Below are positions 1 to 64,000 of a DNA stretch of 64,000 nt, in pieces. The notes below the pieces were generated by a model, which saw nothing but the letters and a program-made list of their open reading frames with translations, was not told where the DNA came from and made no database searches. This DNA is from a virus (taxonomy: Duplodnaviria > Caudoviricetes): positions 7,550-71,549 of IMG/VR virus record IMGVR_UViG_3300013383_000031; one strand, given 5' to 3'. Position numbers and translations under genes: made by a program. Every line of letters starts with the position of its first letter. Position 1 is the first letter of the stretch.

Positions 1-3000
1 ATAAAAGATTTAAGTAATATTAATATTCATGACTGTAACTCTACCATGTGGACGGCAACGCAGAATGTAGACCTTCAAGAAAACCCAATTGCGTTTATTT
101 TACAGTTCATGGGTTCATTGCAAATAAATGATATTTATAAGAACTACGGGAAAGACCAAGAATTAACGTTTGAAGATTTAATTGCCGACCCAGGGTATAA
201 CCCATTAATGATAGACCACAACTCTCTGTTGTTAGGAGCAGAAGGTTTAGTAACATCTTGTCATACTTTTAGTTATAGACTTGCACAAAAAGATAAACTA
301 TCGTATGCTGACATTTCTCAACTTTGTTCATTATTCGCTATGCTTGCGTTAAATACAGACAGATTCAACGGTGCACGTCTTGAAGGTAAACTAAAAAAGA
401 TCTTCGACAGCCTACCACAAGATAAGGCAATGATTGAAGCATATAGAATTGACCCTACAAACAACAGCATTAACTTATACACAGCGATAGAGAACCCGTT
501 GACTGATGAATATGTATTTAATGGGCCAATGTTTGATAACTATAACAACGAGTTTAAGAATTTACCAGCTCTGAATGTACAAGGTATTCGTGATATACAA
601 GTTGCACGAGAGAAAGTATCGCCTGACGAGTTAATGCAAATGAAAAAAGAAAACGTAGAGTTTTTAATGGCAAAGTTTAATCCATTAAACGGTAACGAAA
701 ACAATAAGTTTGCACACGAAATGTTTATAAATACTGCTCGTAAGGTGCTTGGTGTATTGCCGTTTGTGGGTAGGTATTTAAAAGCCGGAGAGTTTGTTCC
801 CACTCAGCAGTCTGTAGAAGCAGCGACAAACCGTAACACTGTGTATCACGAACTTATGCACGTTTACACAGAAGAAGCAACGGATATAGATATAGCTAAA
901 GGTAGATATCGGTATATGAAGCAGACAGACACCAAGAAACAAACTCCAAACTTTGGACACTTACGCTCAGACGTTAATGCACAAACACTTCCAATGGACG
1001 ATGAGCTCAGAAAAGAAGCCATGGTCGCCGTAACTAAAGCAATGCAAGAAGAACTTAATGCCTCTATCAAGAAACTAAAGAAGAGTAAGAGTTTATTTGG
1101 TTTGCAAATGTTGGCTATAACAGAACTTGTAGATACAAAGAAACTAATTGCACCAACAGTTAGTTTATGGCTTGATTCTGGGGTAGTTGGATACGACGCT
1201 ACGAAGACGGGTGATAATAGGTTTGTTATTAAGTTAGACGCAGCGAGTCTCATTCACTTGTACGACAAAGCAGCTACATATAAATGGGAACAGTTGTTAC
1301 TAGCTATGACGTTGCCTGGAGTTATATATGGAGCTAAAGCAGTTAATAAAGAAATTCCACTTTCTATGGGTGTACATACCTTGGTGACGGAAACATATAG
1401 CCACCTGAATAACGTAGTAAGTCAAGATTCTGATTTCATGACTACATGGCTACAAAAGTCTATAGAGTTATTAACAAAACTAGACGAAGCTGACCCAGGA
1501 AGAAAACTTAGAAATCGAATTAGACAGAAGAATAGAGATGAATTATACAAGAACGCTTTGATTGCGATAAAGACACTAACAGTGGCAGACCACCAAGATG
1601 TCCAAAAGATATCGGATAAGCAGGTTAGCAAAACTAATGAACATGCAAAAGTAGAAAAGCAGAAGAAGGAAAAGAGACAACCCGTTGGCACTGGTAAAGG
1701 ACTAACAACCAATGCACGTAACGTGGCTGATGACGTTGGTTCTCCAAAGGGTAAGTTTATGAAAGCGTTATACGGTATCGCCAATAAACGTAACAAGACT
1801 TTCGGTCAGACAACTACCAGTGGTATCAACCATGCTAAAGATATTCGTATAGCATACAAACCAGGAATGCGTTGGCTCGAAAACTTCATGGAGAAAGAAG
1901 TAGCCGATAGATTGTTTGATTTATCCCAACGTTGTATCGCACAACAACAGAGACTGAACGCAGAGAGTGACGCTTACATTAAACTGTTGAAACAGGTCTT
2001 GACTATTGATGGTAATAAGGCACAGACCAAAGCCCTTCGAGAATATTTCAATACAGAAATCAACGTCAACAGTGATAGAGGTCGAGACTTAGTAGAATTG
2101 TTCGACCTTCCGTATGAAGCTGGTCAGGATGAAAGATGTAAGAATAGAAGTGCCGATGGTAAGAACGCTATGCTTAAAGTATACGCTGATGACGTGTTCT
2201 TCGTAATGCATAACCAACCAGACAAAGCAACAGCTATGGCTAAAATGCAAGACAAAGTTTCCAAGATGGAAGCGTATTACCGTAAGAAAGGTAAAAAGTT
2301 CTACAAAAACCAAGCCTTCTGGTACAGAGAAGATACTGGTACTGTAGTATTCTACGCTTGTAAAGATGAACGGATGAAAGATGGTAAGTTCAAAAACTTA
2401 TTTATCTCTTATCCTTCCAAAGAAGATGGGACTGGTGCATTAGGTAACGCACGCATGAGAGCTAGACTTCAGCGTAGTGTTATGAGTGAATGCGAACAAC
2501 TCAGAAGAAAGGCAATGCAGAACGCAGGATACGCAAAGCCAATCATTGATAGCTTTATTGCAGGGCAGGCATTGTATCGTGCATTACTTATGAACGCATA
2601 CGTAAGAGAACAGAAGAGAGAAATGCGAAACGATGATATCATCAATCGTACTCATACTGGTTTCTTACATGCGTACGCTCCACGTTACTATGCAAGATAC
2701 GTACTTCAGAAAGAAACTTGGCACGAAATTCCTAAAGAACAAGTGAAGCAACAGGCGGTTGATTCTGGATATATTGTTCAGAAAGATGGTAAGTATTATC
2801 ACGTAGTAACATACGGTATTGGTTCCTTTGAAAACAAATCGGAACGAGCTAGATATAGAAACGAACATCCAATCGGAAAAAACGAAAGATATATCGAAAA
2901 GACTCGTGACGAATGGTTACAGGAACAGGGCGGTGGACGTGCTGACATTGTAGGTAATGTTGATACTGCCATTGGTACTATGACCAAAGACGATATCCAG

Positions 3001-5292
3001 AAAGGTAAAGATAAAGCCGAGACAGATATCGCAGGTCGTCTTGCTAAGTTCATCGGAAAGAAGTTCAACGATAGCGAAGAATGGAAAGGCGAAGATAGTA
3101 TTAAACAGATTGTTTACCAACTGGAACACATGGACGAAAAGGACGAAGCAGAGTTTGGTACGTACAAGCCACGTATGATTCAGACCGCAAAGATGATTCG
3201 TGTTGGTAAGGACAGAGTTCAAACTTTTAGACAGATTAGAAGAGCGTTGAAGATTGACGGTGCTCAATACTTAGCCGCTAACTATTCTCGTGAACGTACC
3301 TCCGATAGTAACCTATACTCTCATGATGTTATCGGTTCTCTTCAGCATTACTTACATACCGTGAATAGTGTTGAAGCACTGACTCCATTTTACAGAGAGA
3401 CGACACAGGCTATCAAGAAGTACACTGGTAGAGACTACGATAGAATTAAACGTGACTCCTACTATTCTGAATATAACATCATGTGTGAACTGGTGGATAA
3501 CATGAACGGTAGAGATAAACCTATGGACGCTTTCTTACGTAGACTTAGTGTCATGACTGTAGACGCTATCTATGCAATTCCTGGTGTTCGTAAAATTCTG
3601 GACGCTTGTGGTATTTACTTACCAGACCTTTGGTTACCAGCGTTCTTACATAACAACATTGCTATCAACGTTTATTTGAAACTTGGTTTGTTCAATGTCG
3701 CTACTGGTCTTGCACAGTATGCACAGCTTGCCAACGTATATGCACTTGGTGGGGAGAAAGCATTTGCATATGCAATGAAACGTATGCCAGGTATCATGGC
3801 TAGGGCACATAATCCGAAAGACATTTTGAAACATGAGTTTGATGTATCTGCTTACGGTAAAGAAATTCAACAAGTTATGGCTGATATGTACCTAACCAAA
3901 CAGGGTAAGAGTTTGCTTGACCAAAATAACGACAAAGCATTTGAAGAAGCTTTGAAACGGGGAGATAAAGAAGCTATTGAACTTCAGGTGTTTGCAGAAT
4001 TGTTCGACACCCTTAAAGGTAAAGTAGATGACACTGTCATGAATGACGTTGCGGCACAGTTAGGTAATGCTGGTAGTGCATACGAAGGCGAAAGTGTTAT
4101 GGATCACCTACCGAAGCAAGGTAAACAATTCTTTGATTTATCTATGGGTATGTTTAGAGGTGCCGATTTGTCTTGCCGTCTGTTCGCTGCATTAGTAGCA
4201 CAGTACAACATTGACAATAGTCCAGAATATAAACAGTGGAGAGAAGAACACAAAAAGTTAGGTGAACAAGAATACAACGCAGCACGTATGCTTGAGATTA
4301 GAAACTTTATCTATCGTACCAACTTCAACTTCAACAGAGCGACAGACCCACTCTGGGTTTCTAAAGGTGGTCTGCTTGCGAAGTGTGTATTCCAGTTTGC
4401 TTCTTTTGGTTTCCAATCTTTTGACTTCATGGGTTACTTGTTAAGAAACAAAAAGCAAAAAGAATTAGCCAAATACCTTGGTGTTATGGTTACACTTGCA
4501 GGCGTTACTGCTGGTATACCTATGATGACTATGATTTCTGGTATGTGTCAGGCTATCACTGGTACTAACCCAGAGGATTGGATTAAAGAATTTATTCTTG
4601 AAGCGGCTGGTAGAAGTGGCGGCAGAGTCCCTAAGGCAGTAGCACAGGGGTTATGTTATGGTATCTTGGCACCAGTTCTTGGTGTAGATATTAGTAAGAA
4701 GGTTGGCCTAAGTGATATCATGAAAGACCCAACGGACATTAGAAACCTTGGTGGGCCAGCACTTGGTACTATCATGGACTTTGGTTCTGCTGTTGGTGCT
4801 TCTTATGACGCCGCTATGTACGACAAGTACACAACCGACCAGCTTATGTTCGCTTGGCTCAAGAGTATGCCAGCAGCCTCTCGTTGGTTACAGGCTGCAA
4901 GGGGTCAGTATTACTCTTACAGTAAACTCATGCCTAAGACCGAATATCAGTCTATGGATAATGCAGATAGAATTAAGAATGCACTTGGTTTCAATCCACT
5001 TGAAAATAAACTTAACACAGACATTAATAGATACGTAACAGACCAGAACCAGGATTACTCCAACAAAGTTAGAGAAGCTATGATTGCATACCATAACAAC
5101 CCAACGGATGAAAACCTGAAGGTTCTTCAGTCTTATGGTAAGACGCCGAAGCAGGCTGAACTAGCAGTTGCTAAATACATTAAGCCAAAGGTTACCGCAG
5201 AACAGGCAGAAAGTATGGTGACAAAAGCTAAGAGTGACGAGGCAAACGTTGTTCGTAGTAACGTACGTGCTCTTGGTGGTATGCTGAATTAA
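1..5292 (+). CDS. Giant virion-associated/ejection (large polyvalent-type) protein, 5'-truncated by the window edge
   Basis: Frame is open from base 1 (IKDLSNINIHDCNSTMW...), so the true start is upstream. At least 1763 aa, with a zincin HExxH motif (VYHELMH) and a helical C-terminal region of the kind seen in podovirus DNA-ejection/polyvalent proteins. Ends at a bidirectional terminator. Confidence 0.6.
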   Translation: MKDLSNINIHDCNSTMWTATQNVDLQENPIAFILQFMGSLQINDIYKNYGKDQELTFEDLIADPGYNPLMIDHNSLLLGAEGLVTSCHTFSYRLAQKDKLSYADISQLCSLFAMLALNTDRFNGARLEGKLKKIFDSLPQDKAMIEAYRIDPTNNSINLYTAIENPLTDEYVFNGPMFDNYNNEFKNLPALNVQGIRDIQVAREKVSPDELMQMKKENVEFLMAKFNPLNGNENNKFAHEMFINTARKVLGVLPFVGRYLKAGEFVPTQQSVEAATNRNTVYHELMHVYTEEATDIDIAKGRYRYMKQTDTKKQTPNFGHLRSDVNAQTLPMDDELRKEAMVAVTKAMQEELNASIKKLKKSKSLFGLQMLAITELVDTKKLIAPTVSLWLDSGVVGYDATKTGDNRFVIKLDAASLIHLYDKAATYKWEQLLLAMTLPGVIYGAKAVNKEIPLSMGVHTLVTETYSHLNNVVSQDSDFMTTWLQKSIELLTKLDEADPGRKLRNRIRQKNRDELYKNALIAIKTLTVADHQDVQKISDKQVSKTNEHAKVEKQKKEKRQPVGTGKGLTTNARNVADDVGSPKGKFMKALYGIANKRNKTFGQTTTSGINHAKDIRIAYKPGMRWLENFMEKEVADRLFDLSQRCIAQQQRLNAESDAYIKLLKQVLTIDGNKAQTKALREYFNTEINVNSDRGRDLVELFDLPYEAGQDERCKNRSADGKNAMLKVYADDVFFVMHNQPDKATAMAKMQDKVSKMEAYYRKKGKKFYKNQAFWYREDTGTVVFYACKDERMKDGKFKNLFISYPSKEDGTGALGNARMRARLQRSVMSECEQLRRKAMQNAGYAKPIIDSFIAGQALYRALLMNAYVREQKREMRNDDIINRTHTGFLHAYAPRYYARYVLQKETWHEIPKEQVKQQAVDSGYIVQKDGKYYHVVTYGIGSFENKSERARYRNEHPIGKNERYIEKTRDEWLQEQGGGRADIVGNVDTAIGTMTKDDIQKGKDKAETDIAGRLAKFIGKKFNDSEEWKGEDSIKQIVYQLEHMDEKDEAEFGTYKPRMIQTAKMIRVGKDRVQTFRQIRRALKIDGAQYLAANYSRERTSDSNLYSHDVIGSLQHYLHTVNSVEALTPFYRETTQAIKKYTGRDYDRIKRDSYYSEYNIMCELVDNMNGRDKPMDAFLRRLSVMTVDAIYAIPGVRKILDACGIYLPDLWLPAFLHNNIAINVYLKLGLFNVATGLAQYAQLANVYALGGEKAFAYAMKRMPGIMARAHNPKDILKHEFDVSAYGKEIQQVMADMYLTKQGKSLLDQNNDKAFEEALKRGDKEAIELQVFAELFDTLKGKVDDTVMNDVAAQLGNAGSAYEGESVMDHLPKQGKQFFDLSMGMFRGADLSCRLFAALVAQYNIDNSPEYKQWREEHKKLGEQEYNAARMLEIRNFIYRTNFNFNRATDPLWVSKGGLLAKCVFQFASFGFQSFDFMGYLLRNKKQKELAKYLGVMVTLAGVTAGIPMMTMISGMCQAITGTNPEDWIKEFILEAAGRSGGRVPKAVAQGLCYGILAPVLGVDISKKVGLSDIMKDPTDIRNLGGPALGTIMDFGSAVGASYDAAMYDKYTTDQLMFAWLKSMPAASRWLQAARGQYYSYSKLMPKTEYQSMDNADRIKNALGFNPLENKLNTDINRYVTDQNQDYSNKVREAMIAYHNNPTDENLKVLQSYGKTPKQAELAVAKYIKPKVTAEQAESMVTKAKSDEANVVRSNVRALGGMLN

Positions 5293-5296
5293 GCAT

Positions 5297-5328
5297 AAAA
5301 AAAAGAGGGAGGCGAAAGCCTCCCTTTT
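5297..5328. terminator. Bidirectional intrinsic terminator
   Basis: A-run, GGGAGGC-GAAA-GCCTCCC hairpin, T-run, between convergent genes. Confidence 0.9.
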
Positions 5329-5336
5329 ATATTGCC

Positions 5337-5567
5337 TTAATCTAGTTTAATGCTATACAAAACCTTAGGTAGTCTAAACAGGCAGTGATAGACTGTCTTT
5401 TTGTTTCGTTTATCATCAAGTCTTTCCCACACCCTAAATACAGTATTCCCAGGAAGGATGTGTCGTATTGTATTAAGAGTTACATCCATCACACCTTCAC
5501 CTCTTATATCCCCAATCATCTTTCGGTCTATAAATAACTGTATCTTGTGTTGCGTCGATAAACTCAT
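5337..5567 (-). CDS. Hypothetical protein
   Basis: 76 aa ORF, last of the overlapping minus-strand small-gene run. Confidence 0.5.
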   Translation of the reverse strand: MSLSTQHKIQLFIDRKMIGDIRGEGVMDVTLNTIRHILPGNTVFRVWERLDDKRNKKTVYHCLFRLPKVLYSIKLD

Positions 5568-5790
5568 AAGGGAACATCTTGCACCACGCCTTATGTTTAT
5601 CTTTATCGGTCACATTGTTTTTATCGACACACACAGCTCTCCATTTAGGTTTAGTCCGCTTATCACGAATATGCTTTAGCTCAAGCCACCCTTCGATAAA
5701 ACCTCTCCACCACGCCTTGGCGTGCCAAATAATTTCATGTTCTTCGTTCACACGATAGTTCTTATACTTCTTCTTCCACATGTTTATCAC
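5497..5790 (-). CDS. Hypothetical basic, Trp-rich protein
   Basis: 97 aa ORF translationally coupled to the upstream ORF. Confidence 0.6.
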   Translation of the reverse strand: MINMWKKKYKNYRVNEEHEIIWHAKAWWRGFIEGWLELKHIRDKRTKPKWRAVCVDKNNVTDKDKHKAWCKMFPYEFIDATQDTVIYRPKDDWGYKR

Positions 5791-5999
5791 CGTTCCTTTA
5801 CATCACTGTGTACCTCTAAGATTAAAGTTTTATATTGGTTAAGGTACATGTGCACAATTTCTTTTTCGCTTACGTGTTTTGGCATATTATCTAACGGCCA
5901 AAAATCTTTAACGTGTTCGTCGTACATTTCGTGAACCCACACGTGACTAGGTGGGCACTTAACCCAATCCCATTTCTGTACAATATCTTCAACTGTCAT
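5787..5999 (-). CDS. Hypothetical protein (small-gene paralog array)
   Basis: 70 aa; start overlaps the end of the previous gene; MT(V/L)x(D/E) N-terminus shared with neighbours. Confidence 0.65.
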   Translation of the reverse strand: MTVEDIVQKWDWVKCPPSHVWVHEMYDEHVKDFWPLDNMPKHVSEKEIVHMYLNQYKTLILEVHSDVKER

Positions 6000-6237
6000 C
6001 TTCCTCTTCCTTTCCTAGTACAACACAAAGAATAGGTTCAAATAAGCCAAGCTCCCAACCGCCATCGTCATCATATCTATGAGCGGCGAAGATATCTGTT
6101 ACCTCTTTATCCATCGCTCCTTCATTAATATCATTCTTATCGTGGTATAACCAAGCGTATTCATGATACTGTTCGGAAATAATTTCTAACGGTTCTCCAT
6201 CGTGAACACCTTCAAGCAACTGTTTTAATGTAAGCAT
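5989..6237 (-). CDS. Hypothetical protein (small-gene paralog array)
   Basis: 82 aa, coupled start/stop (TAATG). Confidence 0.65.
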   Translation of the reverse strand: MLTLKQLLEGVHDGEPLEIISEQYHEYAWLYHDKNDINEGAMDKEVTDIFAAHRYDDDGGWELGLFEPILCVVLGKEEEDDS

Positions 6238-6578
6238 TATTTCACCACTTTCTTTAGTTTTAACTTATTATATACTTCATCGAAACCTTCTAGTGCGAAC
6301 ATTACACCGCCATACATATCTTCGTAGGGATCATAGTAATCTGCGTCTTCTTCGCTACAAAAATCACCTGGGAAATATAAGTCGCCATAGAAAACTCTAA
6401 CCTCAAGATTTAAAACTTCTTTTGGGATAAGTGTTTTATCTCTAAATAATACGTCAGGTTGACGCCATTTGTAGAAGTTTTGTTCTTCATCGCTACGGGC
6501 GTCGCATACACGAATAGCACCATCAGCATGATATCGCCATAAGTAATCTTTAAGTTTCATAAGGTTTCCCCTTTCCAA
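6237..6578 (-). CDS. Hypothetical protein (small-gene paralog array)
   Basis: 113 aa, overlapping neighbours, acidic C-terminus. Confidence 0.65.
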   Translation of the reverse strand: MERGNLMKLKDYLWRYHADGAIRVCDARSDEEQNFYKWRQPDVLFRDKTLIPKEVLNLEVRVFYGDLYFPGDFCSEEDADYYDPYEDMYGGVMFALEGFDEVYNKLKLKKVVK

Positions 6579-6981
6579 TGTGTGTACCTGTTACAGAGCC
6601 AGGAATATAATCTTCCATAGTCTCTAAATACCTTGTTTCTCTTTGTTCCCATACCTCTAATGTTTCTTTAGCATTTCTTATTGCGTCACTACGCTGAAGT
6701 CCACAACGCTTCAACGCAGATATAACATCTTTATATTCTAACACTTTGTTATGAGCTTCCACGTAATTGACAAACTCATACATCCACCCCGATGGTACTG
6801 GAACAACGTAGATTACTCCGTTCACTACCTGTATTTTTTGAACATCAATATTACGCCATTCTTTCAATACTTGACGTTCATCCATAGGTAATACATTCAT
6901 CATAATAATATTTTGTTTGTAGTCTACAATAGTTACTCTTCTAATATTGTGGTCTATAATCGCCAAGCTCCCAAGCTGCAT
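6550..6981 (-). CDS. Hypothetical protein
   Basis: 143 aa with GGAGAG SD upstream of a TTG start. Confidence 0.65.
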   Translation of the reverse strand: MQLGSLAIIDHNIRRVTIVDYKQNIIMMNVLPMDERQVLKEWRNIDVQKIQVVNGVIYVVPVPSGWMYEFVNYVEAHNKVLEYKDVISALKRCGLQRSDAIRNAKETLEVWEQRETRYLETMEDYIPGSVTGTHIGKGKPYET

Positions 6982-7324
6982 GTTTTCCTACACTCTCCTT
7001 CTCTTCTTTTACTAATTGTGCTGCTTTAATAATCATTTCATTTTCCGCTTTACGCTTTTCACTTTTTCGTGTAACAGCAGGGTAATACATTAAATCAAAG
7101 TGCAAAGTGAGCTGGGGTAATACATTAGGTTCTCTAGCTATAGATGGATGAACGTATAGAATCTCAGCTTCCCTCAAGTCATTACTCATATCATAGAGGT
7201 CACCACAAAACTCACAATGCCTATTATCATTCTCGAAATCGTGGAACACATACTTAACAGTATATCTTACCGCCCCCCACATGTTTATAAACTCAGCGAC
7301 TGTCATCATCGTCATCCTCCTCAT
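6941..7324 (-). CDS. Hypothetical protein (small-gene paralog array)
   Basis: 127 aa; real start probably MTVAEF. Confidence 0.6.
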   Translation of the reverse strand: MRRMTMMTVAEFINMWGAVRYTVKYVFHDFENDNRHCEFCGDLYDMSNDLREAEILYVHPSIAREPNVLPQLTLHFDLMYYPAVTRKSEKRKAENEMIIKAAQLVKEEKESVGKHAAWELGDYRPQY

Positions 7325-7496
7325 CGTCTGGAATCACATACCACGATTCGTCCACAGACGCAATCGCATAGATAACAATAAAGCAGACGCCAACGATTAG
7401 TTCGCTGCTCATGAACGCACATACTGCACCAATAAATGCACAAATAGAAACCACGTTTCTAAGAACGGCGATGATATAATTCATCCAATCAAACAT
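7293..7496 (-). CDS. Small membrane protein (2 predicted TM helices, acidic tail)
   Basis: Hydrophobic stretches VVSICAFIGAVCAF and LIVGVCFIVIYAIA; AAGGA SD. Confidence 0.6.
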   Translation of the reverse strand: MFDWMNYIIAVLRNVVSICAFIGAVCAFMSSELIVGVCFIVIYAIASVDESWYVIPDDEEDDDDDSR

Positions 7497-7594
7497 ACAC
7501 TCATTCCTTTCTAACAGACACTCATACCATACACAACGTGCTTAACTCTAACGGTCTCTTCTCTCATAAGTTCCATCCCCTTTCATCTATATAC

Positions 7595-7623
7595 ATTATA
7601 TCATATCATCTTAGCTCTGTCAA
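7595..7623 (-). promoter_or_regulatory. sigmaA/sigma70 consensus promoter (leftward)
   Basis: TTGACA-N17-TATAAT with TG extended -10 and upstream AAAAAAGTAC tract. Confidence 0.85.
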
Positions 7624-7668
7624 GTACTTTTTTAAATTTCTTTGAAGTATTTAATACCTTCGCCTTTA

Positions 7669-7799
7669 TGTGACTAACTCTTTGAGTTACTCACACACGG
7701 CTTCGAGTACTGGAGTACTGGACCATGCCCTCACACCACCATTTAATCTGTGACTAACCATGTGACTAACTCTTTGAGTTACTCACAAGGTTACTCACA
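7669..7799. repeat. Array of six TGTGA(C/G)TAAC half-sites (two 27-bp palindromes plus two extra half-sites)
   Basis: TGTGACTAACTCTTTGAGTTACTCACA at 7669-7695 and 7761-7787; extra half-sites at 7749-7758 and 7790-7799. Confidence 0.9.
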
Positions 7800-7875
7800 C
7801 GTTATCAAGTTCTTATTTTTTATTCTTTATTAATTATCTTTAAGGTTTAAATCTTTATGTTAGACAGTTTGTTTT

Positions 7876-8358
7876 CAGCTCTGTGTCTCGCCTGACGGCG
7901 AGGGATGAAACTCAGAGCTGAGGGAGTGAGAAGGTAGACGCCGCATAGTTGACAGCGTAGTGATGTTTTACTACACTGAACTATGCACGTCATACCAAAC
8001 AGAAGAACGGAATGAAACCCGTCGCCTCGGTCGTTTATCGGTTGGTAACACACGTAGTTCTCGAAGAACTCAACCTCACTCAACCCTTGGTAAGTGGTTA
8101 CCTGACGCCGTCTTTCGACTTGAGCCTCCAGCCTTAAATTTCGGGCGTGGTGTTTAATCCACGCTAAAGTTTCTCCCTTTAACGGACATTACTTGGGCCT
8201 GACCTCCGCAACGTGTGGTGCGTTCACAGCCTTCCCTGAGACACCCATACACAAAGTGCCCTGATTTCCTGCGGTTGGGTAATACTACCTTTTGAGTTTC
8301 GGTCAACGTGGTAAGTAAACACCGTCTATTATTATCTAAGGAGTATGCGTAATAATAG
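7876..8358 (-). ncRNA. Candidate large structured non-coding RNA downstream of tRNA-Cys
   Basis: No convincing ORF. Many nested helices: 7876-83/7913-20, 7887-92/7897-902, 7943-50/7979-86, 7953-61/7970-78, 7924-30/8075-81, 8145-50/8159-64, 8326-34/8350-58, and a GAAA tetraloop at 8110-19. Confidence 0.5.
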
Positions 8359-8400
8359 AAACCGCTCGAATCTTAAATTGTATCCACAACATCTTTCATA

Positions 8401-8475
8401 TGGAGGCGGCACTCAGAATCGAACTGAGGATAGAGGTTTTGCGGACCTCTGCCTTAACCATTTGGCTATGCCGCC
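8401..8475 (-). tRNA. trnC: tRNA-Cys (GCA), CCA encoded, with C instead of U at position 33
   Basis: Cloverleaf GGCGGCATAGCCAAATGGTTAAGGCAGAGGT-CCGCAAA-ACCTCTATCCTCAGTTCGATTCTGAGTGCCGCC-T-CCA; U73 discriminator. Confidence 0.93.
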
Positions 8476-8496
8476 ATCAAGTTTTCTTATGTTTAT

Positions 8497-8525
8497 ATTA
8501 TATCACATAGTTCCAACTTTGTCAA
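8497..8525 (-). promoter_or_regulatory. sigmaA consensus promoter driving tRNA-Cys and the structured RNA
   Basis: TTGACA-N17-TATAAT with TG; same upstream AAAAAAGTAC tract as the 7595 promoter. Confidence 0.85.
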
Positions 8526-8628
8526 GTACTTTTTTTTAAATTTCTTTGAAGTTTTTCTTGACAATTATATTGTATCATACTTTGTCAATCTTGTCAACTA
8601 CTTTTTTGAAAAAGTTTTTGAAAATCTC

Positions 8629-8657
8629 TTGACAAAAATTGAAAGTGGTGTTATAAT
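8629..8657 (+). promoter_or_regulatory. sigmaA consensus promoter for the replication operon
   Basis: TTGACA(8629-34)-N17-TATAAT(8652-57). Confidence 0.85.
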
Positions 8658-8687
8658 ATAATTGAAGTGAGAAAGGGGGTGACCATA

Positions 8688-9134
8688 ATGAAAGATAAAG
8701 AACTTATGAATCTTGGTTTCGGTGTGTATATTCACAAGGCAGACGTGCTTGGATTATATGGTGCAGGACAGAAACATACAATGAGACGTATGACTAGTAA
8801 AACGAATGCACCATTACCGAATCAGGTGTTGAACAATCTTAATGGGCGTGAGTGTTTGTCTTATGTAGAAACACCGTTCCATATTTATCTGTGTGCCTAC
8901 CCTGTAGAAGTATTAGTTGAAGAATATACTGGTAATCATACAGAAGAAGGAGACAGACTCCGTGCTACGTATGACTCTGAAGATTATCTTGTGAACTATC
9001 AGAAGAGTGAACACGATTCGTATTATGCTTTGTACATGAAAAAGATGGCAGAAGCTAAAGAAGCTACTCGTGCAGAATGGGATAAGCTACAGTTAGAGAA
9101 ACAAAGAAAGGCGGCGGCAGAAAGTGACGAATAG
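8688..9134 (+). CDS. RemA/DUF370-like DNA-binding protein with C-terminal coiled extension
   Basis: LMNLGFGVYI...NGRECLSYVETPFHIYLCAYPVEVL resembles the RemA pattern (LINIGFGN...GRRTR...HVILSA..PE); SD GAAAGGGGGTGA before ATG 8688. Confidence 0.5.
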   Translation: MKDKELMNLGFGVYIHKADVLGLYGAGQKHTMRRMTSKTNAPLPNQVLNNLNGRECLSYVETPFHIYLCAYPVEVLVEEYTGNHTEEGDRLRATYDSEDYLVNYQKSEHDSYYALYMKKMAEAKEATRAEWDKLQLEKQRKAAAESDE

Positions 9135-12024
9135 TTTTGTTAATCTACATCAACATTCAGACTACTCGATAGGTGATGGGTACTGTACGTTGGATGAGAT
9201 TATAGAAAGAGGAAAAGAATTAGGCTATAAAGCGGTCGCACTAACAGACCATGGGACTACAACAGGATTGTATGCGTTCTATCAGAAATGCAAGAAAGCT
9301 GGTATTAAACCTATCTTGGGTATGGAAGGTTACTTCTGTCCCGAACCAGAGATGAAGAGTGGTGAGAACTCACACATCCTATTGATTGCGAAAGATATTA
9401 ACGGTTTGCGTAATCTGTATAAGTTATCTAGCATTGGTGCGAAACAGTTTTACAAGAAGCCACGTATTGGTATTGAAGATTTGAGAAAGTATCACGAAGG
9501 TTTGATTTGTACGACCGCATGTATCGCTGGTTTCTTTAACAGATATCCAGGTAGTGTGGAAGAAATAGCAAAGATATTTGGTGATGATTTCTATATGGAA
9601 GTTCAGCCACACGAGTTCGAGGAACAGAAGGAATATAACGAATGGGTTTGGGACTGTGCTATGGCTCATGATTATCGTGTAGTTGTTACTAATGACGCTC
9701 ATTACAGTCGACCTAGTGATGTACGTTATCATGATTTGTGGGTAAGCATTCGTGGTACGTCAGACGCATATAGTAGTCATGACTTTTACATGATGGATGG
9801 CGATGAAGTTAGAAAGAGAATGAAGAGTTCGTGCTTTACTGATGATGTGATTAGTTACCTGATTGAAGAAACGAATAACATTGTCGATAAGTGTAATGTT
9901 GTTATACCAGAAGGGGGCGACAATTATCCTAAATACAATACTAAAGACCCTGAAAGAAAGATTCGGGATTGGTGCAACGAAGGGTGGAAGCGACTACGAA
10001 TTTCAACCAAGCCGAATAAGAATGATTATGTGGTACGAGTTGAACGAGAGTTACCTGTGCTTAGGAAATGCGATTATCTCAATTATCTCTGCATTATCAA
10101 AGATATTATTGGTTATTGCACTGAGCATAATGTACTTACTGGGTTGGGTCGTGGCTCTGTTGGGGGCTGTTGTACGGCTTATCTCTCTGGCATTACTCAG
10201 GTAGACTCTGTAAAATGGAACACAATCTTTGAACGCTTTTGTAATGAACAACGTGTCACCCCTGCGGACGTAGACTGTGACTTCGAGAGTGACAAACGTG
10301 ATGACGTTATTGATTACATTAAGAGTAAGTATGGTGAAGTGTATCACGTTAGAACGATGAACTACATGCAAGAGAAGGCGGCACTCAAGAGAGCTGGACA
10401 AGCGTTGGGGTTGTCTTCTATGTATGTTAATAAGATTAGCACTAACTTTCAGAATTGGAAAGGAGTTAAAGATGAGAAACTCAGAGATGTTGCTAGGCAT
10501 TTCTTTGGACGTTTACAGTCTTATGGCATGCACGCCAGTGCCGTTATGGTATTCCCTCGAGACCCTACTGAATGGTGTTCGATAGAGAAGCAGGGAGAAG
10601 ATTTTGTATGTGCTACTGATTACCATGACCTTGAATCACAAGGGTGCTTGAAATTAGACTTGTTAGGTTTAACTCAGTTGTCTATTGTGCATACAATGGC
10701 GGATATGATGGGCGTTGATGTTCGTCGGTTGTGGGATAACATTCCAGAACAGGACGATGTAACATGTGCGTTGCTTAACGCTGGCATGACTGAAGGCTGT
10801 TTTCAGATTGAGTCTGCGGCGATGAAAGGGTTCATTAAGTCTGTATCTATTCATAGTGCCGCTGACCTCGTACCAGTCATGGCCTTGTGTAGACCAGGTC
10901 CACTTGATAGTGGGATGGCTAAGGACTACATTGATAGAAGAACTGGACGTAAACCAGTAAAGAAATTGTACCCAGCATATGATGAGATAACTAAAGAAAC
11001 CTATGGCGTTATCTTGTATCAGGAACAGGTTATGCAGATTGCTCAGGCATTATGTGGTTACTCTCTTGGTAAAGCTGATATCTTACGTAAGGTTATTGGT
11101 CGTAAGATTGTGGAGGAAATGGAACCAGCCATGAAAGAGTTTAAGGAAGCTGGCCTGAAGAATGGTGTGCCAGAAGATGTAATGGCATATCTTGCTGATA
11201 GTATTAGTAAGTCTGCTAATTATTTATTCAACAAGTCACACGCAGTGGCGTATGGGCTTACGTCATGGAGAACAGCTTACCTTAAAGCTAATTATTCAGA
11301 ATACTATATGGCTTCTCTCATTGAATACAACAAAGATGATAGAGCCAAGGTAGCGAAGTACATTGCACACGCTGTGGCACTGAGGATTAATGTGCTTCCG
11401 CCAAACGTAGAATCATCAGAATCGTGCAAAACGTCGTTGAATAACGAGAGTTTGAAGCGTACCTACGTGCCTAAGTCTAATTGCATTACCTTAGGTTTCG
11501 ATATGTTAAAATACGTAGGAAATGCATTTGACAGTTTGGTATTCGGTAGAGCAGGAAAGGAATGGATAGATGACAACAAGAAAGCTAACAAGAGAGTCCT
11601 CGAATCAATCGTCAAGTCAGGAGCACTGGGTGACAATCGAGGCGAATTGCTTTGTTACATCGAGTGGGTCAAAGATACAAGGAAGAGTAAGCCGCCTTTT
11701 GTCTACGTTAAGAAAGAAAACGAGCAGTCTAATCACGACATGGAGATCGAGTCTATTGGATATGCTTTTTCTAGGGATGATGGCTACGTTCTTGATTTGT
11801 GTGACGGAGTTACTACTTTCCTTGTCACTGTAACAAAGAAGAAAGCACATAAGACTAAGCAAGGGAAGCCAATGCATTTCATTTCTGCTTTGGTTGACAA
11901 TGTTCCAAAGGAGTTGGTGGCCTTTGACAACAAAGGGAATAATATTGAAGTTAATAGAACTTATATTATGAGACTTCGAGGAACAATGATTATGGATTAT
12001 ACTTTGGCAATTAGAAAAAGTTGA
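9124..12024 (+). CDS. dnaE: DNA polymerase III alpha subunit (family C)
   Basis: PHP motifs HxHSDYS, ALTDHG, TNDAHY; GRGSVGG; PADVDCDF; HASAV; LKLDLLGL; ILYQEQVM; FNKSHA. Confidence 0.97.
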   Translation: MTNSFVNLHQHSDYSIGDGYCTLDEIIERGKELGYKAVALTDHGTTTGLYAFYQKCKKAGIKPILGMEGYFCPEPEMKSGENSHILLIAKDINGLRNLYKLSSIGAKQFYKKPRIGIEDLRKYHEGLICTTACIAGFFNRYPGSVEEIAKIFGDDFYMEVQPHEFEEQKEYNEWVWDCAMAHDYRVVVTNDAHYSRPSDVRYHDLWVSIRGTSDAYSSHDFYMMDGDEVRKRMKSSCFTDDVISYLIEETNNIVDKCNVVIPEGGDNYPKYNTKDPERKIRDWCNEGWKRLRISTKPNKNDYVVRVERELPVLRKCDYLNYLCIIKDIIGYCTEHNVLTGLGRGSVGGCCTAYLSGITQVDSVKWNTIFERFCNEQRVTPADVDCDFESDKRDDVIDYIKSKYGEVYHVRTMNYMQEKAALKRAGQALGLSSMYVNKISTNFQNWKGVKDEKLRDVARHFFGRLQSYGMHASAVMVFPRDPTEWCSIEKQGEDFVCATDYHDLESQGCLKLDLLGLTQLSIVHTMADMMGVDVRRLWDNIPEQDDVTCALLNAGMTEGCFQIESAAMKGFIKSVSIHSAADLVPVMALCRPGPLDSGMAKDYIDRRTGRKPVKKLYPAYDEITKETYGVILYQEQVMQIAQALCGYSLGKADILRKVIGRKIVEEMEPAMKEFKEAGLKNGVPEDVMAYLADSISKSANYLFNKSHAVAYGLTSWRTAYLKANYSEYYMASLIEYNKDDRAKVAKYIAHAVALRINVLPPNVESSESCKTSLNNESLKRTYVPKSNCITLGFDMLKYVGNAFDSLVFGRAGKEWIDDNKKANKRVLESIVKSGALGDNRGELLCYIEWVKDTRKSKPPFVYVKKENEQSNHDMEIESIGYAFSRDDGYVLDLCDGVTTFLVTVTKKKAHKTKQGKPMHFISALVDNVPKELVAFDNKGNNIEVNRTYIMRLRGTMIMDYTLAIRKS

Positions 12025-12044
12025 AACTTTTTTAAAAAAAGTAC

Positions 12045-12073
12045 TTGACAAACTGTGAAAGCTGTGGTATACT
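12045..12073 (+). promoter_or_regulatory. sigmaA-type promoter
   Basis: AAAAAAGTAC-TTGACA-N17-TATACT with TG. Confidence 0.8.
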
Positions 12074-12099
12074 AACTATAGTGAAAGGGAGTGATGAAT

Positions 12100-12207
12100 A
12101 TGATTGTTACATTCTTTGCTACATTAGCTGGTGGTTTTATCGGGGTGATGATTGGAGAACTGACGGCCCCATATATTTTTAAACATAAAGGAGAAGATAA
12201 GGAATGA
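12100..12207 (+). CDS. 35-aa single-TM peptide (not in ORF track)
   Basis: MIVTFFATLAGGFIGVMIGELTAPYIFKHKGEDKE; SD AAAGGGAGTGA; stop overlaps the next ATG. Confidence 0.6.
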   Translation: MIVTFFATLAGGFIGVMIGELTAPYIFKHKGEDKE

Positions 12208-12980
12208 GTTCATTAGATATGGCATTGGCAGAATTGAAGAAACCGTTTGCACCTAAGGATGTAGAATGGAGAATTCAGAGAAAGAGTAAAGACGGACAGA
12301 AGGGAATGGCGATGGCTTACATTGACGCTCGTGCTATCTCTAATCGTCTTGATGACTTGGTAATGAGAAACATTATCGACGGTTGGTCTGTTGATTATAG
12401 ACCTATTGATATGAGTACTATTAAACAGCAGAAGCGTGGGTACGATACTGAAGTACCGATTAAAGGTTTCATTTGTACTATCACACTGAACCTTGGGGAT
12501 ATGAGTATCAGCCGTGAAGACGGGGCAAACCTTACTGATTTTGAACCGTTCAAAGGTGGCTTGTCTGGTGCGTTTAAACGAGCTGCCTCTATGTGGGGTA
12601 TTGGTAGATACCTGTATGATTTGCCTACAGTGTGGGCACCTATTGATAATTGGGGTAACATTACGCAGAAACCTAGACTTCCACTGTGGGCACTGCCTGA
12701 AGGGTACGTTGAACCAGATAGTCCAGAACCGTCTACCCCACCTGAACATACGTCATCGTTCGCTGGTTCTGAAAGTGCTTTCGGTATGCCAAATGATGAC
12801 AACCCATTCACTGAAGATAACAGTGGTGGCGGTGAAGGAGAAATGATTTTCCCATTTGGTAAACACAAGGGTAAGAAATTGTCTGAAGTTCCACCAGATT
12901 ATATGAAGTGGTGCATTGAAAACATGCAGAGACTTGACCCGAAACTGAAGGCGGCGATGGAAGCATACTTGAATAGATAA
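12204..12980 (+). CDS. Rad52/Sak-like single-strand annealing protein with C-terminal DUF3820-like domain
   Basis: LKKPFAPKDVEWR, AYIDARAISNRLD, KGGLSGAFKRAASMWGIGRYLY; C-terminal FPFGKHKGKKLSEVPPDYMKW. Confidence 0.85.
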   Translation: MSSLDMALAELKKPFAPKDVEWRIQRKSKDGQKGMAMAYIDARAISNRLDDLVMRNIIDGWSVDYRPIDMSTIKQQKRGYDTEVPIKGFICTITLNLGDMSISREDGANLTDFEPFKGGLSGAFKRAASMWGIGRYLYDLPTVWAPIDNWGNITQKPRLPLWALPEGYVEPDSPEPSTPPEHTSSFAGSESAFGMPNDDNPFTEDNSGGGEGEMIFPFGKHKGKKLSEVPPDYMKWCIENMQRLDPKLKAAMEAYLNR

Positions 12981-12991
12981 GGAGTGATACC

Positions 12992-14977
12992 GTGAATAAT
13001 CTTGAGAATGTTATCAAAGCGAAACTAGACCTACGAGAATACGTAAGCCAGTACACAGAGCTAAGAAGAACTGGTAACACATGGAGAGGGGCTTGCCCGA
13101 TTCACGGTGGAGAAAACAAGTCGGCGTTTACCGTATTCCCTCACGGAACATTCTACTGTTTCTCGTGTGGGGCTAGTGGTAATGTGATAAACTTTGTAGC
13201 TGAACACGAACACATAACATACGAGGCGGCTACTGAGAAATTAGCTGAGATGTTAAACATTGATGTATCGTCTAGTGTAGAATATGTACGACAGAGAAAC
13301 ATTATTCAAGAATACAGACACAAGGTAGACACAGCTCAGAAATATTTGGAAGAGAATGAAGGCGTTAAAAAGTACTTACACAGACGTAAGATTAGCGATG
13401 AAGTTATTAAGCTCTTCCATTTAGGAGCTGACCGTAAGGACGGGGGTAACTTGATTATCCCCATCTATAATATCAATGACCAACCAGTAGCGATAGCTAA
13501 GAGATACTTTAATGCGAAGTATAAATACAAGAACTCTAAGAATAGTGAAGTGTTCGATAAGAGTGAAACGTTGTATGGTTTGAATGTGTCGCACAAAGTT
13601 GGTGGTAGTACACTGTATCTTGTTGAAGGATACTTTGACGTAATGTCTGGTACACAGTTAGGACTTCCGACTGCTGGGTATTGTGGAGCTGAGATTGGTA
13701 AGGAACAGATTCAACTACTAAATAAAACGGTTCCACCGACTACACAGATTGTTTTGGTTCCTGATATGGATGAGGCAGGACTCAAACATATTGATAGAGT
13801 GCGTGATAGATTTAATTCTATAACACGCTTTAATGTGAGAGTCCTTCCACTTCCTGATGGGTGTAAAGATTTAAATGACGCATTAGTGGATGACGTTGAT
13901 GTAAAGAGTTTACCCACCGTATACATTGACCAGTTCGTTCTCACACGGAAACTGGATGAATGTAAGTCTATCGAAGACCAGTACTCATACGCTACGGAGT
14001 TTATGAAAACAGTTAAGAACCAGATGGTTAAAGCTGACTTAGTAGACTTGTTAGCCAAACGTTGGGGAAAAGACGCTAGTGATTTAAAAGAAGCCTTTGA
14101 CTTAGATGAAACAGAGATTGATTCACTAACTGATGAAGCGTCCACGTTGTATGATTGCTTGGGTTCTCTTGGTAAACTGTACGAGAAAGGTATATTTAAG
14201 ACTGGTATTGCTGGCGTAGATGATTGTGTCGGTGGTATCATGAAAGGACAGGTGGTTGTTGTGGGAGCGTATAGCGGAAGCGGTAAAACTTCTTTCGCTA
14301 TCGACTATATCTTAAAGAGTGTACTGAATAATGATATGAGAGTTGTGTTCTTCTCACAGGAAATGAGTAAAGGTAATGTGCTTGAATGGATACTGGCGAA
14401 GCTAATTGGTTGCCCGTTTTATCAAGTGCGTGAACACTTTAAAGATTCTGAAGAGATTAAGAAACAACTCGATAGGATTGGCAATAGATTGATTATCATC
14501 GACAAGAACGGTGTCACCATGGATGAAATTGATAGAACAATATCTGCGATTAATGCCAAAGGTTTGTTCGATAAACCAGTTGACATGGTGGTGTGTGATT
14601 ACTTCCAGTATCTAAAGGGGACGGAAGAGTATGACGGAGCGGCACAACAGGCAAAGGCTATGAAGAGAATAGCAAAAGATAAAGACTTAATCTTTGTAAT
14701 GTTAAGCCAGCTCAATCGCCAGAGTAACCAGTATGAAGAGCCAACGATGAATCTACTGAAAGGTGCTGGTGACATCGAAGCTAGTGCTGATATCTGTTTG
14801 CTAATGTGGAGGCCTGACCTTAGACCAGGGATTGGATTGGAGGCTGAACAGAAGTGGCATGGTATCACACGATTCAACCTAGCTAAAGTCAGAGGTTACC
14901 AATTAGGTTCAACAAGGTTTATGATGAAGTGGAATAAAGATAAGAGTATCCTAGAAGACTACGAGGGGGGAGAGTAA
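12992..14977 (+). CDS. Primase-helicase fusion (CHC2 zinc finger, TOPRIM, SF4 DnaB-like helicase)
   Basis: CPIH...FYCFSCG; LVEGYFD and DMDEAG TOPRIM; Walker A GAYSGSGKT; VCDYFQ; LSQLNR; GDIEASAD. Confidence 0.95.
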   Translation: MNNLENVIKAKLDLREYVSQYTELRRTGNTWRGACPIHGGENKSAFTVFPHGTFYCFSCGASGNVINFVAEHEHITYEAATEKLAEMLNIDVSSSVEYVRQRNIIQEYRHKVDTAQKYLEENEGVKKYLHRRKISDEVIKLFHLGADRKDGGNLIIPIYNINDQPVAIAKRYFNAKYKYKNSKNSEVFDKSETLYGLNVSHKVGGSTLYLVEGYFDVMSGTQLGLPTAGYCGAEIGKEQIQLLNKTVPPTTQIVLVPDMDEAGLKHIDRVRDRFNSITRFNVRVLPLPDGCKDLNDALVDDVDVKSLPTVYIDQFVLTRKLDECKSIEDQYSYATEFMKTVKNQMVKADLVDLLAKRWGKDASDLKEAFDLDETEIDSLTDEASTLYDCLGSLGKLYEKGIFKTGIAGVDDCVGGIMKGQVVVVGAYSGSGKTSFAIDYILKSVLNNDMRVVFFSQEMSKGNVLEWILAKLIGCPFYQVREHFKDSEEIKKQLDRIGNRLIIIDKNGVTMDEIDRTISAINAKGLFDKPVDMVVCDYFQYLKGTEEYDGAAQQAKAMKRIAKDKDLIFVMLSQLNRQSNQYEEPTMNLLKGAGDIEASADICLLMWRPDLRPGIGLEAEQKWHGITRFNLAKVRGYQLGSTRFMMKWNKDKSILEDYEGGE

Positions 14978-15879
14978 TGCCACTAACACATTATAGATGT
15001 CCAGATGGAAGAGAGTGTCCAGTCAATGAGTGCTTAAAGAAATGCAGGTTAGCTGGTAAGATTAATCCTACTACTGGTATGTTGTATGTTCCATGTGGCA
15101 GGTGCTTATCGAGACGAGCATTGCTTGCGATTGCGGCAGAAAGACGGTGGACTGGTAAACCTAGTACAACACAGTTGCTGAACGGTACTCTTGAAGAATA
15201 CTTAAAGCTAACTGAACCGTACACGATTGACCCAATGCAGTCAGTGTTTGCACTGCATGGCACTAGTGTTCATGAAGCGTTAGAAGAGAACACCGTTGGC
15301 AATGCTATGACTGAACAGAGATTGGACGACGGTGTATCGACTGGTGCGTTCGATTACTTTGATGAAGAAGCAACCGAAGAAGAGAACACTGGTTACTTGT
15401 ACGATGATAAAACATACGGCAGTTACAAAGCCGCTAAGGTTCTTGGTGCTGTTAAACATAAAGAACAAGTTGGTGTATTCAAGAATGGTAAACCAAAGTA
15501 TAAAACATACTTTACCTACGATGGAGTACACGGTAGTGGTAGGCTAGACCTTGCGATTCAGCTTAACGATTATCGTATGAAGCTGAAGAAATGTTTAGGT
15601 AAGACTGCTAAAAAAATGATTTGTGAAATGATTGTCAGAGATGGCAATACTTATATGGCTGAGTCCCGTGGCGTTATGCAGCCAGCATATCTGGTTGAAG
15701 TCAATAAGATTAGCGACCATTGGGTTAGCAAATATATGAAGGCGAAAGCCGATAACTTAGTACACGCTATGGAAACAGGGCTACTTCCTAAGCAGTGTAG
15801 TTACAGAGAACGTTGGGGAGGTATGAAGTGCGAGAGATTCTGTAACGTCAAAGACAAATGCCCGTACGTTAAATGTTAA
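14977..15879 (+). CDS. Cas4-like PD-(D/E)XK nuclease with Cys clusters
   Basis: HGTSVHEALE, STGAFDYFD, LYDDKTYG; N- and C-terminal Cys (CSY...CERFCNVKDKC) suggest an Fe-S cluster. Confidence 0.7.
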   Translation: MPLTHYRCPDGRECPVNECLKKCRLAGKINPTTGMLYVPCGRCLSRRALLAIAAERRWTGKPSTTQLLNGTLEEYLKLTEPYTIDPMQSVFALHGTSVHEALEENTVGNAMTEQRLDDGVSTGAFDYFDEEATEEENTGYLYDDKTYGSYKAAKVLGAVKHKEQVGVFKNGKPKYKTYFTYDGVHGSGRLDLAIQLNDYRMKLKKCLGKTAKKMICEMIVRDGNTYMAESRGVMQPAYLVEVNKISDHWVSKYMKAKADNLVHAMETGLLPKQCSYRERWGGMKCERFCNVKDKCPYVKC

Positions 15880-15886
15880 AGGAGAT

Positions 15887-16135
15887 ATGACTATGAAAGA
15901 TGAAAACGTATTGACACCAACGATGGAGCAGGTTGTTAAGGTGAATGTTAAAGTAACCGTTAAAGGCAACGGTGTGGATGTGGATGTACATTCCGATGAC
16001 AGTGCACCAGCTATGGCTACCGCATTGTTCTTGGGGTTGATGGCTACCTATGGTATTGAAGAAGCTGGTGCTAAAGAAGTATTCGATGTGATGATTGATA
16101 AGATTGCAGAATTGAAAGGGGACGAAGAAGAATGA
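15887..16135 (+). CDS. Hypothetical protein
   Basis: 82 aa with AAAGGAG SD. Confidence 0.6.
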   Translation: MTMKDENVLTPTMEQVVKVNVKVTVKGNGVDVDVHSDDSAPAMATALFLGLMATYGIEEAGAKEVFDVMIDKIAELKGDEEE

Positions 16136-16353
16136 GTGAAGCTAAAAAAGTTACAGTTACATGGGCAGATAAAGACGACGGTACTGCTGATATTCAGTTT
16201 GACACTAAGCTGAAAGGCAATGACGCAGCACAGGTATTGCTTGGCGGGCTTCTTGCCTTGATGGGTATTGAAGACCACGAAGCTGTGGTAGATGTAGTCA
16301 GAACATTGAACAAGTATTCCAATGGCGGAGGGGTGACTAAGCGTGTTGAATAA
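16132..16353 (+). CDS. Hypothetical protein (possible paralog of the previous gene)
   Basis: 73 aa, ATGA overlap; similar beta-beta-helix pattern ending ...GIE(D/E). Confidence 0.6.
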   Translation: MSEAKKVTVTWADKDDGTADIQFDTKLKGNDAAQVLLGGLLALMGIEDHEAVVDVVRTLNKYSNGGGVTKRVE

Positions 16354-16873
16354 AGCAGACAAAGAAAGACAAAACTTAGAAGCCATCGCTACTATTATGA
16401 GCCTAGTTAGTGTTGGTGCTATGCCACCAGATAAAGCATTTGATATTATGGCTGGTATTGGTAGACGTAATCACGAAGAAGAAGTGAAGCAGACAACAGA
16501 TGAAGTACCACCGCCGACTGAACCACCGTGGAACGATCAAGCTATTTATCTGAAGTTTGTTAAAGATAAAGTGAATGAGATTGTTAAGAAGATTGAAAAC
16601 AAACAGTCTCAGTATATCGGTGATGATATGGTGCTTAGTGCTATCACTGATACGGCAGATAAGATGGTGGTCGGTAGGCCTTCGACCATTGATGAAAAAC
16701 TAAGAGTTATTCTGACTCTGATGGATAAGCATGTAGGAGCATTAATGAAACGTGGGACTGCACTTCCAGACCTTGAAGATAGACTCACCGATATTATTGT
16801 TTACTGTTTCATGGCAATGTATTTACTTGACAAAGATATTTTCTTTGTTGATTTAAAAGACAATGCGAGCTAG
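16343..16873 (+). CDS. Putative all-alpha nucleotide pyrophosphohydrolase-like (DUF1599/MazG-like) protein
   Basis: KIENKQSQY...LMDKH...LEDRLTDIIVYC pattern. Confidence 0.4.
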   Translation: MLNKADKERQNLEAIATIMSLVSVGAMPPDKAFDIMAGIGRRNHEEEVKQTTDEVPPPTEPPWNDQAIYLKFVKDKVNEIVKKIENKQSQYIGDDMVLSAITDTADKMVVGRPSTIDEKLRVILTLMDKHVGALMKRGTALPDLEDRLTDIIVYCFMAMYLLDKDIFFVDLKDNAS

Positions 16874-17441
16874 CAAATTTCTAAGGGGAAATAATGTTAG
16901 CCATAGTACGGTGAAAGGTAAGAAAAAGAAAGACCCATTAAGAGTTGCGATGGGTAAACGTAATAGACGTAGTGGTAAAACGTTTGAACGTAATGTGTTA
17001 GCTAGGTTGATATCATTTGGCTTGTCTGTGTTTAAGACACCAATGAGTGGTTCTTTAAAGGCGAGTGGTTTAATCCCTTGCCTTAAAGACCACATGGCTA
17101 GCGACTTACAGATTCAGCTGAAGGATAATACTTACTTAGTAGAATGTAAACACATGTCGACACACGAGAAACTATTCAATGAGTTACCAGATGTTGACTG
17201 CTATCACTATAAAGGTTTCTGTTACATGATGAGTGATGACGCTTTCCTTAGCTACTTGTGTGGCGGTAAGATTAATATTATCGAGAAAGAGGATAAGCGT
17301 AACAAATGGTTACATAATTTTTTCAATCAAGACAATAGCCACATTGTTGTTCTTGGTTACAACTATCGTGATAATATTTATTGTGTGAGAGAAGATGTGT
17401 ATGATATCTTCTACGATTGCAGAAAGATGAGAGGTAAATAA
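16863..17441 (+). CDS. Holliday junction resolvase-like nuclease (Hjc type)
   Basis: RRSGKTFERNV...SGS...SDL...LVECKH PD-(D/E)XK motif. Confidence 0.8.
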   Translation: MRASKFLRGNNVSHSTVKGKKKKDPLRVAMGKRNRRSGKTFERNVLARLISFGLSVFKTPMSGSLKASGLIPCLKDHMASDLQIQLKDNTYLVECKHMSTHEKLFNELPDVDCYHYKGFCYMMSDDAFLSYLCGGKINIIEKEDKRNKWLHNFFNQDNSHIVVLGYNYRDNIYCVREDVYDIFYDCRKMRGK

Positions 17442-17442
17442 T

Positions 17443-17676
17443 ATGTTTATTGTATCTGACAAAGAAAACAAACTGATGGATGTTGTAGATGTTTACATTA
17501 AAGCAATGAAAGATAAAGACTCTAATGAAGTAGTAGGGTATATGCTGATGGGTATTCCGCTTGGTTCTAGTCGCGGACAGATTCTGGCTATCGTAAACAC
17601 CTACGAAGAAGCACAGAAACTGCTGTTGAAGATTGCCGCCAAAGTTGAAGCCGCTAAAGTAAACGACCTTGACTGA
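17443..17676 (+). CDS. Hypothetical protein
   Basis: 77 aa, SD GAGGT. Confidence 0.6.
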   Translation: MFIVSDKENKLMDVVDVYIKAMKDKDSNEVVGYMLMGIPLGSSRGQILAIVNTYEEAQKLLLKIAAKVEAAKVNDLD

Positions 17677-17971
17677 TGACCCACGTACCCTTGCTATTGA
17701 AGAACAGGAAGGGCATGACGCACAGAGAATGCTTGAGTTGCTGTCCGATTTCGATGAGCAGTATACTCAAGCTATCATCTCTAATATTCTATCGTGTGAC
17801 CCTAAAGACTTTGAGGCATGGCGGAACCTACTCAAAGCTAAGGAAGCATTACTGTCTTACCTAAGAGATAAGGTTAGAAACGGTGAGCTTGCTTACGATA
17901 GAAGATTAGAGTTGGATAAGGATGACGAAAATGAATTGATGAATAAGTATAGGAGTGATATCTTTGGATAA
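17669..17971 (+). CDS. Hypothetical protein
   Basis: 100 aa helical acidic protein, coupled. Confidence 0.6.
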   Translation: MTDDPRTLAIEEQEGHDAQRMLELLSDFDEQYTQAIISNILSCDPKDFEAWRNLLKAKEALLSYLRDKVRNGELAYDRRLELDKDDENELMNKYRSDIFG

Positions 17972-18371
17972 AGAAGTGCTCAATCAGTACAACGAGATTA
18001 AGAAAACGTACCCAACTATTCTTGATAATGACCCATCGAGTGCATACTCTTTGATGATTAAAGCCTCTACTCTTATGGAGACTTTTGATTCTCAGGTGGC
18101 ATTACTGTATAAAGAACTTGCGTTTGCTGAACAGAAGGCTAAAGCTACAACGGCTGAGAAGTCTTCCGAGTTTAGTAACAAAGTTACCGTTGGTGATAGA
18201 CATACATTATCTGACCCTGATTGTCAGGAAGCGTGGGCAATGGTAGCTGAAGTTCAGTATTCAATCCGATTACTGGAAGCGGCTAGTAAGTTCTTGAATA
18301 GAGTGTACTTTGATATGAAGAATAACGTAGCGTTTAATCGTGGAGTACCTAGATACGAACAGAAGGAGTAA
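17955..18371 (+). CDS. Helical protein, possibly UvsY-like recombination mediator
   Basis: 138 aa coiled-coil pattern in a recombination/replication context. Confidence 0.35.
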   Translation: MISLDKEVLNQYNEIKKTYPTILDNDPSSAYSLMIKASTLMETFDSQVALLYKELAFAEQKAKATTAEKSSEFSNKVTVGDRHTLSDPDCQEAWAMVAEVQYSIRLLEAASKFLNRVYFDMKNNVAFNRGVPRYEQKE

Positions 18372-18617
18372 GTGATTGACATGGCTAGACAGAGTAGAGA
18401 AGAACTTGGAAGAGCTAAGATGTTAAAAGAAATTGCGAGTGGTAAGCTCACGCCACTCAAAGCCATTAAGCTGCATTGTCTTGATTGCGTATGCTACGAT
18501 AGGAACGAGGTAACTAAATGTGGTAATGTTGATTGTCCGTTACACGAGTTCCGTTTTGGTCGCAACCCTAGACACAAAGGTAGAGTTGATAGGAAAGGAA
18601 AAGAGGTAGGAGAATAA
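18372..18617 (+). CDS. Small Zn-binding phage protein
   Basis: AIKLHCLDC...EVTKC...CPLHEFRFG four-Cys motif. Confidence 0.65.
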   Translation: MIDMARQSREELGRAKMLKEIASGKLTPLKAIKLHCLDCVCYDRNEVTKCGNVDCPLHEFRFGRNPRHKGRVDRKGKEVGE

Positions 18618-19225
18618 TGGAATGGAGAATACCACACAGTGAAGAGGATATGCTTAATGAAATTGAAGTCAACGGATTGGCAAACATTACAAGGCTTGTC
18701 GGTTTGTCATACGGTAAAGAGTTAGACTTTGAACACGGACAGCGTGTTATTAAAAGCTTGGTGGCTAAACCACTTAACAGTGGTGAGGCAAATATTCTTA
18801 CTGGTGTACAGGTTAATATGGTCGTGACTGCTAGTATTAAATGGTGGCAACAGGCAGAAAGATATCATTGGTTCCAGATTGCTATGAGTGAATCAATCAT
18901 GCACAGTATCGCAGACCCGAATAAAGAATTAACACAGGCAAACTTTGCCTATCCAACACCACTCTCTGAAGCGTACATTGGTATGCGTAAGGAAGTGTTC
19001 AAACAGTTTGGGTCAGACATTCCAGAAGACATTAAGTTGTGTATGATTTATAATGTGCCTGTCTCTTATTTGGAAAAGGCTTATGTTACTACTAATTACT
19101 TACAGCTTATGACTATGTATAGACAGAGGAGAAACCATAAGCTACCTGAATGGCAGAAGTTCTGCGACGAGGTGGAAAAGTTACCGATGATGAAGACATT
19201 ATTGGGGGTGCAAAATGTTAACTAA
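18617..19225 (+). CDS. ThyX/Thy1-like flavin-dependent thymidylate synthase family protein (divergent)
   Basis: WWQQAERYHWFQIAMSES (degenerate RHR...S motif) and TTNYLQLMTMYRQRRNHKLPEWQKFC. Confidence 0.6.
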   Translation: MEWRIPHSEEDMLNEIEVNGLANITRLVGLSYGKELDFEHGQRVIKSLVAKPLNSGEANILTGVQVNMVVTASIKWWQQAERYHWFQIAMSESIMHSIADPNKELTQANFAYPTPLSEAYIGMRKEVFKQFGSDIPEDIKLCMIYNVPVSYLEKAYVTTNYLQLMTMYRQRRNHKLPEWQKFCDEVEKLPMMKTLLGVQNVN

Positions 19226-19424
19226 AGGATACGCAGTCGTTATCTTTGACGAGCATGGTATGCCTAGATGTGTAGGCGTTGGTGCTGATAGCGACGAAGC
19301 AAAAAAGCTGGTTGATAATAACGTAAATAGTAGAGACTTACGTGCTCACGTATACCCTCTACCAAAGACACACGATAACATTAGAGTTTATAAATACAAG
19401 AAAGGAATTAATGATAGAAGATGA
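19215..19424 (+). CDS. Hypothetical protein
   Basis: 69 aa, overlaps both neighbours. Confidence 0.55.
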   Translation: MLTKGYAVVIFDEHGMPRCVGVGADSDEAKKLVDNNVNSRDLRAHVYPLPKTHDNIRVYKYKKGINDRR

Positions 19425-22400
19425 GTGATAATGTAATTGAAACTACGAGCTGGGAGAATGATGAAGTAGCGTACAATGTATTCAGAGCTAAGTATGCTAA
19501 GGACGACAAAGAAACTCCGAGACAGTTCTGTAAACGAGTAGCTAGTATTTGTAATGAAGATATTAGAGGTACTGTTGAGGGGTTGCTTGCTAGTGGTACA
19601 TTCTTTTTCGGTGGACGCACATTATATCTAGCAGGTAGAAGAGATGAAGTGAATGCTGCAGGTAGTAACTGCTATGTAGTACCGATTGAAGGAGATACTA
19701 TTGAAGATATTTACGACGCTAATAAACACATGGCACGAATCTTTAGTAAAGGTGGTGGAGTCGGCACTGATATATCTATTCTTCGACCTCGTGGAGCAAA
19801 GGTTAACAATGCGGCGAAGAGTTCAACTGGTGCTGTTTCGTTTCTTGATTTGTTTAATGAGACTGGTGAAGTAATTAGTCAGCACGGTAGACGTGGAGCA
19901 ACTATGGTATCTATTGATTGTTCCCATCCTGATGTAGAAGAATTGCTTGACATCAAGATGAAAGGTGATAGACTGAAGTCTATGAACGTGTCAATCAAGT
20001 TTGATGATAAGTTTATGGAAGCAGTGGACTGCGATAAAGAATACAAGCTACACTTCGATGTCGAATCTACTGGCGAGCATATTGAGAAAACAATTAAGGC
20101 ACGTGAGTTCTTTAAGAAATTCTGTGAATGTCAGTGGAACTGGGGTGACCCTGGGGCATTGTTCATTGATAGACTAAAAGAATATAATTTGCTTAGTGGG
20201 TACGAGGACTTCCATATTCTTACCACTAACCCATGCGTAAGAGGTAACACATTAATCCTGACTAAGTTTGGGTATGAACCAATTGACACGCTGGTCGGTA
20301 AAGAAATAGAAGTATGGAATGGTAAGGAATGGAGTAAGGTAGTCCCGAAATGCACTGGCGTTAATCAGCCAATGATGACTATTAAATTTTCTGATGGTAC
20401 TTCTGTAGATTGTACTCCGTATCATAAGTGGATTATTGCTGACGGTACTAGAGTAAAAGCAGAAAACCTTACAGTTGGTACTAAGATGAGTAAGTTTAAA
20501 CTTCCAGTGATTGTAGGTAATGAAGTAAGTATTGATGAAACTGGTAGTCAGATGTATACTCAAGGTGTGTATGCTGGCGACGGAACAACAGGTTCGAGAA
20601 CGGTTTGTTTGTATCCTGGTAAGAAACATTTAGTCAACTATATGGATTGCGAACACGTTAGAGATGATGGTATGAAAGATACGGTGTATGTTCCTAAGGG
20701 ATTACTACATGAAAAGTGGTATGTCCCTATGGTCGAAGCAACGGTACAGAATCGGTTAGATTTCTTGGCTGGGTTGATTGATACTGATGGTACTAGAAAC
20801 AGTATTGACGGTTCAATTTCTATCTCAAGTATAGATAAGAGATTCTTAGATAACGTTAGATTAATGTTGACTACACTAGGCGTTCGTTCTACACTGAGTG
20901 TTATGACGATAGAAAAAGATAAACTTATGCCAGATGGGCATGGCGGTAAGAAACAGTGTCATTGTGCAACTTGCTTTAGATTAACAATTGCAGCTTGGTA
21001 CGTAAACAAATTAAACAAACTTGGTTTACATACACACCGTGTAGATACTGAATGCCACCCTAACCGTGACGCTTCTAGATTTGTAACTGTAATTTCTATT
21101 TCTGAAGCACCAATGGCAGATAAAGTTTATTGCATGACTGAACCAAAGAACCATACCTTTATTGCTAACGGTATGCTGACAGGTAACTGCGGAGAGCAAC
21201 CATTCGCACCATGGGGTTCATGTAATCTTGGTAGTATTAATCTTGCTAAGTTTGTTCATGGGGTACGACAGGAATTTGATTGGTCATGGTTTAGGACAGT
21301 CGTACACACAGCTGTTCGTGCATTGAATGACGCACTGGATTATTCGTATGACAAACAACCGTACGAAGAAAACAGGGAATACATTAGAAGGTGGAGACCG
21401 ATTGGGTTAGGTGTGTTTGGGTATGCTGATATGCTGGTTGAGTTGGGGCTTGAGTATGGTAGTGATGAAGCACTTGAGTTTACTGATAAGTTATTTAATA
21501 CTCTGATTAATGAAGCCGTGAAGCAGTCGGCGTGGCTGTGCTCTGACTACTTCAATACCTTTGGTGCTTATGATTATCAGAAGACCGCTAAGTCTCCGCT
21601 GTTCCAGTCTCTTGATGATGATACTAAAGATACCGTTAAGAAATATGGATTGCTTAATGGTCAGCTGATTAGTGTTGCACCGACAGGTAGTATTAGTTTG
21701 TTGGCTGGCAGATATACTGGCGGTTGTGAACCAATCTATAAGTTATTCTACGAAAGAACTACACATAAACTGGAAGACGAAGGTAAAACATTCAGAGTAT
21801 ACGCTAAGTCTATCGAAGACTTGCTAAACAGAAACGAATTATCTTTGGACTTGCCAGCTGAGGATATCAAAAAGATGTTCCCGTTTGTGAAAGAATCTCA
21901 TGATGTGGAACCAATTAGACGTGTACTCACACAGTCTACTATGCAGAGACACGTTGATAACTCTATTAGTTCTACTGTAAACTTACCAGAGTCTGCAACT
22001 CCTGATGATATCTTCGCTGTCTATGACGCCGCATGGCAGGCAGGGTGCAAAGGTATCACAGTGTTCAGAGATAATTGTGCCCGTGGTAATATTTTAGGTT
22101 TAACTAAAAAAGAAGAGAAACCAGTTATCTTACATGATAGTTTGAAACCTGAAAAGCGTGGGGACATTGGCACACTGACAGGTAAAACCTACACTAAGAA
22201 GATGGATGATGGTACTAAGTTATACGTCACTATTAACTGGAAGGATGGCAAACTCTTTGAACTCTTTGTAAACAGTGAACGACACAAGGATGAAGTCGAT
22301 GGTATCACTCGATTGATTTCGTTGGCTATGAGATGTGGCGTAAGTATTGATTCTATTATCAGTCAGTTGTTTAAACTGAACGTAGATAGTGTAGGGTTTG

Positions 22401-22582
22401 CAGTTGGCAATGCATTGAACGACGCTTATACATTAGATACGCACGAACCAGTGGTACAGGAAGTAGAAGTAGAAGAGAAAGAAACTACTATGGAATGTCC
22501 AGAATGTCATAGTAAGAACGTGAAACTTACTGGTCATTGCTGGCAGTGTGACGAATGCGGTGCGTCGGGGTGTGCTATGTAA
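19421..22582 (+). CDS. nrdJ: Class II (B12-dependent) ribonucleotide reductase with intein, C-terminal TSCPD-like domain and Zn ribbon
   Basis: FGGR, SNCYV, GGGVG, RRGA, NP|CGEQ, CNLGSINL, RPIGLGVFG, VAPTGSIS, KGITVFR; C-terminal CPEC...CWQCDECG. Confidence 0.95.
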   Translation: MSDNVIETTSWENDEVAYNVFRAKYAKDDKETPRQFCKRVASICNEDIRGTVEGLLASGTFFFGGRTLYLAGRRDEVNAAGSNCYVVPIEGDTIEDIYDANKHMARIFSKGGGVGTDISILRPRGAKVNNAAKSSTGAVSFLDLFNETGEVISQHGRRGATMVSIDCSHPDVEELLDIKMKGDRLKSMNVSIKFDDKFMEAVDCDKEYKLHFDVESTGEHIEKTIKAREFFKKFCECQWNWGDPGALFIDRLKEYNLLSGYEDFHILTTNPCVRGNTLILTKFGYEPIDTLVGKEIEVWNGKEWSKVVPKCTGVNQPMMTIKFSDGTSVDCTPYHKWIIADGTRVKAENLTVGTKMSKFKLPVIVGNEVSIDETGSQMYTQGVYAGDGTTGSRTVCLYPGKKHLVNYMDCEHVRDDGMKDTVYVPKGLLHEKWYVPMVEATVQNRLDFLAGLIDTDGTRNSIDGSISISSIDKRFLDNVRLMLTTLGVRSTLSVMTIEKDKLMPDGHGGKKQCHCATCFRLTIAAWYVNKLNKLGLHTHRVDTECHPNRDASRFVTVISISEAPMADKVYCMTEPKNHTFIANGMLTGNCGEQPFAPWGSCNLGSINLAKFVHGVRQEFDWSWFRTVVHTAVRALNDALDYSYDKQPYEENREYIRRWRPIGLGVFGYADMLVELGLEYGSDEALEFTDKLFNTLINEAVKQSAWLCSDYFNTFGAYDYQKTAKSPLFQSLDDDTKDTVKKYGLLNGQLISVAPTGSISLLAGRYTGGCEPIYKLFYERTTHKLEDEGKTFRVYAKSIEDLLNRNELSLDLPAEDIKKMFPFVKESHDVEPIRRVLTQSTMQRHVDNSISSTVNLPESATPDDIFAVYDAAWQAGCKGITVFRDNCARGNILGLTKKEEKPVILHDSLKPEKRGDIGTLTGKTYTKKMDDGTKLYVTINWKDGKLFELFVNSERHKDEVDGITRLISLAMRCGVSIDSIISQLFKLNVDSVGFAVGNALNDAYTLDTHEPVVQEVEVEEKETTMECPECHSKNVKLTGHCWQCDECGASGCAM
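20234..21187 (+). mobile_element. Intein (318 aa) with LAGLIDADG homing endonuclease in RNR
   Basis: Starts CVRGNTLILT, ends HTFIANGMLTGN followed by the extein Cys of CGEQ; LAGLIDADG blocks QGVYAGDG and FLAGLIDTDG. Confidence 0.95.
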
Positions 22583-22585
22583 GGG

Positions 22586-23044
22586 GTGATTGCTTTGGCG
22601 AAAGGGCCTAACACAGTTAAGTTTATGAACCGCATGATAGAAGAGTATCGTGCAGGGAAACTTAATGACAAACAAGTGTGTGCTAGTATCAGAAGAATCA
22701 CCAACCTAAACGAAAAGCAATGTGCCTATTGTAATACACGAATAGCACTGAAGATGTACAACAAAATGCCAATGGACTATTTGTGTATGGAACCGTGCGA
22801 CCCTAGTGCTGAAGAAGTTTTGATTGAGGAAGAAGATAGGAAGGTACTTAATGCTTTCCTATCTAAACTCAAACAAGATTATTCTGACTGGGAAGATAGG
22901 TTGAATGATTCAAGTAGAGAAAGATATGAACAGTGGATTGTAAACATTAGATGTGACATTCTAGCTGGCAAGTATGGTAAAGACATAAGACAATATATGG
23001 AGGACATATGGCTACACAGGAAAAGATTATTCAAGACACTTTGA
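22586..23044 (+). CDS. Hypothetical helical protein, weak resemblance to a sigma-factor region 3-4 linker
   Basis: DPSAEEVLIEEEDRKVLNAFLSKL; no clear sigma2 or HTH. Confidence 0.3.
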   Translation: MIALAKGPNTVKFMNRMIEEYRAGKLNDKQVCASIRRITNLNEKQCAYCNTRIALKMYNKMPMDYLCMEPCDPSAEEVLIEEEDRKVLNAFLSKLKQDYSDWEDRLNDSSRERYEQWIVNIRCDILAGKYGKDIRQYMEDIWLHRKRLFKTL

Positions 23045-23811
23045 AACAGCACGTTATGAAGTGTAGAGTTGAAGGGGACTTTGGTTATCTAGCAGTCCTG
23101 TCTGATATTCACGAAGGACTAAATGATAGGAGCTATTTTCAGAAAGAGGTAGAGTTCTTAAACAATTTACCCGACAACGTTAAGGTTATTATTGGCGGTG
23201 ATTCTACTAACACCGTAACAAGAAACAGTAAGGGTACTGTAATAGAAGAAACGTTGAGCGGCGATAAACAAATCTATGCATTGGTTGATGATATTAAACC
23301 ATTGTATGATAGTGGTAAGTTGTTAGGTATTATATCTGGCAACCATCCTGATAGAGTGTATAGTGATACGTTCATTAGTATTGAAGGTGTGGTCGCCTCG
23401 CTACTGGGAGATAGAAATTTATATAAGGGTAGCCAAGGTATTGTGTACTTCAATGTTAATAAGAACTGTTATGTACATTATATCCTACACAAACATATTG
23501 TAAGACAAGACGCCTATGATTACTTTAATGCTGATTGTGTATGGAAAGAACACAGACACGCACCATCTGCAACACCGAAGATTAATATTCAACATAACTT
23601 ATTTGCTAAGTGTCCAGTAGTTCGTACAACATGGGAGATTAAACAACCATCGTTCCAAGCGTACCCCGATTACATTAAGAAGAATGGGGGTAGACCACTA
23701 CCAATGGGGTACTTTATCTGTCAGATGAGTGGTGATACAAAGAATAGATTTATGAACCCAATGTGGAATGAACAATTCAAACTTGCAATGGACGCTGGTA
23801 TGACTGTATAG
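23008..23811 (+). CDS. Calcineurin-like metallophosphoesterase
   Basis: LSDIHEG, IGGDSTN, SGNH, HKH/HRH metal-binding motifs. Confidence 0.85.
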   Translation: MATQEKIIQDTLKQHVMKCRVEGDFGYLAVLSDIHEGLNDRSYFQKEVEFLNNLPDNVKVIIGGDSTNTVTRNSKGTVIEETLSGDKQIYALVDDIKPLYDSGKLLGIISGNHPDRVYSDTFISIEGVVASLLGDRNLYKGSQGIVYFNVNKNCYVHYILHKHIVRQDAYDYFNADCVWKEHRHAPSATPKINIQHNLFAKCPVVRTTWEIKQPSFQAYPDYIKKNGGRPLPMGYFICQMSGDTKNRFMNPMWNEQFKLAMDAGMTV

Positions 23812-23822
23812 GGGGTGATGAA

Positions 23823-24332
23823 TTGTCAGAGAAGCTAACACCAATGCAAGAATATAGTCGGAGTAACTTCAATCACAAGAAAGGTAAGGCAGGACGGAGA
23901 GGTAATAGTTATAGTAGACCAGTAACTGATAAGGATATACAAGTAGTTCAACAGGTGACATCTGGAGTACCTATCACACATGCTCGTAAGTCCGTGGGTC
24001 TGTCGGGTAGTTCACTAACTAAGACGCAGAAAGAATTAATTGAAGGGCAACAGGAAGTTATGAGACAAAGGTTCTTAGAGGATAGCGAAATGATTTATGA
24101 GAACCTAAAAGATTTAGCTTTCAATGCTCGTTCAGAATTAGTTAGATTTAATGCTAGTAAAGATATCTTAGACCGAGCTGGACTTGCAGCACCTGATAAG
24201 AGAGAGGTAACTGAAAACAAATTTATTAGTACAGATAGTAAGATTACATATGATTTATTACAACGATTCAAAGCGTTAGAACTAGAGGGTGATAAGAACA
24301 ACCCGAATATCACGACGATAGAAAACGAGTAA
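23823..24332 (+). CDS. Terminase small subunit-like protein
   Basis: HTH-like N-half and LAFNARSELVRFNASKDILDRAG motif typical of TerS-like proteins; TTG start with GGGGGTGA SD. Confidence 0.55.
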   Translation: MSEKLTPMQEYSRSNFNHKKGKAGRRGNSYSRPVTDKDIQVVQQVTSGVPITHARKSVGLSGSSLTKTQKELIEGQQEVMRQRFLEDSEMIYENLKDLAFNARSELVRFNASKDILDRAGLAAPDKREVTENKFISTDSKITYDLLQRFKALELEGDKNNPNITTIENE

Positions 24333-24370
24333 AAAAAAGGACGTAGCCCTAATGAGTTACGTCCTTTTTT
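24331..24370. terminator. Bidirectional terminator between convergent blocks
   Basis: A8-GGACGTAGC...GTTACGTCC-T6. Confidence 0.85.
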
Positions 24371-25956
24371 AATGTACAAAATGGATACCAAAAACGTCCA
24401 AGGTTTGACCAGTTCCAATCACTACCACAGTATTCGTAATAAGCAAGTAAGAATATGGTTGCTTGTAGTTTTAATCTACTGAATGGAATGTCTACCATAC
24501 TAGCTAGACGTTCCAAACTATAGTCACCGTTGTGTAGTACGACCGTCTGTATGTATGCACGGAATAAATATTCCCAGTAATCATACCCTCTAACTTTTGG
24601 TTTGGGGTTAGCACGTATCCAATCTTCTGACATCTTCGCAACGGCAAATACAAAATCAGTTGAATAAATATCTGTACCAAAATATTGTGATGTGTTTATG
24701 CTACCATCCTCAAGATAACTAAGGATATGAGAAGGTAAATTACCCACACGATATTGTCCATCTTTTTTATCTCCATCAATAATACTGTCGGCTATCACAG
24801 ACTTCCATTGCATTTGTTCTAGCCTATACCTATCGTAACTATTCTCCATAATTAGAGCAAACACTTCAGTGGTTTCTGTCTGTCCGTGTCTTGCACATCT
24901 AGCTATTGCTTGCTCGTAGATTCCTTTAGTCCATGGAAACTCAGTAAACACTACACGATGTGAACGAATTAGATTTAAACCACAAGCAGCACATGCTAAT
25001 GAGCAAAGAATAATATCAACTTGTCCATTAACAAACGCTTGTACGCTTTGTTCTTTTTCTTTATACGTCATGCCACCATACAGTACAGCACTATTAGGGA
25101 ACACAATGTGTAGTACGTCTATCATCGTCCTATGATTAGCAAACACAACCAACGGTTCATGGTGGGTATCATAATCCTTTTTAATCCAATCAACCACTAA
25201 AGGTATCTTGCGTTTCATAATCTCGTTCTCTACGTTTTGAATGTTGGTAATACTAACCGAAGATAAAGGACGGTTAGAAAAATTTCCTAATGATACTTCT
25301 GTTTGTTTGACTGGCATATTGGGCCGTCTAATATCGCAACGTTGACGGCGACAAATAAATGGTTGAATCTTTTCATGAAGTTCATCTAAGTGAGCAAAGT
25401 CACTAAAGAATATAGCGTTGTCTCTTTCGACATAGGGAATGTATCGTTTAGTGTACGCTTCGATACCACCGAACTCAGCAAGTTTACCACCAACGTACAA
25501 TAAGCCCAACAAATCGTTAGGCCTATTAAGTATTGGTGTACCAGTTAACATCATAGGGTTACCTACTTTATCAACTAGTCTTTTTGATTCATATGTTCTT
25601 CCAGCGTATACGTTTTTGATAGCATGTGCCTCGTCAAATATTACCCCCTTAAAATTATACACATAATCCCCAATCAAATCAATCATACGTCCTACTCTCT
25701 CATAGTTAGTCACAATAATATTACCAGTGTAGACATCTGGTTTTACTACTATGTTTAACCAATCATTGATTTCACGACACCAGTTTGTTTTTAAAGATGA
25801 AGGACACACAACAATGAAATGATTATTGGTTGTTTGTCTCATGTACTCGATTGCTTGTGCAGTCTTTCCCATACCCATATCATCTGCTTGTATAAATGTG
25901 TCCTTCCTCTTCATAAGTTCAACGCCATCTAGTTGGTATTGGAATAACGCTGGCAA
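24349..25956 (-). CDS. SNF2/HARP-family helicase
   Basis: ADDMGMGKT, VVCPSSLK, FDEAH, LTGTPILN, SLACAACGLNL, QAIARCARHGQ. Confidence 0.92.
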   Translation of the reverse strand: MPALFQYQLDGVELMKRKDTFIQADDMGMGKTAQAIEYMRQTTNNHFIVVCPSSLKTNWCREINDWLNIVVKPDVYTGNIIVTNYERVGRMIDLIGDYVYNFKGVIFDEAHAIKNVYAGRTYESKRLVDKVGNPMMLTGTPILNRPNDLLGLLYVGGKLAEFGGIEAYTKRYIPYVERDNAIFFSDFAHLDELHEKIQPFICRRQRCDIRRPNMPVKQTEVSLGNFSNRPLSSVSITNIQNVENEIMKRKIPLVVDWIKKDYDTHHEPLVVFANHRTMIDVLHIVFPNSAVLYGGMTYKEKEQSVQAFVNGQVDIILCSLACAACGLNLIRSHRVVFTEFPWTKGIYEQAIARCARHGQTETTEVFALIMENSYDRYRLEQMQWKSVIADSIIDGDKKDGQYRVGNLPSHILSYLEDGSINTSQYFGTDIYSTDFVFAVAKMSEDWIRANPKPKVRGYDYWEYLFRAYIQTVVLHNGDYSLERLASMVDIPFSRLKLQATIFLLAYYEYCGSDWNWSNLGRFWYPFCTLKKDVTH

Positions 25957-28566
25957 TTAGCAAGCGTAGCAGACGTAAGAATCAGAAGTATCGGTATCAT
26001 CATCTTCGTCGGTTGTGCAACTAGTGTCTACGTTACTTACATCTACTTCATCTTCGATGGGGTGACTTTCAGCTAATGCGCCAATGAAACTTCTATCGTT
26101 TAACAAATCGGCATATCCTTTTGTAGCTGCTCTGTCTTTAATCATATCAAAAGTAATTGGGTTATCTAATGTTGCTTCTGTAGATAGTTCAGTCAAGACA
26201 TCTACGAACTGAATAATACTATGCATACGGTCAATACGGAGCGTACTTGCAAACGCTCTAATCTCTACGGTAGCAGAGTTACACAGATTGACTACACAAT
26301 AATGCTCAGACGAATCACAGTAATCACGGTACAAACTTTGCATAGCTTTATTTGGGTCGTTGTAGTCCTGTAATTTGTGCTGCATTGCTCTTTGTGTCTG
26401 TAGTGGAGTAAGGTATCTATGTGTCCATCTGTCAAACATGTCACTAGTTCTGTTTGCGTAAATTCTAAGTGCTTCCCTATTGATATCACAGAATGCAATC
26501 AAGTTAGCAATCTTTTCGATACCACCGTTATCTTCCCAATACTTCTTTGATACATGGACATGAATACCGCTACCACTTCTAGCACGATATCCAAGAGATG
26601 ATAACCTAGATAATACAGTACCCCACAGGTTATTCAAGTGCCAGCTTACACTACATGGGTGGGACACAAGTTCCATACCACTACGCAAAGAACCATCATG
26701 TTTAGCATAGAGTTCTTCTTGTCCGTCACATACAGTACGAGCGTTGGAGTCTGATTCGCCACCGTCCATTACCTCTAGTTCTATGCCAAAGAACTTATTG
26801 GTATCTTCAGTTTCGTTTTTGAAAAACGACGGGGACGGTTTATAGAAATAACTATGAATAGAACGGCAATACTTCGATTCAATAGAATAGCCTTCTTCAG
26901 TTAGGCGAAGTATAAGGTTACCGTCATTGTTACCGTTAAGTTCCCATTCTTTTGTATCGGAGTTCCAATGGGCGTAGTCGTCGATGAAACCTTCATCACC
27001 ATCTAAGTCGGCACGTACCCACCATCTGTTTAGTGTATACGTCTGTGGCCCAACTCTACGGAGTTCCTCACTCTTAATGGTTAATATCTCACCGTTGTTT
27101 AACACGATATTGAGTCCTTCTGGTTCGTCTGCATGGTTGATACAGCGGTCGCACAACTGCAGTTTAAGACGTTCACCATCAGCAAAATAGATGAGGTAAT
27201 ACTTACTAGTCCAAACGGACTTTCCGTGACAAATAGGACATTCCTGATATTCTACAGTGCTAATATGTGTGTATCTATCCGCAGTAACCCGTGCATAAGA
27301 GCTAGGAATATATACCGACTGGCTTTCGTCAATCCACGCTTTATTACGATAGTCCCAAAGCAACTTTCTACCGCTATAAACCAACGGTGTACTATCGTAC
27401 ATATCGAACGGGAAATGGTTTAACATGTAGAAAGCAACATCACTATCATCGATGTATGTGTAAGTTTTGTTGCCGTCATCGTCAACTTCCATAATCCTAA
27501 GTAAGTTAGGTTTCAGTTCACCGTTTACGTCAGTAAAACAAGTCATGAGTCTATCTTGCGTCGTTGGAATACCTCTGAACGTAACTGGTCTACCTGTAGA
27601 GGTGTCAGTAGGTATAGAAGCTGAAGAATAGCAGTCACGATAAACTGTTGCGTTAGTGTTTGGGTCGATACTGTTTTGTACATCAGAACAGTAACTTGAA
27701 GCTGTGTCTGAAAAAGCTGGAGACGTTGGAGACTTGAAATACCTCGTCCAAGTATTACCGAATACATCGGGATACACTGGAGTAAGAGTGTAGTACGGCT
27801 CATCGTTATCGCTATCGTGGTGTAAAACTAACTGCCCATACAATGCAGCGTTAGGGAAGTGTTGTAAACGTTCCTTACTACCGTGACGGTCTATTTCTTG
27901 CATACAGAATGGGGTCATGTTGATATAGCTATCGTCTTCTCTGAACGGGAATCGAGAGTTATAGAACGTACCAACTGGAACTGTAACATTTTCTGGGCAA
28001 CCAAGAGGTGGACGTACTAACACATTCTGACCTTTGAGTACTGTTGTCCAATAGGAACGTGGAGATAAGTCTCTAAGGTCGTTAGTATCACATTCTCTAC
28101 ATACCACCTCACAACTAGGAGCTTCATCAGAGATGACAACTTCTACACTGTTACCATCGTTTTTTAAGTATATCCAACGGCCATTAGTATCTCTTGCTAC
28201 AGTGTTAAGCCATTTATCAAAACCAATAGAATTAGCTGGCATTTGACTTGCTGGTGTTGGTGTTGTATCGGGGAAGTTATTATACCGAAAATACCGCTGA
28301 CGAATCATTTCACTAGCGAAGAATGGCCAGTTGTGGTTGTATTCATCTTCGGTACACCAAATGATGTTATCTGGAAGTTCACGATACAACTGATTCAAAT
28401 AAGAATTAAACCCGAAAATGATTGCTTTTACGTTGCTAGTTAAAAACCCATAATCTGTATATCTTACTCGAACACCAATAAGTTTGTTATGTCTTGCGTT
28501 TCTGCGAGCCATTCTAGTGGCACGGTGCATAATGACATCTTCTCTAAATGCACAACATCTAGGCAT
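25957..28566 (-). CDS. Large protein with C-terminal amidoligase (COOH-NH2 ligase type 2) domain
   Basis: FGIELEV, KHDGSL, MELVSHP, GIHVHVS, HYCVVNL, TVEIRAF; about 570-aa unknown N-terminal region containing CxxC pairs. Confidence 0.85.
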   Translation of the reverse strand: MPRCCAFREDVIMHRATRMARRNARHNKLIGVRVRYTDYGFLTSNVKAIIFGFNSYLNQLYRELPDNIIWCTEDEYNHNWPFFASEMIRQRYFRYNNFPDTTPTPASQMPANSIGFDKWLNTVARDTNGRWIYLKNDGNSVEVVISDEAPSCEVVCRECDTNDLRDLSPRSYWTTVLKGQNVLVRPPLGCPENVTVPVGTFYNSRFPFREDDSYINMTPFCMQEIDRHGSKERLQHFPNAALYGQLVLHHDSDNDEPYYTLTPVYPDVFGNTWTRYFKSPTSPAFSDTASSYCSDVQNSIDPNTNATVYRDCYSSASIPTDTSTGRPVTFRGIPTTQDRLMTCFTDVNGELKPNLLRIMEVDDDGNKTYTYIDDSDVAFYMLNHFPFDMYDSTPLVYSGRKLLWDYRNKAWIDESQSVYIPSSYARVTADRYTHISTVEYQECPICHGKSVWTSKYYLIYFADGERLKLQLCDRCINHADEPEGLNIVLNNGEILTIKSEELRRVGPQTYTLNRWWVRADLDGDEGFIDDYAHWNSDTKEWELNGNNDGNLILRLTEEGYSIESKYCRSIHSYFYKPSPSFFKNETEDTNKFFGIELEVMDGGESDSNARTVCDGQEELYAKHDGSLRSGMELVSHPCSVSWHLNNLWGTVLSRLSSLGYRARSGSGIHVHVSKKYWEDNGGIEKIANLIAFCDINREALRIYANRTSDMFDRWTHRYLTPLQTQRAMQHKLQDYNDPNKAMQSLYRDYCDSSEHYCVVNLCNSATVEIRAFASTLRIDRMHSIIQFVDVLTELSTEATLDNPITFDMIKDRAATKGYADLLNDRSFIGALAESHPIEDEVDVSNVDTSCTTDEDDDTDTSDSYVCYAC

Positions 28567-28585
28567 TATGTTATCTCCCTTCTAA

Positions 28586-29659
28586 TTAAAACGAATCAGA
28601 TGTTACGTCATCAAACTGAACATCAGATATGGAAATATCTACTGGTACATCACGAACTGCTGTTTTGCTTCTCCAAAAATCGTGTGTTGTTTTACCATCG
28701 TACAGGTTGTAGAACGGATATGCGAGTTCATCAACGTATGCTATACATTCTACGTTGAACGTCATCTTTTTATCTTCGATTCCTGTAATAGACACGTCCA
28801 TGGCGTAAATATTACATTCTTCTAAGTTATCTACGATGAAGTTCTCGTAGTCTTTAGTGGTATACTTTACAATATGTTCGTTGGTAGGGTCAATAGTAAC
28901 ACTAGTAGTAAAACTGGCACATACGTTTGTAGCATTAACCTCTACAGTAGAAGTCGCTTTACTTTTCGTTGTGCTAGACGTAGTGTTGTGGTTGGTGTTA
29001 TTGTGGGAGTGATAGTATCCAGAATCATCGTAGTATCCCCACAGTGAACCGCACCCGTAGTTTTTCCACGCACTTTTATCATAGGAATAAGAGGCGTTAG
29101 AATACTTTGCACCACTCTTCTGACTAGTTAGGAATTTACCCATAGTAATAACTTCTCTACTATCCATGATAGCCATACGGTCACCATCAATAGTGGACTC
29201 AATCATTACATCAATAATCGGGTCAAACAAATCAACATTAGTTTTGAGAAGGTGGTCTAATACTTCTTTACCGAATACCATTGTATCGGAATACGGAGAT
29301 TTCAGACCTTCTTTAGGTGTATAGTCGGTCAGTACACCATTGTGTGCATACGCTACAGGAACAACGATATCCTGTTTCATCATTGTTTTGTAGTCGTCTA
29401 CAATCGGGAATGGGTGACAACAAGCACCACTTACACGGCCCGATGTTGCAATTCTGAAGTGGATAACTCTATCAACATTAGTCGGTAAAGTTTTCAAGAA
29501 TTTGAACAAGGCTTTCTGTTGCATAAAGCCTTTACGAATGTGTACGTTGTCTCCTTCTTGCCACATAACGCCAGCACCATCGGGATTGTTTTTAAAACAA
29601 CGTTTTAACTCAGTGTTGTTGAAGGGGAGACCCTTCGGATAAACTGCGATAACACACAT
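28586..29659 (-). CDS. Class II (Ntn) glutamine amidotransferase
   Basis: Start re-assigned to MCVIAV (catalytic Cys2; SD GAAAGGA 8 nt upstream); NNPDGAG, HFRIATSG, CHPF, AHNG, DT. Confidence 0.88.
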   Translation of the reverse strand: MCVIAVYPKGLPFNNTELKRCFKNNPDGAGVMWQEGDNVHIRKGFMQQKALFKFLKTLPTNVDRVIHFRIATSGRVSGACCHPFPIVDDYKTMMKQDIVVPVAYAHNGVLTDYTPKEGLKSPYSDTMVFGKEVLDHLLKTNVDLFDPIIDVMIESTIDGDRMAIMDSREVITMGKFLTSQKSGAKYSNASYSYDKSAWKNYGCGSLWGYYDDSGYYHSHNNTNHNTTSSTTKSKATSTVEVNATNVCASFTTSVTIDPTNEHIVKYTTKDYENFIVDNLEECNIYAMDVSITGIEDKKMTFNVECIAYVDELAYPFYNLYDGKTTHDFWRSKTAVRDVPVDISISDVQFDDVTSDSF

Positions 29660-29846
29660 AGGCATGTTCCTTTCTGCTACTTTAGTAGCAAACAACTACC
29701 CCTATCTAAATTAATGGGGCTATTAGTATGTACAACCGAAGTTGTACACACTCAATAGACTCACTAATCGTCTATAAGGTAACGTTTAAATGTCACCTAC
29801 TTCAATAGTCAAGTTGGCGGTTCTCATTTTTAACGCTTCCTTCAAA

Positions 29847-30422
29847 TTAAACATGTCGTTTTCCTTTCAGTGTATCAATACGTTCCAAAATACGGTCACG
29901 TTGTTCTTCTAATTCAGCTAGTTCTTTAGCAATTTTAGCTTGTTTAATGCTTTCATCGCTATGAATAAAGTCCCTACTATTGAGCATTGAGTATACGTCA
30001 TGTATAAAATCAGGGTTTTTAGGATTACGTTGACCGTTCCACCCAACAGCTAGAGTGGCGTCATCTAATGGGAAGTGAACATGTACGCTACCGTTCGGGC
30101 GACTTTCATCATATATGATTTCGGTAACTATTCCCAAACCGTGAATAGGACTATATACCATTTCTCCTCTTGACAACCTACCAGCTGGTGCAAATCTAGT
30201 AACCGAAGATATTTCACTATATCCAAGTGCTTTGAGAGTTTCTTCATACGTATTAGCGTCTGGGTTAACCATCCATTCGTCACCATTCTCGTCATAGCAT
30301 TTTTGACAGAATGAGAATAGTACATCGAATTTGTCAGACAAATAATGATGACTGTATACAATTCCCATACCATAGGCTTTAGTCCAAACGATTTGCCCTA
30401 TTTCAAGTTTATCGTGTCCCAT
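29847..30422 (-). CDS. Hypothetical protein with two repeated SH3-like beta domains and coiled C-terminus
   Basis: GQIVWTKAYGMGIV and GEMVYSPIHGLGIV internal repeat. Confidence 0.65.
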   Translation of the reverse strand: MGHDKLEIGQIVWTKAYGMGIVYSHHYLSDKFDVLFSFCQKCYDENGDEWMVNPDANTYEETLKALGYSEISSVTRFAPAGRLSRGEMVYSPIHGLGIVTEIIYDESRPNGSVHVHFPLDDATLAVGWNGQRNPKNPDFIHDVYSMLNSRDFIHSDESIKQAKIAKELAELEEQRDRILERIDTLKGKRHV

Positions 30423-30432
30423 CGTTTACCCC

Positions 30433-30558
30433 CTAGAACAACAACCAATAGATAACTAATACACCTAAGATGAACGGTAATGCGTGCAATAGTGCTACAA
30501 ACAGTATCATAAGACCAGCACCAATCAAAGCCAAAAAGCCTTCTAACCAATTTACCAT
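30433..30558 (-). CDS. 41-aa membrane peptide (not in ORF track)
   Basis: MVNWLEGFLALIGAGLMILFVALLHALPFILGVLVIYWLLF; SD GAAAGGGTG. Confidence 0.65.
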   Translation of the reverse strand: MVNWLEGFLALIGAGLMILFVALLHALPFILGVLVIYWLLF

Positions 30559-30582
30559 GATATCACACCCTTTCTTGTAACT

Positions 30583-30676
30583 ATAGCCTATCTCATCAGT
30601 AGTGGTGGGCTAATTCCACTAGACAAGGGGATAAACCCCTTGTTTCGATTGCTAGGGTTTCCCCTAGCGTAATTAG
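30583..30676 (-). ncRNA. Type II hammerhead ribozyme
   Basis: Minus strand: AATC-GAAA-CAAGGGG/TTTAT/CCCCTTG-TC | TAGTGG/AATTAGCCCA/CCACTA-CTGATGA-GAT-AGGCTA. Complete core, GUC cleavage site between 30622 and 30621, loop-I pseudoknot partner. Confidence 0.85.
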
Positions 30677-31645
30677 TTACCAGTCTTCATCTCTATCGTC
30701 ATCATAATCGTCATCGTCGTCTTCTTCATCCCAACGATAACTATAATCATCACATACCCATTCTTCTTCTGGTGGTTCAAACATGTAATTGGCTACTTCA
30801 TCATTTCCCAATTCATGTAGTTTATCCGCCATTTTTTCGAGAGACATATCGTATGTCTCTGTATCACATACCTGCCACAAAGCGTCCGTGAAGTCAAGAA
30901 TATTATACATATCCTTGGCTTTCAGTGTACTGTTGAAAATACGGAGTTCCCACGTGTTATTCGACATAAAGTTTACACAACGATATCTTGTTTCATCGGT
31001 GTGAAACTTTTTTCCGAAGCCACCGCCAAATACGCTGTAATTACCTTCTTCTGCATATGCGATAGCCTCACTAAGTTGACCATCTTCAAGGCAGTATGGA
31101 GTAGCACACCAACTATCCCATGTAGGCTGTGCCCTTCTAGCGAAACGGCGAATAGTATCTTCATTAGCCGTAATAAACAACAACGCATTAACTGCTGCGT
31201 TAAATGGATACTGGAGAGATTTACGATTTACGTGAACATGAATACCAGCTTTATCACATTCATTGAAATCAGTCTGAATGTAATGATTCGCTTTAATCAC
31301 ATCGAAGAAGTCTTCCCAGTTAAGCATACGGAGCAAGTTCATAGTCATTGGAGATGTTACGAACTCAAAAGCGTTGCCATAAAGAGAACCGTCATCTTTG
31401 ACTTCAAACAGACTCGTAGAGTCACTATCTGCGTTAATCGGTTCAAACAGGCTATTAATAGCGGCATATGCAGTATCATAGTCTACTTCGGACTCATAAC
31501 GTGATGTATAATCACAGAATTCCAATTCTACACCAAAATGGCGTCTCTGTAAACCGCTTGCAAGTACGGAACAATTCCGCCCCAAAAGCAAGCGATTCAA
31601 GTTTTTGGAATAGTTGGCGAACGCCAATCCACAGGTATGTGGCAT
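30677..31645 (-). CDS. Amidoligase (COOH-NH2 ligase type 2), second paralog
   Basis: FGVELEF, KDDGSL, FEFVTSP, AGIHVHVN, RYRCVNF, TWELRIFNST. Confidence 0.88.
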   Translation of the reverse strand: MPHTCGLAFANYSKNLNRLLLGRNCSVLASGLQRRHFGVELEFCDYTSRYESEVDYDTAYAAINSLFEPINADSDSTSLFEVKDDGSLYGNAFEFVTSPMTMNLLRMLNWEDFFDVIKANHYIQTDFNECDKAGIHVHVNRKSLQYPFNAAVNALLFITANEDTIRRFARRAQPTWDSWCATPYCLEDGQLSEAIAYAEEGNYSVFGGGFGKKFHTDETRYRCVNFMSNNTWELRIFNSTLKAKDMYNILDFTDALWQVCDTETYDMSLEKMADKLHELGNDEVANYMFEPPEEEWVCDDYSYRWDEEDDDDDYDDDRDEDW

Positions 31646-31650
31646 AATAA

Positions 31651-31932
31651 TTATCTCCCTTCTTCTGCCAATACGTTTGCATAGGTGTTAAAACCCATAA
31701 CAACGTTATCATAAGTTGGTTCTACATTCATGATACGAGCCAACATATGCATAAACGTTGGAATGGAATATTTAGTACGTGTGTTGCCATCTCTGACAAT
31801 AACACGACCAAACGATACGGTAGCGGTTCTAGTTCTTACATTACCGTTTTTATCAATGAAATAGCTATCAGCACAACCGTGCAGAATAGACTTAACAAAC
31901 GCCATTTTACTAGTTTTCATGGTGACAACCAC
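31651..31932 (-). CDS. Hypothetical protein
   Basis: 93 aa, SD AGAAAGGTG. Confidence 0.6.
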   Translation of the reverse strand: MVVTMKTSKMAFVKSILHGCADSYFIDKNGNVRTRTATVSFGRVIVRDGNTRTKYSIPTFMHMLARIMNVEPTYDNVVMGFNTYANVLAEEGR

Positions 31933-31944
31933 CTTTCTGTATAA

Positions 31945-32301
31945 TTAGTTATTGAGAGAGGTGAGCATATTGGTAATCATGCCCTGAATAGCTTTCGTAA
32001 TTTCGTCAACGCTTGCGTCTTTCAGTTCCTTAGCTTTGTCAGCGTCGAATTTCTTCAGAGTAGCGAGCAGTTTCTTCTTCACATCGCTATCTACTTCTTT
32101 CCATGCTTTCATTGGCATAGAGAGGTCAAAACGATAGGTTTTACCGTCCATAGTAAGACCGTTCGTATGTACTACGAAAGTTTCATAGTTGTCGCCAGCT
32201 TTATGGCCTCTGCCATCTTTTGCGTACTGGCGAGTTTCTTTGGTCATTGGAGCAACCAAATACATAATACCGTCTCTTTTTTCGATTCTTGCGTTTTCCA
32301 T
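31945..32301 (-). CDS. Hypothetical protein
   Basis: 118 aa, strong SD GAAAGGAG, highly-expressed-looking codons. Confidence 0.7.
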   Translation of the reverse strand: MENARIEKRDGIMYLVAPMTKETRQYAKDGRGHKAGDNYETFVVHTNGLTMDGKTYRFDLSMPMKAWKEVDSDVKKKLLATLKKFDADKAKELKDASVDEITKAIQGMITNMLTSLNN

Positions 32302-32399
32302 AGGAAAACTCCTTTCTGCCTTATGGCAATACTATTTGTTTTGGGGTAATCCCCATTGAATAGGGCTGTTTTAGGCACAACCCTTTAGAAGCCTATCAA

Positions 32400-32486
32400 T
32401 TACAGATTAAAGTGCATTAGCATGTATACAAACACCACTAATGCGAGAAATGTTTCAAGTATCTCAATCAGTGGGTCTCTTCGCAT
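32400..32486 (-). CDS. 28-aa membrane peptide (not in ORF track)
   Basis: MRRDPLIEILETFLALVVFVYMLMHFNL; SD GGGGGTGA. Confidence 0.5.
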   Translation of the reverse strand: MRRDPLIEILETFLALVVFVYMLMHFNL

Positions 32487-32528
32487 AATGTTCACCCCCT
32501 AAAATCGTCAAAATGATGAAATTCCACG

Positions 32529-32747
32529 TTATTCAACGAGGAAATCAACATCGTCGTGATTGTAATGACTCTTTGTATAGGCTGCTTCAGTGGGGAAGAA
32601 AAAACCACCTTTACAATAGAGTTCTTGTCTCCCACATTCAAATTCAACGTTATATGGGAAAACAGAATCTTCAAATACTCCAATGATAATACCGTGACCA
32701 AATTTTTTGGTCACTACGTTAGTGCCGATTGGCAATAAATGTTTCAT
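32529..32747 (-). CDS. Small SH3-like hypothetical protein
   Basis: IGTNVVTKKFGHGIII, similar to the repeats of the 29847 gene; SD GAGGTG. Confidence 0.6.
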   Translation of the reverse strand: MKHLLPIGTNVVTKKFGHGIIIGVFEDSVFPYNVEFECGRQELYCKGGFFFPTEAAYTKSHYNHDDVDFLVE

Positions 32748-32756
32748 ATTAACACC

Positions 32757-33254
32757 TCATCTTAAAGCTCTTAAACCATTATGATTATCGTGTTTACGGC
32801 GAATTTCATATAATTCATCCAGATATTTATTATGAACGAATTGACACTGATAGCAATCATGCACTATATCGTAATGCATGAGTATCAATCTAATATTCTT
32901 TATTGAACAGAAATTGATAAGAGCTACCAATGCGGTACTCATACCAGTTACCACACAAAACATAGTGGACAATTCATCCATATCACTGAAAGACTGAACT
33001 AATGATTCAGTTAACCCGTCTACATCGAGAGGGTTCATCAGACACTTAGGGAAGATTCCCCCCATATTAGCAATTTCGTTATCATGACGAGAGTCGCACA
33101 ACTGCCACACAGGTGCATGAACTTCAGTGATTTCGTTCATGGTATATTTTTCTACCTGTGTCAAATTAGTAGATGCGATACCTTTGTCAGTAACGAAGAA
33201 GGTACGTTTCGTCCCATAGAAATTAGAAAAGTCTTTACGACGCATGCTTATCAC
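32757..33254 (-). CDS. Hypothetical protein with Rossmann-like (CARF-like?) C-terminal half
   Basis: CVVTGMSTALVALINFC...LILMHYD beta-TG-helix-beta pattern. Confidence 0.4.
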   Translation of the reverse strand: MISMRRKDFSNFYGTKRTFFVTDKGIASTNLTQVEKYTMNEITEVHAPVWQLCDSRHDNEIANMGGIFPKCLMNPLDVDGLTESLVQSFSDMDELSTMFCVVTGMSTALVALINFCSIKNIRLILMHYDIVHDCYQCQFVHNKYLDELYEIRRKHDNHNGLRALR

Positions 33255-33257
33255 TCC

Positions 33258-33383
33258 TTACATAATAACCGTAAAGAACAGATGAGTAATAGCCATGAAA
33301 GCCATACCCATAAAGATACCAGCCGTAATCATATAGAAATTATCATTGTGTTCGGCGGTAGTAATCTTATTCGCCCTTTTCAT
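33258..33383 (-). CDS. 41-aa membrane peptide (not in ORF track)
   Basis: MKRANKITTAEHNDNFYMITAGIFMGMAFMAITHLFFTVIM; SD AGGAGGTGA. Confidence 0.65.
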   Translation of the reverse strand: MKRANKITTAEHNDNFYMITAGIFMGMAFMAITHLFFTVIM

Positions 33384-33709
33384 TATATCACCTCCTACTA
33401 ATAGAGTAAATGGAAGTAGGCTTTCTATTGGAAGAAAAACCCACTAGAAAGAACCTTGTGTATAGCCAAGTATTGGTTTAGGTACACAATCACTGTTACT
33501 AACTCACCTAGAGTAACCAAGGTTTGTTACACACTTATCCACGCTGACTTTGGTAAGTTATTTATCACCGTCTAATGGCGTGTGTAACTGGCTCTGTTCT
33601 TAATCACGTATAGGTTCTTCTATACGCTTGTGGTCAAGCTCTCACCCTACGTGTGTAGGGATATTCTGTTTTCCGTCCGGCTGGCTTGTTCACCAACCTT
33701 TCGGCAAAT

Positions 33710-33736
33710 TCACTTTCTGGGGTTTAGTTCGGGAAA
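33710..33736 (-). promoter_or_regulatory. Conserved early-region motif, copy 3
   Basis: TTTCCCGAACTAAACCCCAGAAAGTGA, 24/27 identical to copy 2. Confidence 0.6.
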
Positions 33737-34431
33737 CTTTTTTGGGCCAGATTGTCAACCAACCATCAACCATCAGTCAAAGCTAGGTTTACAATCCACC
33801 ATATCATAGATATATCATAGATAACAGATACGGATGAATATATGTGAGAATATAAACCATGTAAAACGGCGATAATAAAATACTAGCCCCTTTTTAATAG
33901 AACTAACAAGATAGCTATATATAGAGCAAAACATAGGCAACTATGCCCCTGCGAAATGCAAATGCAAATAATGTGTGAAATAGTGTAAAACGGCGAAAAT
34001 TTAATTATTAGCCCTCTCTTTAATAGTTAATAGTTAAATTAGTAAGATAATAGTATATAGAGTGTATAGTATCAGTATAAGGCATTGTAAGTGTATAATA
34101 GTTACTTTTGTTATGTGATTTACTAGCAAAAACCTATAAAACCTATAAAAAACGCGTAAAAAGCTCTCTATTACTTAGTTTTGTTCGTAGAACAGGTGTA
34201 CTAAAATAGGGTAAAAGTGACAAAAATCACGGGGTTATATAAAGAAATCGTGAATTTTAATACGAAAAGTTGTTCGTTTTGTTCGGTATATAAATTAAAA
34301 CACGTTCACGCCCCTGCGTGTGCCCCCTACCTACCCCCTACTGCACGTCCATGCCACGCCTATCCTAAGCGTTAGTCCTGCCTATTGCGTCGTGTTATGG
34401 GAAATTGAGTAGAAGAATGGCTGAGCACAGA

Positions 34432-34464
34432 AGAAAAAAAAGAAAAGGGACGCTACGGCGTCCC
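34432..34464 (-). terminator. Intrinsic terminator
   Basis: GGGACGC-CGTA-GCGTCCC then U-run on the minus strand, just after the 34471 stop. Confidence 0.85.
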
Positions 34465-34470
34465 AGTTTC

Positions 34471-34779
34471 TCAACCTTTCAATGATTCGAGTGCACGTTT
34501 TGTTAAGTATTCTAAATCGTCTTGGTAATACCCGTATACGCCAGCCTCTTTTAAAGCTCCTTTGATGTCACGGGCGGCTACTTGAATGCCCCATTGTTGT
34601 TCTGTATCGTCAACCGGATAATCCTTCGGTTCTTTCAGAACATGGGCGGCGTATTCCATGAGATTCGCAATTCGTTCTAGCATGTCCACTAACTGTTTTT
34701 CATCCGTGTCGTACAGCCGTGCAAGCTGTCCGACCTGTTCGCCTAATTGGGCCATCTGGCCGGATAATTTTTCGTACAT
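34471..34779 (-). CDS. Hypothetical helical early protein
   Basis: 102 aa, SD AAGGAG. Confidence 0.7.
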   Translation of the reverse strand: MYEKLSGQMAQLGEQVGQLARLYDTDEKQLVDMLERIANLMEYAAHVLKEPKDYPVDDTEQQWGIQVAARDIKGALKEAGVYGYYQDDLEYLTKRALESLKG

Positions 34780-34842
34780 CTTAATTTTCTCCTTTTTTAA
34801 ATTGGGATTATCGGGGGCAAATTGCCCCCTATCCCAGCTATC

Positions 34843-35277
34843 TTACTTTTGCAGACCTCTCAAAAGCGTGGCCATTTCAGCCAACTGCTTTTTGAGTTCC
34901 TCGATTTCCGAGGCGGCTGATTTTCTGCCTTTTTTTGCCACGTCCCCGTTGGCGTCTAGTACGGTAAACATACGAGACGCTTTATAGATGAACGGGTTCC
35001 CAGCATTAAACTCAATGCTACCCCAGTCACCTACAAGGGACTTTGCACCGTCCAACGGTACAAAGACGAGGGCACTAGTCACACCGCCTTTTTTGGTAGG
35101 GAAAGCGGTGTCTAATCCCACTACCATCTCTACTTTGAACAGGTGGACTCCGTTCACCGTTCCCAAAGCAATGGGTTTGCTTGCGGTGCATTTCTGCACC
35201 ACATCAAACTTACCCACTGCGTTGGCTCTTTCGATGTTGCCAACAAAAGATGTGCTTTCAGTTTTTACAGTAGCCAT
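34843..35277 (-). CDS. Hypothetical early protein with C-terminal coiled coil
   Basis: 144 aa, SD AAAGGGG. Confidence 0.7.
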   Translation of the reverse strand: MATVKTESTSFVGNIERANAVGKFDVVQKCTASKPIALGTVNGVHLFKVEMVVGLDTAFPTKKGGVTSALVFVPLDGAKSLVGDWGSIEFNAGNPFIYKASRMFTVLDANGDVAKKGRKSAASEIEELKKQLAEMATLLRGLQK

Positions 35278-35332
35278 GATAACTACCCCTTTCTTCCCCC
35301 AGTCGGGGGAAACACCTAACTGAATGACGATA

Positions 35333-35349
35333 TTCAGTTTTCAAAGAAC
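35333..35349 (-). promoter_or_regulatory. rrn-type boxA antitermination-like element
   Basis: GTTCTTTGAAAACTGAA followed by/overlapping the hairpin ACTGAAT/ATTCAGT. Confidence 0.55.
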
Positions 35350-35380
35350 GTGGGTTGTGAGTTGTGATTTTCTCATTCCC

Positions 35381-35414
35381 CTTGTGTCACTTTATAGGGT
35401 TTAGTATGGGAAAG
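35381..35414 (-). promoter_or_regulatory. Conserved early-region motif, copy 1
   Basis: CTTTCCCATACTAAACCCTATAAAGTGACACAAG, 32/34 identical to copy 2. Confidence 0.65.
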
Positions 35415-35437
35415 AAATTTCATGAATTTTAGGCAAT

Positions 35438-35459
35438 AAAAAAGCCCTCTTACGAGGGC
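35438..35459 (-). terminator. Intrinsic terminator
   Basis: GCCCTC-GTAA-GAGGGC-TTTTTT on the minus strand after the 35467 stop. Confidence 0.85.
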
Positions 35460-35466
35460 CATTTTA

Positions 35467-35682
35467 TTATCGTTCACTTCTGGTTCTGTTGGCGTGCCAT
35501 TTTCTCAAGAAGTGTAATACAACTTCCTTTTTTCTGTCATCCTTTTCTGACCGGAATAAGGATGACCAGTGAAACCATGTGTATTGAATGTCTTTATCAA
35601 TACATGTCAAGCTGGTCATTACCCCTTTGTCATACCATAAGACAAACCGATATTTCCCCGTTCTGCATACTGTATGTTTCAT
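35467..35682 (-). CDS. Hypothetical first early protein
   Basis: 71 aa basic protein, SD GAAAGAGGT, flanked by motif copy 2 and a terminator. Confidence 0.65.
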   Translation of the reverse strand: MKHTVCRTGKYRFVLWYDKGVMTSLTCIDKDIQYTWFHWSSLFRSEKDDRKKEVVLHFLRKWHANRTRSER

Positions 35683-35716
35683 TTCTACCTCTTTCCGGTT
35701 GGCAACTCACCAACCT

Positions 35717-35750
35717 CTTGGGTCACTTTATAGGGTTTAGTACGGGAAAG
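35717..35750 (-). promoter_or_regulatory. Conserved early-region motif, copy 2
   Basis: CTTTCCCGTACTAAACCCTATAAAGTGACCCAAG. Confidence 0.65.
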
Positions 35751-35958
35751 TCACAACGCTTTTATATATGATTTTATACGTTGGTTTATGGTTTACTATC
35801 ATGTTGTTACTGGTTTACAATCCTATTGTTATCATTTTACATCTCATTGGTTGACAGTGTCCACCGCTCCACCATCGCTACCCCCACCTACCTACCCCCC
35901 ACGGGGGTGGGGCTTCAGTCAGAGCCACCCGTCACGCGCCAGCCGCCCCGAAGATACC

Positions 35959-36033
35959 AGTCTCAAGAAAAATATAAGTCCCTATCTGTATATTTCCTTT
36001 ACCATACTAAAGTCTCAAGAAAAATATAAGTCC
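35959..36033 (+). repeat. 23-bp perfect direct repeat upstream of the late operon
   Basis: AGTCTCAAGAAAAATATAAGTCC at 35959-35981 and 36011-36033. Confidence 0.85.
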
Positions 36034-36056
36034 TTATATAAAAGAGGAGGTGTAAT

Positions 36057-36311
36057 ATGTACGTATATAAACCAAAAGGTGTTTGTTCACAAGAGATGTC
36101 GTTTGATATTGTGGACGGAAAGCTAAGAAATGTAGCATTTAAGGGTGGTTGCCAAGGAAACTTAGCCGCCATCGCCAAGTTAGTAGACGGAAAAGACGCC
36201 AAAACGATTGCCATCATGTTTTTAAACCACAAATGTGGCAACAGAAACACCAGTTGTATGGGAGAATTTGCCCATTTTATCCTAGAATCGTTGAAGAAAG
36301 GAGGAAATTAA
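36057..36311 (+). CDS. Stand-alone TSCPD-domain protein (TIGR03905-like)
   Basis: YKPKGVCS...FKGGCQGNL...KCG.R.TSC. Confidence 0.85.
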   Translation: MYVYKPKGVCSQEMSFDIVDGKLRNVAFKGGCQGNLAAIAKLVDGKDAKTIAIMFLNHKCGNRNTSCMGEFAHFILESLKKGGN

Positions 36312-36312
36312 C

Positions 36313-37779
36313 GTGGGACAAGTGAAGAATGAGCAGCTAGAAGAGCTACAGAAGGCGTATGAAGCTGCGAAAACCAACCTAGTAGCGTTCAGAAGGCTGT
36401 TTTTACCACTAGATGACGACGTAAAGTCCCCTTGGTACCACTATAAATGGAGTGAAATCTTGTTAGATGGCGATTCCAACTACGCAGTAGAGGGTTTTAG
36501 ACAGTCAGCTAAGTCTTCTATCGTACTTAGAGCGTTTCCTCTGTACTGTTTAGTATTTCCTAGTAAGAAAAGACAGTATGTGGTACTGATTAAGAGTACA
36601 CAAAGGGGTGCTAACGCACGATTAAAGGAAATTGCTGATGAATACTTGCATAATCCTTTACTAAACTTAAACTTAAAGAAGGTTAATCAGCAAAGTCAGG
36701 ACGTATTTGAGGTAGAGGTATACACTGGTGGGACGAAAGACGGAGAAAGGGAGACATTAACTATTCATATGGAAGCATATGGTAAAGGTTCCTCTGTCCG
36801 TGGGTTGAACTGGCACGACTTGAGACCTTCTATCGTAGTAATCGACGACCCTCAAGACTTGGAAGACTCCATGTCAGATACAGTACAGGACAAAGACTGG
36901 GACTGGTTCCTGTCTGATATCTTTTCTCTTGGTAAAGACTGTCGTATCTTTATGATTGGCAACAACCTAGGGGCTAAATGTATCATTGAACGAGTGGCAC
37001 TGCAGCCAGATGAACTGAACTTTACTTTTATGCGTATCCCTATTCTGAATGAGAAAGGAGAAAGCAACTGGCCAGAGATGTTCCCTGTCCGTGATATTGC
37101 CAACGAACGTGATAACTTTACTAAACTGGGTAAGTTAGACATCTGGGAACGAGAAAAGATGTGTATTGCGTTGTCTCCAGAGATGGCTATCTTCAAGAAG
37201 AAATACTTTAGGTACTTTGATTTGTCTAAGTTTGATTGGCACGATTGTAATATCTACATCACCATGGACTTAGCTGTTAGTAAGAAGGAGACTGCCGATG
37301 ACACCGTTATTCTCGTTACTGCTGTCAACTCTGCTAATCAATGGTTCCTTATCGACTGCACGGCAGAACGTATGGATCCTTCTGAGTCGATTGACATTCT
37401 CTTTGATTATGTATCTAAGTATCACCCCGTATCGGTGGGTATTGAACAAGTTGCATTTCAGGCGGCGATGAAACACTTCGTCGAGAAGGAAATGCCAAGA
37501 CGTAATGTATGGTTCTATATTGAAAACCTAGCGGCTAAGGAAAAGAAGGAACTCCGTATTCAATCTGCACTGCAGCCTAGATTCTCGCAGGGTTCTATCT
37601 GGTTCCCAGTTGGTATGGATTGGGTTACTAAATTGCAGGAAGAACTACTTACATTCCCCAAGGGCCTACACGACGATATTCCAGACGCCCTTGCCTACGT
37701 AGACCAGATTGCTGTTGCACCTGTATCTGCGTGGGAGAACGTAGCTGACGATGACATTGAACTTGCTGGTGGTTTATAA
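36313..37779 (+). CDS. terL: Terminase large subunit
   Basis: GFRQSAKSS Walker A variant, VVIDDPQD Walker B, MIGN, RNase H-like TMDLAVS...D and HDDIPDALAY. Confidence 0.93.
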   Translation: MGQVKNEQLEELQKAYEAAKTNLVAFRRLFLPLDDDVKSPWYHYKWSEILLDGDSNYAVEGFRQSAKSSIVLRAFPLYCLVFPSKKRQYVVLIKSTQRGANARLKEIADEYLHNPLLNLNLKKVNQQSQDVFEVEVYTGGTKDGERETLTIHMEAYGKGSSVRGLNWHDLRPSIVVIDDPQDLEDSMSDTVQDKDWDWFLSDIFSLGKDCRIFMIGNNLGAKCIIERVALQPDELNFTFMRIPILNEKGESNWPEMFPVRDIANERDNFTKLGKLDIWEREKMCIALSPEMAIFKKKYFRYFDLSKFDWHDCNIYITMDLAVSKKETADDTVILVTAVNSANQWFLIDCTAERMDPSESIDILFDYVSKYHPVSVGIEQVAFQAAMKHFVEKEMPRRNVWFYIENLAAKEKKELRIQSALQPRFSQGSIWFPVGMDWVTKLQEELLTFPKGLHDDIPDALAYVDQIAVAPVSAWENVADDDIELAGGL

Positions 37780-37824
37780 TTCTTATAAAAGAGGAGTTAT
37801 TTAAAACGAAAGGAGGTAACCACT

Positions 37825-39963
37825 ATTAATACCGACAATATTCGTACTGCTGAAGATTTAAACGACAGCATTATTGAAATTATCAAAGGTGACATTAAGG
37901 AGGCGGAGGATTACCAGACAGCTGTTATCATCCCTACTATGAAGGAACGATACCAGATTTACTTCGCCGATAAAGAATACTACAAAAAGATGTTCCCAAA
38001 ACTCAGTAAGACTTCCTCTGTAGTATCTACTGATGTCACCGATACTATTGAATGGGCGTTGCCATCTCTAATGAAAGTGTTCACTGGCGGTGATGATGTT
38101 ATTAGTATCACTGGTGTAGGTGCTGAGGACGACCATAACGCTCAGGTCATGCAAGACCTTATCTCTTTCCAGCTCCAAAGACAGAATCATTTCTTTCCTA
38201 TTCTTTACAACTGGATGAAAGACGCATTGATTACTGGACTTGGGGTGGTGAAATGTTATTGGGATAGAGAAGAAGGGTATGAACCTGTACAATGTATTCT
38301 TAATTTCCCTAGTCTTCGTGCTTTGATGGATACTGGTGTGCACATTGAGTCTATCTCCGACCCAGATAAGTACGGAGATTATACAGTTGTGTATGATTCC
38401 ACCTTCTATCTGAAGAACGCACCGAAGATTGAGAACATTCTTATCTCTGACTTCTTGTACTCTCCTGACGCAAAGACGTTGGATGAAGCTAATTTCGTGG
38501 CACACAAGAAGAGAGTTACCATGTCTTACCTTCGCAAGATGGAACAGCAAGGCGTGTATGCTAACGTAGATGAAGTTAAACCAGAACATTGGCACTCTCG
38601 ATACGGGCTTGATGAAGCCGATACAGAGATGGAAGAGGTACTTGGTGACCAGTATTACGGTTTCCACTCCGCCGCTGAAGAAGCTCGTGAGGAAGTAACA
38701 CTCTACGAATGCTACACTAAGATTGATATCAATGGTGATGGTATCCTTGAGGATATGATTATCACCATGTGTCAAGACCACATCCTTAGATGTGAACCAA
38801 ATTACATGGGTAGACATCCGTTCTTTGCCATCTCCCCTACACAAGACCCACACCGTATTTGGTCTAAACGTTCTTATGCAGAACTGGTGGGTGAAATTCA
38901 GAATCTGAAGGTGGCACTCATTCGCCAGATTATTCACAACCTTGCATTAACCAATGACCCTAAGATGATTCTTACTCCAGACGCTATCAATATTGATGAC
39001 TTCAATAAAGGTCGTGCGGTTATTCGTAAGAAACCTGGCTATCAGATGAATGATGTAGCTATGTCTATGCCAGTCAACCAGATTGCTCCTTATACTTTTA
39101 ACTTCCTTGAATGGACAGAAGGTCAGAAGGAACAGCGTACTGGTGTGACTAGATACAACCAAGGTCTTGACGCTTCTAGCTTGAACAAAACTGCTAGTGG
39201 TATCAACGCTATTATGAACGCCTCTAACCAGCGACTCGAGCTTATTGCTCGTATGTTTGCTGAAACTGGTGTTTATGAGTTGTATAGATTTCTTATATCG
39301 TTGAACCAGAAGTTTATTGACCAGAATACTGTTATTCGTTTAACAGGGGAACCTATGGAAATCAAACCTGATGACCTGTCTGGGTCTTTCGATTTGATTG
39401 TAAACGCTGGTCTCTCCATCCAGAGTAAGGAAGCAATGAATACCCAGCTTCAGACTTTGATGACTGCTATCATGCAGGTCAACGCAGCTGGTGTTGCAGT
39501 AGCAACCCCCCATAACATCTACAACATCGTGAAGCGTTGGATGGAAAACATGGGTATGAAGAACACTGGTGACTACATCACCGACCCGATTATTACACAG
39601 CAGAGAGCTATGCTTGAAGCACAAGTAATTCAGACTACACTTCAGACTCTCCCCCCTGATGTGGTAGCTTACTACTTCCAGTATGGCACACTTCCGATTC
39701 AGGTTCTGTACTCACTTCCCCCGTATGTACAGGTAGTATTCTTGAATCACACACTCCCTGCCATGGCTAATAACACTGGTCAGGGTGCAGTACCAACACA
39801 ACAGGCGTCTATGCCACAGGGTGCAGGTGGAGCAGTCACTTCTACAGTAAGACCTGGTAGTGACTCCCTCTCCCCCGATAAACAAATAGGGCAGCAGCCA
39901 TCCGATAATAGGGTTCCCAACGGAGCACCTGCTGAACCCACTAATGGAATAGGAGGTTATTAA
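37825..39963 (+). CDS. Portal protein (P22/podovirus-like), probable ATT start
   Basis: DVTDTIEWALPSLMKVF, DALITGLGVVKCYW, SGVTRYNQG-like, MFAETG. Frame is open 38 codons upstream of the ORF-track ATG with SD AAAGGAGGT 7 nt before ATT 37825. Confidence 0.9.
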   Translation: MNTDNIRTAEDLNDSIIEIIKGDIKEAEDYQTAVIIPTMKERYQIYFADKEYYKKMFPKLSKTSSVVSTDVTDTIEWALPSLMKVFTGGDDVISITGVGAEDDHNAQVMQDLISFQLQRQNHFFPILYNWMKDALITGLGVVKCYWDREEGYEPVQCILNFPSLRALMDTGVHIESISDPDKYGDYTVVYDSTFYLKNAPKIENILISDFLYSPDAKTLDEANFVAHKKRVTMSYLRKMEQQGVYANVDEVKPEHWHSRYGLDEADTEMEEVLGDQYYGFHSAAEEAREEVTLYECYTKIDINGDGILEDMIITMCQDHILRCEPNYMGRHPFFAISPTQDPHRIWSKRSYAELVGEIQNLKVALIRQIIHNLALTNDPKMILTPDAINIDDFNKGRAVIRKKPGYQMNDVAMSMPVNQIAPYTFNFLEWTEGQKEQRTGVTRYNQGLDASSLNKTASGINAIMNASNQRLELIARMFAETGVYELYRFLISLNQKFIDQNTVIRLTGEPMEIKPDDLSGSFDLIVNAGLSIQSKEAMNTQLQTLMTAIMQVNAAGVAVATPHNIYNIVKRWMENMGMKNTGDYITDPIITQQRAMLEAQVIQTTLQTLPPDVVAYYFQYGTLPIQVLYSLPPYVQVVFLNHTLPAMANNTGQGAVPTQQASMPQGAGGAVTSTVRPGSDSLSPDKQIGQQPSDNRVPNGAPAEPTNGIGGY

Positions 39964-40883
39964 TGGCAATTAACTACACCAGTTATATCCCTAGACAGGT
40001 GATTGACACTGGTATTCCACTCGACCAGGCACCAGACTTCTCCCGTCTTATGGATAGACAGGACTGGCGACTGAACGGAGATAATGGAATGAACAGATAT
40101 CAGTATCTGACTCCATCTGATTTCCGTTATTGGGCTTCTCAGAAGCAGGAAGGCGGTGACCCATCTCAAGACATTCAGAAAGAGAAACAGGGAGCTAGTG
40201 CTCCAAAATCTGAACTTGAGCAGGAACGTGAACGTCTACGTGCTAAATTCCAGGCACCTCTCCACGACGAGAATAATGCTTGGGTACAGTCCGCTAATCG
40301 TGGTCGTAAGGCTATTGATAGTGGAAACGAATTAAAACCAACTCCTCAAGTATTTTCTAAGGATTTTGCTACCCGTACGCTACCGTCTGGGTCGGCTAAT
40401 GCACCAATTAACTATGATACACTTGGTGATGACATTAACGAAAAAGGTATCCAGCTTATGCGTGATACTGGTACTTGGTCTGAGGATGAACTGAAAGACC
40501 CAAGTAAGATTAACATGAACTGGGGTATGCACCAAGCACTCGACGCAGCTGGTGGTATCCGTCACACTCAGGCAGAATATGAAGCGGAACAGGAACGCAA
40601 ACGCCGTGAATATTTGGCTGCTATGATGAGAGACTATGGTGGTGCCGCTGGCGACGCTATCTCTCTTGGCATTCCTGCCGACGACAACTCTGCAAACAAT
40701 AGTAATGTTGGTTCGTGGGGTAATAGTGTGGCGGATTACTACAACATGGATAATGCTTATCCAGCACCGTCCTATCAGGATTACAGTAATCAGGTGCCTG
40801 ATAACTATAGTCAAATTAATTATCATTCCCCTTACGACAGTGCATATATCGGAGGATGGGCTGCACGTGACCGTAGAAAGTAA
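39963..40883 (+). CDS. Hypothetical protein between portal and scaffold
   Basis: 306 aa, coupled TAATG start, SD AGGAGG. Confidence 0.7.
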   Translation: MAINYTSYIPRQVIDTGIPLDQAPDFSRLMDRQDWRLNGDNGMNRYQYLTPSDFRYWASQKQEGGDPSQDIQKEKQGASAPKSELEQERERLRAKFQAPLHDENNAWVQSANRGRKAIDSGNELKPTPQVFSKDFATRTLPSGSANAPINYDTLGDDINEKGIQLMRDTGTWSEDELKDPSKINMNWGMHQALDAAGGIRHTQAEYEAEQERKRREYLAAMMRDYGGAAGDAISLGIPADDNSANNSNVGSWGNSVADYYNMDNAYPAPSYQDYSNQVPDNYSQINYHSPYDSAYIGGWAARDRRK

Positions 40884-40902
40884 TTTCTTATAACATTGAG
40901 AT

Positions 40903-40977
40903 ACGGGTTTAGCTAAGTGGTTAAGGCAACGGACTTTGACTCCGTTATCGTTGGTTCGATTCCAACAACCCGTGCCA
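40903..40977 (+). tRNA. trnQ: tRNA-Gln (TTG), CCA encoded
   Basis: ACGGGTT/AACCCGT acceptor stem, ACGGA-CTTTGAC-TCCGT anticodon arm, GGTTCGATTCC T-arm, G73-CCA. Confidence 0.95.
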
Positions 40978-41094
40978 GTTTATTCTCGTCAAGACCGTGT
41001 GAAACCTCGTTGAATAACGAATAAATTTCACACGGTTTATGACGTTGTATATTTTATTGCACCAACCTTTACGGAGTGCAAAAAGGAGGACTTT

Positions 41095-42192
41095 ATGGAA
41101 GATTTACAGAACGGAGTACCAGCACCACAGGACGTACAGAACGTACCACAGGACGCAACACCTGCACCGCAGCCTGCACCTGAAGGTAACCCTGACGACC
41201 AGCCGATGTTTGGTATTGACGCAGATGGTAACATTAGTTTCTCTGACGCTTTCTTCGGAGGCGGAGATGAACCTACTGATGAACCACCTGATGTCCCAGA
41301 ACCGCCACAGCCCGAGCCACAGCCACAACCTGAACCACAGCCGAACGACATGCAGACTGTTCGTGTAGACGGACAGGACGTACAGGTGTCTATGGATGAA
41401 ATGCGGAATGGTTATATGCGTCAGGCAGATTACACTCGAAAGACACAGGAACTCGCACAGCAGCGTCAACAGCTCGAACAGCAGCGACAGATGTTAATGC
41501 AGCAGATGGCGAACAACCCTCAGTCTCAGATGAACCAGCCTCAGCAGCCGCAGATGACTCCCGACCAGGTGCAGCAGAAGGCTTTGGCAGACCAGAGAGC
41601 ATACCTTGACCAGGTTGATTCTTATTGCAAAGACCGAGTTAAGCAAATCTTTGGTGAAGATTTCGATGAATACAATAGCAAACATATGGCAGCATATGTT
41701 AATGAAGTTGGTAATGTTAAAGCTGCAACCCTACAGAGGGTAAATGAAATGAAACAGCAGGAAGCTGATAAAGCGGCTGCCGCACAGCGTATTGAATCTG
41801 TAGCGGCTAAGTATAGACAAGACCCAAACTTCGACGCTATTAATCAGCTCGCATTGAATAGTTTGCAGAACCTTCCGTACAAGATGTACGTCGAAGTACA
41901 AGACGCACTGAAAAATGGTAACGCACAGGTTCTTGATAACTACATGCAAGCTGTATCTAATATGTACTATAATCGTGGCAATCAGCCACAGCAGGCTCCG
42001 CAGCCAGTACCACAGCCTGCACCAAGACAAGTACCACAATCTCAGGTACGTCCACCATACGTAGAACCGACCAATAATCGAGGAACAATCCAGCAGGCGG
42101 CTCCACAGATGGACTATCGGGCTCTTGGTCAAATGACCAATGACCAGCAGGCTGCATATGTATCTAGGTTTGCGAAAGAGCTTGGCGTATAA
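41095..42192 (+). CDS. Capsid scaffolding protein
   Basis: P/Q/E-rich N-terminus; VRVDGQDVQVSMDEMRNGYMRQADYTRKTQELA; directly upstream of the MCP. Confidence 0.9.
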   Translation: MEDLQNGVPAPQDVQNVPQDATPAPQPAPEGNPDDQPMFGIDADGNISFSDAFFGGGDEPTDEPPDVPEPPQPEPQPQPEPQPNDMQTVRVDGQDVQVSMDEMRNGYMRQADYTRKTQELAQQRQQLEQQRQMLMQQMANNPQSQMNQPQQPQMTPDQVQQKALADQRAYLDQVDSYCKDRVKQIFGEDFDEYNSKHMAAYVNEVGNVKAATLQRVNEMKQQEADKAAAAQRIESVAAKYRQDPNFDAINQLALNSLQNLPYKMYVEVQDALKNGNAQVLDNYMQAVSNMYYNRGNQPQQAPQPVPQPAPRQVPQSQVRPPYVEPTNNRGTIQQAAPQMDYRALGQMTNDQQAAYVSRFAKELGV

Positions 42193-42214
42193 CTGAAAGA
42201 GAGGTTAATAACAC

Positions 42215-43507
42215 ATGCCAGTAGGTATGCCAGCTACAGGGGCTGGTGCTCCGCATAATAGCGGTTCCGCCCTTCGCTCTTATAACGTCGTTGGTACTAT
42301 TCGTGATATGTCCGATTTTATTACCAACCTCGACCCAGATAAAACCAAACTGACTCAAATGTTTGGTAAAACCCAGGTAGTCTCCACTAAACACGAATGG
42401 TTGAGAGACTCCCTCCGTCCAGCAATGGTCAACAAACATCCTGAAGTTATCAACTTCGATACCACGGAAACTGTACCGAGACGCTGGATGTACAACACTG
42501 TGCAACAGTTCATGCATGGTTACAACATCAGTGATATCACCCAGGCCATCAAAAAGTATGGCGTACGTGATGAAATTGCGTACCAGTTCGTTAAAGCTGG
42601 TAAAGAAATTGCAGGTGACTTGGAATATGCTATCGTAAACAACGATACCGCAACTCCAATGTCCGAAAACGTAGCAGGTACTTTCGGTGGTATTCCTTAC
42701 TTTTTGGAAGCCGCTTTGACTGGTGCTACTGTTGCTGCAGGTACCTTTACTTTGAACGACCACGGTTTTGTAAACGGTGACGCACTCATCGTTCGTGGTG
42801 GTGCAAAGTGTGCAGAAAACACTGCATACTATGTAGCGGTTAAAGACGCTAATACCTTCTACCTCTACGACACTCCTGAAGGAGCTATGAACTCCGTGAA
42901 ATATGACGCTAACGGTCATGGCGTGTCTAATGGTGAAGGTAAGATTGAAGAAACCAAAATGACTGGTCTGACCTTCCAGAACTGCATTGACGCAGCTAAA
43001 GATGTGGCTAAAGGTAACTTGACCTTTGACCTTCTGAATGACGCTATGCAGCTCACTTGGCAGCGTGGTGGTGACCCGTCTGTTGCAATCATGTCTGCAA
43101 AGAATAAACGTGGATGTGCAGACTTTACTCAGGGTGCTTTGCCGATTCGTCAGGCAGATGACAAACGTATTTCCACTTCCTTGGAAATCATCGAAACTGA
43201 CTTCGGTACTCTGCGTTTGGAAGCTCACCGTATGTACAAAGATAGCGTAGTCGACTTGCTCGACCCACAGTACTGGAAACTTGGCTATCTGATTCCGTTC
43301 CACACCGAAGAACCACCGAGAGTTGGTACTTATAAGGAAAAGGTAATCACTGGTGTTGCTTCTATCGAATGTACTGCACCGAACGCTAATGCTCGTATTA
43401 TTAATCTGACTGGTAAGGTTAATCCGAAACCTGTCGTTGTTGAAACTATTACCGCATCTACTACTACTGGTGGTTCTACTTCTGGTGGTTCTGGCAGTAC
43501 GCCGTAA
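42215..43507 (+). CDS. Major capsid protein with internal beta-rich insertion
   Basis: HEWLRDSL, NTVQQF, KEIAGDLEYA, GGIPYF, LLNDAMQLTWQRGG, ETDFG pattern (SU10/DUF5309-like HK97-fold MCP). Confidence 0.9.
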   Translation: MPVGMPATGAGAPHNSGSALRSYNVVGTIRDMSDFITNLDPDKTKLTQMFGKTQVVSTKHEWLRDSLRPAMVNKHPEVINFDTTETVPRRWMYNTVQQFMHGYNISDITQAIKKYGVRDEIAYQFVKAGKEIAGDLEYAIVNNDTATPMSENVAGTFGGIPYFLEAALTGATVAAGTFTLNDHGFVNGDALIVRGGAKCAENTAYYVAVKDANTFYLYDTPEGAMNSVKYDANGHGVSNGEGKIEETKMTGLTFQNCIDAAKDVAKGNLTFDLLNDAMQLTWQRGGDPSVAIMSAKNKRGCADFTQGALPIRQADDKRISTSLEIIETDFGTLRLEAHRMYKDSVVDLLDPQYWKLGYLIPFHTEEPPRVGTYKEKVITGVASIECTAPNANARIINLTGKVNPKPVVVETITASTTTGGSTSGGSGSTP

Positions 43508-43527
43508 TTGTTGTTTGGTGAAAATTG

Positions 43528-43553
43528 GGGGGAGCTATGGCTCCCCCTTTTTT
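43528..43553 (+). terminator. Intrinsic terminator after MCP
   Basis: GGGGGAGC-TATG-GCTCCCCC-TTTTTT. Confidence 0.9.
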
Positions 43554-43572
43554 CTTATATAGGAGGAATATT

Positions 43573-43884
43573 ATGAGTAATAACATTGTTAGACAGGATG
43601 TAGAAGTTGATAAACATGGTAACTGGTCGCTGACAAATGTTTGGGATCCAACAGAGATCATGCGTTCTTGTTACGAAGATAAGAAGCGTGACCCGTATCT
43701 TGGTAAACACAAAGGCGGTAGACGGCTTGGACGTATCCCGTATGAATGTTGGAACGACCCTACCGAGATTACACTCCAGTGTGCCAAGGAGGCTATGGCT
43801 TGTGGTGACCATGAATCATTCAACAAATACATTAAACAATGGCTCAAAGATAATCCTGAGTTTATGACTGTTGACCATTTGTAA
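43573..43884 (+). CDS. Conserved head-associated hypothetical protein
   Basis: Start MSNN with SD AGGAGG; GRIP...KQWLKDNPEF pattern. Confidence 0.65.
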   Translation: MSNNIVRQDVEVDKHGNWSLTNVWDPTEIMRSCYEDKKRDPYLGKHKGGRRLGRIPYECWNDPTEITLQCAKEAMACGDHESFNKYIKQWLKDNPEFMTVDHL

Positions 43885-43893
43885 GGAGGTATC

Positions 43894-44427
43894 ATGGAAT
43901 ATATTCGTGCAAGAAGATTGTCCAACGATATCCTCATGGGATTGAATGAATTGTATAATCGAGTACACTCGGATGAAGAGTTAGTTACTGCGATTAACCA
44001 CGTTGTGACATACGTGAATCTTGAACTTGTACGTCTTGATTCCCCTTATGTCAAGAAGGAAATTCCTGTAAAGGCACGTAAGTATGGTGTCGAATTGCCA
44101 GATGATTACATCAACTTCTGCGGCTGGTTGTCCGACGAGGAACTACCAGAGGACGAGAAGAAGAAAATCAAATGGCATTTACGTGGCACTAAGATTTATA
44201 CTGACACAGATGACACCATGATTTACTACAGGCACGTTCCTTTGATTCATCATCTCGATGAGATTATTGAACTACCGTATTTCTTCTATCTTCTCTTGGT
44301 GCGTTTGGTGATTGGCTACATCAAGGGTTCTATTACCGATGATGATATTGCTACAGCAGTAGCTAGCGAAACAAGTAACCAAGCAACTAACCTAGAGATT
44401 ACTAGAGAACTTCCGTTCTATTTGTGA
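43894..44427 (+). CDS. Head-tail adaptor/ring protein, paralog 1
   Basis: SDEEL...IN...V...EL...VKKE...VELPDDY. Confidence 0.65.
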   Translation: MEYIRARRLSNDILMGLNELYNRVHSDEELVTAINHVVTYVNLELVRLDSPYVKKEIPVKARKYGVELPDDYINFCGWLSDEELPEDEKKKIKWHLRGTKIYTDTDDTMIYYRHVPLIHHLDEIIELPYFFYLLLVRLVIGYIKGSITDDDIATAVASETSNQATNLEITRELPFYL

Positions 44428-44440
44428 AAGGGGTGATTGA

Positions 44441-44890
44441 ATGACAGTAAACCAATTACTGATTAAGGTACGTCAGAAACTTAACGACATGGGTAAGCTC
44501 AAGTATTCTGACGAAGAGCTTATCTATTGCCTTAATAATGCTATTGATACAGTATCGTTGGAGTTGGCAGACAATAAGACTCCAGAGTTCGTGAAGGAGT
44601 TTCAACTGTCCGCTGGTGAATCTGTAGAACGGCCAGATGATTTCATTGAGTTTGTTGGTCAGTACCCTATCGCTTTCACAGAAGATGAAGATAAGGTAGT
44701 GATGGAATTACTCGACCAAGAGTATCCTTGTCCTATGATTGTGAGATATTTTGCTTTACGTCCAAAGGTTCGGACGCTGGAAGATAAAGTTCCGTTCTAT
44801 CGTGAATGGCAGCTCAACCGTCTGATTAAGAACACTGTACTTGAGGCAGACCCAATGCAAGGACAGACAGAACAGGGGGCTGGTAGCTAA
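44441..44890 (+). CDS. Head-tail adaptor/ring protein, paralog 2
   Basis: YSDEELIYCLNNAID...FVKEF...VERPDDF. Confidence 0.65.
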   Translation: MTVNQLLIKVRQKLNDMGKLKYSDEELIYCLNNAIDTVSLELADNKTPEFVKEFQLSAGESVERPDDFIEFVGQYPIAFTEDEDKVVMELLDQEYPCPMIVRYFALRPKVRTLEDKVPFYREWQLNRLIKNTVLEADPMQGQTEQGAGS

Positions 44891-45426
44891 TGGCAGATAA
44901 TCCAGGATTACCTACAGATACCACAAACCCGGCTACTACGTTTACTCGTATGACTGGCGAGCAGTTCCTTGACCGTTATGCTATTCGTCAACGTATCTCT
45001 GACGCTATCGAAACAGGATACACTGATGATGAATTATTAGCCTATATTAACGACGCAATTAACATGGTATGGAATGTTATGATTCAAATGGATTATGATG
45101 AAATTGCTGGTTATTTAACGATGAATGAACGCAAAATAGAGATTCCTAAAGATTATTGGATGCCTACAGGTAAGCCGCCAGTACAGAGATACGACCACAT
45201 GTTATATTGCTACGGTGACTTACCCTGTTCTTTTAGATACTGGATGAGGCCTAAGTTTCTTTCTACGCTACAGGATACTTTACCGCAAGGCACCAGTTGG
45301 TTCAACACTGCGTTACTTAATCTTGTGGCACAGATGGTAGTCACACTTGCTATGCAGAACCACGGTTTTGACATGGGTTCTGAGATGGACTTCACAACCA
45401 GTATTGCTAAATTACTTCCGAAATGA
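44890..45426 (+). CDS. Head-tail adaptor/ring protein, paralog 3
   Basis: YTDDELLAYINDAIN...IEIPKDY. Confidence 0.65.
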   Translation: MADNPGLPTDTTNPATTFTRMTGEQFLDRYAIRQRISDAIETGYTDDELLAYINDAINMVWNVMIQMDYDEIAGYLTMNERKIEIPKDYWMPTGKPPVQRYDHMLYCYGDLPCSFRYWMRPKFLSTLQDTLPQGTSWFNTALLNLVAQMVVTLAMQNHGFDMGSEMDFTTSIAKLLPK

Positions 45427-45435
45427 GGTGGATAG

Positions 45436-47400
45436 ATGGCTACAGATTTTAACACACAGGCGGCTAAACTAGTAGCCGCTATTCCTACAGACTCTCAGGG
45501 TGATGGTCGTAAGTTTGCTGACGCAGTTCGGAAATCTTTAAACTATATCGCCACGTACGCTGGAACGGGTAGCGGTTCTGGTGGCGGTGGAGAAGGAACT
45601 GTTACAACTATTAGTAACCAGCTTTCTAATGTTAAGATGACGTATAAGAAATCTGGTGACTATTATAACTTAATCATCACATGGGAGACTGGTGATTTTA
45701 ATGAAGCTCGTGTGTATAGTTACGCCTTGCTTAATCTTCAACAGTCACCGCAAAAGGGTGACACTTCTGTCAACTGGAATCAGGTAGGCTCTCGTATTTA
45801 TCAGTCCAAGAAAGGTGAACTCACTGCTACGATTAGTAATGTGTTACCTGGATATAGATACAGAGTAACAGCTATCGGTGTTACTGATGACGGCAAACGT
45901 TCTGAAGAAGATAAGGCACCTAGTGCTCAAGTCTTCATTCCTGTGCAGGTACGGGATACAACACCACCAGCTTCTTTAACAACTACAGCTACTGCGAAAG
46001 GATTATTAATTGAATGGACACAGAAGTCTGACGCTTTCTATACCTTCACAGAATTGAGAGACGGTAACAACGACTTTGGCACTGACGATGGATTACTCAC
46101 ACGTTCTCGTGGTCAGTCTTTTATGTACATCCCTAAAGAGCGTAATGGTACTATTTACGCCGCTAACTTTGGTATTAGTGGTAAATACTCTACCTCGCTT
46201 AATTCTAACTACTCTTTCCCACAGTTAACGACGCCAGAAACTCCTACGGTTACGGTTGATAAAAACGATAACGAAGACCAATATAAAATTACAGTTGACT
46301 TCAAAGCACCTGCCTATGGACTTGGGACAAACGTGTATATTAACAATGTTAAGTTTACAGTTGACTACACGCAGCATACTTTCGTGTATTACACAACCAA
46401 GGAACATGATGTTATTAGTCTTACATACTTCGATTGCATAGGAGAGTCTAATCATTCTACTTCTGTTACAGTTGATGTAAGCAACCCAAGACATTCTGAT
46501 TTGAACACCTTTATTGATGTCCACAGTAATAACATTACTGGTAACAATGCCGATATGAATATCATCAACGCTAAGAAACTTACGAGTAATACAATTACTG
46601 TAGATACCCTGAAAATTGATGACACTATCGAGGCTGACGCAGTTAAGGCAAATACCATCAACGCAGATGACCTTAGTGCTAATAAAGGTGCTATCCTTGA
46701 TTTGACTGCTAATACTGTGAACGCTATCGACGCTACACTAGGTAATGCTGATATTAGTACTCTTACTTACATGACCATGACGCCAACTGACGGTGCTGAT
46801 GGTATGATTACGGCTAACCGTATTATTAGTAATGGTACTATCAGTACCACTGGAGAAGTAGACGCAAATAAGATTGTGTTCACCGTGAACAATAGTACTA
46901 CAGAAGACCCAAGTATCGGCAAAGAAACATGGCAGAACAGTGGTAAAGAAGATTATGGTCTGGTGCTTAGAGGTAAGACTACTTACTTCAATGGAGTCGG
47001 TAAGGGTAATAAGGCTTGGATTAATAACGAAACTGGTGACGCTAGTTTTAGCGGTGGTATGACAATTGCTGGTGACCTAAATGTCACAGGTACAGTATAT
47101 GGCGAAGGTGGTTTAGGCTCGCCATATTCCAATAACGGTTATACTCCAATCGTATCCTACGGTACATCAAAAGGTGGCGACGTAATAGGGAATTCTCCAT
47201 ATATTTCTACTGGCAGAGATAGTGGGTCTGGTACTAAACCTGAGTATGGTGCTGTGTTTGAACCAATGTTTCAGAATGGCACATACGCACTAGCTGACAT
47301 AATTAACACACTATTAAAACACTCGGTTAAAGTAACTAATAAACAAGTGGGTACTTCGTGGCAATGTAATTGTGATTGTAACTGTAACTGCGATTGTTGA
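45436..47400 (+). CDS. Tail/spike protein with FN3-like domains, beta-repeat stalk and C-terminal CNCDCNCNCDC motif
   Basis: LPGYRYRVTAIGV (FN3-like), I/L-x-A/D beta-repeats, six Cys in the last 11 residues versus one Cys elsewhere. Confidence 0.7.
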   Translation: MATDFNTQAAKLVAAIPTDSQGDGRKFADAVRKSLNYIATYAGTGSGSGGGGEGTVTTISNQLSNVKMTYKKSGDYYNLIITWETGDFNEARVYSYALLNLQQSPQKGDTSVNWNQVGSRIYQSKKGELTATISNVLPGYRYRVTAIGVTDDGKRSEEDKAPSAQVFIPVQVRDTTPPASLTTTATAKGLLIEWTQKSDAFYTFTELRDGNNDFGTDDGLLTRSRGQSFMYIPKERNGTIYAANFGISGKYSTSLNSNYSFPQLTTPETPTVTVDKNDNEDQYKITVDFKAPAYGLGTNVYINNVKFTVDYTQHTFVYYTTKEHDVISLTYFDCIGESNHSTSVTVDVSNPRHSDLNTFIDVHSNNITGNNADMNIINAKKLTSNTITVDTLKIDDTIEADAVKANTINADDLSANKGAILDLTANTVNAIDATLGNADISTLTYMTMTPTDGADGMITANRIISNGTISTTGEVDANKIVFTVNNSTTEDPSIGKETWQNSGKEDYGLVLRGKTTYFNGVGKGNKAWINNETGDASFSGGMTIAGDLNVTGTVYGEGGLGSPYSNNGYTPIVSYGTSKGGDVIGNSPYISTGRDSGSGTKPEYGAVFEPMFQNGTYALADIINTLLKHSVKVTNKQVGTSWQCNCDCNCNCDC

Positions 47401-47408
47401 GGTGAGAC

Positions 47409-48350
47409 ATGAGGTATATTTTATGGTCTGGTGGGCTAGATAGTACATACCTACTATGTAAACTAGCCAGAGAAAGTGATGAGCCGATTCAACCAATTTA
47501 TGTTTTGTTCCCTGAAACAGTGAATAGAGGTGCCGCAGACAAAGAAATAGAAGCACAGGACAACCTATTACCATTTATACGTTCAGAACATGGAATTAGA
47601 GCTGAAATACTGAAACCTATTAGAATTAAAGAGGATGACTTACCATATAGAGAAGGGTTCGAGGAGGCGTATGATAGACAGCAAAACGAGCCACTAGTAG
47701 CAAAACATTATATGTATCGAGCACTTGGCAAATTGACAGACAAATATCCAGGCATCATGATTGGTATTGAGGCTCCTCCCCCAGGACGTTTTGCAAACGG
47801 TATCGGTCGTACTGAAACAGCGTTAAATGAATACGGTATACACATACAGGACGATGGCACTCTCACACGAGACGAAAACGGAAATAAAGATATGTTTACT
47901 ATTTTCGGTGGACTTAAGTTCTGTATAGCACACACAAATGCTATCGAGGAATTAGAAGCACTGAAAAAGTGGGGATACGAAGATTTGATTCCATTAATGA
48001 GAACGTGTTGTACAGCATTACCACAGCAATGTGGAGTATGCTCTAACTGTGAAATTAAGATGTTGTATGGTGACACGTTTAAAACAATAATGCCAAGAGC
48101 GTACGTGAATTATCAAGTCAAACAGTATCTTAAGAGTGTTGACGAGCAATACGCTAATTATTTTACACTTTTCGTATGGGGGCAGTACCATTTACCGACT
48201 GGTTCTATTACTACTAACGCTAGCGGAACTAGTCATAAAATATTTTTATCAAACGAAAAGGTTGGTAAACTAGAAGGTTGGTTTAATGCTTTATTAGATA
48301 GCTACCCCAATTTTGATAAAGTCGATAGAGCCAAGTATGGAATAGAATAG
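47409..48350 (+). CDS. QueC-like PP-loop ATPase
   Basis: WSGGLDST PP-loop; Zn-site-like TCC...CGVCSNC; about 95-aa C-terminal extension. Confidence 0.75.
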   Translation: MRYILWSGGLDSTYLLCKLARESDEPIQPIYVLFPETVNRGAADKEIEAQDNLLPFIRSEHGIRAEILKPIRIKEDDLPYREGFEEAYDRQQNEPLVAKHYMYRALGKLTDKYPGIMIGIEAPPPGRFANGIGRTETALNEYGIHIQDDGTLTRDENGNKDMFTIFGGLKFCIAHTNAIEELEALKKWGYEDLIPLMRTCCTALPQQCGVCSNCEIKMLYGDTFKTIMPRAYVNYQVKQYLKSVDEQYANYFTLFVWGQYHLPTGSITTNASGTSHKIFLSNEKVGKLEGWFNALLDSYPNFDKVDRAKYGIE

Positions 48351-48358
48351 GAGGTCAC

Positions 48359-49363
48359 ATGTATCCAGTAATAGATTTAAATATAGTGGACGAAAAAACG
48401 TCAAGGTACGTTAGGACACATAACAAAGCCATAAGCCAGACGGAAAATGAACTTAATAAACTATATGGCGGATGGCGAACAATACTATGTAATAGTGGAA
48501 TGGAAGCAATTACAACCACGTTAGATTTACTCAACCCATCTACTGTAGTAGTTGACGATTCCACCTATTTCGAGACACGTGATTGGTTACACTACAAAAA
48601 CATTCATACTGTGCAACTAAAAGATTGTAATAATCTTGATGAACTAGATAAAGTGATAGAGAACGCAATCAAACCAGTGTTAGTTATTATCGACAACCCA
48701 ACAACATTTGGTCAATGGTATAGCGTGAAAGCAATCGCTGAATTAGTACACAAACACGGAGGATTGCTTGCAGTAGACAACTCAATTGTTTCGTTATATT
48801 ATTCAAACCCTATTCGTTATGGTGCAGACATATGTGTTGAATCTTATTCTAAATATGTGTGTGGGTACGGCGACGTGATGGCTGGTGGTATCTGTTTTGC
48901 AGATAGTATGAAATGGCTTGAGCAGAAGGACGTACCGCTAGTTAATCCTGGACAAGATAATTTAAGCTGGGTTATTGCTCACAGAGGTAATCATGTAGAC
49001 CCACAAAAAGCCTATATGGTTAGTCGAGGTTTACAAACATTAGAAACACGTATGAGACAGCATACTAAAAGTGCTGGTATTATCTACGATAAACTTCAGG
49101 AATTACAGGTGCCATGTACATGGGCACAAGTGGGGGGTTTAATTACTTTACCAGGTAAGACTGAAGAATTTTGTACACGTTTAAAGCTCTTTAAAACAGT
49201 GGGAACGTTTGGGTGTACGTACTCTATTGCTGATTTCTTCCGTAGTAAAGAACGATATACCGTCGGATATTGTGCCAGACTGTCAATCGGTCTTGAAGAT
49301 TCAGATGAACTACTAAACGACGTACTAAATGCATTGTCACAGGACGGAGGTAAACATGTATAG
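48359..49363 (+). CDS. PLP-dependent Cys/Met metabolism enzyme (cystathionine gamma-lyase/synthase family)
   Basis: SGMEAI, AVDNS, ESYSKY (PLP Lys) ...GYGDVMAG, RGLQTL..RM..H, RLSIGLED. Confidence 0.92.
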   Translation: MYPVIDLNIVDEKTSRYVRTHNKAISQTENELNKLYGGWRTILCNSGMEAITTTLDLLNPSTVVVDDSTYFETRDWLHYKNIHTVQLKDCNNLDELDKVIENAIKPVLVIIDNPTTFGQWYSVKAIAELVHKHGGLLAVDNSIVSLYYSNPIRYGADICVESYSKYVCGYGDVMAGGICFADSMKWLEQKDVPLVNPGQDNLSWVIAHRGNHVDPQKAYMVSRGLQTLETRMRQHTKSAGIIYDKLQELQVPCTWAQVGGLITLPGKTEEFCTRLKLFKTVGTFGCTYSIADFFRSKERYTVGYCARLSIGLEDSDELLNDVLNALSQDGGKHV

Positions 49364-50531
49364 AAATATATTCATAGCGATTATATTCGCTGTAGTTATT
49401 GGATTAGTATTTGGAGACATTACTTGGATACAATATCCTCTTGCGGAATTGAGTACTATGTTTACTTCACTGCTAAAGATGTGTGTTGTTCCGTTGGCTT
49501 TCACTTCTATCGCAGCAGCTATACTAGATAAAGGTGGTACGGCTAACATGTCTACTAAAATAGGTACAATGATAGTGGGACTTAGTATTATCGGTGCTAT
49601 CATTGGCATGCTTGTCGTTTGGTTCATTGGTGTTCCTTCGTTTACTTTAGTTGCTACCACAGCTGTAGAGGTTAAAGCTCCAACAATTTTGGCATTTATC
49701 AATAGTTGTATCCCAACCAACGTACTACAGTCTCTTGTGACTGGTAATATGTTACAAATCATTGTGTTATCCGTCATCGTCGGAGTAATCGGACGAGCTA
49801 GTCCGTTCGCTGAACATATTTTACACGGTATGCAGGTGATTCAGTATATCTTCCTTAATGCCGCCAAGTATGTGATGTGGTTTGCCCCAGTTGGAGTATT
49901 TTCCTTATTATACCCTATGGTAGCTAAATTAGGTGCTGGAGTATTGATTAGTTACGTATATATGTTTGGTACACTTATTGTTGGTATGGTACTGTTTACT
50001 TTAGTTATATCTCTACCGTTTATGTATTATCATAAAGTTGATGGAGTACAGTTTCTAAAAATCTTTATCCTACCAGATATCGCCAACGCTATCGCAGGTG
50101 GTTCTACGAACACCATGGGTGTCCGTATGGATTATATGAGAGAACACACCAATATTTCACATCAAGTGATTGATTACGTCACTCCATTTGTGTCTGTATT
50201 AATGCGTTTAGGTTCGTGTATTTGTGTAAGTATTTATACTCTATATGCGGCTAGTATCTTTGGCGTCACATTGTCTCCATGGGCAATTCTTGTGGTTATT
50301 TTATTAACACCAGTAGTACTGACTTGTGCCCCTGGAATTATTGGTGGAACCCTGATGGATTGTGCAATCGTATTCGCTGCCGTTGGCATTCCGTTGGAGG
50401 CCGTTACATTTTTGTTTGCGACTGATTATGTGATGGACGTTCTCCGTACAGTCTTAAATGTACAGGGAGGCGAAATGGTTACCGCTTGTATAGGAGCTAA
50501 AAATGAGACTATTCATAATACTGGGGCGTGA
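49356..50531 (+). CDS. Dicarboxylate/amino acid:cation symporter (DAACS/SDF) family transporter
   Basis: FTSLLKMCVVPL, IPTN...NMLQII, FAPVGVF, DYVMDVLRTVLNV; start MYRN with SD GGAGG. Confidence 0.9.
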   Translation: MYRNIFIAIIFAVVIGLVFGDITWIQYPLAELSTMFTSLLKMCVVPLAFTSIAAAILDKGGTANMSTKIGTMIVGLSIIGAIIGMLVVWFIGVPSFTLVATTAVEVKAPTILAFINSCIPTNVLQSLVTGNMLQIIVLSVIVGVIGRASPFAEHILHGMQVIQYIFLNAAKYVMWFAPVGVFSLLYPMVAKLGAGVLISYVYMFGTLIVGMVLFTLVISLPFMYYHKVDGVQFLKIFILPDIANAIAGGSTNTMGVRMDYMREHTNISHQVIDYVTPFVSVLMRLGSCICVSIYTLYAASIFGVTLSPWAILVVILLTPVVLTCAPGIIGGTLMDCAIVFAAVGIPLEAVTFLFATDYVMDVLRTVLNVQGGEMVTACIGAKNETIHNTGA

Positions 50532-51438
50532 TTGTAACCTACAATGTACGTACTGCTGTCAGCGACAGATAATTAACCAGCAGATTCCTAGACATATTAG
50601 TACTAAGTTTTGGAACTACTTCTATTCACTACCACCTAAAACACGAGTAACTTTTTTTGGTGGAGAACCTTTATTGTATTTTGGGGCTATTAAAGAAATT
50701 ATGTCTCACCGTTCAGACTTACATTACGGCGTTATCACGAATGGTAAGTTACTCGATGAAGAAAAAGTTACATACTTCAATACTTACAATGTTGGAGTTA
50801 CAATTTCGTGGGACGGCGATATTAGCACAAAGACTCGTGGATATAATGCATTACGAGACAACCCTAACATCAAAGACCTGAACAACTTAGGCATTTCAGC
50901 TGTATTAACAAAATGGAACTCTATAGCTAGTGTGATTCATGGAGTTAATAAATATTTACCAGGCAAAAACTGCTCTTTAAATTTTGATTTTCCGTTGAAT
51001 TTTACAGACAAAGATTTCGAATATGAACAACTCAATACGAGTCGTATTTATAATACAATGTGTAGAGTAACAGATAGAGTAATTCATTTTAGAAGTACAC
51101 CATGTGAAAGAGCTTTATTAGCATTGGTACAAAAACAAGTACATAACAGTAATCAAATAGGGAATAAGTGTGGAAACGGTACAACCGTTATTAACATTGA
51201 TTTAGAAGGTCGTTTATATAATTGTCACAATGAAAATTTCCCAGCTGATTATACTAAAGCTTGGGATAAAACCATTCGTAGGCAGAACGATATGTGTACA
51301 CACTGTGAAATTCAAGGTATTTGTCGTGGGGGATGTTCGCTAGTGTCTGATAAAAACACAAAGAAACAATGCCAAAACAAAATAGCATTTTACGAGGGAG
51401 TAGTTATTTCTTTACTTCGCCACTATGGAGGTGTATAA
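50503..51438 (+). CDS. Radical SAM protein with SPASM domain
   Basis: CNLQCTYC, FFGGEPLL, ITNG, ISWDG; SPASM C...G..YNC...CTHC...CRGGC...C; no N-terminal RRE/PqqD domain. Confidence 0.93.
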   Translation: MRLFIILGRDCNLQCTYCCQRQIINQQIPRHISTKFWNYFYSLPPKTRVTFFGGEPLLYFGAIKEIMSHRSDLHYGVITNGKLLDEEKVTYFNTYNVGVTISWDGDISTKTRGYNALRDNPNIKDLNNLGISAVLTKWNSIASVIHGVNKYLPGKNCSLNFDFPLNFTDKDFEYEQLNTSRIYNTMCRVTDRVIHFRSTPCERALLALVQKQVHNSNQIGNKCGNGTTVINIDLEGRLYNCHNENFPADYTKAWDKTIRRQNDMCTHCEIQGICRGGCSLVSDKNTKKQCQNKIAFYEGVVISLLRHYGGV

Positions 51439-51893
51439 TGCTTCGACATAACTGTGATAATGCAACACCACTAGTACCAGTAATTGATATAGTTATTAAT
51501 CAAGGAGCTGACTTCGATATTCAGTTTGAGTTATTGGAAGAAAGCACTACAACTACAACATCTGATACAACTACAGACGGTTCTCAAAATGACGATAACT
51601 ATATCCCTATTGATATTAGTAATTATAAATTCTTTGCTAGTATTAAAGCTTCTGCCGAGGATACCACGGTAATTGCTCAAATGCATCAGGTAGATGTAGA
51701 CCCCAAAAATGGTATTGTAAACCTATCATTGTCAGCAGATGAGACGTCTGCTATTGACACTGGAGGTAACACATATAGAGAATGGGAAGAACTCTACTGG
51801 GATGTAAATATGTACGATGGTCATGATGTCACTCGTATCTGTAACGGTAGAGCTTTTGTATCCCCTGGTATTTCACAAGGAGGTAACCAGTGA
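51438..51893 (+). CDS. Tail-associated BppU-like/Ig-like protein
   Basis: INQGADFDIQF...FASIK...GIVNLSLSADETS...YWDV...RICNG..FVSPGI; SD GGAGGTG. Confidence 0.6.
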   Translation: MLRHNCDNATPLVPVIDIVINQGADFDIQFELLEESTTTTTSDTTTDGSQNDDNYIPIDISNYKFFASIKASAEDTTVIAQMHQVDVDPKNGIVNLSLSADETSAIDTGGNTYREWEELYWDVNMYDGHDVTRICNGRAFVSPGISQGGNQ

Positions 51894-54800
51894 AAAATAT
51901 AACTGTTGCAAGTACCCCCGTGAAAGTTACATTAAGATTTGGGCAAAAAGGGGAACGTGGTATTGGCGTTTCTAGTGTATCCCTTGATGATAATGCCCAT
52001 CTTATTGTAACATTTGACGACGGGAAAACGCAAGACGCAGGTGCTGTACTTGGTGATGTAACTTCTATTAAGAATGATATTAACTCGACTTACGAAAAGA
52101 TTCAAGCGTCTGAAAAGAATGTTACAACACTTGAAGCATCCACTAAAACAAATGCAGATAAAGCGCAACAAGCTTTACAAGATACCAAAGCCGCCAGTGC
52201 ATCTGGTATAACTACTATTAATGATTTAGTCACCACTAAAGTCACATACTTAAACACTACTTTTACTTCTTTATTAACTCAAGCAAAAGCTAATATAGAC
52301 CAGTGGGAACGTGATGCAGAAGACGCTATCCATAAGGCAGGAGAATATGAACTTGGACGATTAAACACTAATTATCAAGACGCTATGGTTGACATTGATA
52401 ATAGTGTTAATAAAGCAGAAGCTTGGGCGGTATCAGAGCGTACTCCAGACAGAGAACCAGATAGGGATTCCCCCACTGGATTAACTCAATCTTCTCGTAC
52501 TTGGGCTTTATATTCTAAACAAAAGGTACAAGAAGCAACTGATACGTTGAAAAATATGGAGTTACATGAACAAAACGTATCTGATATGAAAGATAGTGTC
52601 ACAAGATTACTGCAACAGACACAGACCTCTGAAGCTAATGCCAAAAGTTACATGGATAGTGCAAAGGCATCTCAAGACGCAGCTGCAACATCTGCCACAG
52701 CAGCAGCCGATTCAGCTACTAGCGCAGCAGCGGATGCAAAAGAAGCAACAACTATTCGTGCCGACATTAAAAATCAACTTAATAAATTAAAAAACCCTGT
52801 GATTCAGATTACAGGGAAAGATACTGGTGGTTTACATCTTTACTTTTTAGACGAAACCACTAAGGATATTACTCTTGCTGAAATGGGGGCAGACACATCA
52901 ACTGAAGTATCCAACAAAGTATCCGATGCTTTAACAACTGCTAAAGCTTACGCAGACAAAAAAGTATCTGATTTAGTTGGTGGTGCTCCTGAAGCCTTGG
53001 ATACTTTAAAAGAACTAGCTGATGCGTTAGGAAACGATGCTAATATGGCAGCTACAGTTACTAAGAAAATTAGTGACCTTTCGACAGCTCTTACACAAGA
53101 GACTACTGACCGTAAAGCAGGAGATACTGACATCTCTAATACTTTACAAACTCAAACGTCTACGTTAAAACAAGCTGATACAGATTTAGGTAACAAGATT
53201 ACGGCTGAGGCGAAGAGTAGAACCGACGGCGATGCTGCAACATTAACTAGTGCTAAAGAGTATACAGACACTCAAATCACAGCGGCAAATAAAACTATAA
53301 CTAATTACGTTGACAATTCCCAAAGTATATTCTTTGTTGACAGCGATGTATTGAGTAATAATACGATTCCTCTCTCTAGTGTAGATACCAACAATAGAGC
53401 GGTTAAAGTTGGCGATACTATTATCGACAATAAACACGATAGATATTTTGTGACTAAAGTAACTCCTGCATCTGGTACTGAAGGGCAAGATGGATATGTA
53501 GCAGCTTCTATTACGGTTGGTAGTGCAAGGGGAACTAATAATATTGCCAATAAGACAGATATGCAAGCTGCTTTAGATAAAAAAGTGTCGTTATCTGGGG
53601 ATACTATGACGGGTACCTTAGTTGCTCCTGTGGTACAAACTGGTACAGCTGATACAAATTATTTTCAGACAAAACGACTACGTGGGGAGGGTAATGCAAC
53701 TCAATTATATCACGCTATTGATTTTGGGTATAGTGACCATAACCAAGTAGATTTTTACGAATATGGTGCTGTATGGAATTTTCACCAAGTAGATTCAGAT
53801 AACAATGCCACACTGGTAGGTGCCATTAAAGCTGACGGTTGGCACGGTAATGTTATTGGTAATGCGGACACAGCCACTAAATTGTCTTGTAATGATACTG
53901 GGGGCGAGAATACCCCTGTGTACTGGAAAGACGGTTTACCAGTCGCTTGTAGTTTAAGTAATTATGCTACTACCGATAATATGACCACAGAATTAGCAAA
54001 GAAAGTAGACAAGGAGGGATATATTGCCTATTCTCAAGACGAAAAGGATAAACTAGCAGGCGTTGAAACGGGTGCAAACAACTACACTCTTCCGATTGCT
54101 ACTTCTTCTGCACTGGGTGGTGTTAAAGGTGGTAGTAACGTAGCTATCTCCGCCGCTGGTGTAATGTCTGTTGACCTCTCCGCTTATCAGACAACTGCAG
54201 ATGCTGACGAGAAATATTACACGAAAGATTCTGCAACCACTGACCTCGCTAAGAAAGTTGACAAAGTAACTGGTAAAGGTTTGTCTACTGAAGATTATAC
54301 AACCGCAGAAAAAACTAAGTTGGCTGGGATTGCTGAAGGTGCCAACAATTACACACTACCTGTAGCTACTGATAAAGTATTAGGTGGTGTAAAAGTAGGT
54401 TCTGGCATTACAATTGATAAAGACGGTGCGATTTCTGCCACATCTGTTACAGTAGATAGTACTTTATCTGATGATAGTACTAACCCAGTACAAAATAAGG
54501 TTATTAAATCTGCTTTAGACTCGATGCAAACAGCTATTAATGCTCTAACTACTCAGTATGTATCTCCTGTGTACTACTCAAGAAATGCACAATGGCAAGC
54601 TGCTAAAACAACAATTACCGTACCATCTTACGTAGGTGTTGCAATAGGTAATCAAGTATATACATCTAGTGGTGCACAAGCGTTAGACATTACTCAAGCA
54701 GATAGTTGGGATACGGATGGTGTAGTTACTAGTAGAGCAGGTCAAGATTTCTATATTTATGCTTGCCAGCCTACAACAGGGACTGTGCCTAAATTTATCG

Positions 54801-55594
54801 TATCTGCGAATAGCACTGTCCCAACAGGGTATACGGCTGATAATTCTAGGAAAATAGGCGGTTTCCATTGCGAATGTGCTGATATTGGTACGATTAGTGG
54901 ACATCCTTTGTCGGGATATGTTGCAGGGGATATTCTTCCTGCCAGTGTGTGGGACTTGAAACATAGACCAATTTCCTCACCTGAAGGTATGGTCTTTGAT
55001 GGCAGACGATGGATTGATATTTACATTGCGTCGTGGGACGGTTCAAAACTCGTATCTAAGTACGGTGGCGTAATGGCTGATGGCGAAAGTACACCTAAAT
55101 GGCATGGGGAAAAGTTTGAAGAAGAATTTGCTAATATTGGTAAACACTTACTTTCTCGAAGTGATTTTATGCACTGTATGAAAGGAACTCCAGAAGGTAC
55201 GAATATATCTGGTAGTAAAGATGCTAATACTACTGGTGGGCATAGTGATACTAACAGTAGGCGCATCGTAAGTAATTACGGTGTAGAAGACTGTACTGGT
55301 GTCATGTGGCAATGGGGAAGCGATTTATTTGAAGCAATGACAACGTCGCATTCGGGTTCTAATCAATATAATGATGGGTACTCGTGGTCAAATCTTTCTG
55401 TTTATAACTCGGATGTTGACGATAAGTCTTACGGCTCGTGCCTTGGCTTTTTGCGTCGGGTTCGCTTCGGCGGGCGGTGGGGCGATGGTTCGGGTTGCGG
55501 TTCGCGTGGTGCGTTTTGCAACGGTTTCTCGGCTGGCCGCTATGGCCACATCGCTGGGCGGGGTGCGTCCGAGCCGTTAGCCGTAGAGCTTTGA
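51890..55594 (+). CDS. Tail fibre/receptor-binding protein with C-terminal Mtd-like C-type-lectin domain; DGR target
   Basis: Coiled-coil shaft, GAPEALDTLKELADAL, duplicated KVDK...KLAG...GANNYTLP.AT...LGGVK repeat; GDILPASVWDL/PEGMV/WIDIY Mtd-like motifs; VR at the 3' end. Confidence 0.92.
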   Translation: MKNITVASTPVKVTLRFGQKGERGIGVSSVSLDDNAHLIVTFDDGKTQDAGAVLGDVTSIKNDINSTYEKIQASEKNVTTLEASTKTNADKAQQALQDTKAASASGITTINDLVTTKVTYLNTTFTSLLTQAKANIDQWERDAEDAIHKAGEYELGRLNTNYQDAMVDIDNSVNKAEAWAVSERTPDREPDRDSPTGLTQSSRTWALYSKQKVQEATDTLKNMELHEQNVSDMKDSVTRLLQQTQTSEANAKSYMDSAKASQDAAATSATAAADSATSAAADAKEATTIRADIKNQLNKLKNPVIQITGKDTGGLHLYFLDETTKDITLAEMGADTSTEVSNKVSDALTTAKAYADKKVSDLVGGAPEALDTLKELADALGNDANMAATVTKKISDLSTALTQETTDRKAGDTDISNTLQTQTSTLKQADTDLGNKITAEAKSRTDGDAATLTSAKEYTDTQITAANKTITNYVDNSQSIFFVDSDVLSNNTIPLSSVDTNNRAVKVGDTIIDNKHDRYFVTKVTPASGTEGQDGYVAASITVGSARGTNNIANKTDMQAALDKKVSLSGDTMTGTLVAPVVQTGTADTNYFQTKRLRGEGNATQLYHAIDFGYSDHNQVDFYEYGAVWNFHQVDSDNNATLVGAIKADGWHGNVIGNADTATKLSCNDTGGENTPVYWKDGLPVACSLSNYATTDNMTTELAKKVDKEGYIAYSQDEKDKLAGVETGANNYTLPIATSSALGGVKGGSNVAISAAGVMSVDLSAYQTTADADEKYYTKDSATTDLAKKVDKVTGKGLSTEDYTTAEKTKLAGIAEGANNYTLPVATDKVLGGVKVGSGITIDKDGAISATSVTVDSTLSDDSTNPVQNKVIKSALDSMQTAINALTTQYVSPVYYSRNAQWQAAKTTITVPSYVGVAIGNQVYTSSGAQALDITQADSWDTDGVVTSRAGQDFYIYACQPTTGTVPKFIVSANSTVPTGYTADNSRKIGGFHCECADIGTISGHPLSGYVAGDILPASVWDLKHRPISSPEGMVFDGRRWIDIYIASWDGSKLVSKYGGVMADGESTPKWHGEKFEEEFANIGKHLLSRSDFMHCMKGTPEGTNISGSKDANTTGGHSDTNSRRIVSNYGVEDCTGVMWQWGSDLFEAMTTSHSGSNQYNDGYSWSNLSVYNSDVDDKSYGSCLGFLRRVRFGGRWGDGSGCGSRGAFCNGFSAGRYGHIAGRGASEPLAVEL
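55434..55572 (+). repeat. DGR variable repeat (VR)
   Basis: Aligns to TR at +214 nt; in the 128-nt core (55445-55572) there are 29 mismatches, 26 of them at TR adenines. Confidence 0.97.
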
Positions 55595-55647
55595 TTAAAT
55601 ATACGTAATATATTTGTAATGTTTTTATATTGGCATATAGACGATAA

Positions 55648-55786
55648 GCTCGTGCAATGGCTTTTTGCGTCAGGTTCTATTCAGCAGTAAGTGGGACAAT
55701 AGTTCGAATTGCAGTTCACGTTGTGCGAATTGCAACAATTTCTCAGCTAACCGCAATGGCAACATCACTGGACGAGGTACGTCCGA
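55648..55786 (+). ncRNA. DGR template repeat (TR)
   Basis: AAT/AAC-rich copy of the VR located between the target gene and the RT. Confidence 0.97.
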
Positions 55787-55938
55787 TACGTGGGAAATAT
55801 CATGGTTATCCGTGCCTAAATTCCTAACGGCTGGTCTATGTGCCATGGTGATAATAAACCAAAATACACAACGGAATAAAGAGACGGCTAGTAAAAATAT
55901 TGAACGTCATCTCTTTAAATTTATTTTTTAGAGGTTAT

Positions 55939-56967
55939 ATGAAAAGACATAATGGGTTATATAATAAATTAATTGATATGGAAAATATCAAACTGGCTTA
56001 TCATAATGCCAGAAAAAATAAAACATGGCAAGAACAAGTAAAATATGTAGATAGAAACGCTGACGTGTTGTTAGAGCAGTTACAGCAATCTTTAATTAAT
56101 CATACTTTTCACACAGCTAAATATAAAACGAAAGATATTTATGAGCCAAAACATCGTGTTATATATATATTGCCGTTTTACCCAGATAGAATTGTACAAC
56201 ACGCTATTGTAAATGTCTTATCCCCGTTGTGGGATAGTATGTTTATTTATGACAGCTATGCATGTCGTAAGAACAAAGGGCAGCATAAAGGTAGCAAGAG
56301 GTGTATGGAGTACGCACGGCAATATGAATACTGCTTACAGGGCGATATTAGCAAGTTTTACCCTAGTATTCGACACGATATACTAAAACAAATTATACGC
56401 AAAAAGATTAAGGACAATGAGATGCTGTGGTTGTTAGATAATATTATTGATAGTACCAACACTGAGACAAACGTACCTATAGGAAATTTTTTGTCGCAAT
56501 GGTTTGGCAATTTATTTATGAATGAGTTAGATATGTACGTTAAGCATGTATTACACGTAACACCATATATTCGGTATTGCGACGATTTCTTGTTATTTGG
56601 GAACAACAAACAACACCTTCACAAGCTAGGAGTTTTGATTACAAACTTTATACAGGATAGATTATCAATGAAGTTAAGTAAGTTAAATCTATTCCATACG
56701 TATCAAGGCGTTGACTTTTTAGGGTATAGGCATTTCCACAATGGTAAAATATTAGTAAGGAAACGCACAGCAAAAAGAATCAAGAAAAGGATGAAATACA
56801 TTGGTACACAATTAATACATAACACCATCCAGCCAGAACGTGCCTTAGGACAAATTGCTAGTGCTAGTGGATGGCTTAAACACGCAAATACATATAACCT
56901 ACAAGTTAGCTTACACCTAAAAGAACTAAAAGAGGAGGTCGAATATGAAAAACGTTCACAGATTTAG
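55939..56967 (+). CDS. DGR reverse transcriptase
   Basis: PFYPDRIVQ, SYACRKNKG.H, GDISKFYPSI, PIGNFLSQ (DGR-type), RYCDDF, DFLGY; start MKRH with SD GAGG. Confidence 0.97.
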   Translation: MKRHNGLYNKLIDMENIKLAYHNARKNKTWQEQVKYVDRNADVLLEQLQQSLINHTFHTAKYKTKDIYEPKHRVIYILPFYPDRIVQHAIVNVLSPLWDSMFIYDSYACRKNKGQHKGSKRCMEYARQYEYCLQGDISKFYPSIRHDILKQIIRKKIKDNEMLWLLDNIIDSTNTETNVPIGNFLSQWFGNLFMNELDMYVKHVLHVTPYIRYCDDFLLFGNNKQHLHKLGVLITNFIQDRLSMKLSKLNLFHTYQGVDFLGYRHFHNGKILVRKRTAKRIKKRMKYIGTQLIHNTIQPERALGQIASASGWLKHANTYNLQVSLHLKELKEEVEYEKRSQI

Positions 56968-57235
56968 CGATTTCGCAAATGATAACATTCTTGACGGTGA
57001 AAAGAAACGTTTGTCTGAAATCCTTAATCAAGAAATTATTGTAACTAGTTTTAACGTGACACCTAGTAAAAAGAACAGTGGCGAATGTTTAAAATTACAA
57101 TATGAAATAGACGGAAAGAAATATGTTACATTCACTGGTAGCGTTGTCCTTATAAAGCAATGTAAGGAAAACAAAGACCAGATGCCGTTCGTAACAGTTA
57201 TTAAACAGGTTGGTAAATATTATTCATTCACATAA
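56945..57235 (+). CDS. Small beta-rich protein coupled to the RT (candidate DGR accessory)
   Basis: 96 aa, overlaps the RT stop, SD GAGGAGG. Confidence 0.7.
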   Translation: MKNVHRFSDFANDNILDGEKKRLSEILNQEIIVTSFNVTPSKKNSGECLKLQYEIDGKKYVTFTGSVVLIKQCKENKDQMPFVTVIKQVGKYYSFT

Positions 57236-57244
57236 GGAGGACTT

Positions 57245-57538
57245 ATGGTAGGATATCCTAAGCATTTAAATACCAAAGAAGATTATGAGTACGTTCGTAC
57301 TAATTTTCCTAAAGAACAGTGGAAAGCTGATTTTCAAGATTTATTAGACAGCCGTTGTGATTGGTTTAACGATGGCGTGGTTGAAGGACAAGGTATAACT
57401 GATGACACCCATAAAGTAGTAACAGATACACAAGAGAATAAATCATATCAATACGTATATAAAGACAACCCTAGTGCTAAAATACATCAACTAGGATACA
57501 CAGTTGACGAAGTCACTAACATTATCAATGGCAAGTAA
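57245..57538 (+). CDS. Conserved hypothetical protein (tail-fibre assembly-like?)
   Basis: MVGYPKHLNTKEDYEYVR..., SD AAGGAGG. Confidence 0.7.
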   Translation: MVGYPKHLNTKEDYEYVRTNFPKEQWKADFQDLLDSRCDWFNDGVVEGQGITDDTHKVVTDTQENKSYQYVYKDNPSAKIHQLGYTVDEVTNIINGK

Positions 57539-57586
57539 TTCTTATAGTAGTGGAGTAATTTGGGGGAGTTGCTTATTATATTTAAC

Positions 57587-57608
57587 GGGGGCTTAATGCC
57601 CCCTTTTT
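57587..57608 (+). terminator. Intrinsic terminator after the DGR cassette
   Basis: GGGGGC-TTAAT-GCCCCC-TTTTT. Confidence 0.85.
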
Positions 57609-57626
57609 ATTTATATCGGAGGAAAT

Positions 57627-57980
57627 ATGATACAAGTAGAATGTGTAACCGCCGCCCTACCAACAGACGTAGCTACAACGGTGAACACACAGGTACAATC
57701 ACTCGTTGCATCTAAGTATGAGATTTTAAATGTGTACCCTATTACAGTAGGCGATGCACGTTATGTATCGGCGATGATTGTATATAATACTACACCAACT
57801 ACAAATACATACGTAACACAGGAGGCACTAAGCAATACATTAAGTAGCTACGCTAAGAAAACAGAAATTCCTACTATTCCAACGGTTCCCACTAAGGTAT
57901 CTCAGCTCGAAAACGATGCTGGATACATTACACAATCCGTAGCTGATACTCTTTACGAACATAAAACTACGGGTGGATAA
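57627..57980 (+). CDS. Hypothetical protein with fibre-type repeat
   Basis: VPTKVSQLENDAGYIT motif. Confidence 0.65.
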   Translation: MIQVECVTAALPTDVATTVNTQVQSLVASKYEILNVYPITVGDARYVSAMIVYNTTPTTNTYVTQEALSNTLSSYAKKTEIPTIPTVPTKVSQLENDAGYITQSVADTLYEHKTTGG

Positions 57981-57988
57981 GGAGGATT

Positions 57989-58258
57989 ATGTTTATTTGG
58001 GATGATATTTTGGTGCTCGTTAGCATAACAACGGCATTGTGTAGTGGGTTTAAGTTTATTGTGATTAACCCATTAAAAGAGGCAATTAAGCAAAATACTT
58101 CGTTACTCGAAGAATTAAAACACGAATTACAACAAAGTGCATTAGATAGGCGGATGTTAGATAAGCGTATTTCTGCTTTAGAAGCTTTACATAAAGTAAA
58201 TGAAGATAGATTAGCACAGTTAGAAAAGATTGTACATAGGCTAGAAAGTAGTAAATGA
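57989..58258 (+). CDS. Single-TM coiled-coil lysis-associated protein (holin/antiholin-like)
   Basis: N-terminal TM then coiled coil; upstream of holin and lysin. Confidence 0.55.
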   Translation: MFIWDDILVLVSITTALCSGFKFIVINPLKEAIKQNTSLLEELKHELQQSALDRRMLDKRISALEALHKVNEDRLAQLEKIVHRLESSK

Positions 58259-58620
58259 AAACATTTATTTCAGCCATTAAGACTTCTTTAAATAAAGTAT
58301 TAGAAATCGGTAAAACACCTAAGAATTATCGGTGGATTAATGTTATTCTATGGGCTTATGCATATTTATTTATTATGTATAATGCAGGATGGATATGGAA
58401 TTGGATGACGACAGGCATTGCTGCCCTTGGTGATTTAATTGCCTTGGGCACTTTAATGTTTTCACCAGCAGCTATCGCTGCACTTATAACTTTTATAAAG
58501 ATTAAAACTGACAAGAACGGTAATAAAATACCAGATTTTTTGGAGGATAAAAATGAAGGTAATCGACGTGAATGGATGGAGGGAGAACCCAGACCTGGCC
58601 CAGGCCCCAGACGAAATTAA
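58255..58620 (+). CDS. Holin-like protein
   Basis: Two to three TM segments, charged C-terminus with DKNGNKIPD. Confidence 0.6.
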   Translation: MKTFISAIKTSLNKVLEIGKTPKNYRWINVILWAYAYLFIMYNAGWIWNWMTTGIAALGDLIALGTLMFSPAAIAALITFIKIKTDKNGNKIPDFLEDKNEGNRREWMEGEPRPGPGPRRN

Positions 58621-59143
58621 AGGAATCATTATTAAGATTAGTGAAGGATGTTCCATTGATGAAGACTTTGATAGACACCTAGAAAACGCTATCGCACAGC
58701 GTGTACCGATTGGTGTATACTGTTATACCCACGCACGTGACGCTTCTCGTGCTAGTACCGAAGCGGCTACTCTTATTGAAAAGCTGAATGAATATGGTGA
58801 CCTTGATTTGTCCCTTGGTATTTGGTTTGACATCGAAGATGGTAATGTACCTAGTGGTAAATCTCCTTTTGAAGTGGCAGAAATTATCATGGGGTTTGTC
58901 AACACTATCACAGATTACTCTCATGATATTCCTGTAGGTATTTATTCTGGTTACTACTGTCTTACTGACCAGATTGATGTTGACTCGTTGCCAGATTATG
59001 TACGTATCTGGGTGGCAAACTATAGTTCTCGTAACTACTGGGACGAAGAACACCCAGACAGACAGTGTACTATGTGGCAGTATTCTGAATCTTATCCTAT
59101 TGGAAATGATTATTACGATGTAGAGGAATGGTATGACGAATGA
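58553..59143 (+). CDS. GH25 muramidase endolysin, catalytic domain only
   Basis: VIDVNGW, IIKISEG, GVYCY, WFDIE, GIYSG, WVANY, MWQYS. Confidence 0.93.
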   Translation: MKVIDVNGWRENPDLAQAPDEIKGIIIKISEGCSIDEDFDRHLENAIAQRVPIGVYCYTHARDASRASTEAATLIEKLNEYGDLDLSLGIWFDIEDGNVPSGKSPFEVAEIIMGFVNTITDYSHDIPVGIYSGYYCLTDQIDVDSLPDYVRIWVANYSSRNYWDEEHPDRQCTMWQYSESYPIGNDYYDVEEWYDE

Positions 59144-59450
59144 AATTAAAAAGTATCTTGCTATGTTCGCTCTTATTGTTGCCATCTTTATCGGGGGTTT
59201 CTGCTCAGGATATTACTATCAGTCAGGGAGATTGGACAGACTTCAAGAACGACTTGATATTATTGCAGAACAACAACAAGAAACAGCTAGAAACATTGGA
59301 CAAGCAGAAACAGGAATTGACACTGCTAAAGACACAACTGGACGAATCGAGGACAGCGTTGACGAGAGCAGAAGAGTCGAACAATCAACTACAGAAATCC
59401 TTGAACGAATCCAAAAAAGAATTGAAAAAGTTGAAGCCGAAAACCGTTAA
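59133..59450 (+). CDS. i-spanin (Rz-like)
   Basis: N-terminal TM followed by a long coiled coil, directly after the endolysin. Confidence 0.7.
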   Translation: MTNEIKKYLAMFALIVAIFIGGFCSGYYYQSGRLDRLQERLDIIAEQQQETARNIGQAETGIDTAKDTTGRIEDSVDESRRVEQSTTEILERIQKRIEKVEAENR

Positions 59451-59571
59451 TGTTGGTGTAGGTTTGGTATACTACGATAGTAAAGTGAAGCCAGCCATTA
59501 GTCTTAGTTATCACGACGTCACAGTGACTGGTAACAAGGATTACGTTGGTGTATTCTATAATCTTTTGTGA
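59140..59571 (+). CDS. Overlapping o-spanin-like partner (signal peptide, coiled coil, C-terminal amphipathic beta-strands)
   Basis: Begins 7 nt after the Rz-like start in the +1 frame; MKLKSILLCSLLLLPSLSGVSA|Q; ends VNVGVGLVYY...YVGVFYNLL. Confidence 0.6.
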   Translation: MKLKSILLCSLLLLPSLSGVSAQDITISQGDWTDFKNDLILLQNNNKKQLETLDKQKQELTLLKTQLDESRTALTRAEESNNQLQKSLNESKKELKKLKPKTVNVGVGLVYYDSKVKPAISLSYHDVTVTGNKDYVGVFYNLL

Positions 59572-59579
59572 GGTGATAT

Positions 59580-61124
59580 ATGGCTTATCAAGTACGTAAA
59601 CACGAAGCTAAACAGGTACTGGAGTTCAGTGACAATACTGGTGGTATGAATATATCTCTCGAACCAGATAAAATTAATGAGAATGAATGTGTGGACGCTA
59701 CTAATTTGCAGTTTAATTTTTATACTGGTAAGTTTTGTACTCGACCAGCTATTGATACCCCTATTGACACTGAGTCTCAACCTGTTACACATCTATGGTA
59801 CGACGCTTCTACACGTATTACATACTTCTTCGTTGGCGGTGCTAATCAAAAGAAAACTATTAAAATGTTAAATGGTGCTGGTACAATTACGACACTTGGT
59901 CAAACTACTGGCACCATTGATAAGCCTAAATGTTTAAACTTCGGTGGTAATGTATTTATTGCTAGCGGTCGTAAACTACAGGCTTATCTAATTCAGCCGC
60001 CGCCTTGGTTAGTTTCTCAGCGAAACAAACTAGTCACACTTGATGGGTCTAGTGTGGCTGAAGGTATTCTTAATGATAGTCCTAATGTAGATGTGTTGTA
60101 CTATAAATCTGGCAGATTGGTGTGTGCAGCCAGTGGCGATGATACCATCTACTACTCTTCTGTTGGCGACGCCCTGAGTGAGAAGGCTATTGGTATTGAT
60201 TACGACGACCCCGACGATGAATCTTCTGCTAAGTATATTAGTAACGTAGGTGCTGATGACTCTGGTAAGTTCTTAACCATTGTACCAATGTCTACCGATA
60301 TTGTAGTATTCAAAACATCTGGGAACGTATATACTGTATCTGGCGAAGCTCCTAACTGGTATATCTCTTTGGTTGGTACTAACTCGGACGCAGTAGGTGC
60401 AGACGCTATTGTTCCATTTGCGAATGATATTGCCTTCGTATCTACTCAGGGGTTGCGTAAACTAACCAACAGTGCTACGTATGGTAACTACAGTACAGAA
60501 GAGTTTGGGCAGAAATGTAACCCAGATATTATGGATGGTATTTCTAACCCGTGGCTATCTGACTTACGTGATAGACGTCAGATGGTAGTCGCTAAAAATA
60601 ACTACAGTGATTTGTATATCTTCCACTATAACTACGGTGCTTTCACCAAGTGGAACTTTGATGGTAGTATTACCATCTACGATATGACAGAAACTCAGAA
60701 CGGTGTACTTATTGCTGGTGCTCGTGATGGTCAAGGGTTTTTGTCTTATCTCAATGATACTATCGAACAGGACTTTAATGAGTTACCAATTAATCAGGTG
60801 TATACTTCTCGTGTTGTACACGACTATGATTTAATTAACTCCCACGTTAACAATATTCAAATTACAAACAACGGTGGCAGTGGAACAACTACTGCTTCTT
60901 GTAATGGACATGTGTTTGCTACATTAGATACTGATACATCTATTAAGCATGTCCGCTCGCAGATTCGTGATGAGACATTACAGTATTCTATTTCTACCAC
61001 GAATAGAATTGATATTGAACATTTAGCGGCAACTGTTATTTCAAGTACAGATGGGAGTGGAGCTAGGAACAATGGCAGTACAGGACAGTGGACTTCTCTC
61101 GCTGACGCAATTAACTCACGTTGA
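59580..61124 (+). CDS. Tail nozzle/tubular protein (P22 gp10 / T7 gp12-like beta-propeller)
   Basis: FSDNTGGMN, RLVCA...IYYSSVGD, DIVVFK, FVSTQGLR. Confidence 0.8.
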   Translation: MAYQVRKHEAKQVLEFSDNTGGMNISLEPDKINENECVDATNLQFNFYTGKFCTRPAIDTPIDTESQPVTHLWYDASTRITYFFVGGANQKKTIKMLNGAGTITTLGQTTGTIDKPKCLNFGGNVFIASGRKLQAYLIQPPPWLVSQRNKLVTLDGSSVAEGILNDSPNVDVLYYKSGRLVCAASGDDTIYYSSVGDALSEKAIGIDYDDPDDESSAKYISNVGADDSGKFLTIVPMSTDIVVFKTSGNVYTVSGEAPNWYISLVGTNSDAVGADAIVPFANDIAFVSTQGLRKLTNSATYGNYSTEEFGQKCNPDIMDGISNPWLSDLRDRRQMVVAKNNYSDLYIFHYNYGAFTKWNFDGSITIYDMTETQNGVLIAGARDGQGFLSYLNDTIEQDFNELPINQVYTSRVVHDYDLINSHVNNIQITNNGGSGTTTASCNGHVFATLDTDTSIKHVRSQIRDETLQYSISTTNRIDIEHLAATVISSTDGSGARNNGSTGQWTSLADAINSR

Positions 61125-61461
61125 TTTCGATGAGAAGAAGTTAGAAGAAAAGATTAAAACATATGAAAAGAAAACTGGCGAAGTCTTATCAGAAGAACGT
61201 AAGAAATTCAAGTACGTTAAGTTCTGGGACGACGGCAGTTTTCTTTTATTTAATATCTACGAAAAATATTTCCAGATAGGGCCTACTAATTGTAAATGGG
61301 AAGCCGTGTGGGAATACGTAACTACAGTGTGTAAGATACTTGGAATCAAAACGTGTTACACGTTTACCAATAGAAACCCAAAGGCTTACACACGATTAAC
61401 TCATAGTAAATTCATCTCTATGCAAGATGGTTATGCTATTATCAGAAAGGACGTGAACTAA
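61051..61461 (+). CDS. Small virion-assembly protein (GNAT-like?); start uncertain
   Basis: Position between nozzle and ejection proteins; TNRNPKAYTRL. Confidence 0.45.
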   Translation: MGVELGTMAVQDSGLLSLTQLTHVDFDEKKLEEKIKTYEKKTGEVLSEERKKFKYVKFWDDGSFLLFNIYEKYFQIGPTNCKWEAVWEYVTTVCKILGIKTCYTFTNRNPKAYTRLTHSKFISMQDGYAIIRKDVN

Positions 61462-62195
61462 TGGGTGGCGGACATTCCAGCTCTTCCTCTTCTCAGGAAG
61501 TAAAACAGAGAGAATTATCGCAGGAAGAAAAGGACTTAATTGCGGCACAGACTAGATATATGCAGAGTATCCAACCAGCCGTAGATAAGTTAGTACAGCG
61601 GTCTAATAGTTCTATTGATAACGTATATCAACCAGATTGGACTAAGGCTCATAATGACATGTCCAATACATTGAATAATGCTACTAGTCAGATTCAAGGA
61701 TTGAACAAGTATACTAATCAGTTGGAACAGATTAGTAATGGTGAACTACCGCAGTCTTATTTGCAGAACATGCAGACTGTATATAACAACATGTACAAAA
61801 CAAGTATGGGTGCTGGCCTCAACGATTTAGCTAGCCGTGGTGTTATTAACTCCTCTGCTCTCAACAATGCAACCAACCAGATTCAGAAGAACCTTACCAA
61901 CCAGATGGCACAGGATTATTCTAACAACCTTAACCAGGCTGCTAACCTTACGAACAATACTCTTAGCCAGAACCTTAACCTTATTAACTCTCAGGTTCAA
62001 AACGCAAATGATAAATACAATCTCAACTCTTCTACGCAGGCTAACAGTATGTATCTTCCGTCTCAGTGGTTGGCTCTTGCTAGTGGTGTTAATACCTCTG
62101 GTAATAATACCCTCAACTCTGTTGGTAACGTATACAACAATGCGTCTTATATTGCGACTAATACAAACACTCGGTCGAAGACTGGGTTATTCTAA
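61461..62195 (+). CDS. Internal virion (ejection) protein
   Basis: MGGGHSSSSS, N/Q-rich helical, GLNDLASRGVINSS motif. Confidence 0.7.
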   Translation: MGGGHSSSSSSQEVKQRELSQEEKDLIAAQTRYMQSIQPAVDKLVQRSNSSIDNVYQPDWTKAHNDMSNTLNNATSQIQGLNKYTNQLEQISNGELPQSYLQNMQTVYNNMYKTSMGAGLNDLASRGVINSSALNNATNQIQKNLTNQMAQDYSNNLNQAANLTNNTLSQNLNLINSQVQNANDKYNLNSSTQANSMYLPSQWLALASGVNTSGNNTLNSVGNVYNNASYIATNTNTRSKTGLF

Positions 62196-62211
62196 GCGAG
62201 GTGATAAATAA

Positions 62212-63348
62212 ATGATTGTAGCTCCGACTACTCACAACTGGGAAGTAGACCATGGCCCGTTGGCTGGTCTTGGTGGTTTGCTTTCTGGTAACGGTGATGG
62301 TTTCTTAACCCAGCTTGCTAACGCCTTCAACGCAGCTCAAGGTGGCGATGGTAAGAGTGGTCTTATTGGTTTGTTTATGCAAGGAAGGAATAACCGTGAC
62401 GACGCTAAACTAGCCTATGACAAAAATGTAGGTGAAAGTTTGAAGAACGCTAATGGTCTGATTAATGCTGCCAATCAGTACTTAAAAGACGATGGTACTT
62501 ACGATGTTGACGCACTCATGAAGAACCCTGACGCCCGTGGACTTTTTGCTAACTACGGTATGTACAACCTTAATAATGATAATATCTCTAGTGCGGTTAA
62601 AAACGCTCAAGGTTATAATGACACATATGGTGACCATGCTCAAATGGGTTACGCACAAATGCATAAACTGGCTGACTATCCAGAATATAAAGCATTTGAC
62701 CCACGCACTAGTTATACACAAACAGCACAACAGGAAGCAACTTCTCCAGCCCCAACTAACGGCGGTTTGATGGATACTGTTGGTAGCACAGCAACTCCTA
62801 CCGCTACCACGCCAACTGGTGACATGCAGAACCACACTAACAACAACACTTGGCACTTAGCTGATATGGGTTCTTCTACTCCTGACGCTAGTCAGCTTAT
62901 GGCTAACGCTACACAGGTAGATGATATTAATCTGCCTACTCGTGATAGCTCTTTGAGTAAACAGTCCGAACAAGAAGGGCAGAAGGCTACGCAGGAAGCA
63001 GTAAATAAAGGTATGGAAGCAGCTAATAAAGGGCCAGGTTTACTTGGTTCTGTAATTAAAGGTGCTATCATTGGTGCCGCTACTGGTGGTTCTGGTTGGG
63101 CAGGTGCTTTAAATGGTGCTAAGAACTGGGGCCTTGGGCAACTCGGTGGGGTAGGTCAGCTTTATGGTGCCTACCAAGGAATCTCTGACGCTACCAAGGG
63201 AACCCCTACAGTAGACGCAACACAGCAGGTAGCACAGAACCCAATGGGTAACTGGCAACAGTTCTCCCTTACCCAACCTACAGGATATCAAATGGGGAAC
63301 TACGGTTCTTCCTTTATGAGAAATAACGGATATGGAGGATTATTCTAA
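62212..63348 (+). CDS. Internal virion (ejection) protein with Gly/Ala-rich segments
   Basis: GPLAGLGGLL and GAIIGAATGG...GGVGQLYGA hydrophobic Gly-rich helices. Confidence 0.65.
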   Translation: MIVAPTTHNWEVDHGPLAGLGGLLSGNGDGFLTQLANAFNAAQGGDGKSGLIGLFMQGRNNRDDAKLAYDKNVGESLKNANGLINAANQYLKDDGTYDVDALMKNPDARGLFANYGMYNLNNDNISSAVKNAQGYNDTYGDHAQMGYAQMHKLADYPEYKAFDPRTSYTQTAQQEATSPAPTNGGLMDTVGSTATPTATTPTGDMQNHTNNNTWHLADMGSSTPDASQLMANATQVDDINLPTRDSSLSKQSEQEGQKATQEAVNKGMEAANKGPGLLGSVIKGAIIGAATGGSGWAGALNGAKNWGLGQLGGVGQLYGAYQGISDATKGTPTVDATQQVAQNPMGNWQQFSLTQPTGYQMGNYGSSFMRNNGYGGLF

Positions 63349-64000
63349 TGGCTACACCAGCTTATTTTGCCGAAGGCCAGCAATACTCTGATGATGATAT
63401 CCTTGCAGCCATCGCACAAAAAGAAAGCGGTGGCTCTGATGACCCATGGAACGTAACTAACCAATACGGTATGCGAGGCCCATGGCAATTCTCTCCTGAT
63501 ACATATGCAGAAGTCGCTAAACAAAACGGTCTCGATGGTTCTGATTGGTCTCCTGAAAACCAAACAGCCGTTGCTCGTGCCCATATCCATGACCTGAGAA
63601 GTAAGTACGGTGATATTGGTGCTATCCAAGCGTGGCTTGGTGGAGAAGGTAATGTAGGTAACGGAGACTTTACTGACGGAAACGGAGTTTCTATTAATCA
63701 GTATACACAAGACGTATTAAACAATTTGCAGAACTTCACTGGTCAAGACCCGTCATCTATTTACGGAAAGAACTCTGGCCCATATCAGACTAACTTACTT
63801 GAAGGATATCGACGTGCTGGCGGTATATTAAACAACCCTAATGAACCTTTCCCTTCTGACTTTGTACAACGCATGATGGCACAACCCACGGTGAATGCAA
63901 GTCAAAGGGTAATGAATGACTTCTTACAAAACCAAGCACCAGAGATTACGGCTCGTGCTATGGGAGCGTACAACCGTAACAAAGATTTCTTTAACGCTGA
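63348..64000 (+). CDS. Internal virion protein with N-terminal lysozyme-like/lytic transglycosylase domain, 3'-truncated
   Basis: Read manually: MATPAYF...AIAQKESGG...GMRGPWQFSPDTY...SPENQTAVA...AIQAWLGG; frame open to the window end. Confidence 0.8.
   Translation, partial: MATPAYFAEGQQYSDDDILAAIAQKESGGSDDPWNVTNQYGMRGPWQFSPDTYAEVAKQNGLDGSDWSPENQTAVARAHIHDLRSKYGDIGAIQAWLGGEGNVGNGDFTDGNGVSINQYTQDVLNNLQNFTGQDPSSIYGKNSGPYQTNLLEGYRRAGGILNNPNEPFPSDFVQRMMAQPTVNASQRVMNDFLQNQAPEITARAMGAYNRNKDFFNA

Follow-up and report, generated by a model that had tools for sequence, protein, structure and literature searches.

Several described maturation systems share parts with the locus studied here. The SPASM enzyme QhpD forms Cys-Asp/Glu thioethers in QhpC, which stays within a larger assembly, and in the streptococcal RaS-RiPP pair NxxcB/NxxcA, a Cys-Asn beta-thioether is made within an N-x-x-C motif. 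PapB joins the Cys sulfur to the carbon next to the carboxylate of an Asp or Glu that lies C-terminal to the Cys; any spacing is tolerated, and the C-terminal residue is also accepted (PMC12373016). In the 6-thioguanine pathway, the PP-loop ATPase YcfA activates a carbonyl by adenylation for the addition of L-Cys, and cleavage of the adduct by the PLP C-S lyase YcfC leaves the sulfur behind (PMC12494993), while Cap9 of type IV CBASS is a QueC-family protein that modifies a protein (bioRxiv 10.1101/2025.04.06.647259).

The window, by which we mean the whole 64,000-nucleotide stretch of phage DNA analysed, holds a tail protein with a Cys-rich end, followed by four enzyme and transporter genes. 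We think it rather likely that the C-terminal module of this protein and the four enzymes constitute one phage-encoded RiPP-like system maturing a virion protein, and that phages probably modify their host-binding tips with the chemistry of peptide antibiotics. A literature search found no published account of a Cys-ladder tail with such an enzyme cassette, in agreement with a preliminary description of the locus that knew of no characterised phage system of this composition. The features, all on the + strand, are the following.

43527-43548, + strand: strong intrinsic terminator that follows the MCP gene and bounds the tail transcription unit upstream
45436-47400, + strand: P0001, tail (fibre/spike-type) protein, 654 aa
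47263-47361, + strand: pre-ladder segment of P0001, P-M-F-x-N-G-T-Y-x-L-x-D-I-I-x-T-L-L plus a spacer of about 10 aa
47365-47397, + strand: Cys ladder CNCDCNCNCDC at the extreme C-terminus of P0001, candidate core (substrate)
47409-48350, + strand: P0002, QueC-family PP-loop ATPase, 313 aa
48359-49363, + strand: P0003, gamma-family (CGL/CBL/MGL) PLP enzyme, 334 aa
49329-50531, likelier start 49356, + strand: P0004, DAACS/SDF carrier
50503-51438, + strand: P0005, radical SAM/SPASM enzyme (rSAM-B), 311 aa
51369-51893, + strand: LtfC-like tail-fibre assembly gene, downstream edge of the inserted cassette
57587-57603, + strand: next strong terminator, downstream bound of the tail transcription unit

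The order and spacing of the genes are as first described: P0001, P0002 and P0003 are separated by gaps of 8 nt, P0004 overlaps P0003, P0005 overlaps P0004 by 29 nt, and the tail-fibre genes then resume with the LtfC-like gene and a 1234-aa fibre. As no strong + strand terminator was found between those at 43527-43548 and 57587-57603, the cassette is part of the late tail transcription unit, and the earlier placement of the enzymes in the late tail operon is borne out. In Cys-less relatives, the LtfC-like gene sits directly 3' of the tail gene.

P0001 has no Pfam or PHROG match. Its assignment as a tail protein is suggested by gene position, with SU10-type portal, MCP and adaptor genes upstream and the LtfC-like gene and fibre downstream, and by its architecture, in which the N-terminal anchor is conserved and the C-terminal tip domain exchangeable, the other parts being two FN3-like beta-sandwich regions and a repeat shaft; its presumed place in the virion is read solely from position. 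The ORF translation reproduces the reported composition, with seven cysteines, one in the body (C334) and six within the last 11 residues, and the protein ends in QCNCDCNCNCDC, with a Q directly before the ladder and the stop codon at 47398-47400. A (C-x) run of at least four units is found a single time in all six frames of the window, and six cysteines at fixed alternate positions have a p of about 7e-11 at a Cys frequency of 2.0%. Of 122 homologues, 114 have a C-[N/D]-C ladder of 3-6 or more Cys/repeats, in which the spacer residues are almost only Asn or Asp; distant relatives retain residues ~13-470 only. The pre-ladder segment, a helix at 619-628 in the AF2 model, is a candidate leader-like recognition element for maturation enzymes.

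The ladder itself is unmodelled in the AF2 monomer (pLDDT below 50), as would be the case for a segment in need of partners or ligands, and alternate cysteines of a strand would all face one side. Both points would suit a metal or iron-sulfur site formed at a trimeric fibre's tip, the cysteines facing the axis; the enzymes would then load or build the centre, with sulfide coming from the PLP lyase. Parallels are the His-x-His iron sites of T4 gp37 and the 4Fe-4S site of lambda gpL, a gamma-family lyase is able to release sulfide or persulfide, and the sulfur carriers LarE, TtuA and MnmA are among the structures nearest to P0002 in fold. However, the ladder's universal partner belongs to the SPASM-type peptide maturases and is no Fe-S assembly protein, sister cassettes have no sulfur-supply gene at all and one sister phage, L010, has a classical CXXX-repeat RiPP pair in the same slot. 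We consider the metal site unlikely as the explanation, though it is compatible with cross-linking, as a cross-linked ladder may bind metal too.

That universal partner, P0005, has the motifs C11xxxC15xxC18 and GGEPLL and a full seven-Cys SPASM domain (C223..G236x4C241 ... C265xxC268x5C274x3C278 ... C290) whose cysteines are invariant in 39 relatives; an RRE domain is absent. Pfam assigns Radical_SAM and SPASM, the match to TIGR04085 scores 27.6 bits and the CteB structure 5wgg is also matched. The best NCBIfam match is PapB (2e-21), aligned over the full length; with 76 bits against a cut-off of 340, P0005 is ruled out as a PapB equivalog. QhpD (TIGR03906, 1.5e-10) is matched over the N-terminal core only. 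With PapB and QhpD as its apparent nearest relatives, P0005 would form Cys-Asp/Asn thioethers. anSME is itself a SPASM enzyme of similar size without an RRE, and P0005 could instead be an anSME-like oxidase turning ladder cysteines into formylglycine aldehydes that react further, e.g., with amines delivered by the neighbouring enzymes. The match to TIGR03942 (2e-7) is however confined to the N-terminal half and covers the radical SAM core only, the sulfatase motif C/S-x-P/A-x-R is absent from the ladder, and the near-exclusive Asn/Asp spacers fit an acceptor role and would be needless for formylglycine; we give this oxidase reading little credence.

Returning to thioether formation, the likeness to PapB/PapA (freyrasin) lies in a radical SAM/SPASM enzyme and a substrate with repeated Cys and Asp units. 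Here, however, the enzyme would act on the end of a 654-aa virion protein whereas PapA is a short leader-core peptide, and the ladder is spaced C-x-C, with half of the acceptors Asn, in place of the ranthipeptide C-x3-D. We know of no ranthipeptide clusters with QueC-like, PLP and DAACS accessory genes. QhpC resembles P0001 in being retained in a larger assembly rather than secreted as a peptide, but it is a small subunit of a quinone-cofactor enzyme (quinohemoprotein amine dehydrogenase gamma) and P0001 a phage structural protein. The N-C-[DN]-C units of the ladder recall NxxcA by description, yet NxxcA is a short peptide under quorum-sensing control.

P0002 has an SGGLDS motif, a Cys4 Zn motif (C200-x7-C208-x2-C211-x2-C214) and an additional C-terminal domain at 229-313. 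Its QueC-like identity is supported by PHROG 1550, homologues, profile and fold, the AF2 model (pLDDT 94.7) giving Cap9 (9nto_B) as the top structural match in Foldseek, with QueC, YcfA, TilS, MnmA and LarE among the top matches. The PHROG label, 'QueC-like queuosine biosynthesis', and the fact that QueE is also a radical SAM enzyme might suggest that P0002 and P0005 belong to a 7-deazaguanine DNA-modification pathway (QueC plus QueE). This is close to refuted: searches of the complete 71.5-kb genome found no TGT/DpdA, QueD or FolE, P0005 is of the SPASM peptide-maturase type and not QueE, and P0002 itself misses PF06508, with only its PP-loop and Zn regions aligning to QueC. Cap9 and QatC offer a likeness, a QueC scaffold reused to act on protein, but both belong to host defence; they attach a deazaguanine base and have TGT-like or QatB proteins as partners, which the searches of the complete phage genome did not find.

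P0003 matches Cys_Met_Meta_PP at 5e-42 and, in the alignment to MGL 3vk2, keeps all catalytic hallmarks: Y-x-R (from the neighbouring subunit), D in VDN, K in SYSKY and R in ARLSIGLED. P0004 matches SDF at 2e-53 and probably starts at 49356, since homologues begin at residue 10. Its substrate site D..D..RT..N is retained, with MRLGS in place of the Na+ motif NMDGT, and the aspartate transporter 9bgz (1e-31) is the closest relative of solved structure; the site looks Asp/Glu-like rather than Cys-specific, and NCBIfam-level profile comparison found no TcyP-type signal, so that the sulfur amino-acid import and sulfur mobilisation proposed initially stay hypothetical. All enzyme families proposed for the cassette hold by Pfam, NCBIfam, PHROG, homologue, profile and fold matches.

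Comparison among relatives gives strong support to a link between enzymes and ladder: ladder class equals cassette class in 27 of 27 sampled loci. On a tree built from the conserved N-terminal 530 aa of the tail protein, the cassette type switches at least five times, each time together with the tip type; the tail proteins of L006 and L008, of different types (I and II), are near-identical until the tip.

Pure C[ND]C ends, with QueC-like + PLP + SDF + rSAM-B: the window, L002, L006, L007, L014, L015, L018, L038-L041, L047, L050
'CC'/Gly-containing ends, with a 270-aa protein + rSAM-A + a 230-aa protein + rSAM-B: L003, L009, L011, L013, L034-L037, L043
NCNCCDCNSG end, with the 270-aa protein + rSAM-B: L008
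Ladder-less tails, with LtfC directly next and the cassette absent: L004, L005 and the distant L019-L033

The proposed tie between the enzymes and the Cys-rich terminus is thus upheld at every sampled locus. In the gene-neighbourhood comparison, Cys-less tails lack the cassette, and Cys tails also stand beside cassettes without the trio of PP-loop, PLP and carrier genes, which in sister phages is replaced by other helper genes beside the same rSAM. By these comparisons, Cys-tailed fibres in general can do without the trio, whose target could be something other than the ladder. In L010, whose tail has no ladder, the slot from tail gene to LtfC holds a TIGR04115 CXXX-repeat maturase (3e-59) and two stand-alone CXXX-repeat peptides; compared with that system, the substrate here is fused to the tail protein and spaced C-x-C. 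P0005 is but a distant relative of the L010 enzymes, with no BLASTP match to the 359-aa maturase and 24% to the 316-aa one.

A single clade of ~70-kb phages accounts for much of the co-variation, and a tip could travel together with the genes next to it when adjacent DNA recombines, without functional coupling. The Cys-less controls and the independent lineages (L049, L054, L058) argue against mere recombination, but both are few. A five-part module of recognition helix with C[ND]C end, rSAM, QueC-like, PLP and SDF recurs in three further phage lineages, adding support from unrelated phages to the link between enzymes and terminus.

L049, siphophage-type prophage: 206-aa tail protein ending ...GTYTLKAVLQDLINKSH...NCNCNCDNTC, then rSAM, QueC-like, PLP, SDF
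L058/L059: 517-aa tail protein ending ...GTYSIADLIQKLV...NCNCNCDCSD, then rSAM, QueC-like, PLP, SDF
L054/L055/L057: rSAM, two 84-121-aa Cys-rich proteins, QueC-like, PLP, SDF

The helix and ladder can be aligned as a module across lineages, the pre-ladder segment also preceding the Cys ladder in the unrelated siphophage tail proteins of L049 and L058. Inserted genes are known to concentrate in the tail-fibre regions of phages, the transporter, PLP enzyme and ATPase all come from typical metabolic families, and sister cassettes lack P0003 and P0004; the four genes might then be an auxiliary metabolic or small-molecule cassette parked beside the tail genes, the ladder being an unrelated structural feature. 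We find such cargo quite improbable, as in four lineages with differing tail proteins and gene order the four genes always adjoin a C[ND]C-ended protein, they are missing beside Cys-less tails, and tip class and cassette class change together.

Co-inheritance of the ladder tail with the rSAM, QueC-like ATPase, PLP lyase and carrier makes modification of the tip probable, and the observed gene content, motifs and folds suggest how the chemical steps might proceed. The last ~45 residues of P0001 would consist of a recognition sequence, the conserved helix, and a core, the C-[N/D]-C ladder. P0005 would be produced late, in an anaerobic host; its auxiliary cluster would hold the ladder cysteines while a neighbouring Asp/Asn, or else the C-terminal residue, gives up a hydrogen atom, leading to non-reducible thioether bridges within a chain or, in a putative trimer, between fibre chains. 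Such bridges could staple the host-binding tip in the reducing gut, where disulfides fail. There is a mismatch in the acceptor, as PapB requires a carboxylate and many ladder positions are Asn. The other three proteins, which are co-inherited, would be a tailoring trio for the ladder. Most likely, the ATPase would adenylate either the C-terminal carboxyl or the carbonyl of an Asp/Asn side chain, an imported amino acid (or its thiol or ammonia) would join it and the PLP lyase would cleave the adduct, with an outcome of O-to-S exchange as in YcfA-YcfC or of amidation or nitrile formation as in QueC. The trio is possibly a unit that adds sulfur in the former way: YcfA is a fold neighbour of P0002, and P0003 belongs to the classical C-S lyase family. 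YcfC, however, has a cysteine-desulfurase-like fold and not that of CGL, the substrate there is a nucleotide, and neither rSAM nor transporter is involved. The initial proposal of post-translational modification of the virion Cys tail is partly supported, in its coupling of enzymes to terminus and in a SPASM enzyme nearest to PapB; the trio is not required by every Cys tail.

The helix-plus-core layout resembles a RiPP precursor, and stand-alone Cys-rich peptides exist in L010 and L054; the modified ladder, with or without the helix, might then be cut off and released as a free RiPP, bacteriocin-like or signalling, with the tail protein as its carrier. We regard release as very unlikely: profile annotation found no protease or exporter in the cassette, the module is C-terminal on structural proteins of widely differing size, and the Cys motif of L048 has a Hint-type self-cleaving domain after it, so that the motif would stay with the fibre upon cleavage. 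In the small L054 proteins, the N-terminal parts are 50-70 aa long, unlike short leaders; the Cys-rich pairs end in CNCDCGG and CNCNCDC in L054/L055 and in CNRADC and CSYDC in L057.

The preliminary description had placed a cysteine-rich terminus on a 654-aa tail protein and four closely spaced enzyme genes behind it, all within a late operon; on re-reading, every detail of the ladder, the enzymes, their spacing and the setting was correct. The complete virus record is 71.5 kb long, and the window, covering 64 kb of it, contains SU10-type portal, capsid and adaptor genes. The genes of the locus are, in order:

45436-47400, + strand: P0001, tail protein of 654 aa, in no Pfam or PHROG family
P0002: PP-loop ATPase with SGGLDS and a Cys4 motif
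P0003: PLP enzyme, Cys_Met_Meta_PP (5e-42)
P0004: SDF carrier (2e-53)
P0005: Radical_SAM plus SPASM

The tail protein ends in Q-CNCDCNCNCDC, a ladder of Cys alternating with Asn or Asp, and has one Cys in the rest of its length; in a six-frame translation, the window holds a single (C-x) run of this kind. The four enzyme genes lie 3' of the tail gene, separated by 8-nt gaps or overlapping, and are followed by an LtfC-like fibre-assembly gene and then by a 1234-aa fibre with an Mtd domain. Because the only strong + strand terminators flanking the region are at 43527 and 57587, with none between, the tail gene, the enzymes and the fibre genes form one late unit, and this gene position points to P0001 being a virion component. 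The AF2 monomer model of the entire protein is poor, with a pLDDT of 56 overall and below 50 in the ladder.

A search of 5.8 billion proteins found about 120 homologues of P0001, mostly on ~70-kb contigs from gut metagenomes, and 114 of 122 carry a Cys ladder at their end. The spacer residues are nearly always Asn or Asp, freely interchanged across the set, and the number of repeats ranges from three to six or more. The main classes of ladder are:

pure ladders: NCNCDC, DCDCDCSD, QCNCDCNCNCDC
'CC'/Gly ladders: QCNCNCCDGCGDDAG[YS], ...NCDCGDGNC
third class: NCNCCDCNSG

Eight homologues lack the ladder; five of these, 581-587 aa in length, end in ...NGSELWIE, and a sixth, of 570 aa, in ...NGSELWVE. 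One ladder-less form, 51% identical, has a different C-terminal domain.

The gene neighbourhoods retrieved for each ladder class, most of them from one phage clade, show what accompanies each tip. Pure ladders are always followed by QueC-like, PLP, SDF and rSAM-B genes (13 loci, of which three are cut short or contain broken genes), 'CC'/Gly ladders by genes for a 270-aa beta-rich protein, a second radical SAM enzyme (rSAM-A), a 230-aa protein and rSAM-B, and the NCNCCDCNSG ladder by the 270-aa protein and rSAM-B. The 270-aa helper has no Pfam or NCBIfam match and gives only weak Ig-like hints (Atlas). The sole enzyme common to all ladder-bearing loci is rSAM-B. The trio of QueC-like, PLP and carrier genes goes with the pure ladders; the other two classes have different helpers and no trio. 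LtfC directly follows the ladder-less 581-aa tails of two relatives (L004, L005), and the ladder and all of the cassette genes are missing from about a dozen more distant relatives (25% identity). Seemingly short rSAM-B proteins in L006, L009 and L011 were rejected as artefacts of the gene callers, the CxxxCxxC N-termini being intact upstream. Broken rSAM-B genes or a three-piece PLP gene occur in the type-I loci L018 (12087-13086) and L041 (9927-10867 and 12232-13023), reflecting either decay or assembly error.

We considered the possibility that the enzymes form an unrelated metabolic cassette that happens to lie beside the tail genes. In a maximum-likelihood phylogeny of 27 rows, built on the 530 conserved residues of the N-terminus, the cassette switches type five times or more, and every switch is accompanied by a change in the class of the tip. 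Two loci with different cassettes, L006 (type I) and L008 (type II), are nearly identical as far as the tip, and the nearest sampled neighbour of the window beyond its own pair, L011, has the other cassette. The claimed link between the enzymes and the Cys-rich terminus is borne out by the match of ladder class and cassette class in all 27 rows and by the lack of a cassette behind ladder-less tails. Such co-inheritance argues for a joint function, and from these sequence comparisons it is strongly supported that ladder and enzymes work together.

The same association is found in other phages, reached through relatives of P0005 (~30% identity) and of P0002 (35-55% identity). A siphophage-type prophage (L049), with tape-measure and Dit genes and an adjoining ribosomal protein gene, encodes a tail protein of 206 aa whose end reads ...GTYTLKAVLQDLINKSH...NCNCNCDNTC, and rSAM, QueC-like, PLP and SDF genes come next; the same four genes accompany a 517-aa tail protein ending ...GTYSIADLIQKLV...NCNCNCDCSD in L058 and L059. 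In L058, a RelB/YafQ toxin-antitoxin pair lies on the opposite strand between the carrier and lysis genes (9677-10226). In three further loci (L054, L055, L057), the rSAM gene is followed by two 84-121-aa proteins with CQxC repeats and then by QueC-like, PLP and SDF genes, the small Cys-rich proteins ending in CNCDCGG and CNCNCDC (L054/L055) or in CNRADC and CSYDC (L057). Between the window and the unrelated tail proteins of the other lineages, ~45 residues up to and including the ladder can be aligned, having in common P-x-x-x-x-G-x-Y-x-[LI]...L and then the ladder. Because this module aligns across unrelated tail proteins, the travelling unit is the C-terminal 'helix + ladder' module plus its enzymes.

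Substrates of ranthipeptide and other RiPP systems are short precursors of a leader and a core, encoded next to the maturase, and the defining bond is a thioether from Cys S to a non-alpha carbon of the acceptor residue; here the candidate substrate is instead the end of a structural protein 654 aa long. Its putative core is preceded by a conserved, leader-like helix, stand-alone versions are present in other phages, and release of the ladder as a RiPP was among the explanations considered. A sister phage, L010, has a tail without a ladder and, in the cassette slot, a TIGR04115 CXXX-repeat maturase (3e-59; PapB 3e-47), a second rSAM and two uncalled CXXX-repeat peptide genes. The latter (12643-12990 and 13115-13492) both end in CSGAP and lie between rSAM and LtfC; a public gene call at 13326-13544 is a different frame of this peptide stretch. 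In L048, a 219-aa protein (2218-2877) has the Cys motif GWDCQCDCCSCGDSC with a Hint/intein-like sequence directly after it, and a second Hint-like ORF lies close by at 3835-4200; the cassette of this locus is of the 270-aa type, with a relative of the 270-aa helper and three rSAM genes.

P0005 belongs to the radical SAM superfamily (C11-x3-C15-x2-C18 and FFGGEPLL; PF04055 35.3 bits against a cut-off of 29.5) and to the SPASM group. The SPASM pattern, CX9-15GX4C ... CX2CX5CX3C ... C for two auxiliary 4Fe-4S clusters, is present as C223-x12-G236-x4-C241, C265-x2-C268-x5-C274-x3-C278 and C290, and the TIGR04085 score, 27.6 bits, exceeds the cut-off of 27. Across 39 sequences, P0005 and 38 relatives, the C11/C15/C18 motif, GGEPLL and the seven-Cys SPASM signature are invariant. 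P0005 contains no RRE domain, and its best solved relative is CteB. The best model is that of PapB (NF047865; E 2.2e-21, aligned over residues 5-286 of 311), but its 76.4 bits compare with a cut-off of 340 bits, and we rejected P0005 as a PapB-family equivalog; at best, it would act like that family.

In PapB chemistry, the sulfur of a Cys is linked to the carbon adjoining the carboxylate of a C-terminally placed Asp or Glu; the spacing does not matter, and the C-terminal residue can serve as acceptor too (PMC12373016). With each Cys followed by Asp or Asn and a free C-terminus, the ladder would be a plausible substrate for a PapB-like enzyme, and the variation in repeat number fits an enzyme working iteratively. 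We also considered formylglycine formation on the ladder and its use as a metal or Fe-S site. By analogy with PapB, we infer the formation of Cys-Asp/Asn thioethers; in a reducing, anaerobic habitat, such thioethers could do what disulfides cannot, and they might lock the chains of a trimeric fibre together.

P0002 has its PP-loop SGGLDS at residues 7-12 and, as the Cys4 zinc motif of QueC proteins, four Cys (C200, C208, C211, C214) that are invariant in 50 homologues; its profile matches QueC structures (2pg3, 1.5e-8; 3bl5, 1.9e-6). The protein itself falls below the thresholds of Pfam and NCBIfam and matches neither, and PF06508 matches 35 of the 50 homologues (best 1.3e-9). Its model (pLDDT 94.7) resembles in fold first Cap9 and then QueC, YcfA, TilS, MnmA and LarE, and P0002 represents a divergent QueC subfamily with an added C-terminal domain (229-313). 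A scan of genome contigs with a narrow QueC-like alignment gave one contig, binned as Lachnospiraceae. Over residues 4-248, the QueC-like protein shares 35% identity with a hypothetical protein of cultured Megasphaera elsdenii (WP_054336692.1, 326 aa), which would offer a tractable host if the module lies beside that gene. P0003 is a member of the gamma family (PF01053, 144 bits) and keeps Y17/R19, the D in VDN, the K in SYSKY and the R in ARLSIGLED of methionine gamma-lyase (3vk2); the PLP lysine and the other catalytic residues are in place. It stays below every equivalog cut-off. P0004 is a DAACS carrier (PF00375, 182 bits, profile positions 4-384 of 387), matching among transporter models only GltP, DctA and SstT, all far below cut-off, with no TcyP-type signal. 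Its HP2/TM8 substrate-site residues, D..D..RT..N, align to those of an aspartate transporter, the nearest relative; the ligands of the amino acid and the distal carboxylate are kept and the Na+ motifs are lost, with MRLGS in place of NMDGT and, at the TM8 Asp, NVQGG in place of NVTGD. The predicted Arg-containing site could take any amino acid that bears a distal carboxylate, and this includes cystine; candidate substrates are Asp/Glu and di-amino-acids, for example cystine or cystathionine. The longest P0004 ORF starts at 49329, within the PLP gene; homologues align from residue 10, and the ATG at 49356 is the likelier start.

Together, the QueC-like protein and the radical SAM enzyme might instead serve deazaguanine modification of DNA. 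This is nearly excluded: PF01227, PF01242 and PF01702 had no match in the complete 71.5-kb genome, although positive controls did, and the genome has no TGT/DpdA, QueD or FolE. With the partner genes not found there, we rejected the 7-deazaguanine pathway. QueC activates both carboxylate and amide, and action on both would agree with the way Asp and Asn replace each other freely in the ladder. The closest documented logic to that of the trio is found in YcfA-YcfC: a carbonyl is adenylated by the PP-loop ATPase and then attacked by cysteine, whose sulfur stays in place once a PLP C-S lyase has cleaved the adduct (PMC12494993). Sulfur transfer by the trio, modelled on this pair, is a tentative proposal that we hold to be rather unlikely; the trio might also form an amide or a nitrile, or ligate an amino acid that has been imported. 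Equally doubtful, in our judgement, is the full picture of a portable five-part system: a ~45-residue helix plus ladder that can be fused to any receptor-binding protein, SPASM-made thioethers, and a trio rewriting the Asn/Asp carbonyls or the C-terminus into thio-acid or thioamide (or nitrile), giving a stapled, sulfur-dense and possibly metal-binding fibre tip.

SPASM maturation of Cys-rich sequences is itself of an already known kind; what we rate as new is that a virion protein would be the target, and that the accessory set is unprecedented. Full-text searches of the literature turned up no paper in which a radical SAM enzyme acts on the tail proteins of phages, and nothing relevant on such enzymes and Cys-rich phage proteins; a survey of the QueC family (PMC13329287) makes no mention of radical SAM, PLP, transporter or tail. 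Among 50,697 GenBank phage records, there was no match to the region (megablast) or to P0001 and P0002 (tblastn), P0005 had distant radical SAM matches only (at most 34% identity), and no cultured phage with the system was found. If the portable system were real, RiPP-type chemistry would be seen for the first time on a virus particle, and the QueC scaffold would gain a new reaction and with it a third function, after nucleobase synthesis and the tagging of defence proteins. Virions would then not be built solely from unmodified gene products, and phages of anaerobes would use the oxygen-sensitive chemistry of peptide antibiotics to harden their host-contacting part or to functionalise it. It would also explain the widespread orphan radical SAM genes in phage tail modules, add a new natural class of SPASM substrates, large proteins with possible inter-chain links, and offer a portable tag (~45 residues plus one to four enzymes) for non-reducible protein cross-links. 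Because tip and enzyme set must travel together, the system would be relevant to phage engineering and host-range prediction.

The surroundings of the cassette hold some further features. The 1234-aa fibre gene (window 51890-57235) has Mtd as its second domain (9e-22), and an ORF at 55900-56967 occupies the position of an RVT_1 gene in the related locus L011; this is probably a diversity-generating retroelement that targets the fibre, next to the tail protein for which enzymatic modification is proposed. The ladder Cys are encoded by TGT and TGC codons, and the window has genes for tRNA-Cys(GCA) at 8401-8475 (- strand) and tRNA-Gln(UUG) at 40903-40977 (+ strand). The SU10-type major capsid gene is uninterrupted in the window (42215-43507); in L004 (6036-8060), L005, L009 (4157-5690) and L011 (4041-6073), it is called as two pieces around a LAGLIDADG-type ORF, which suggests an intron or intein in those relatives.
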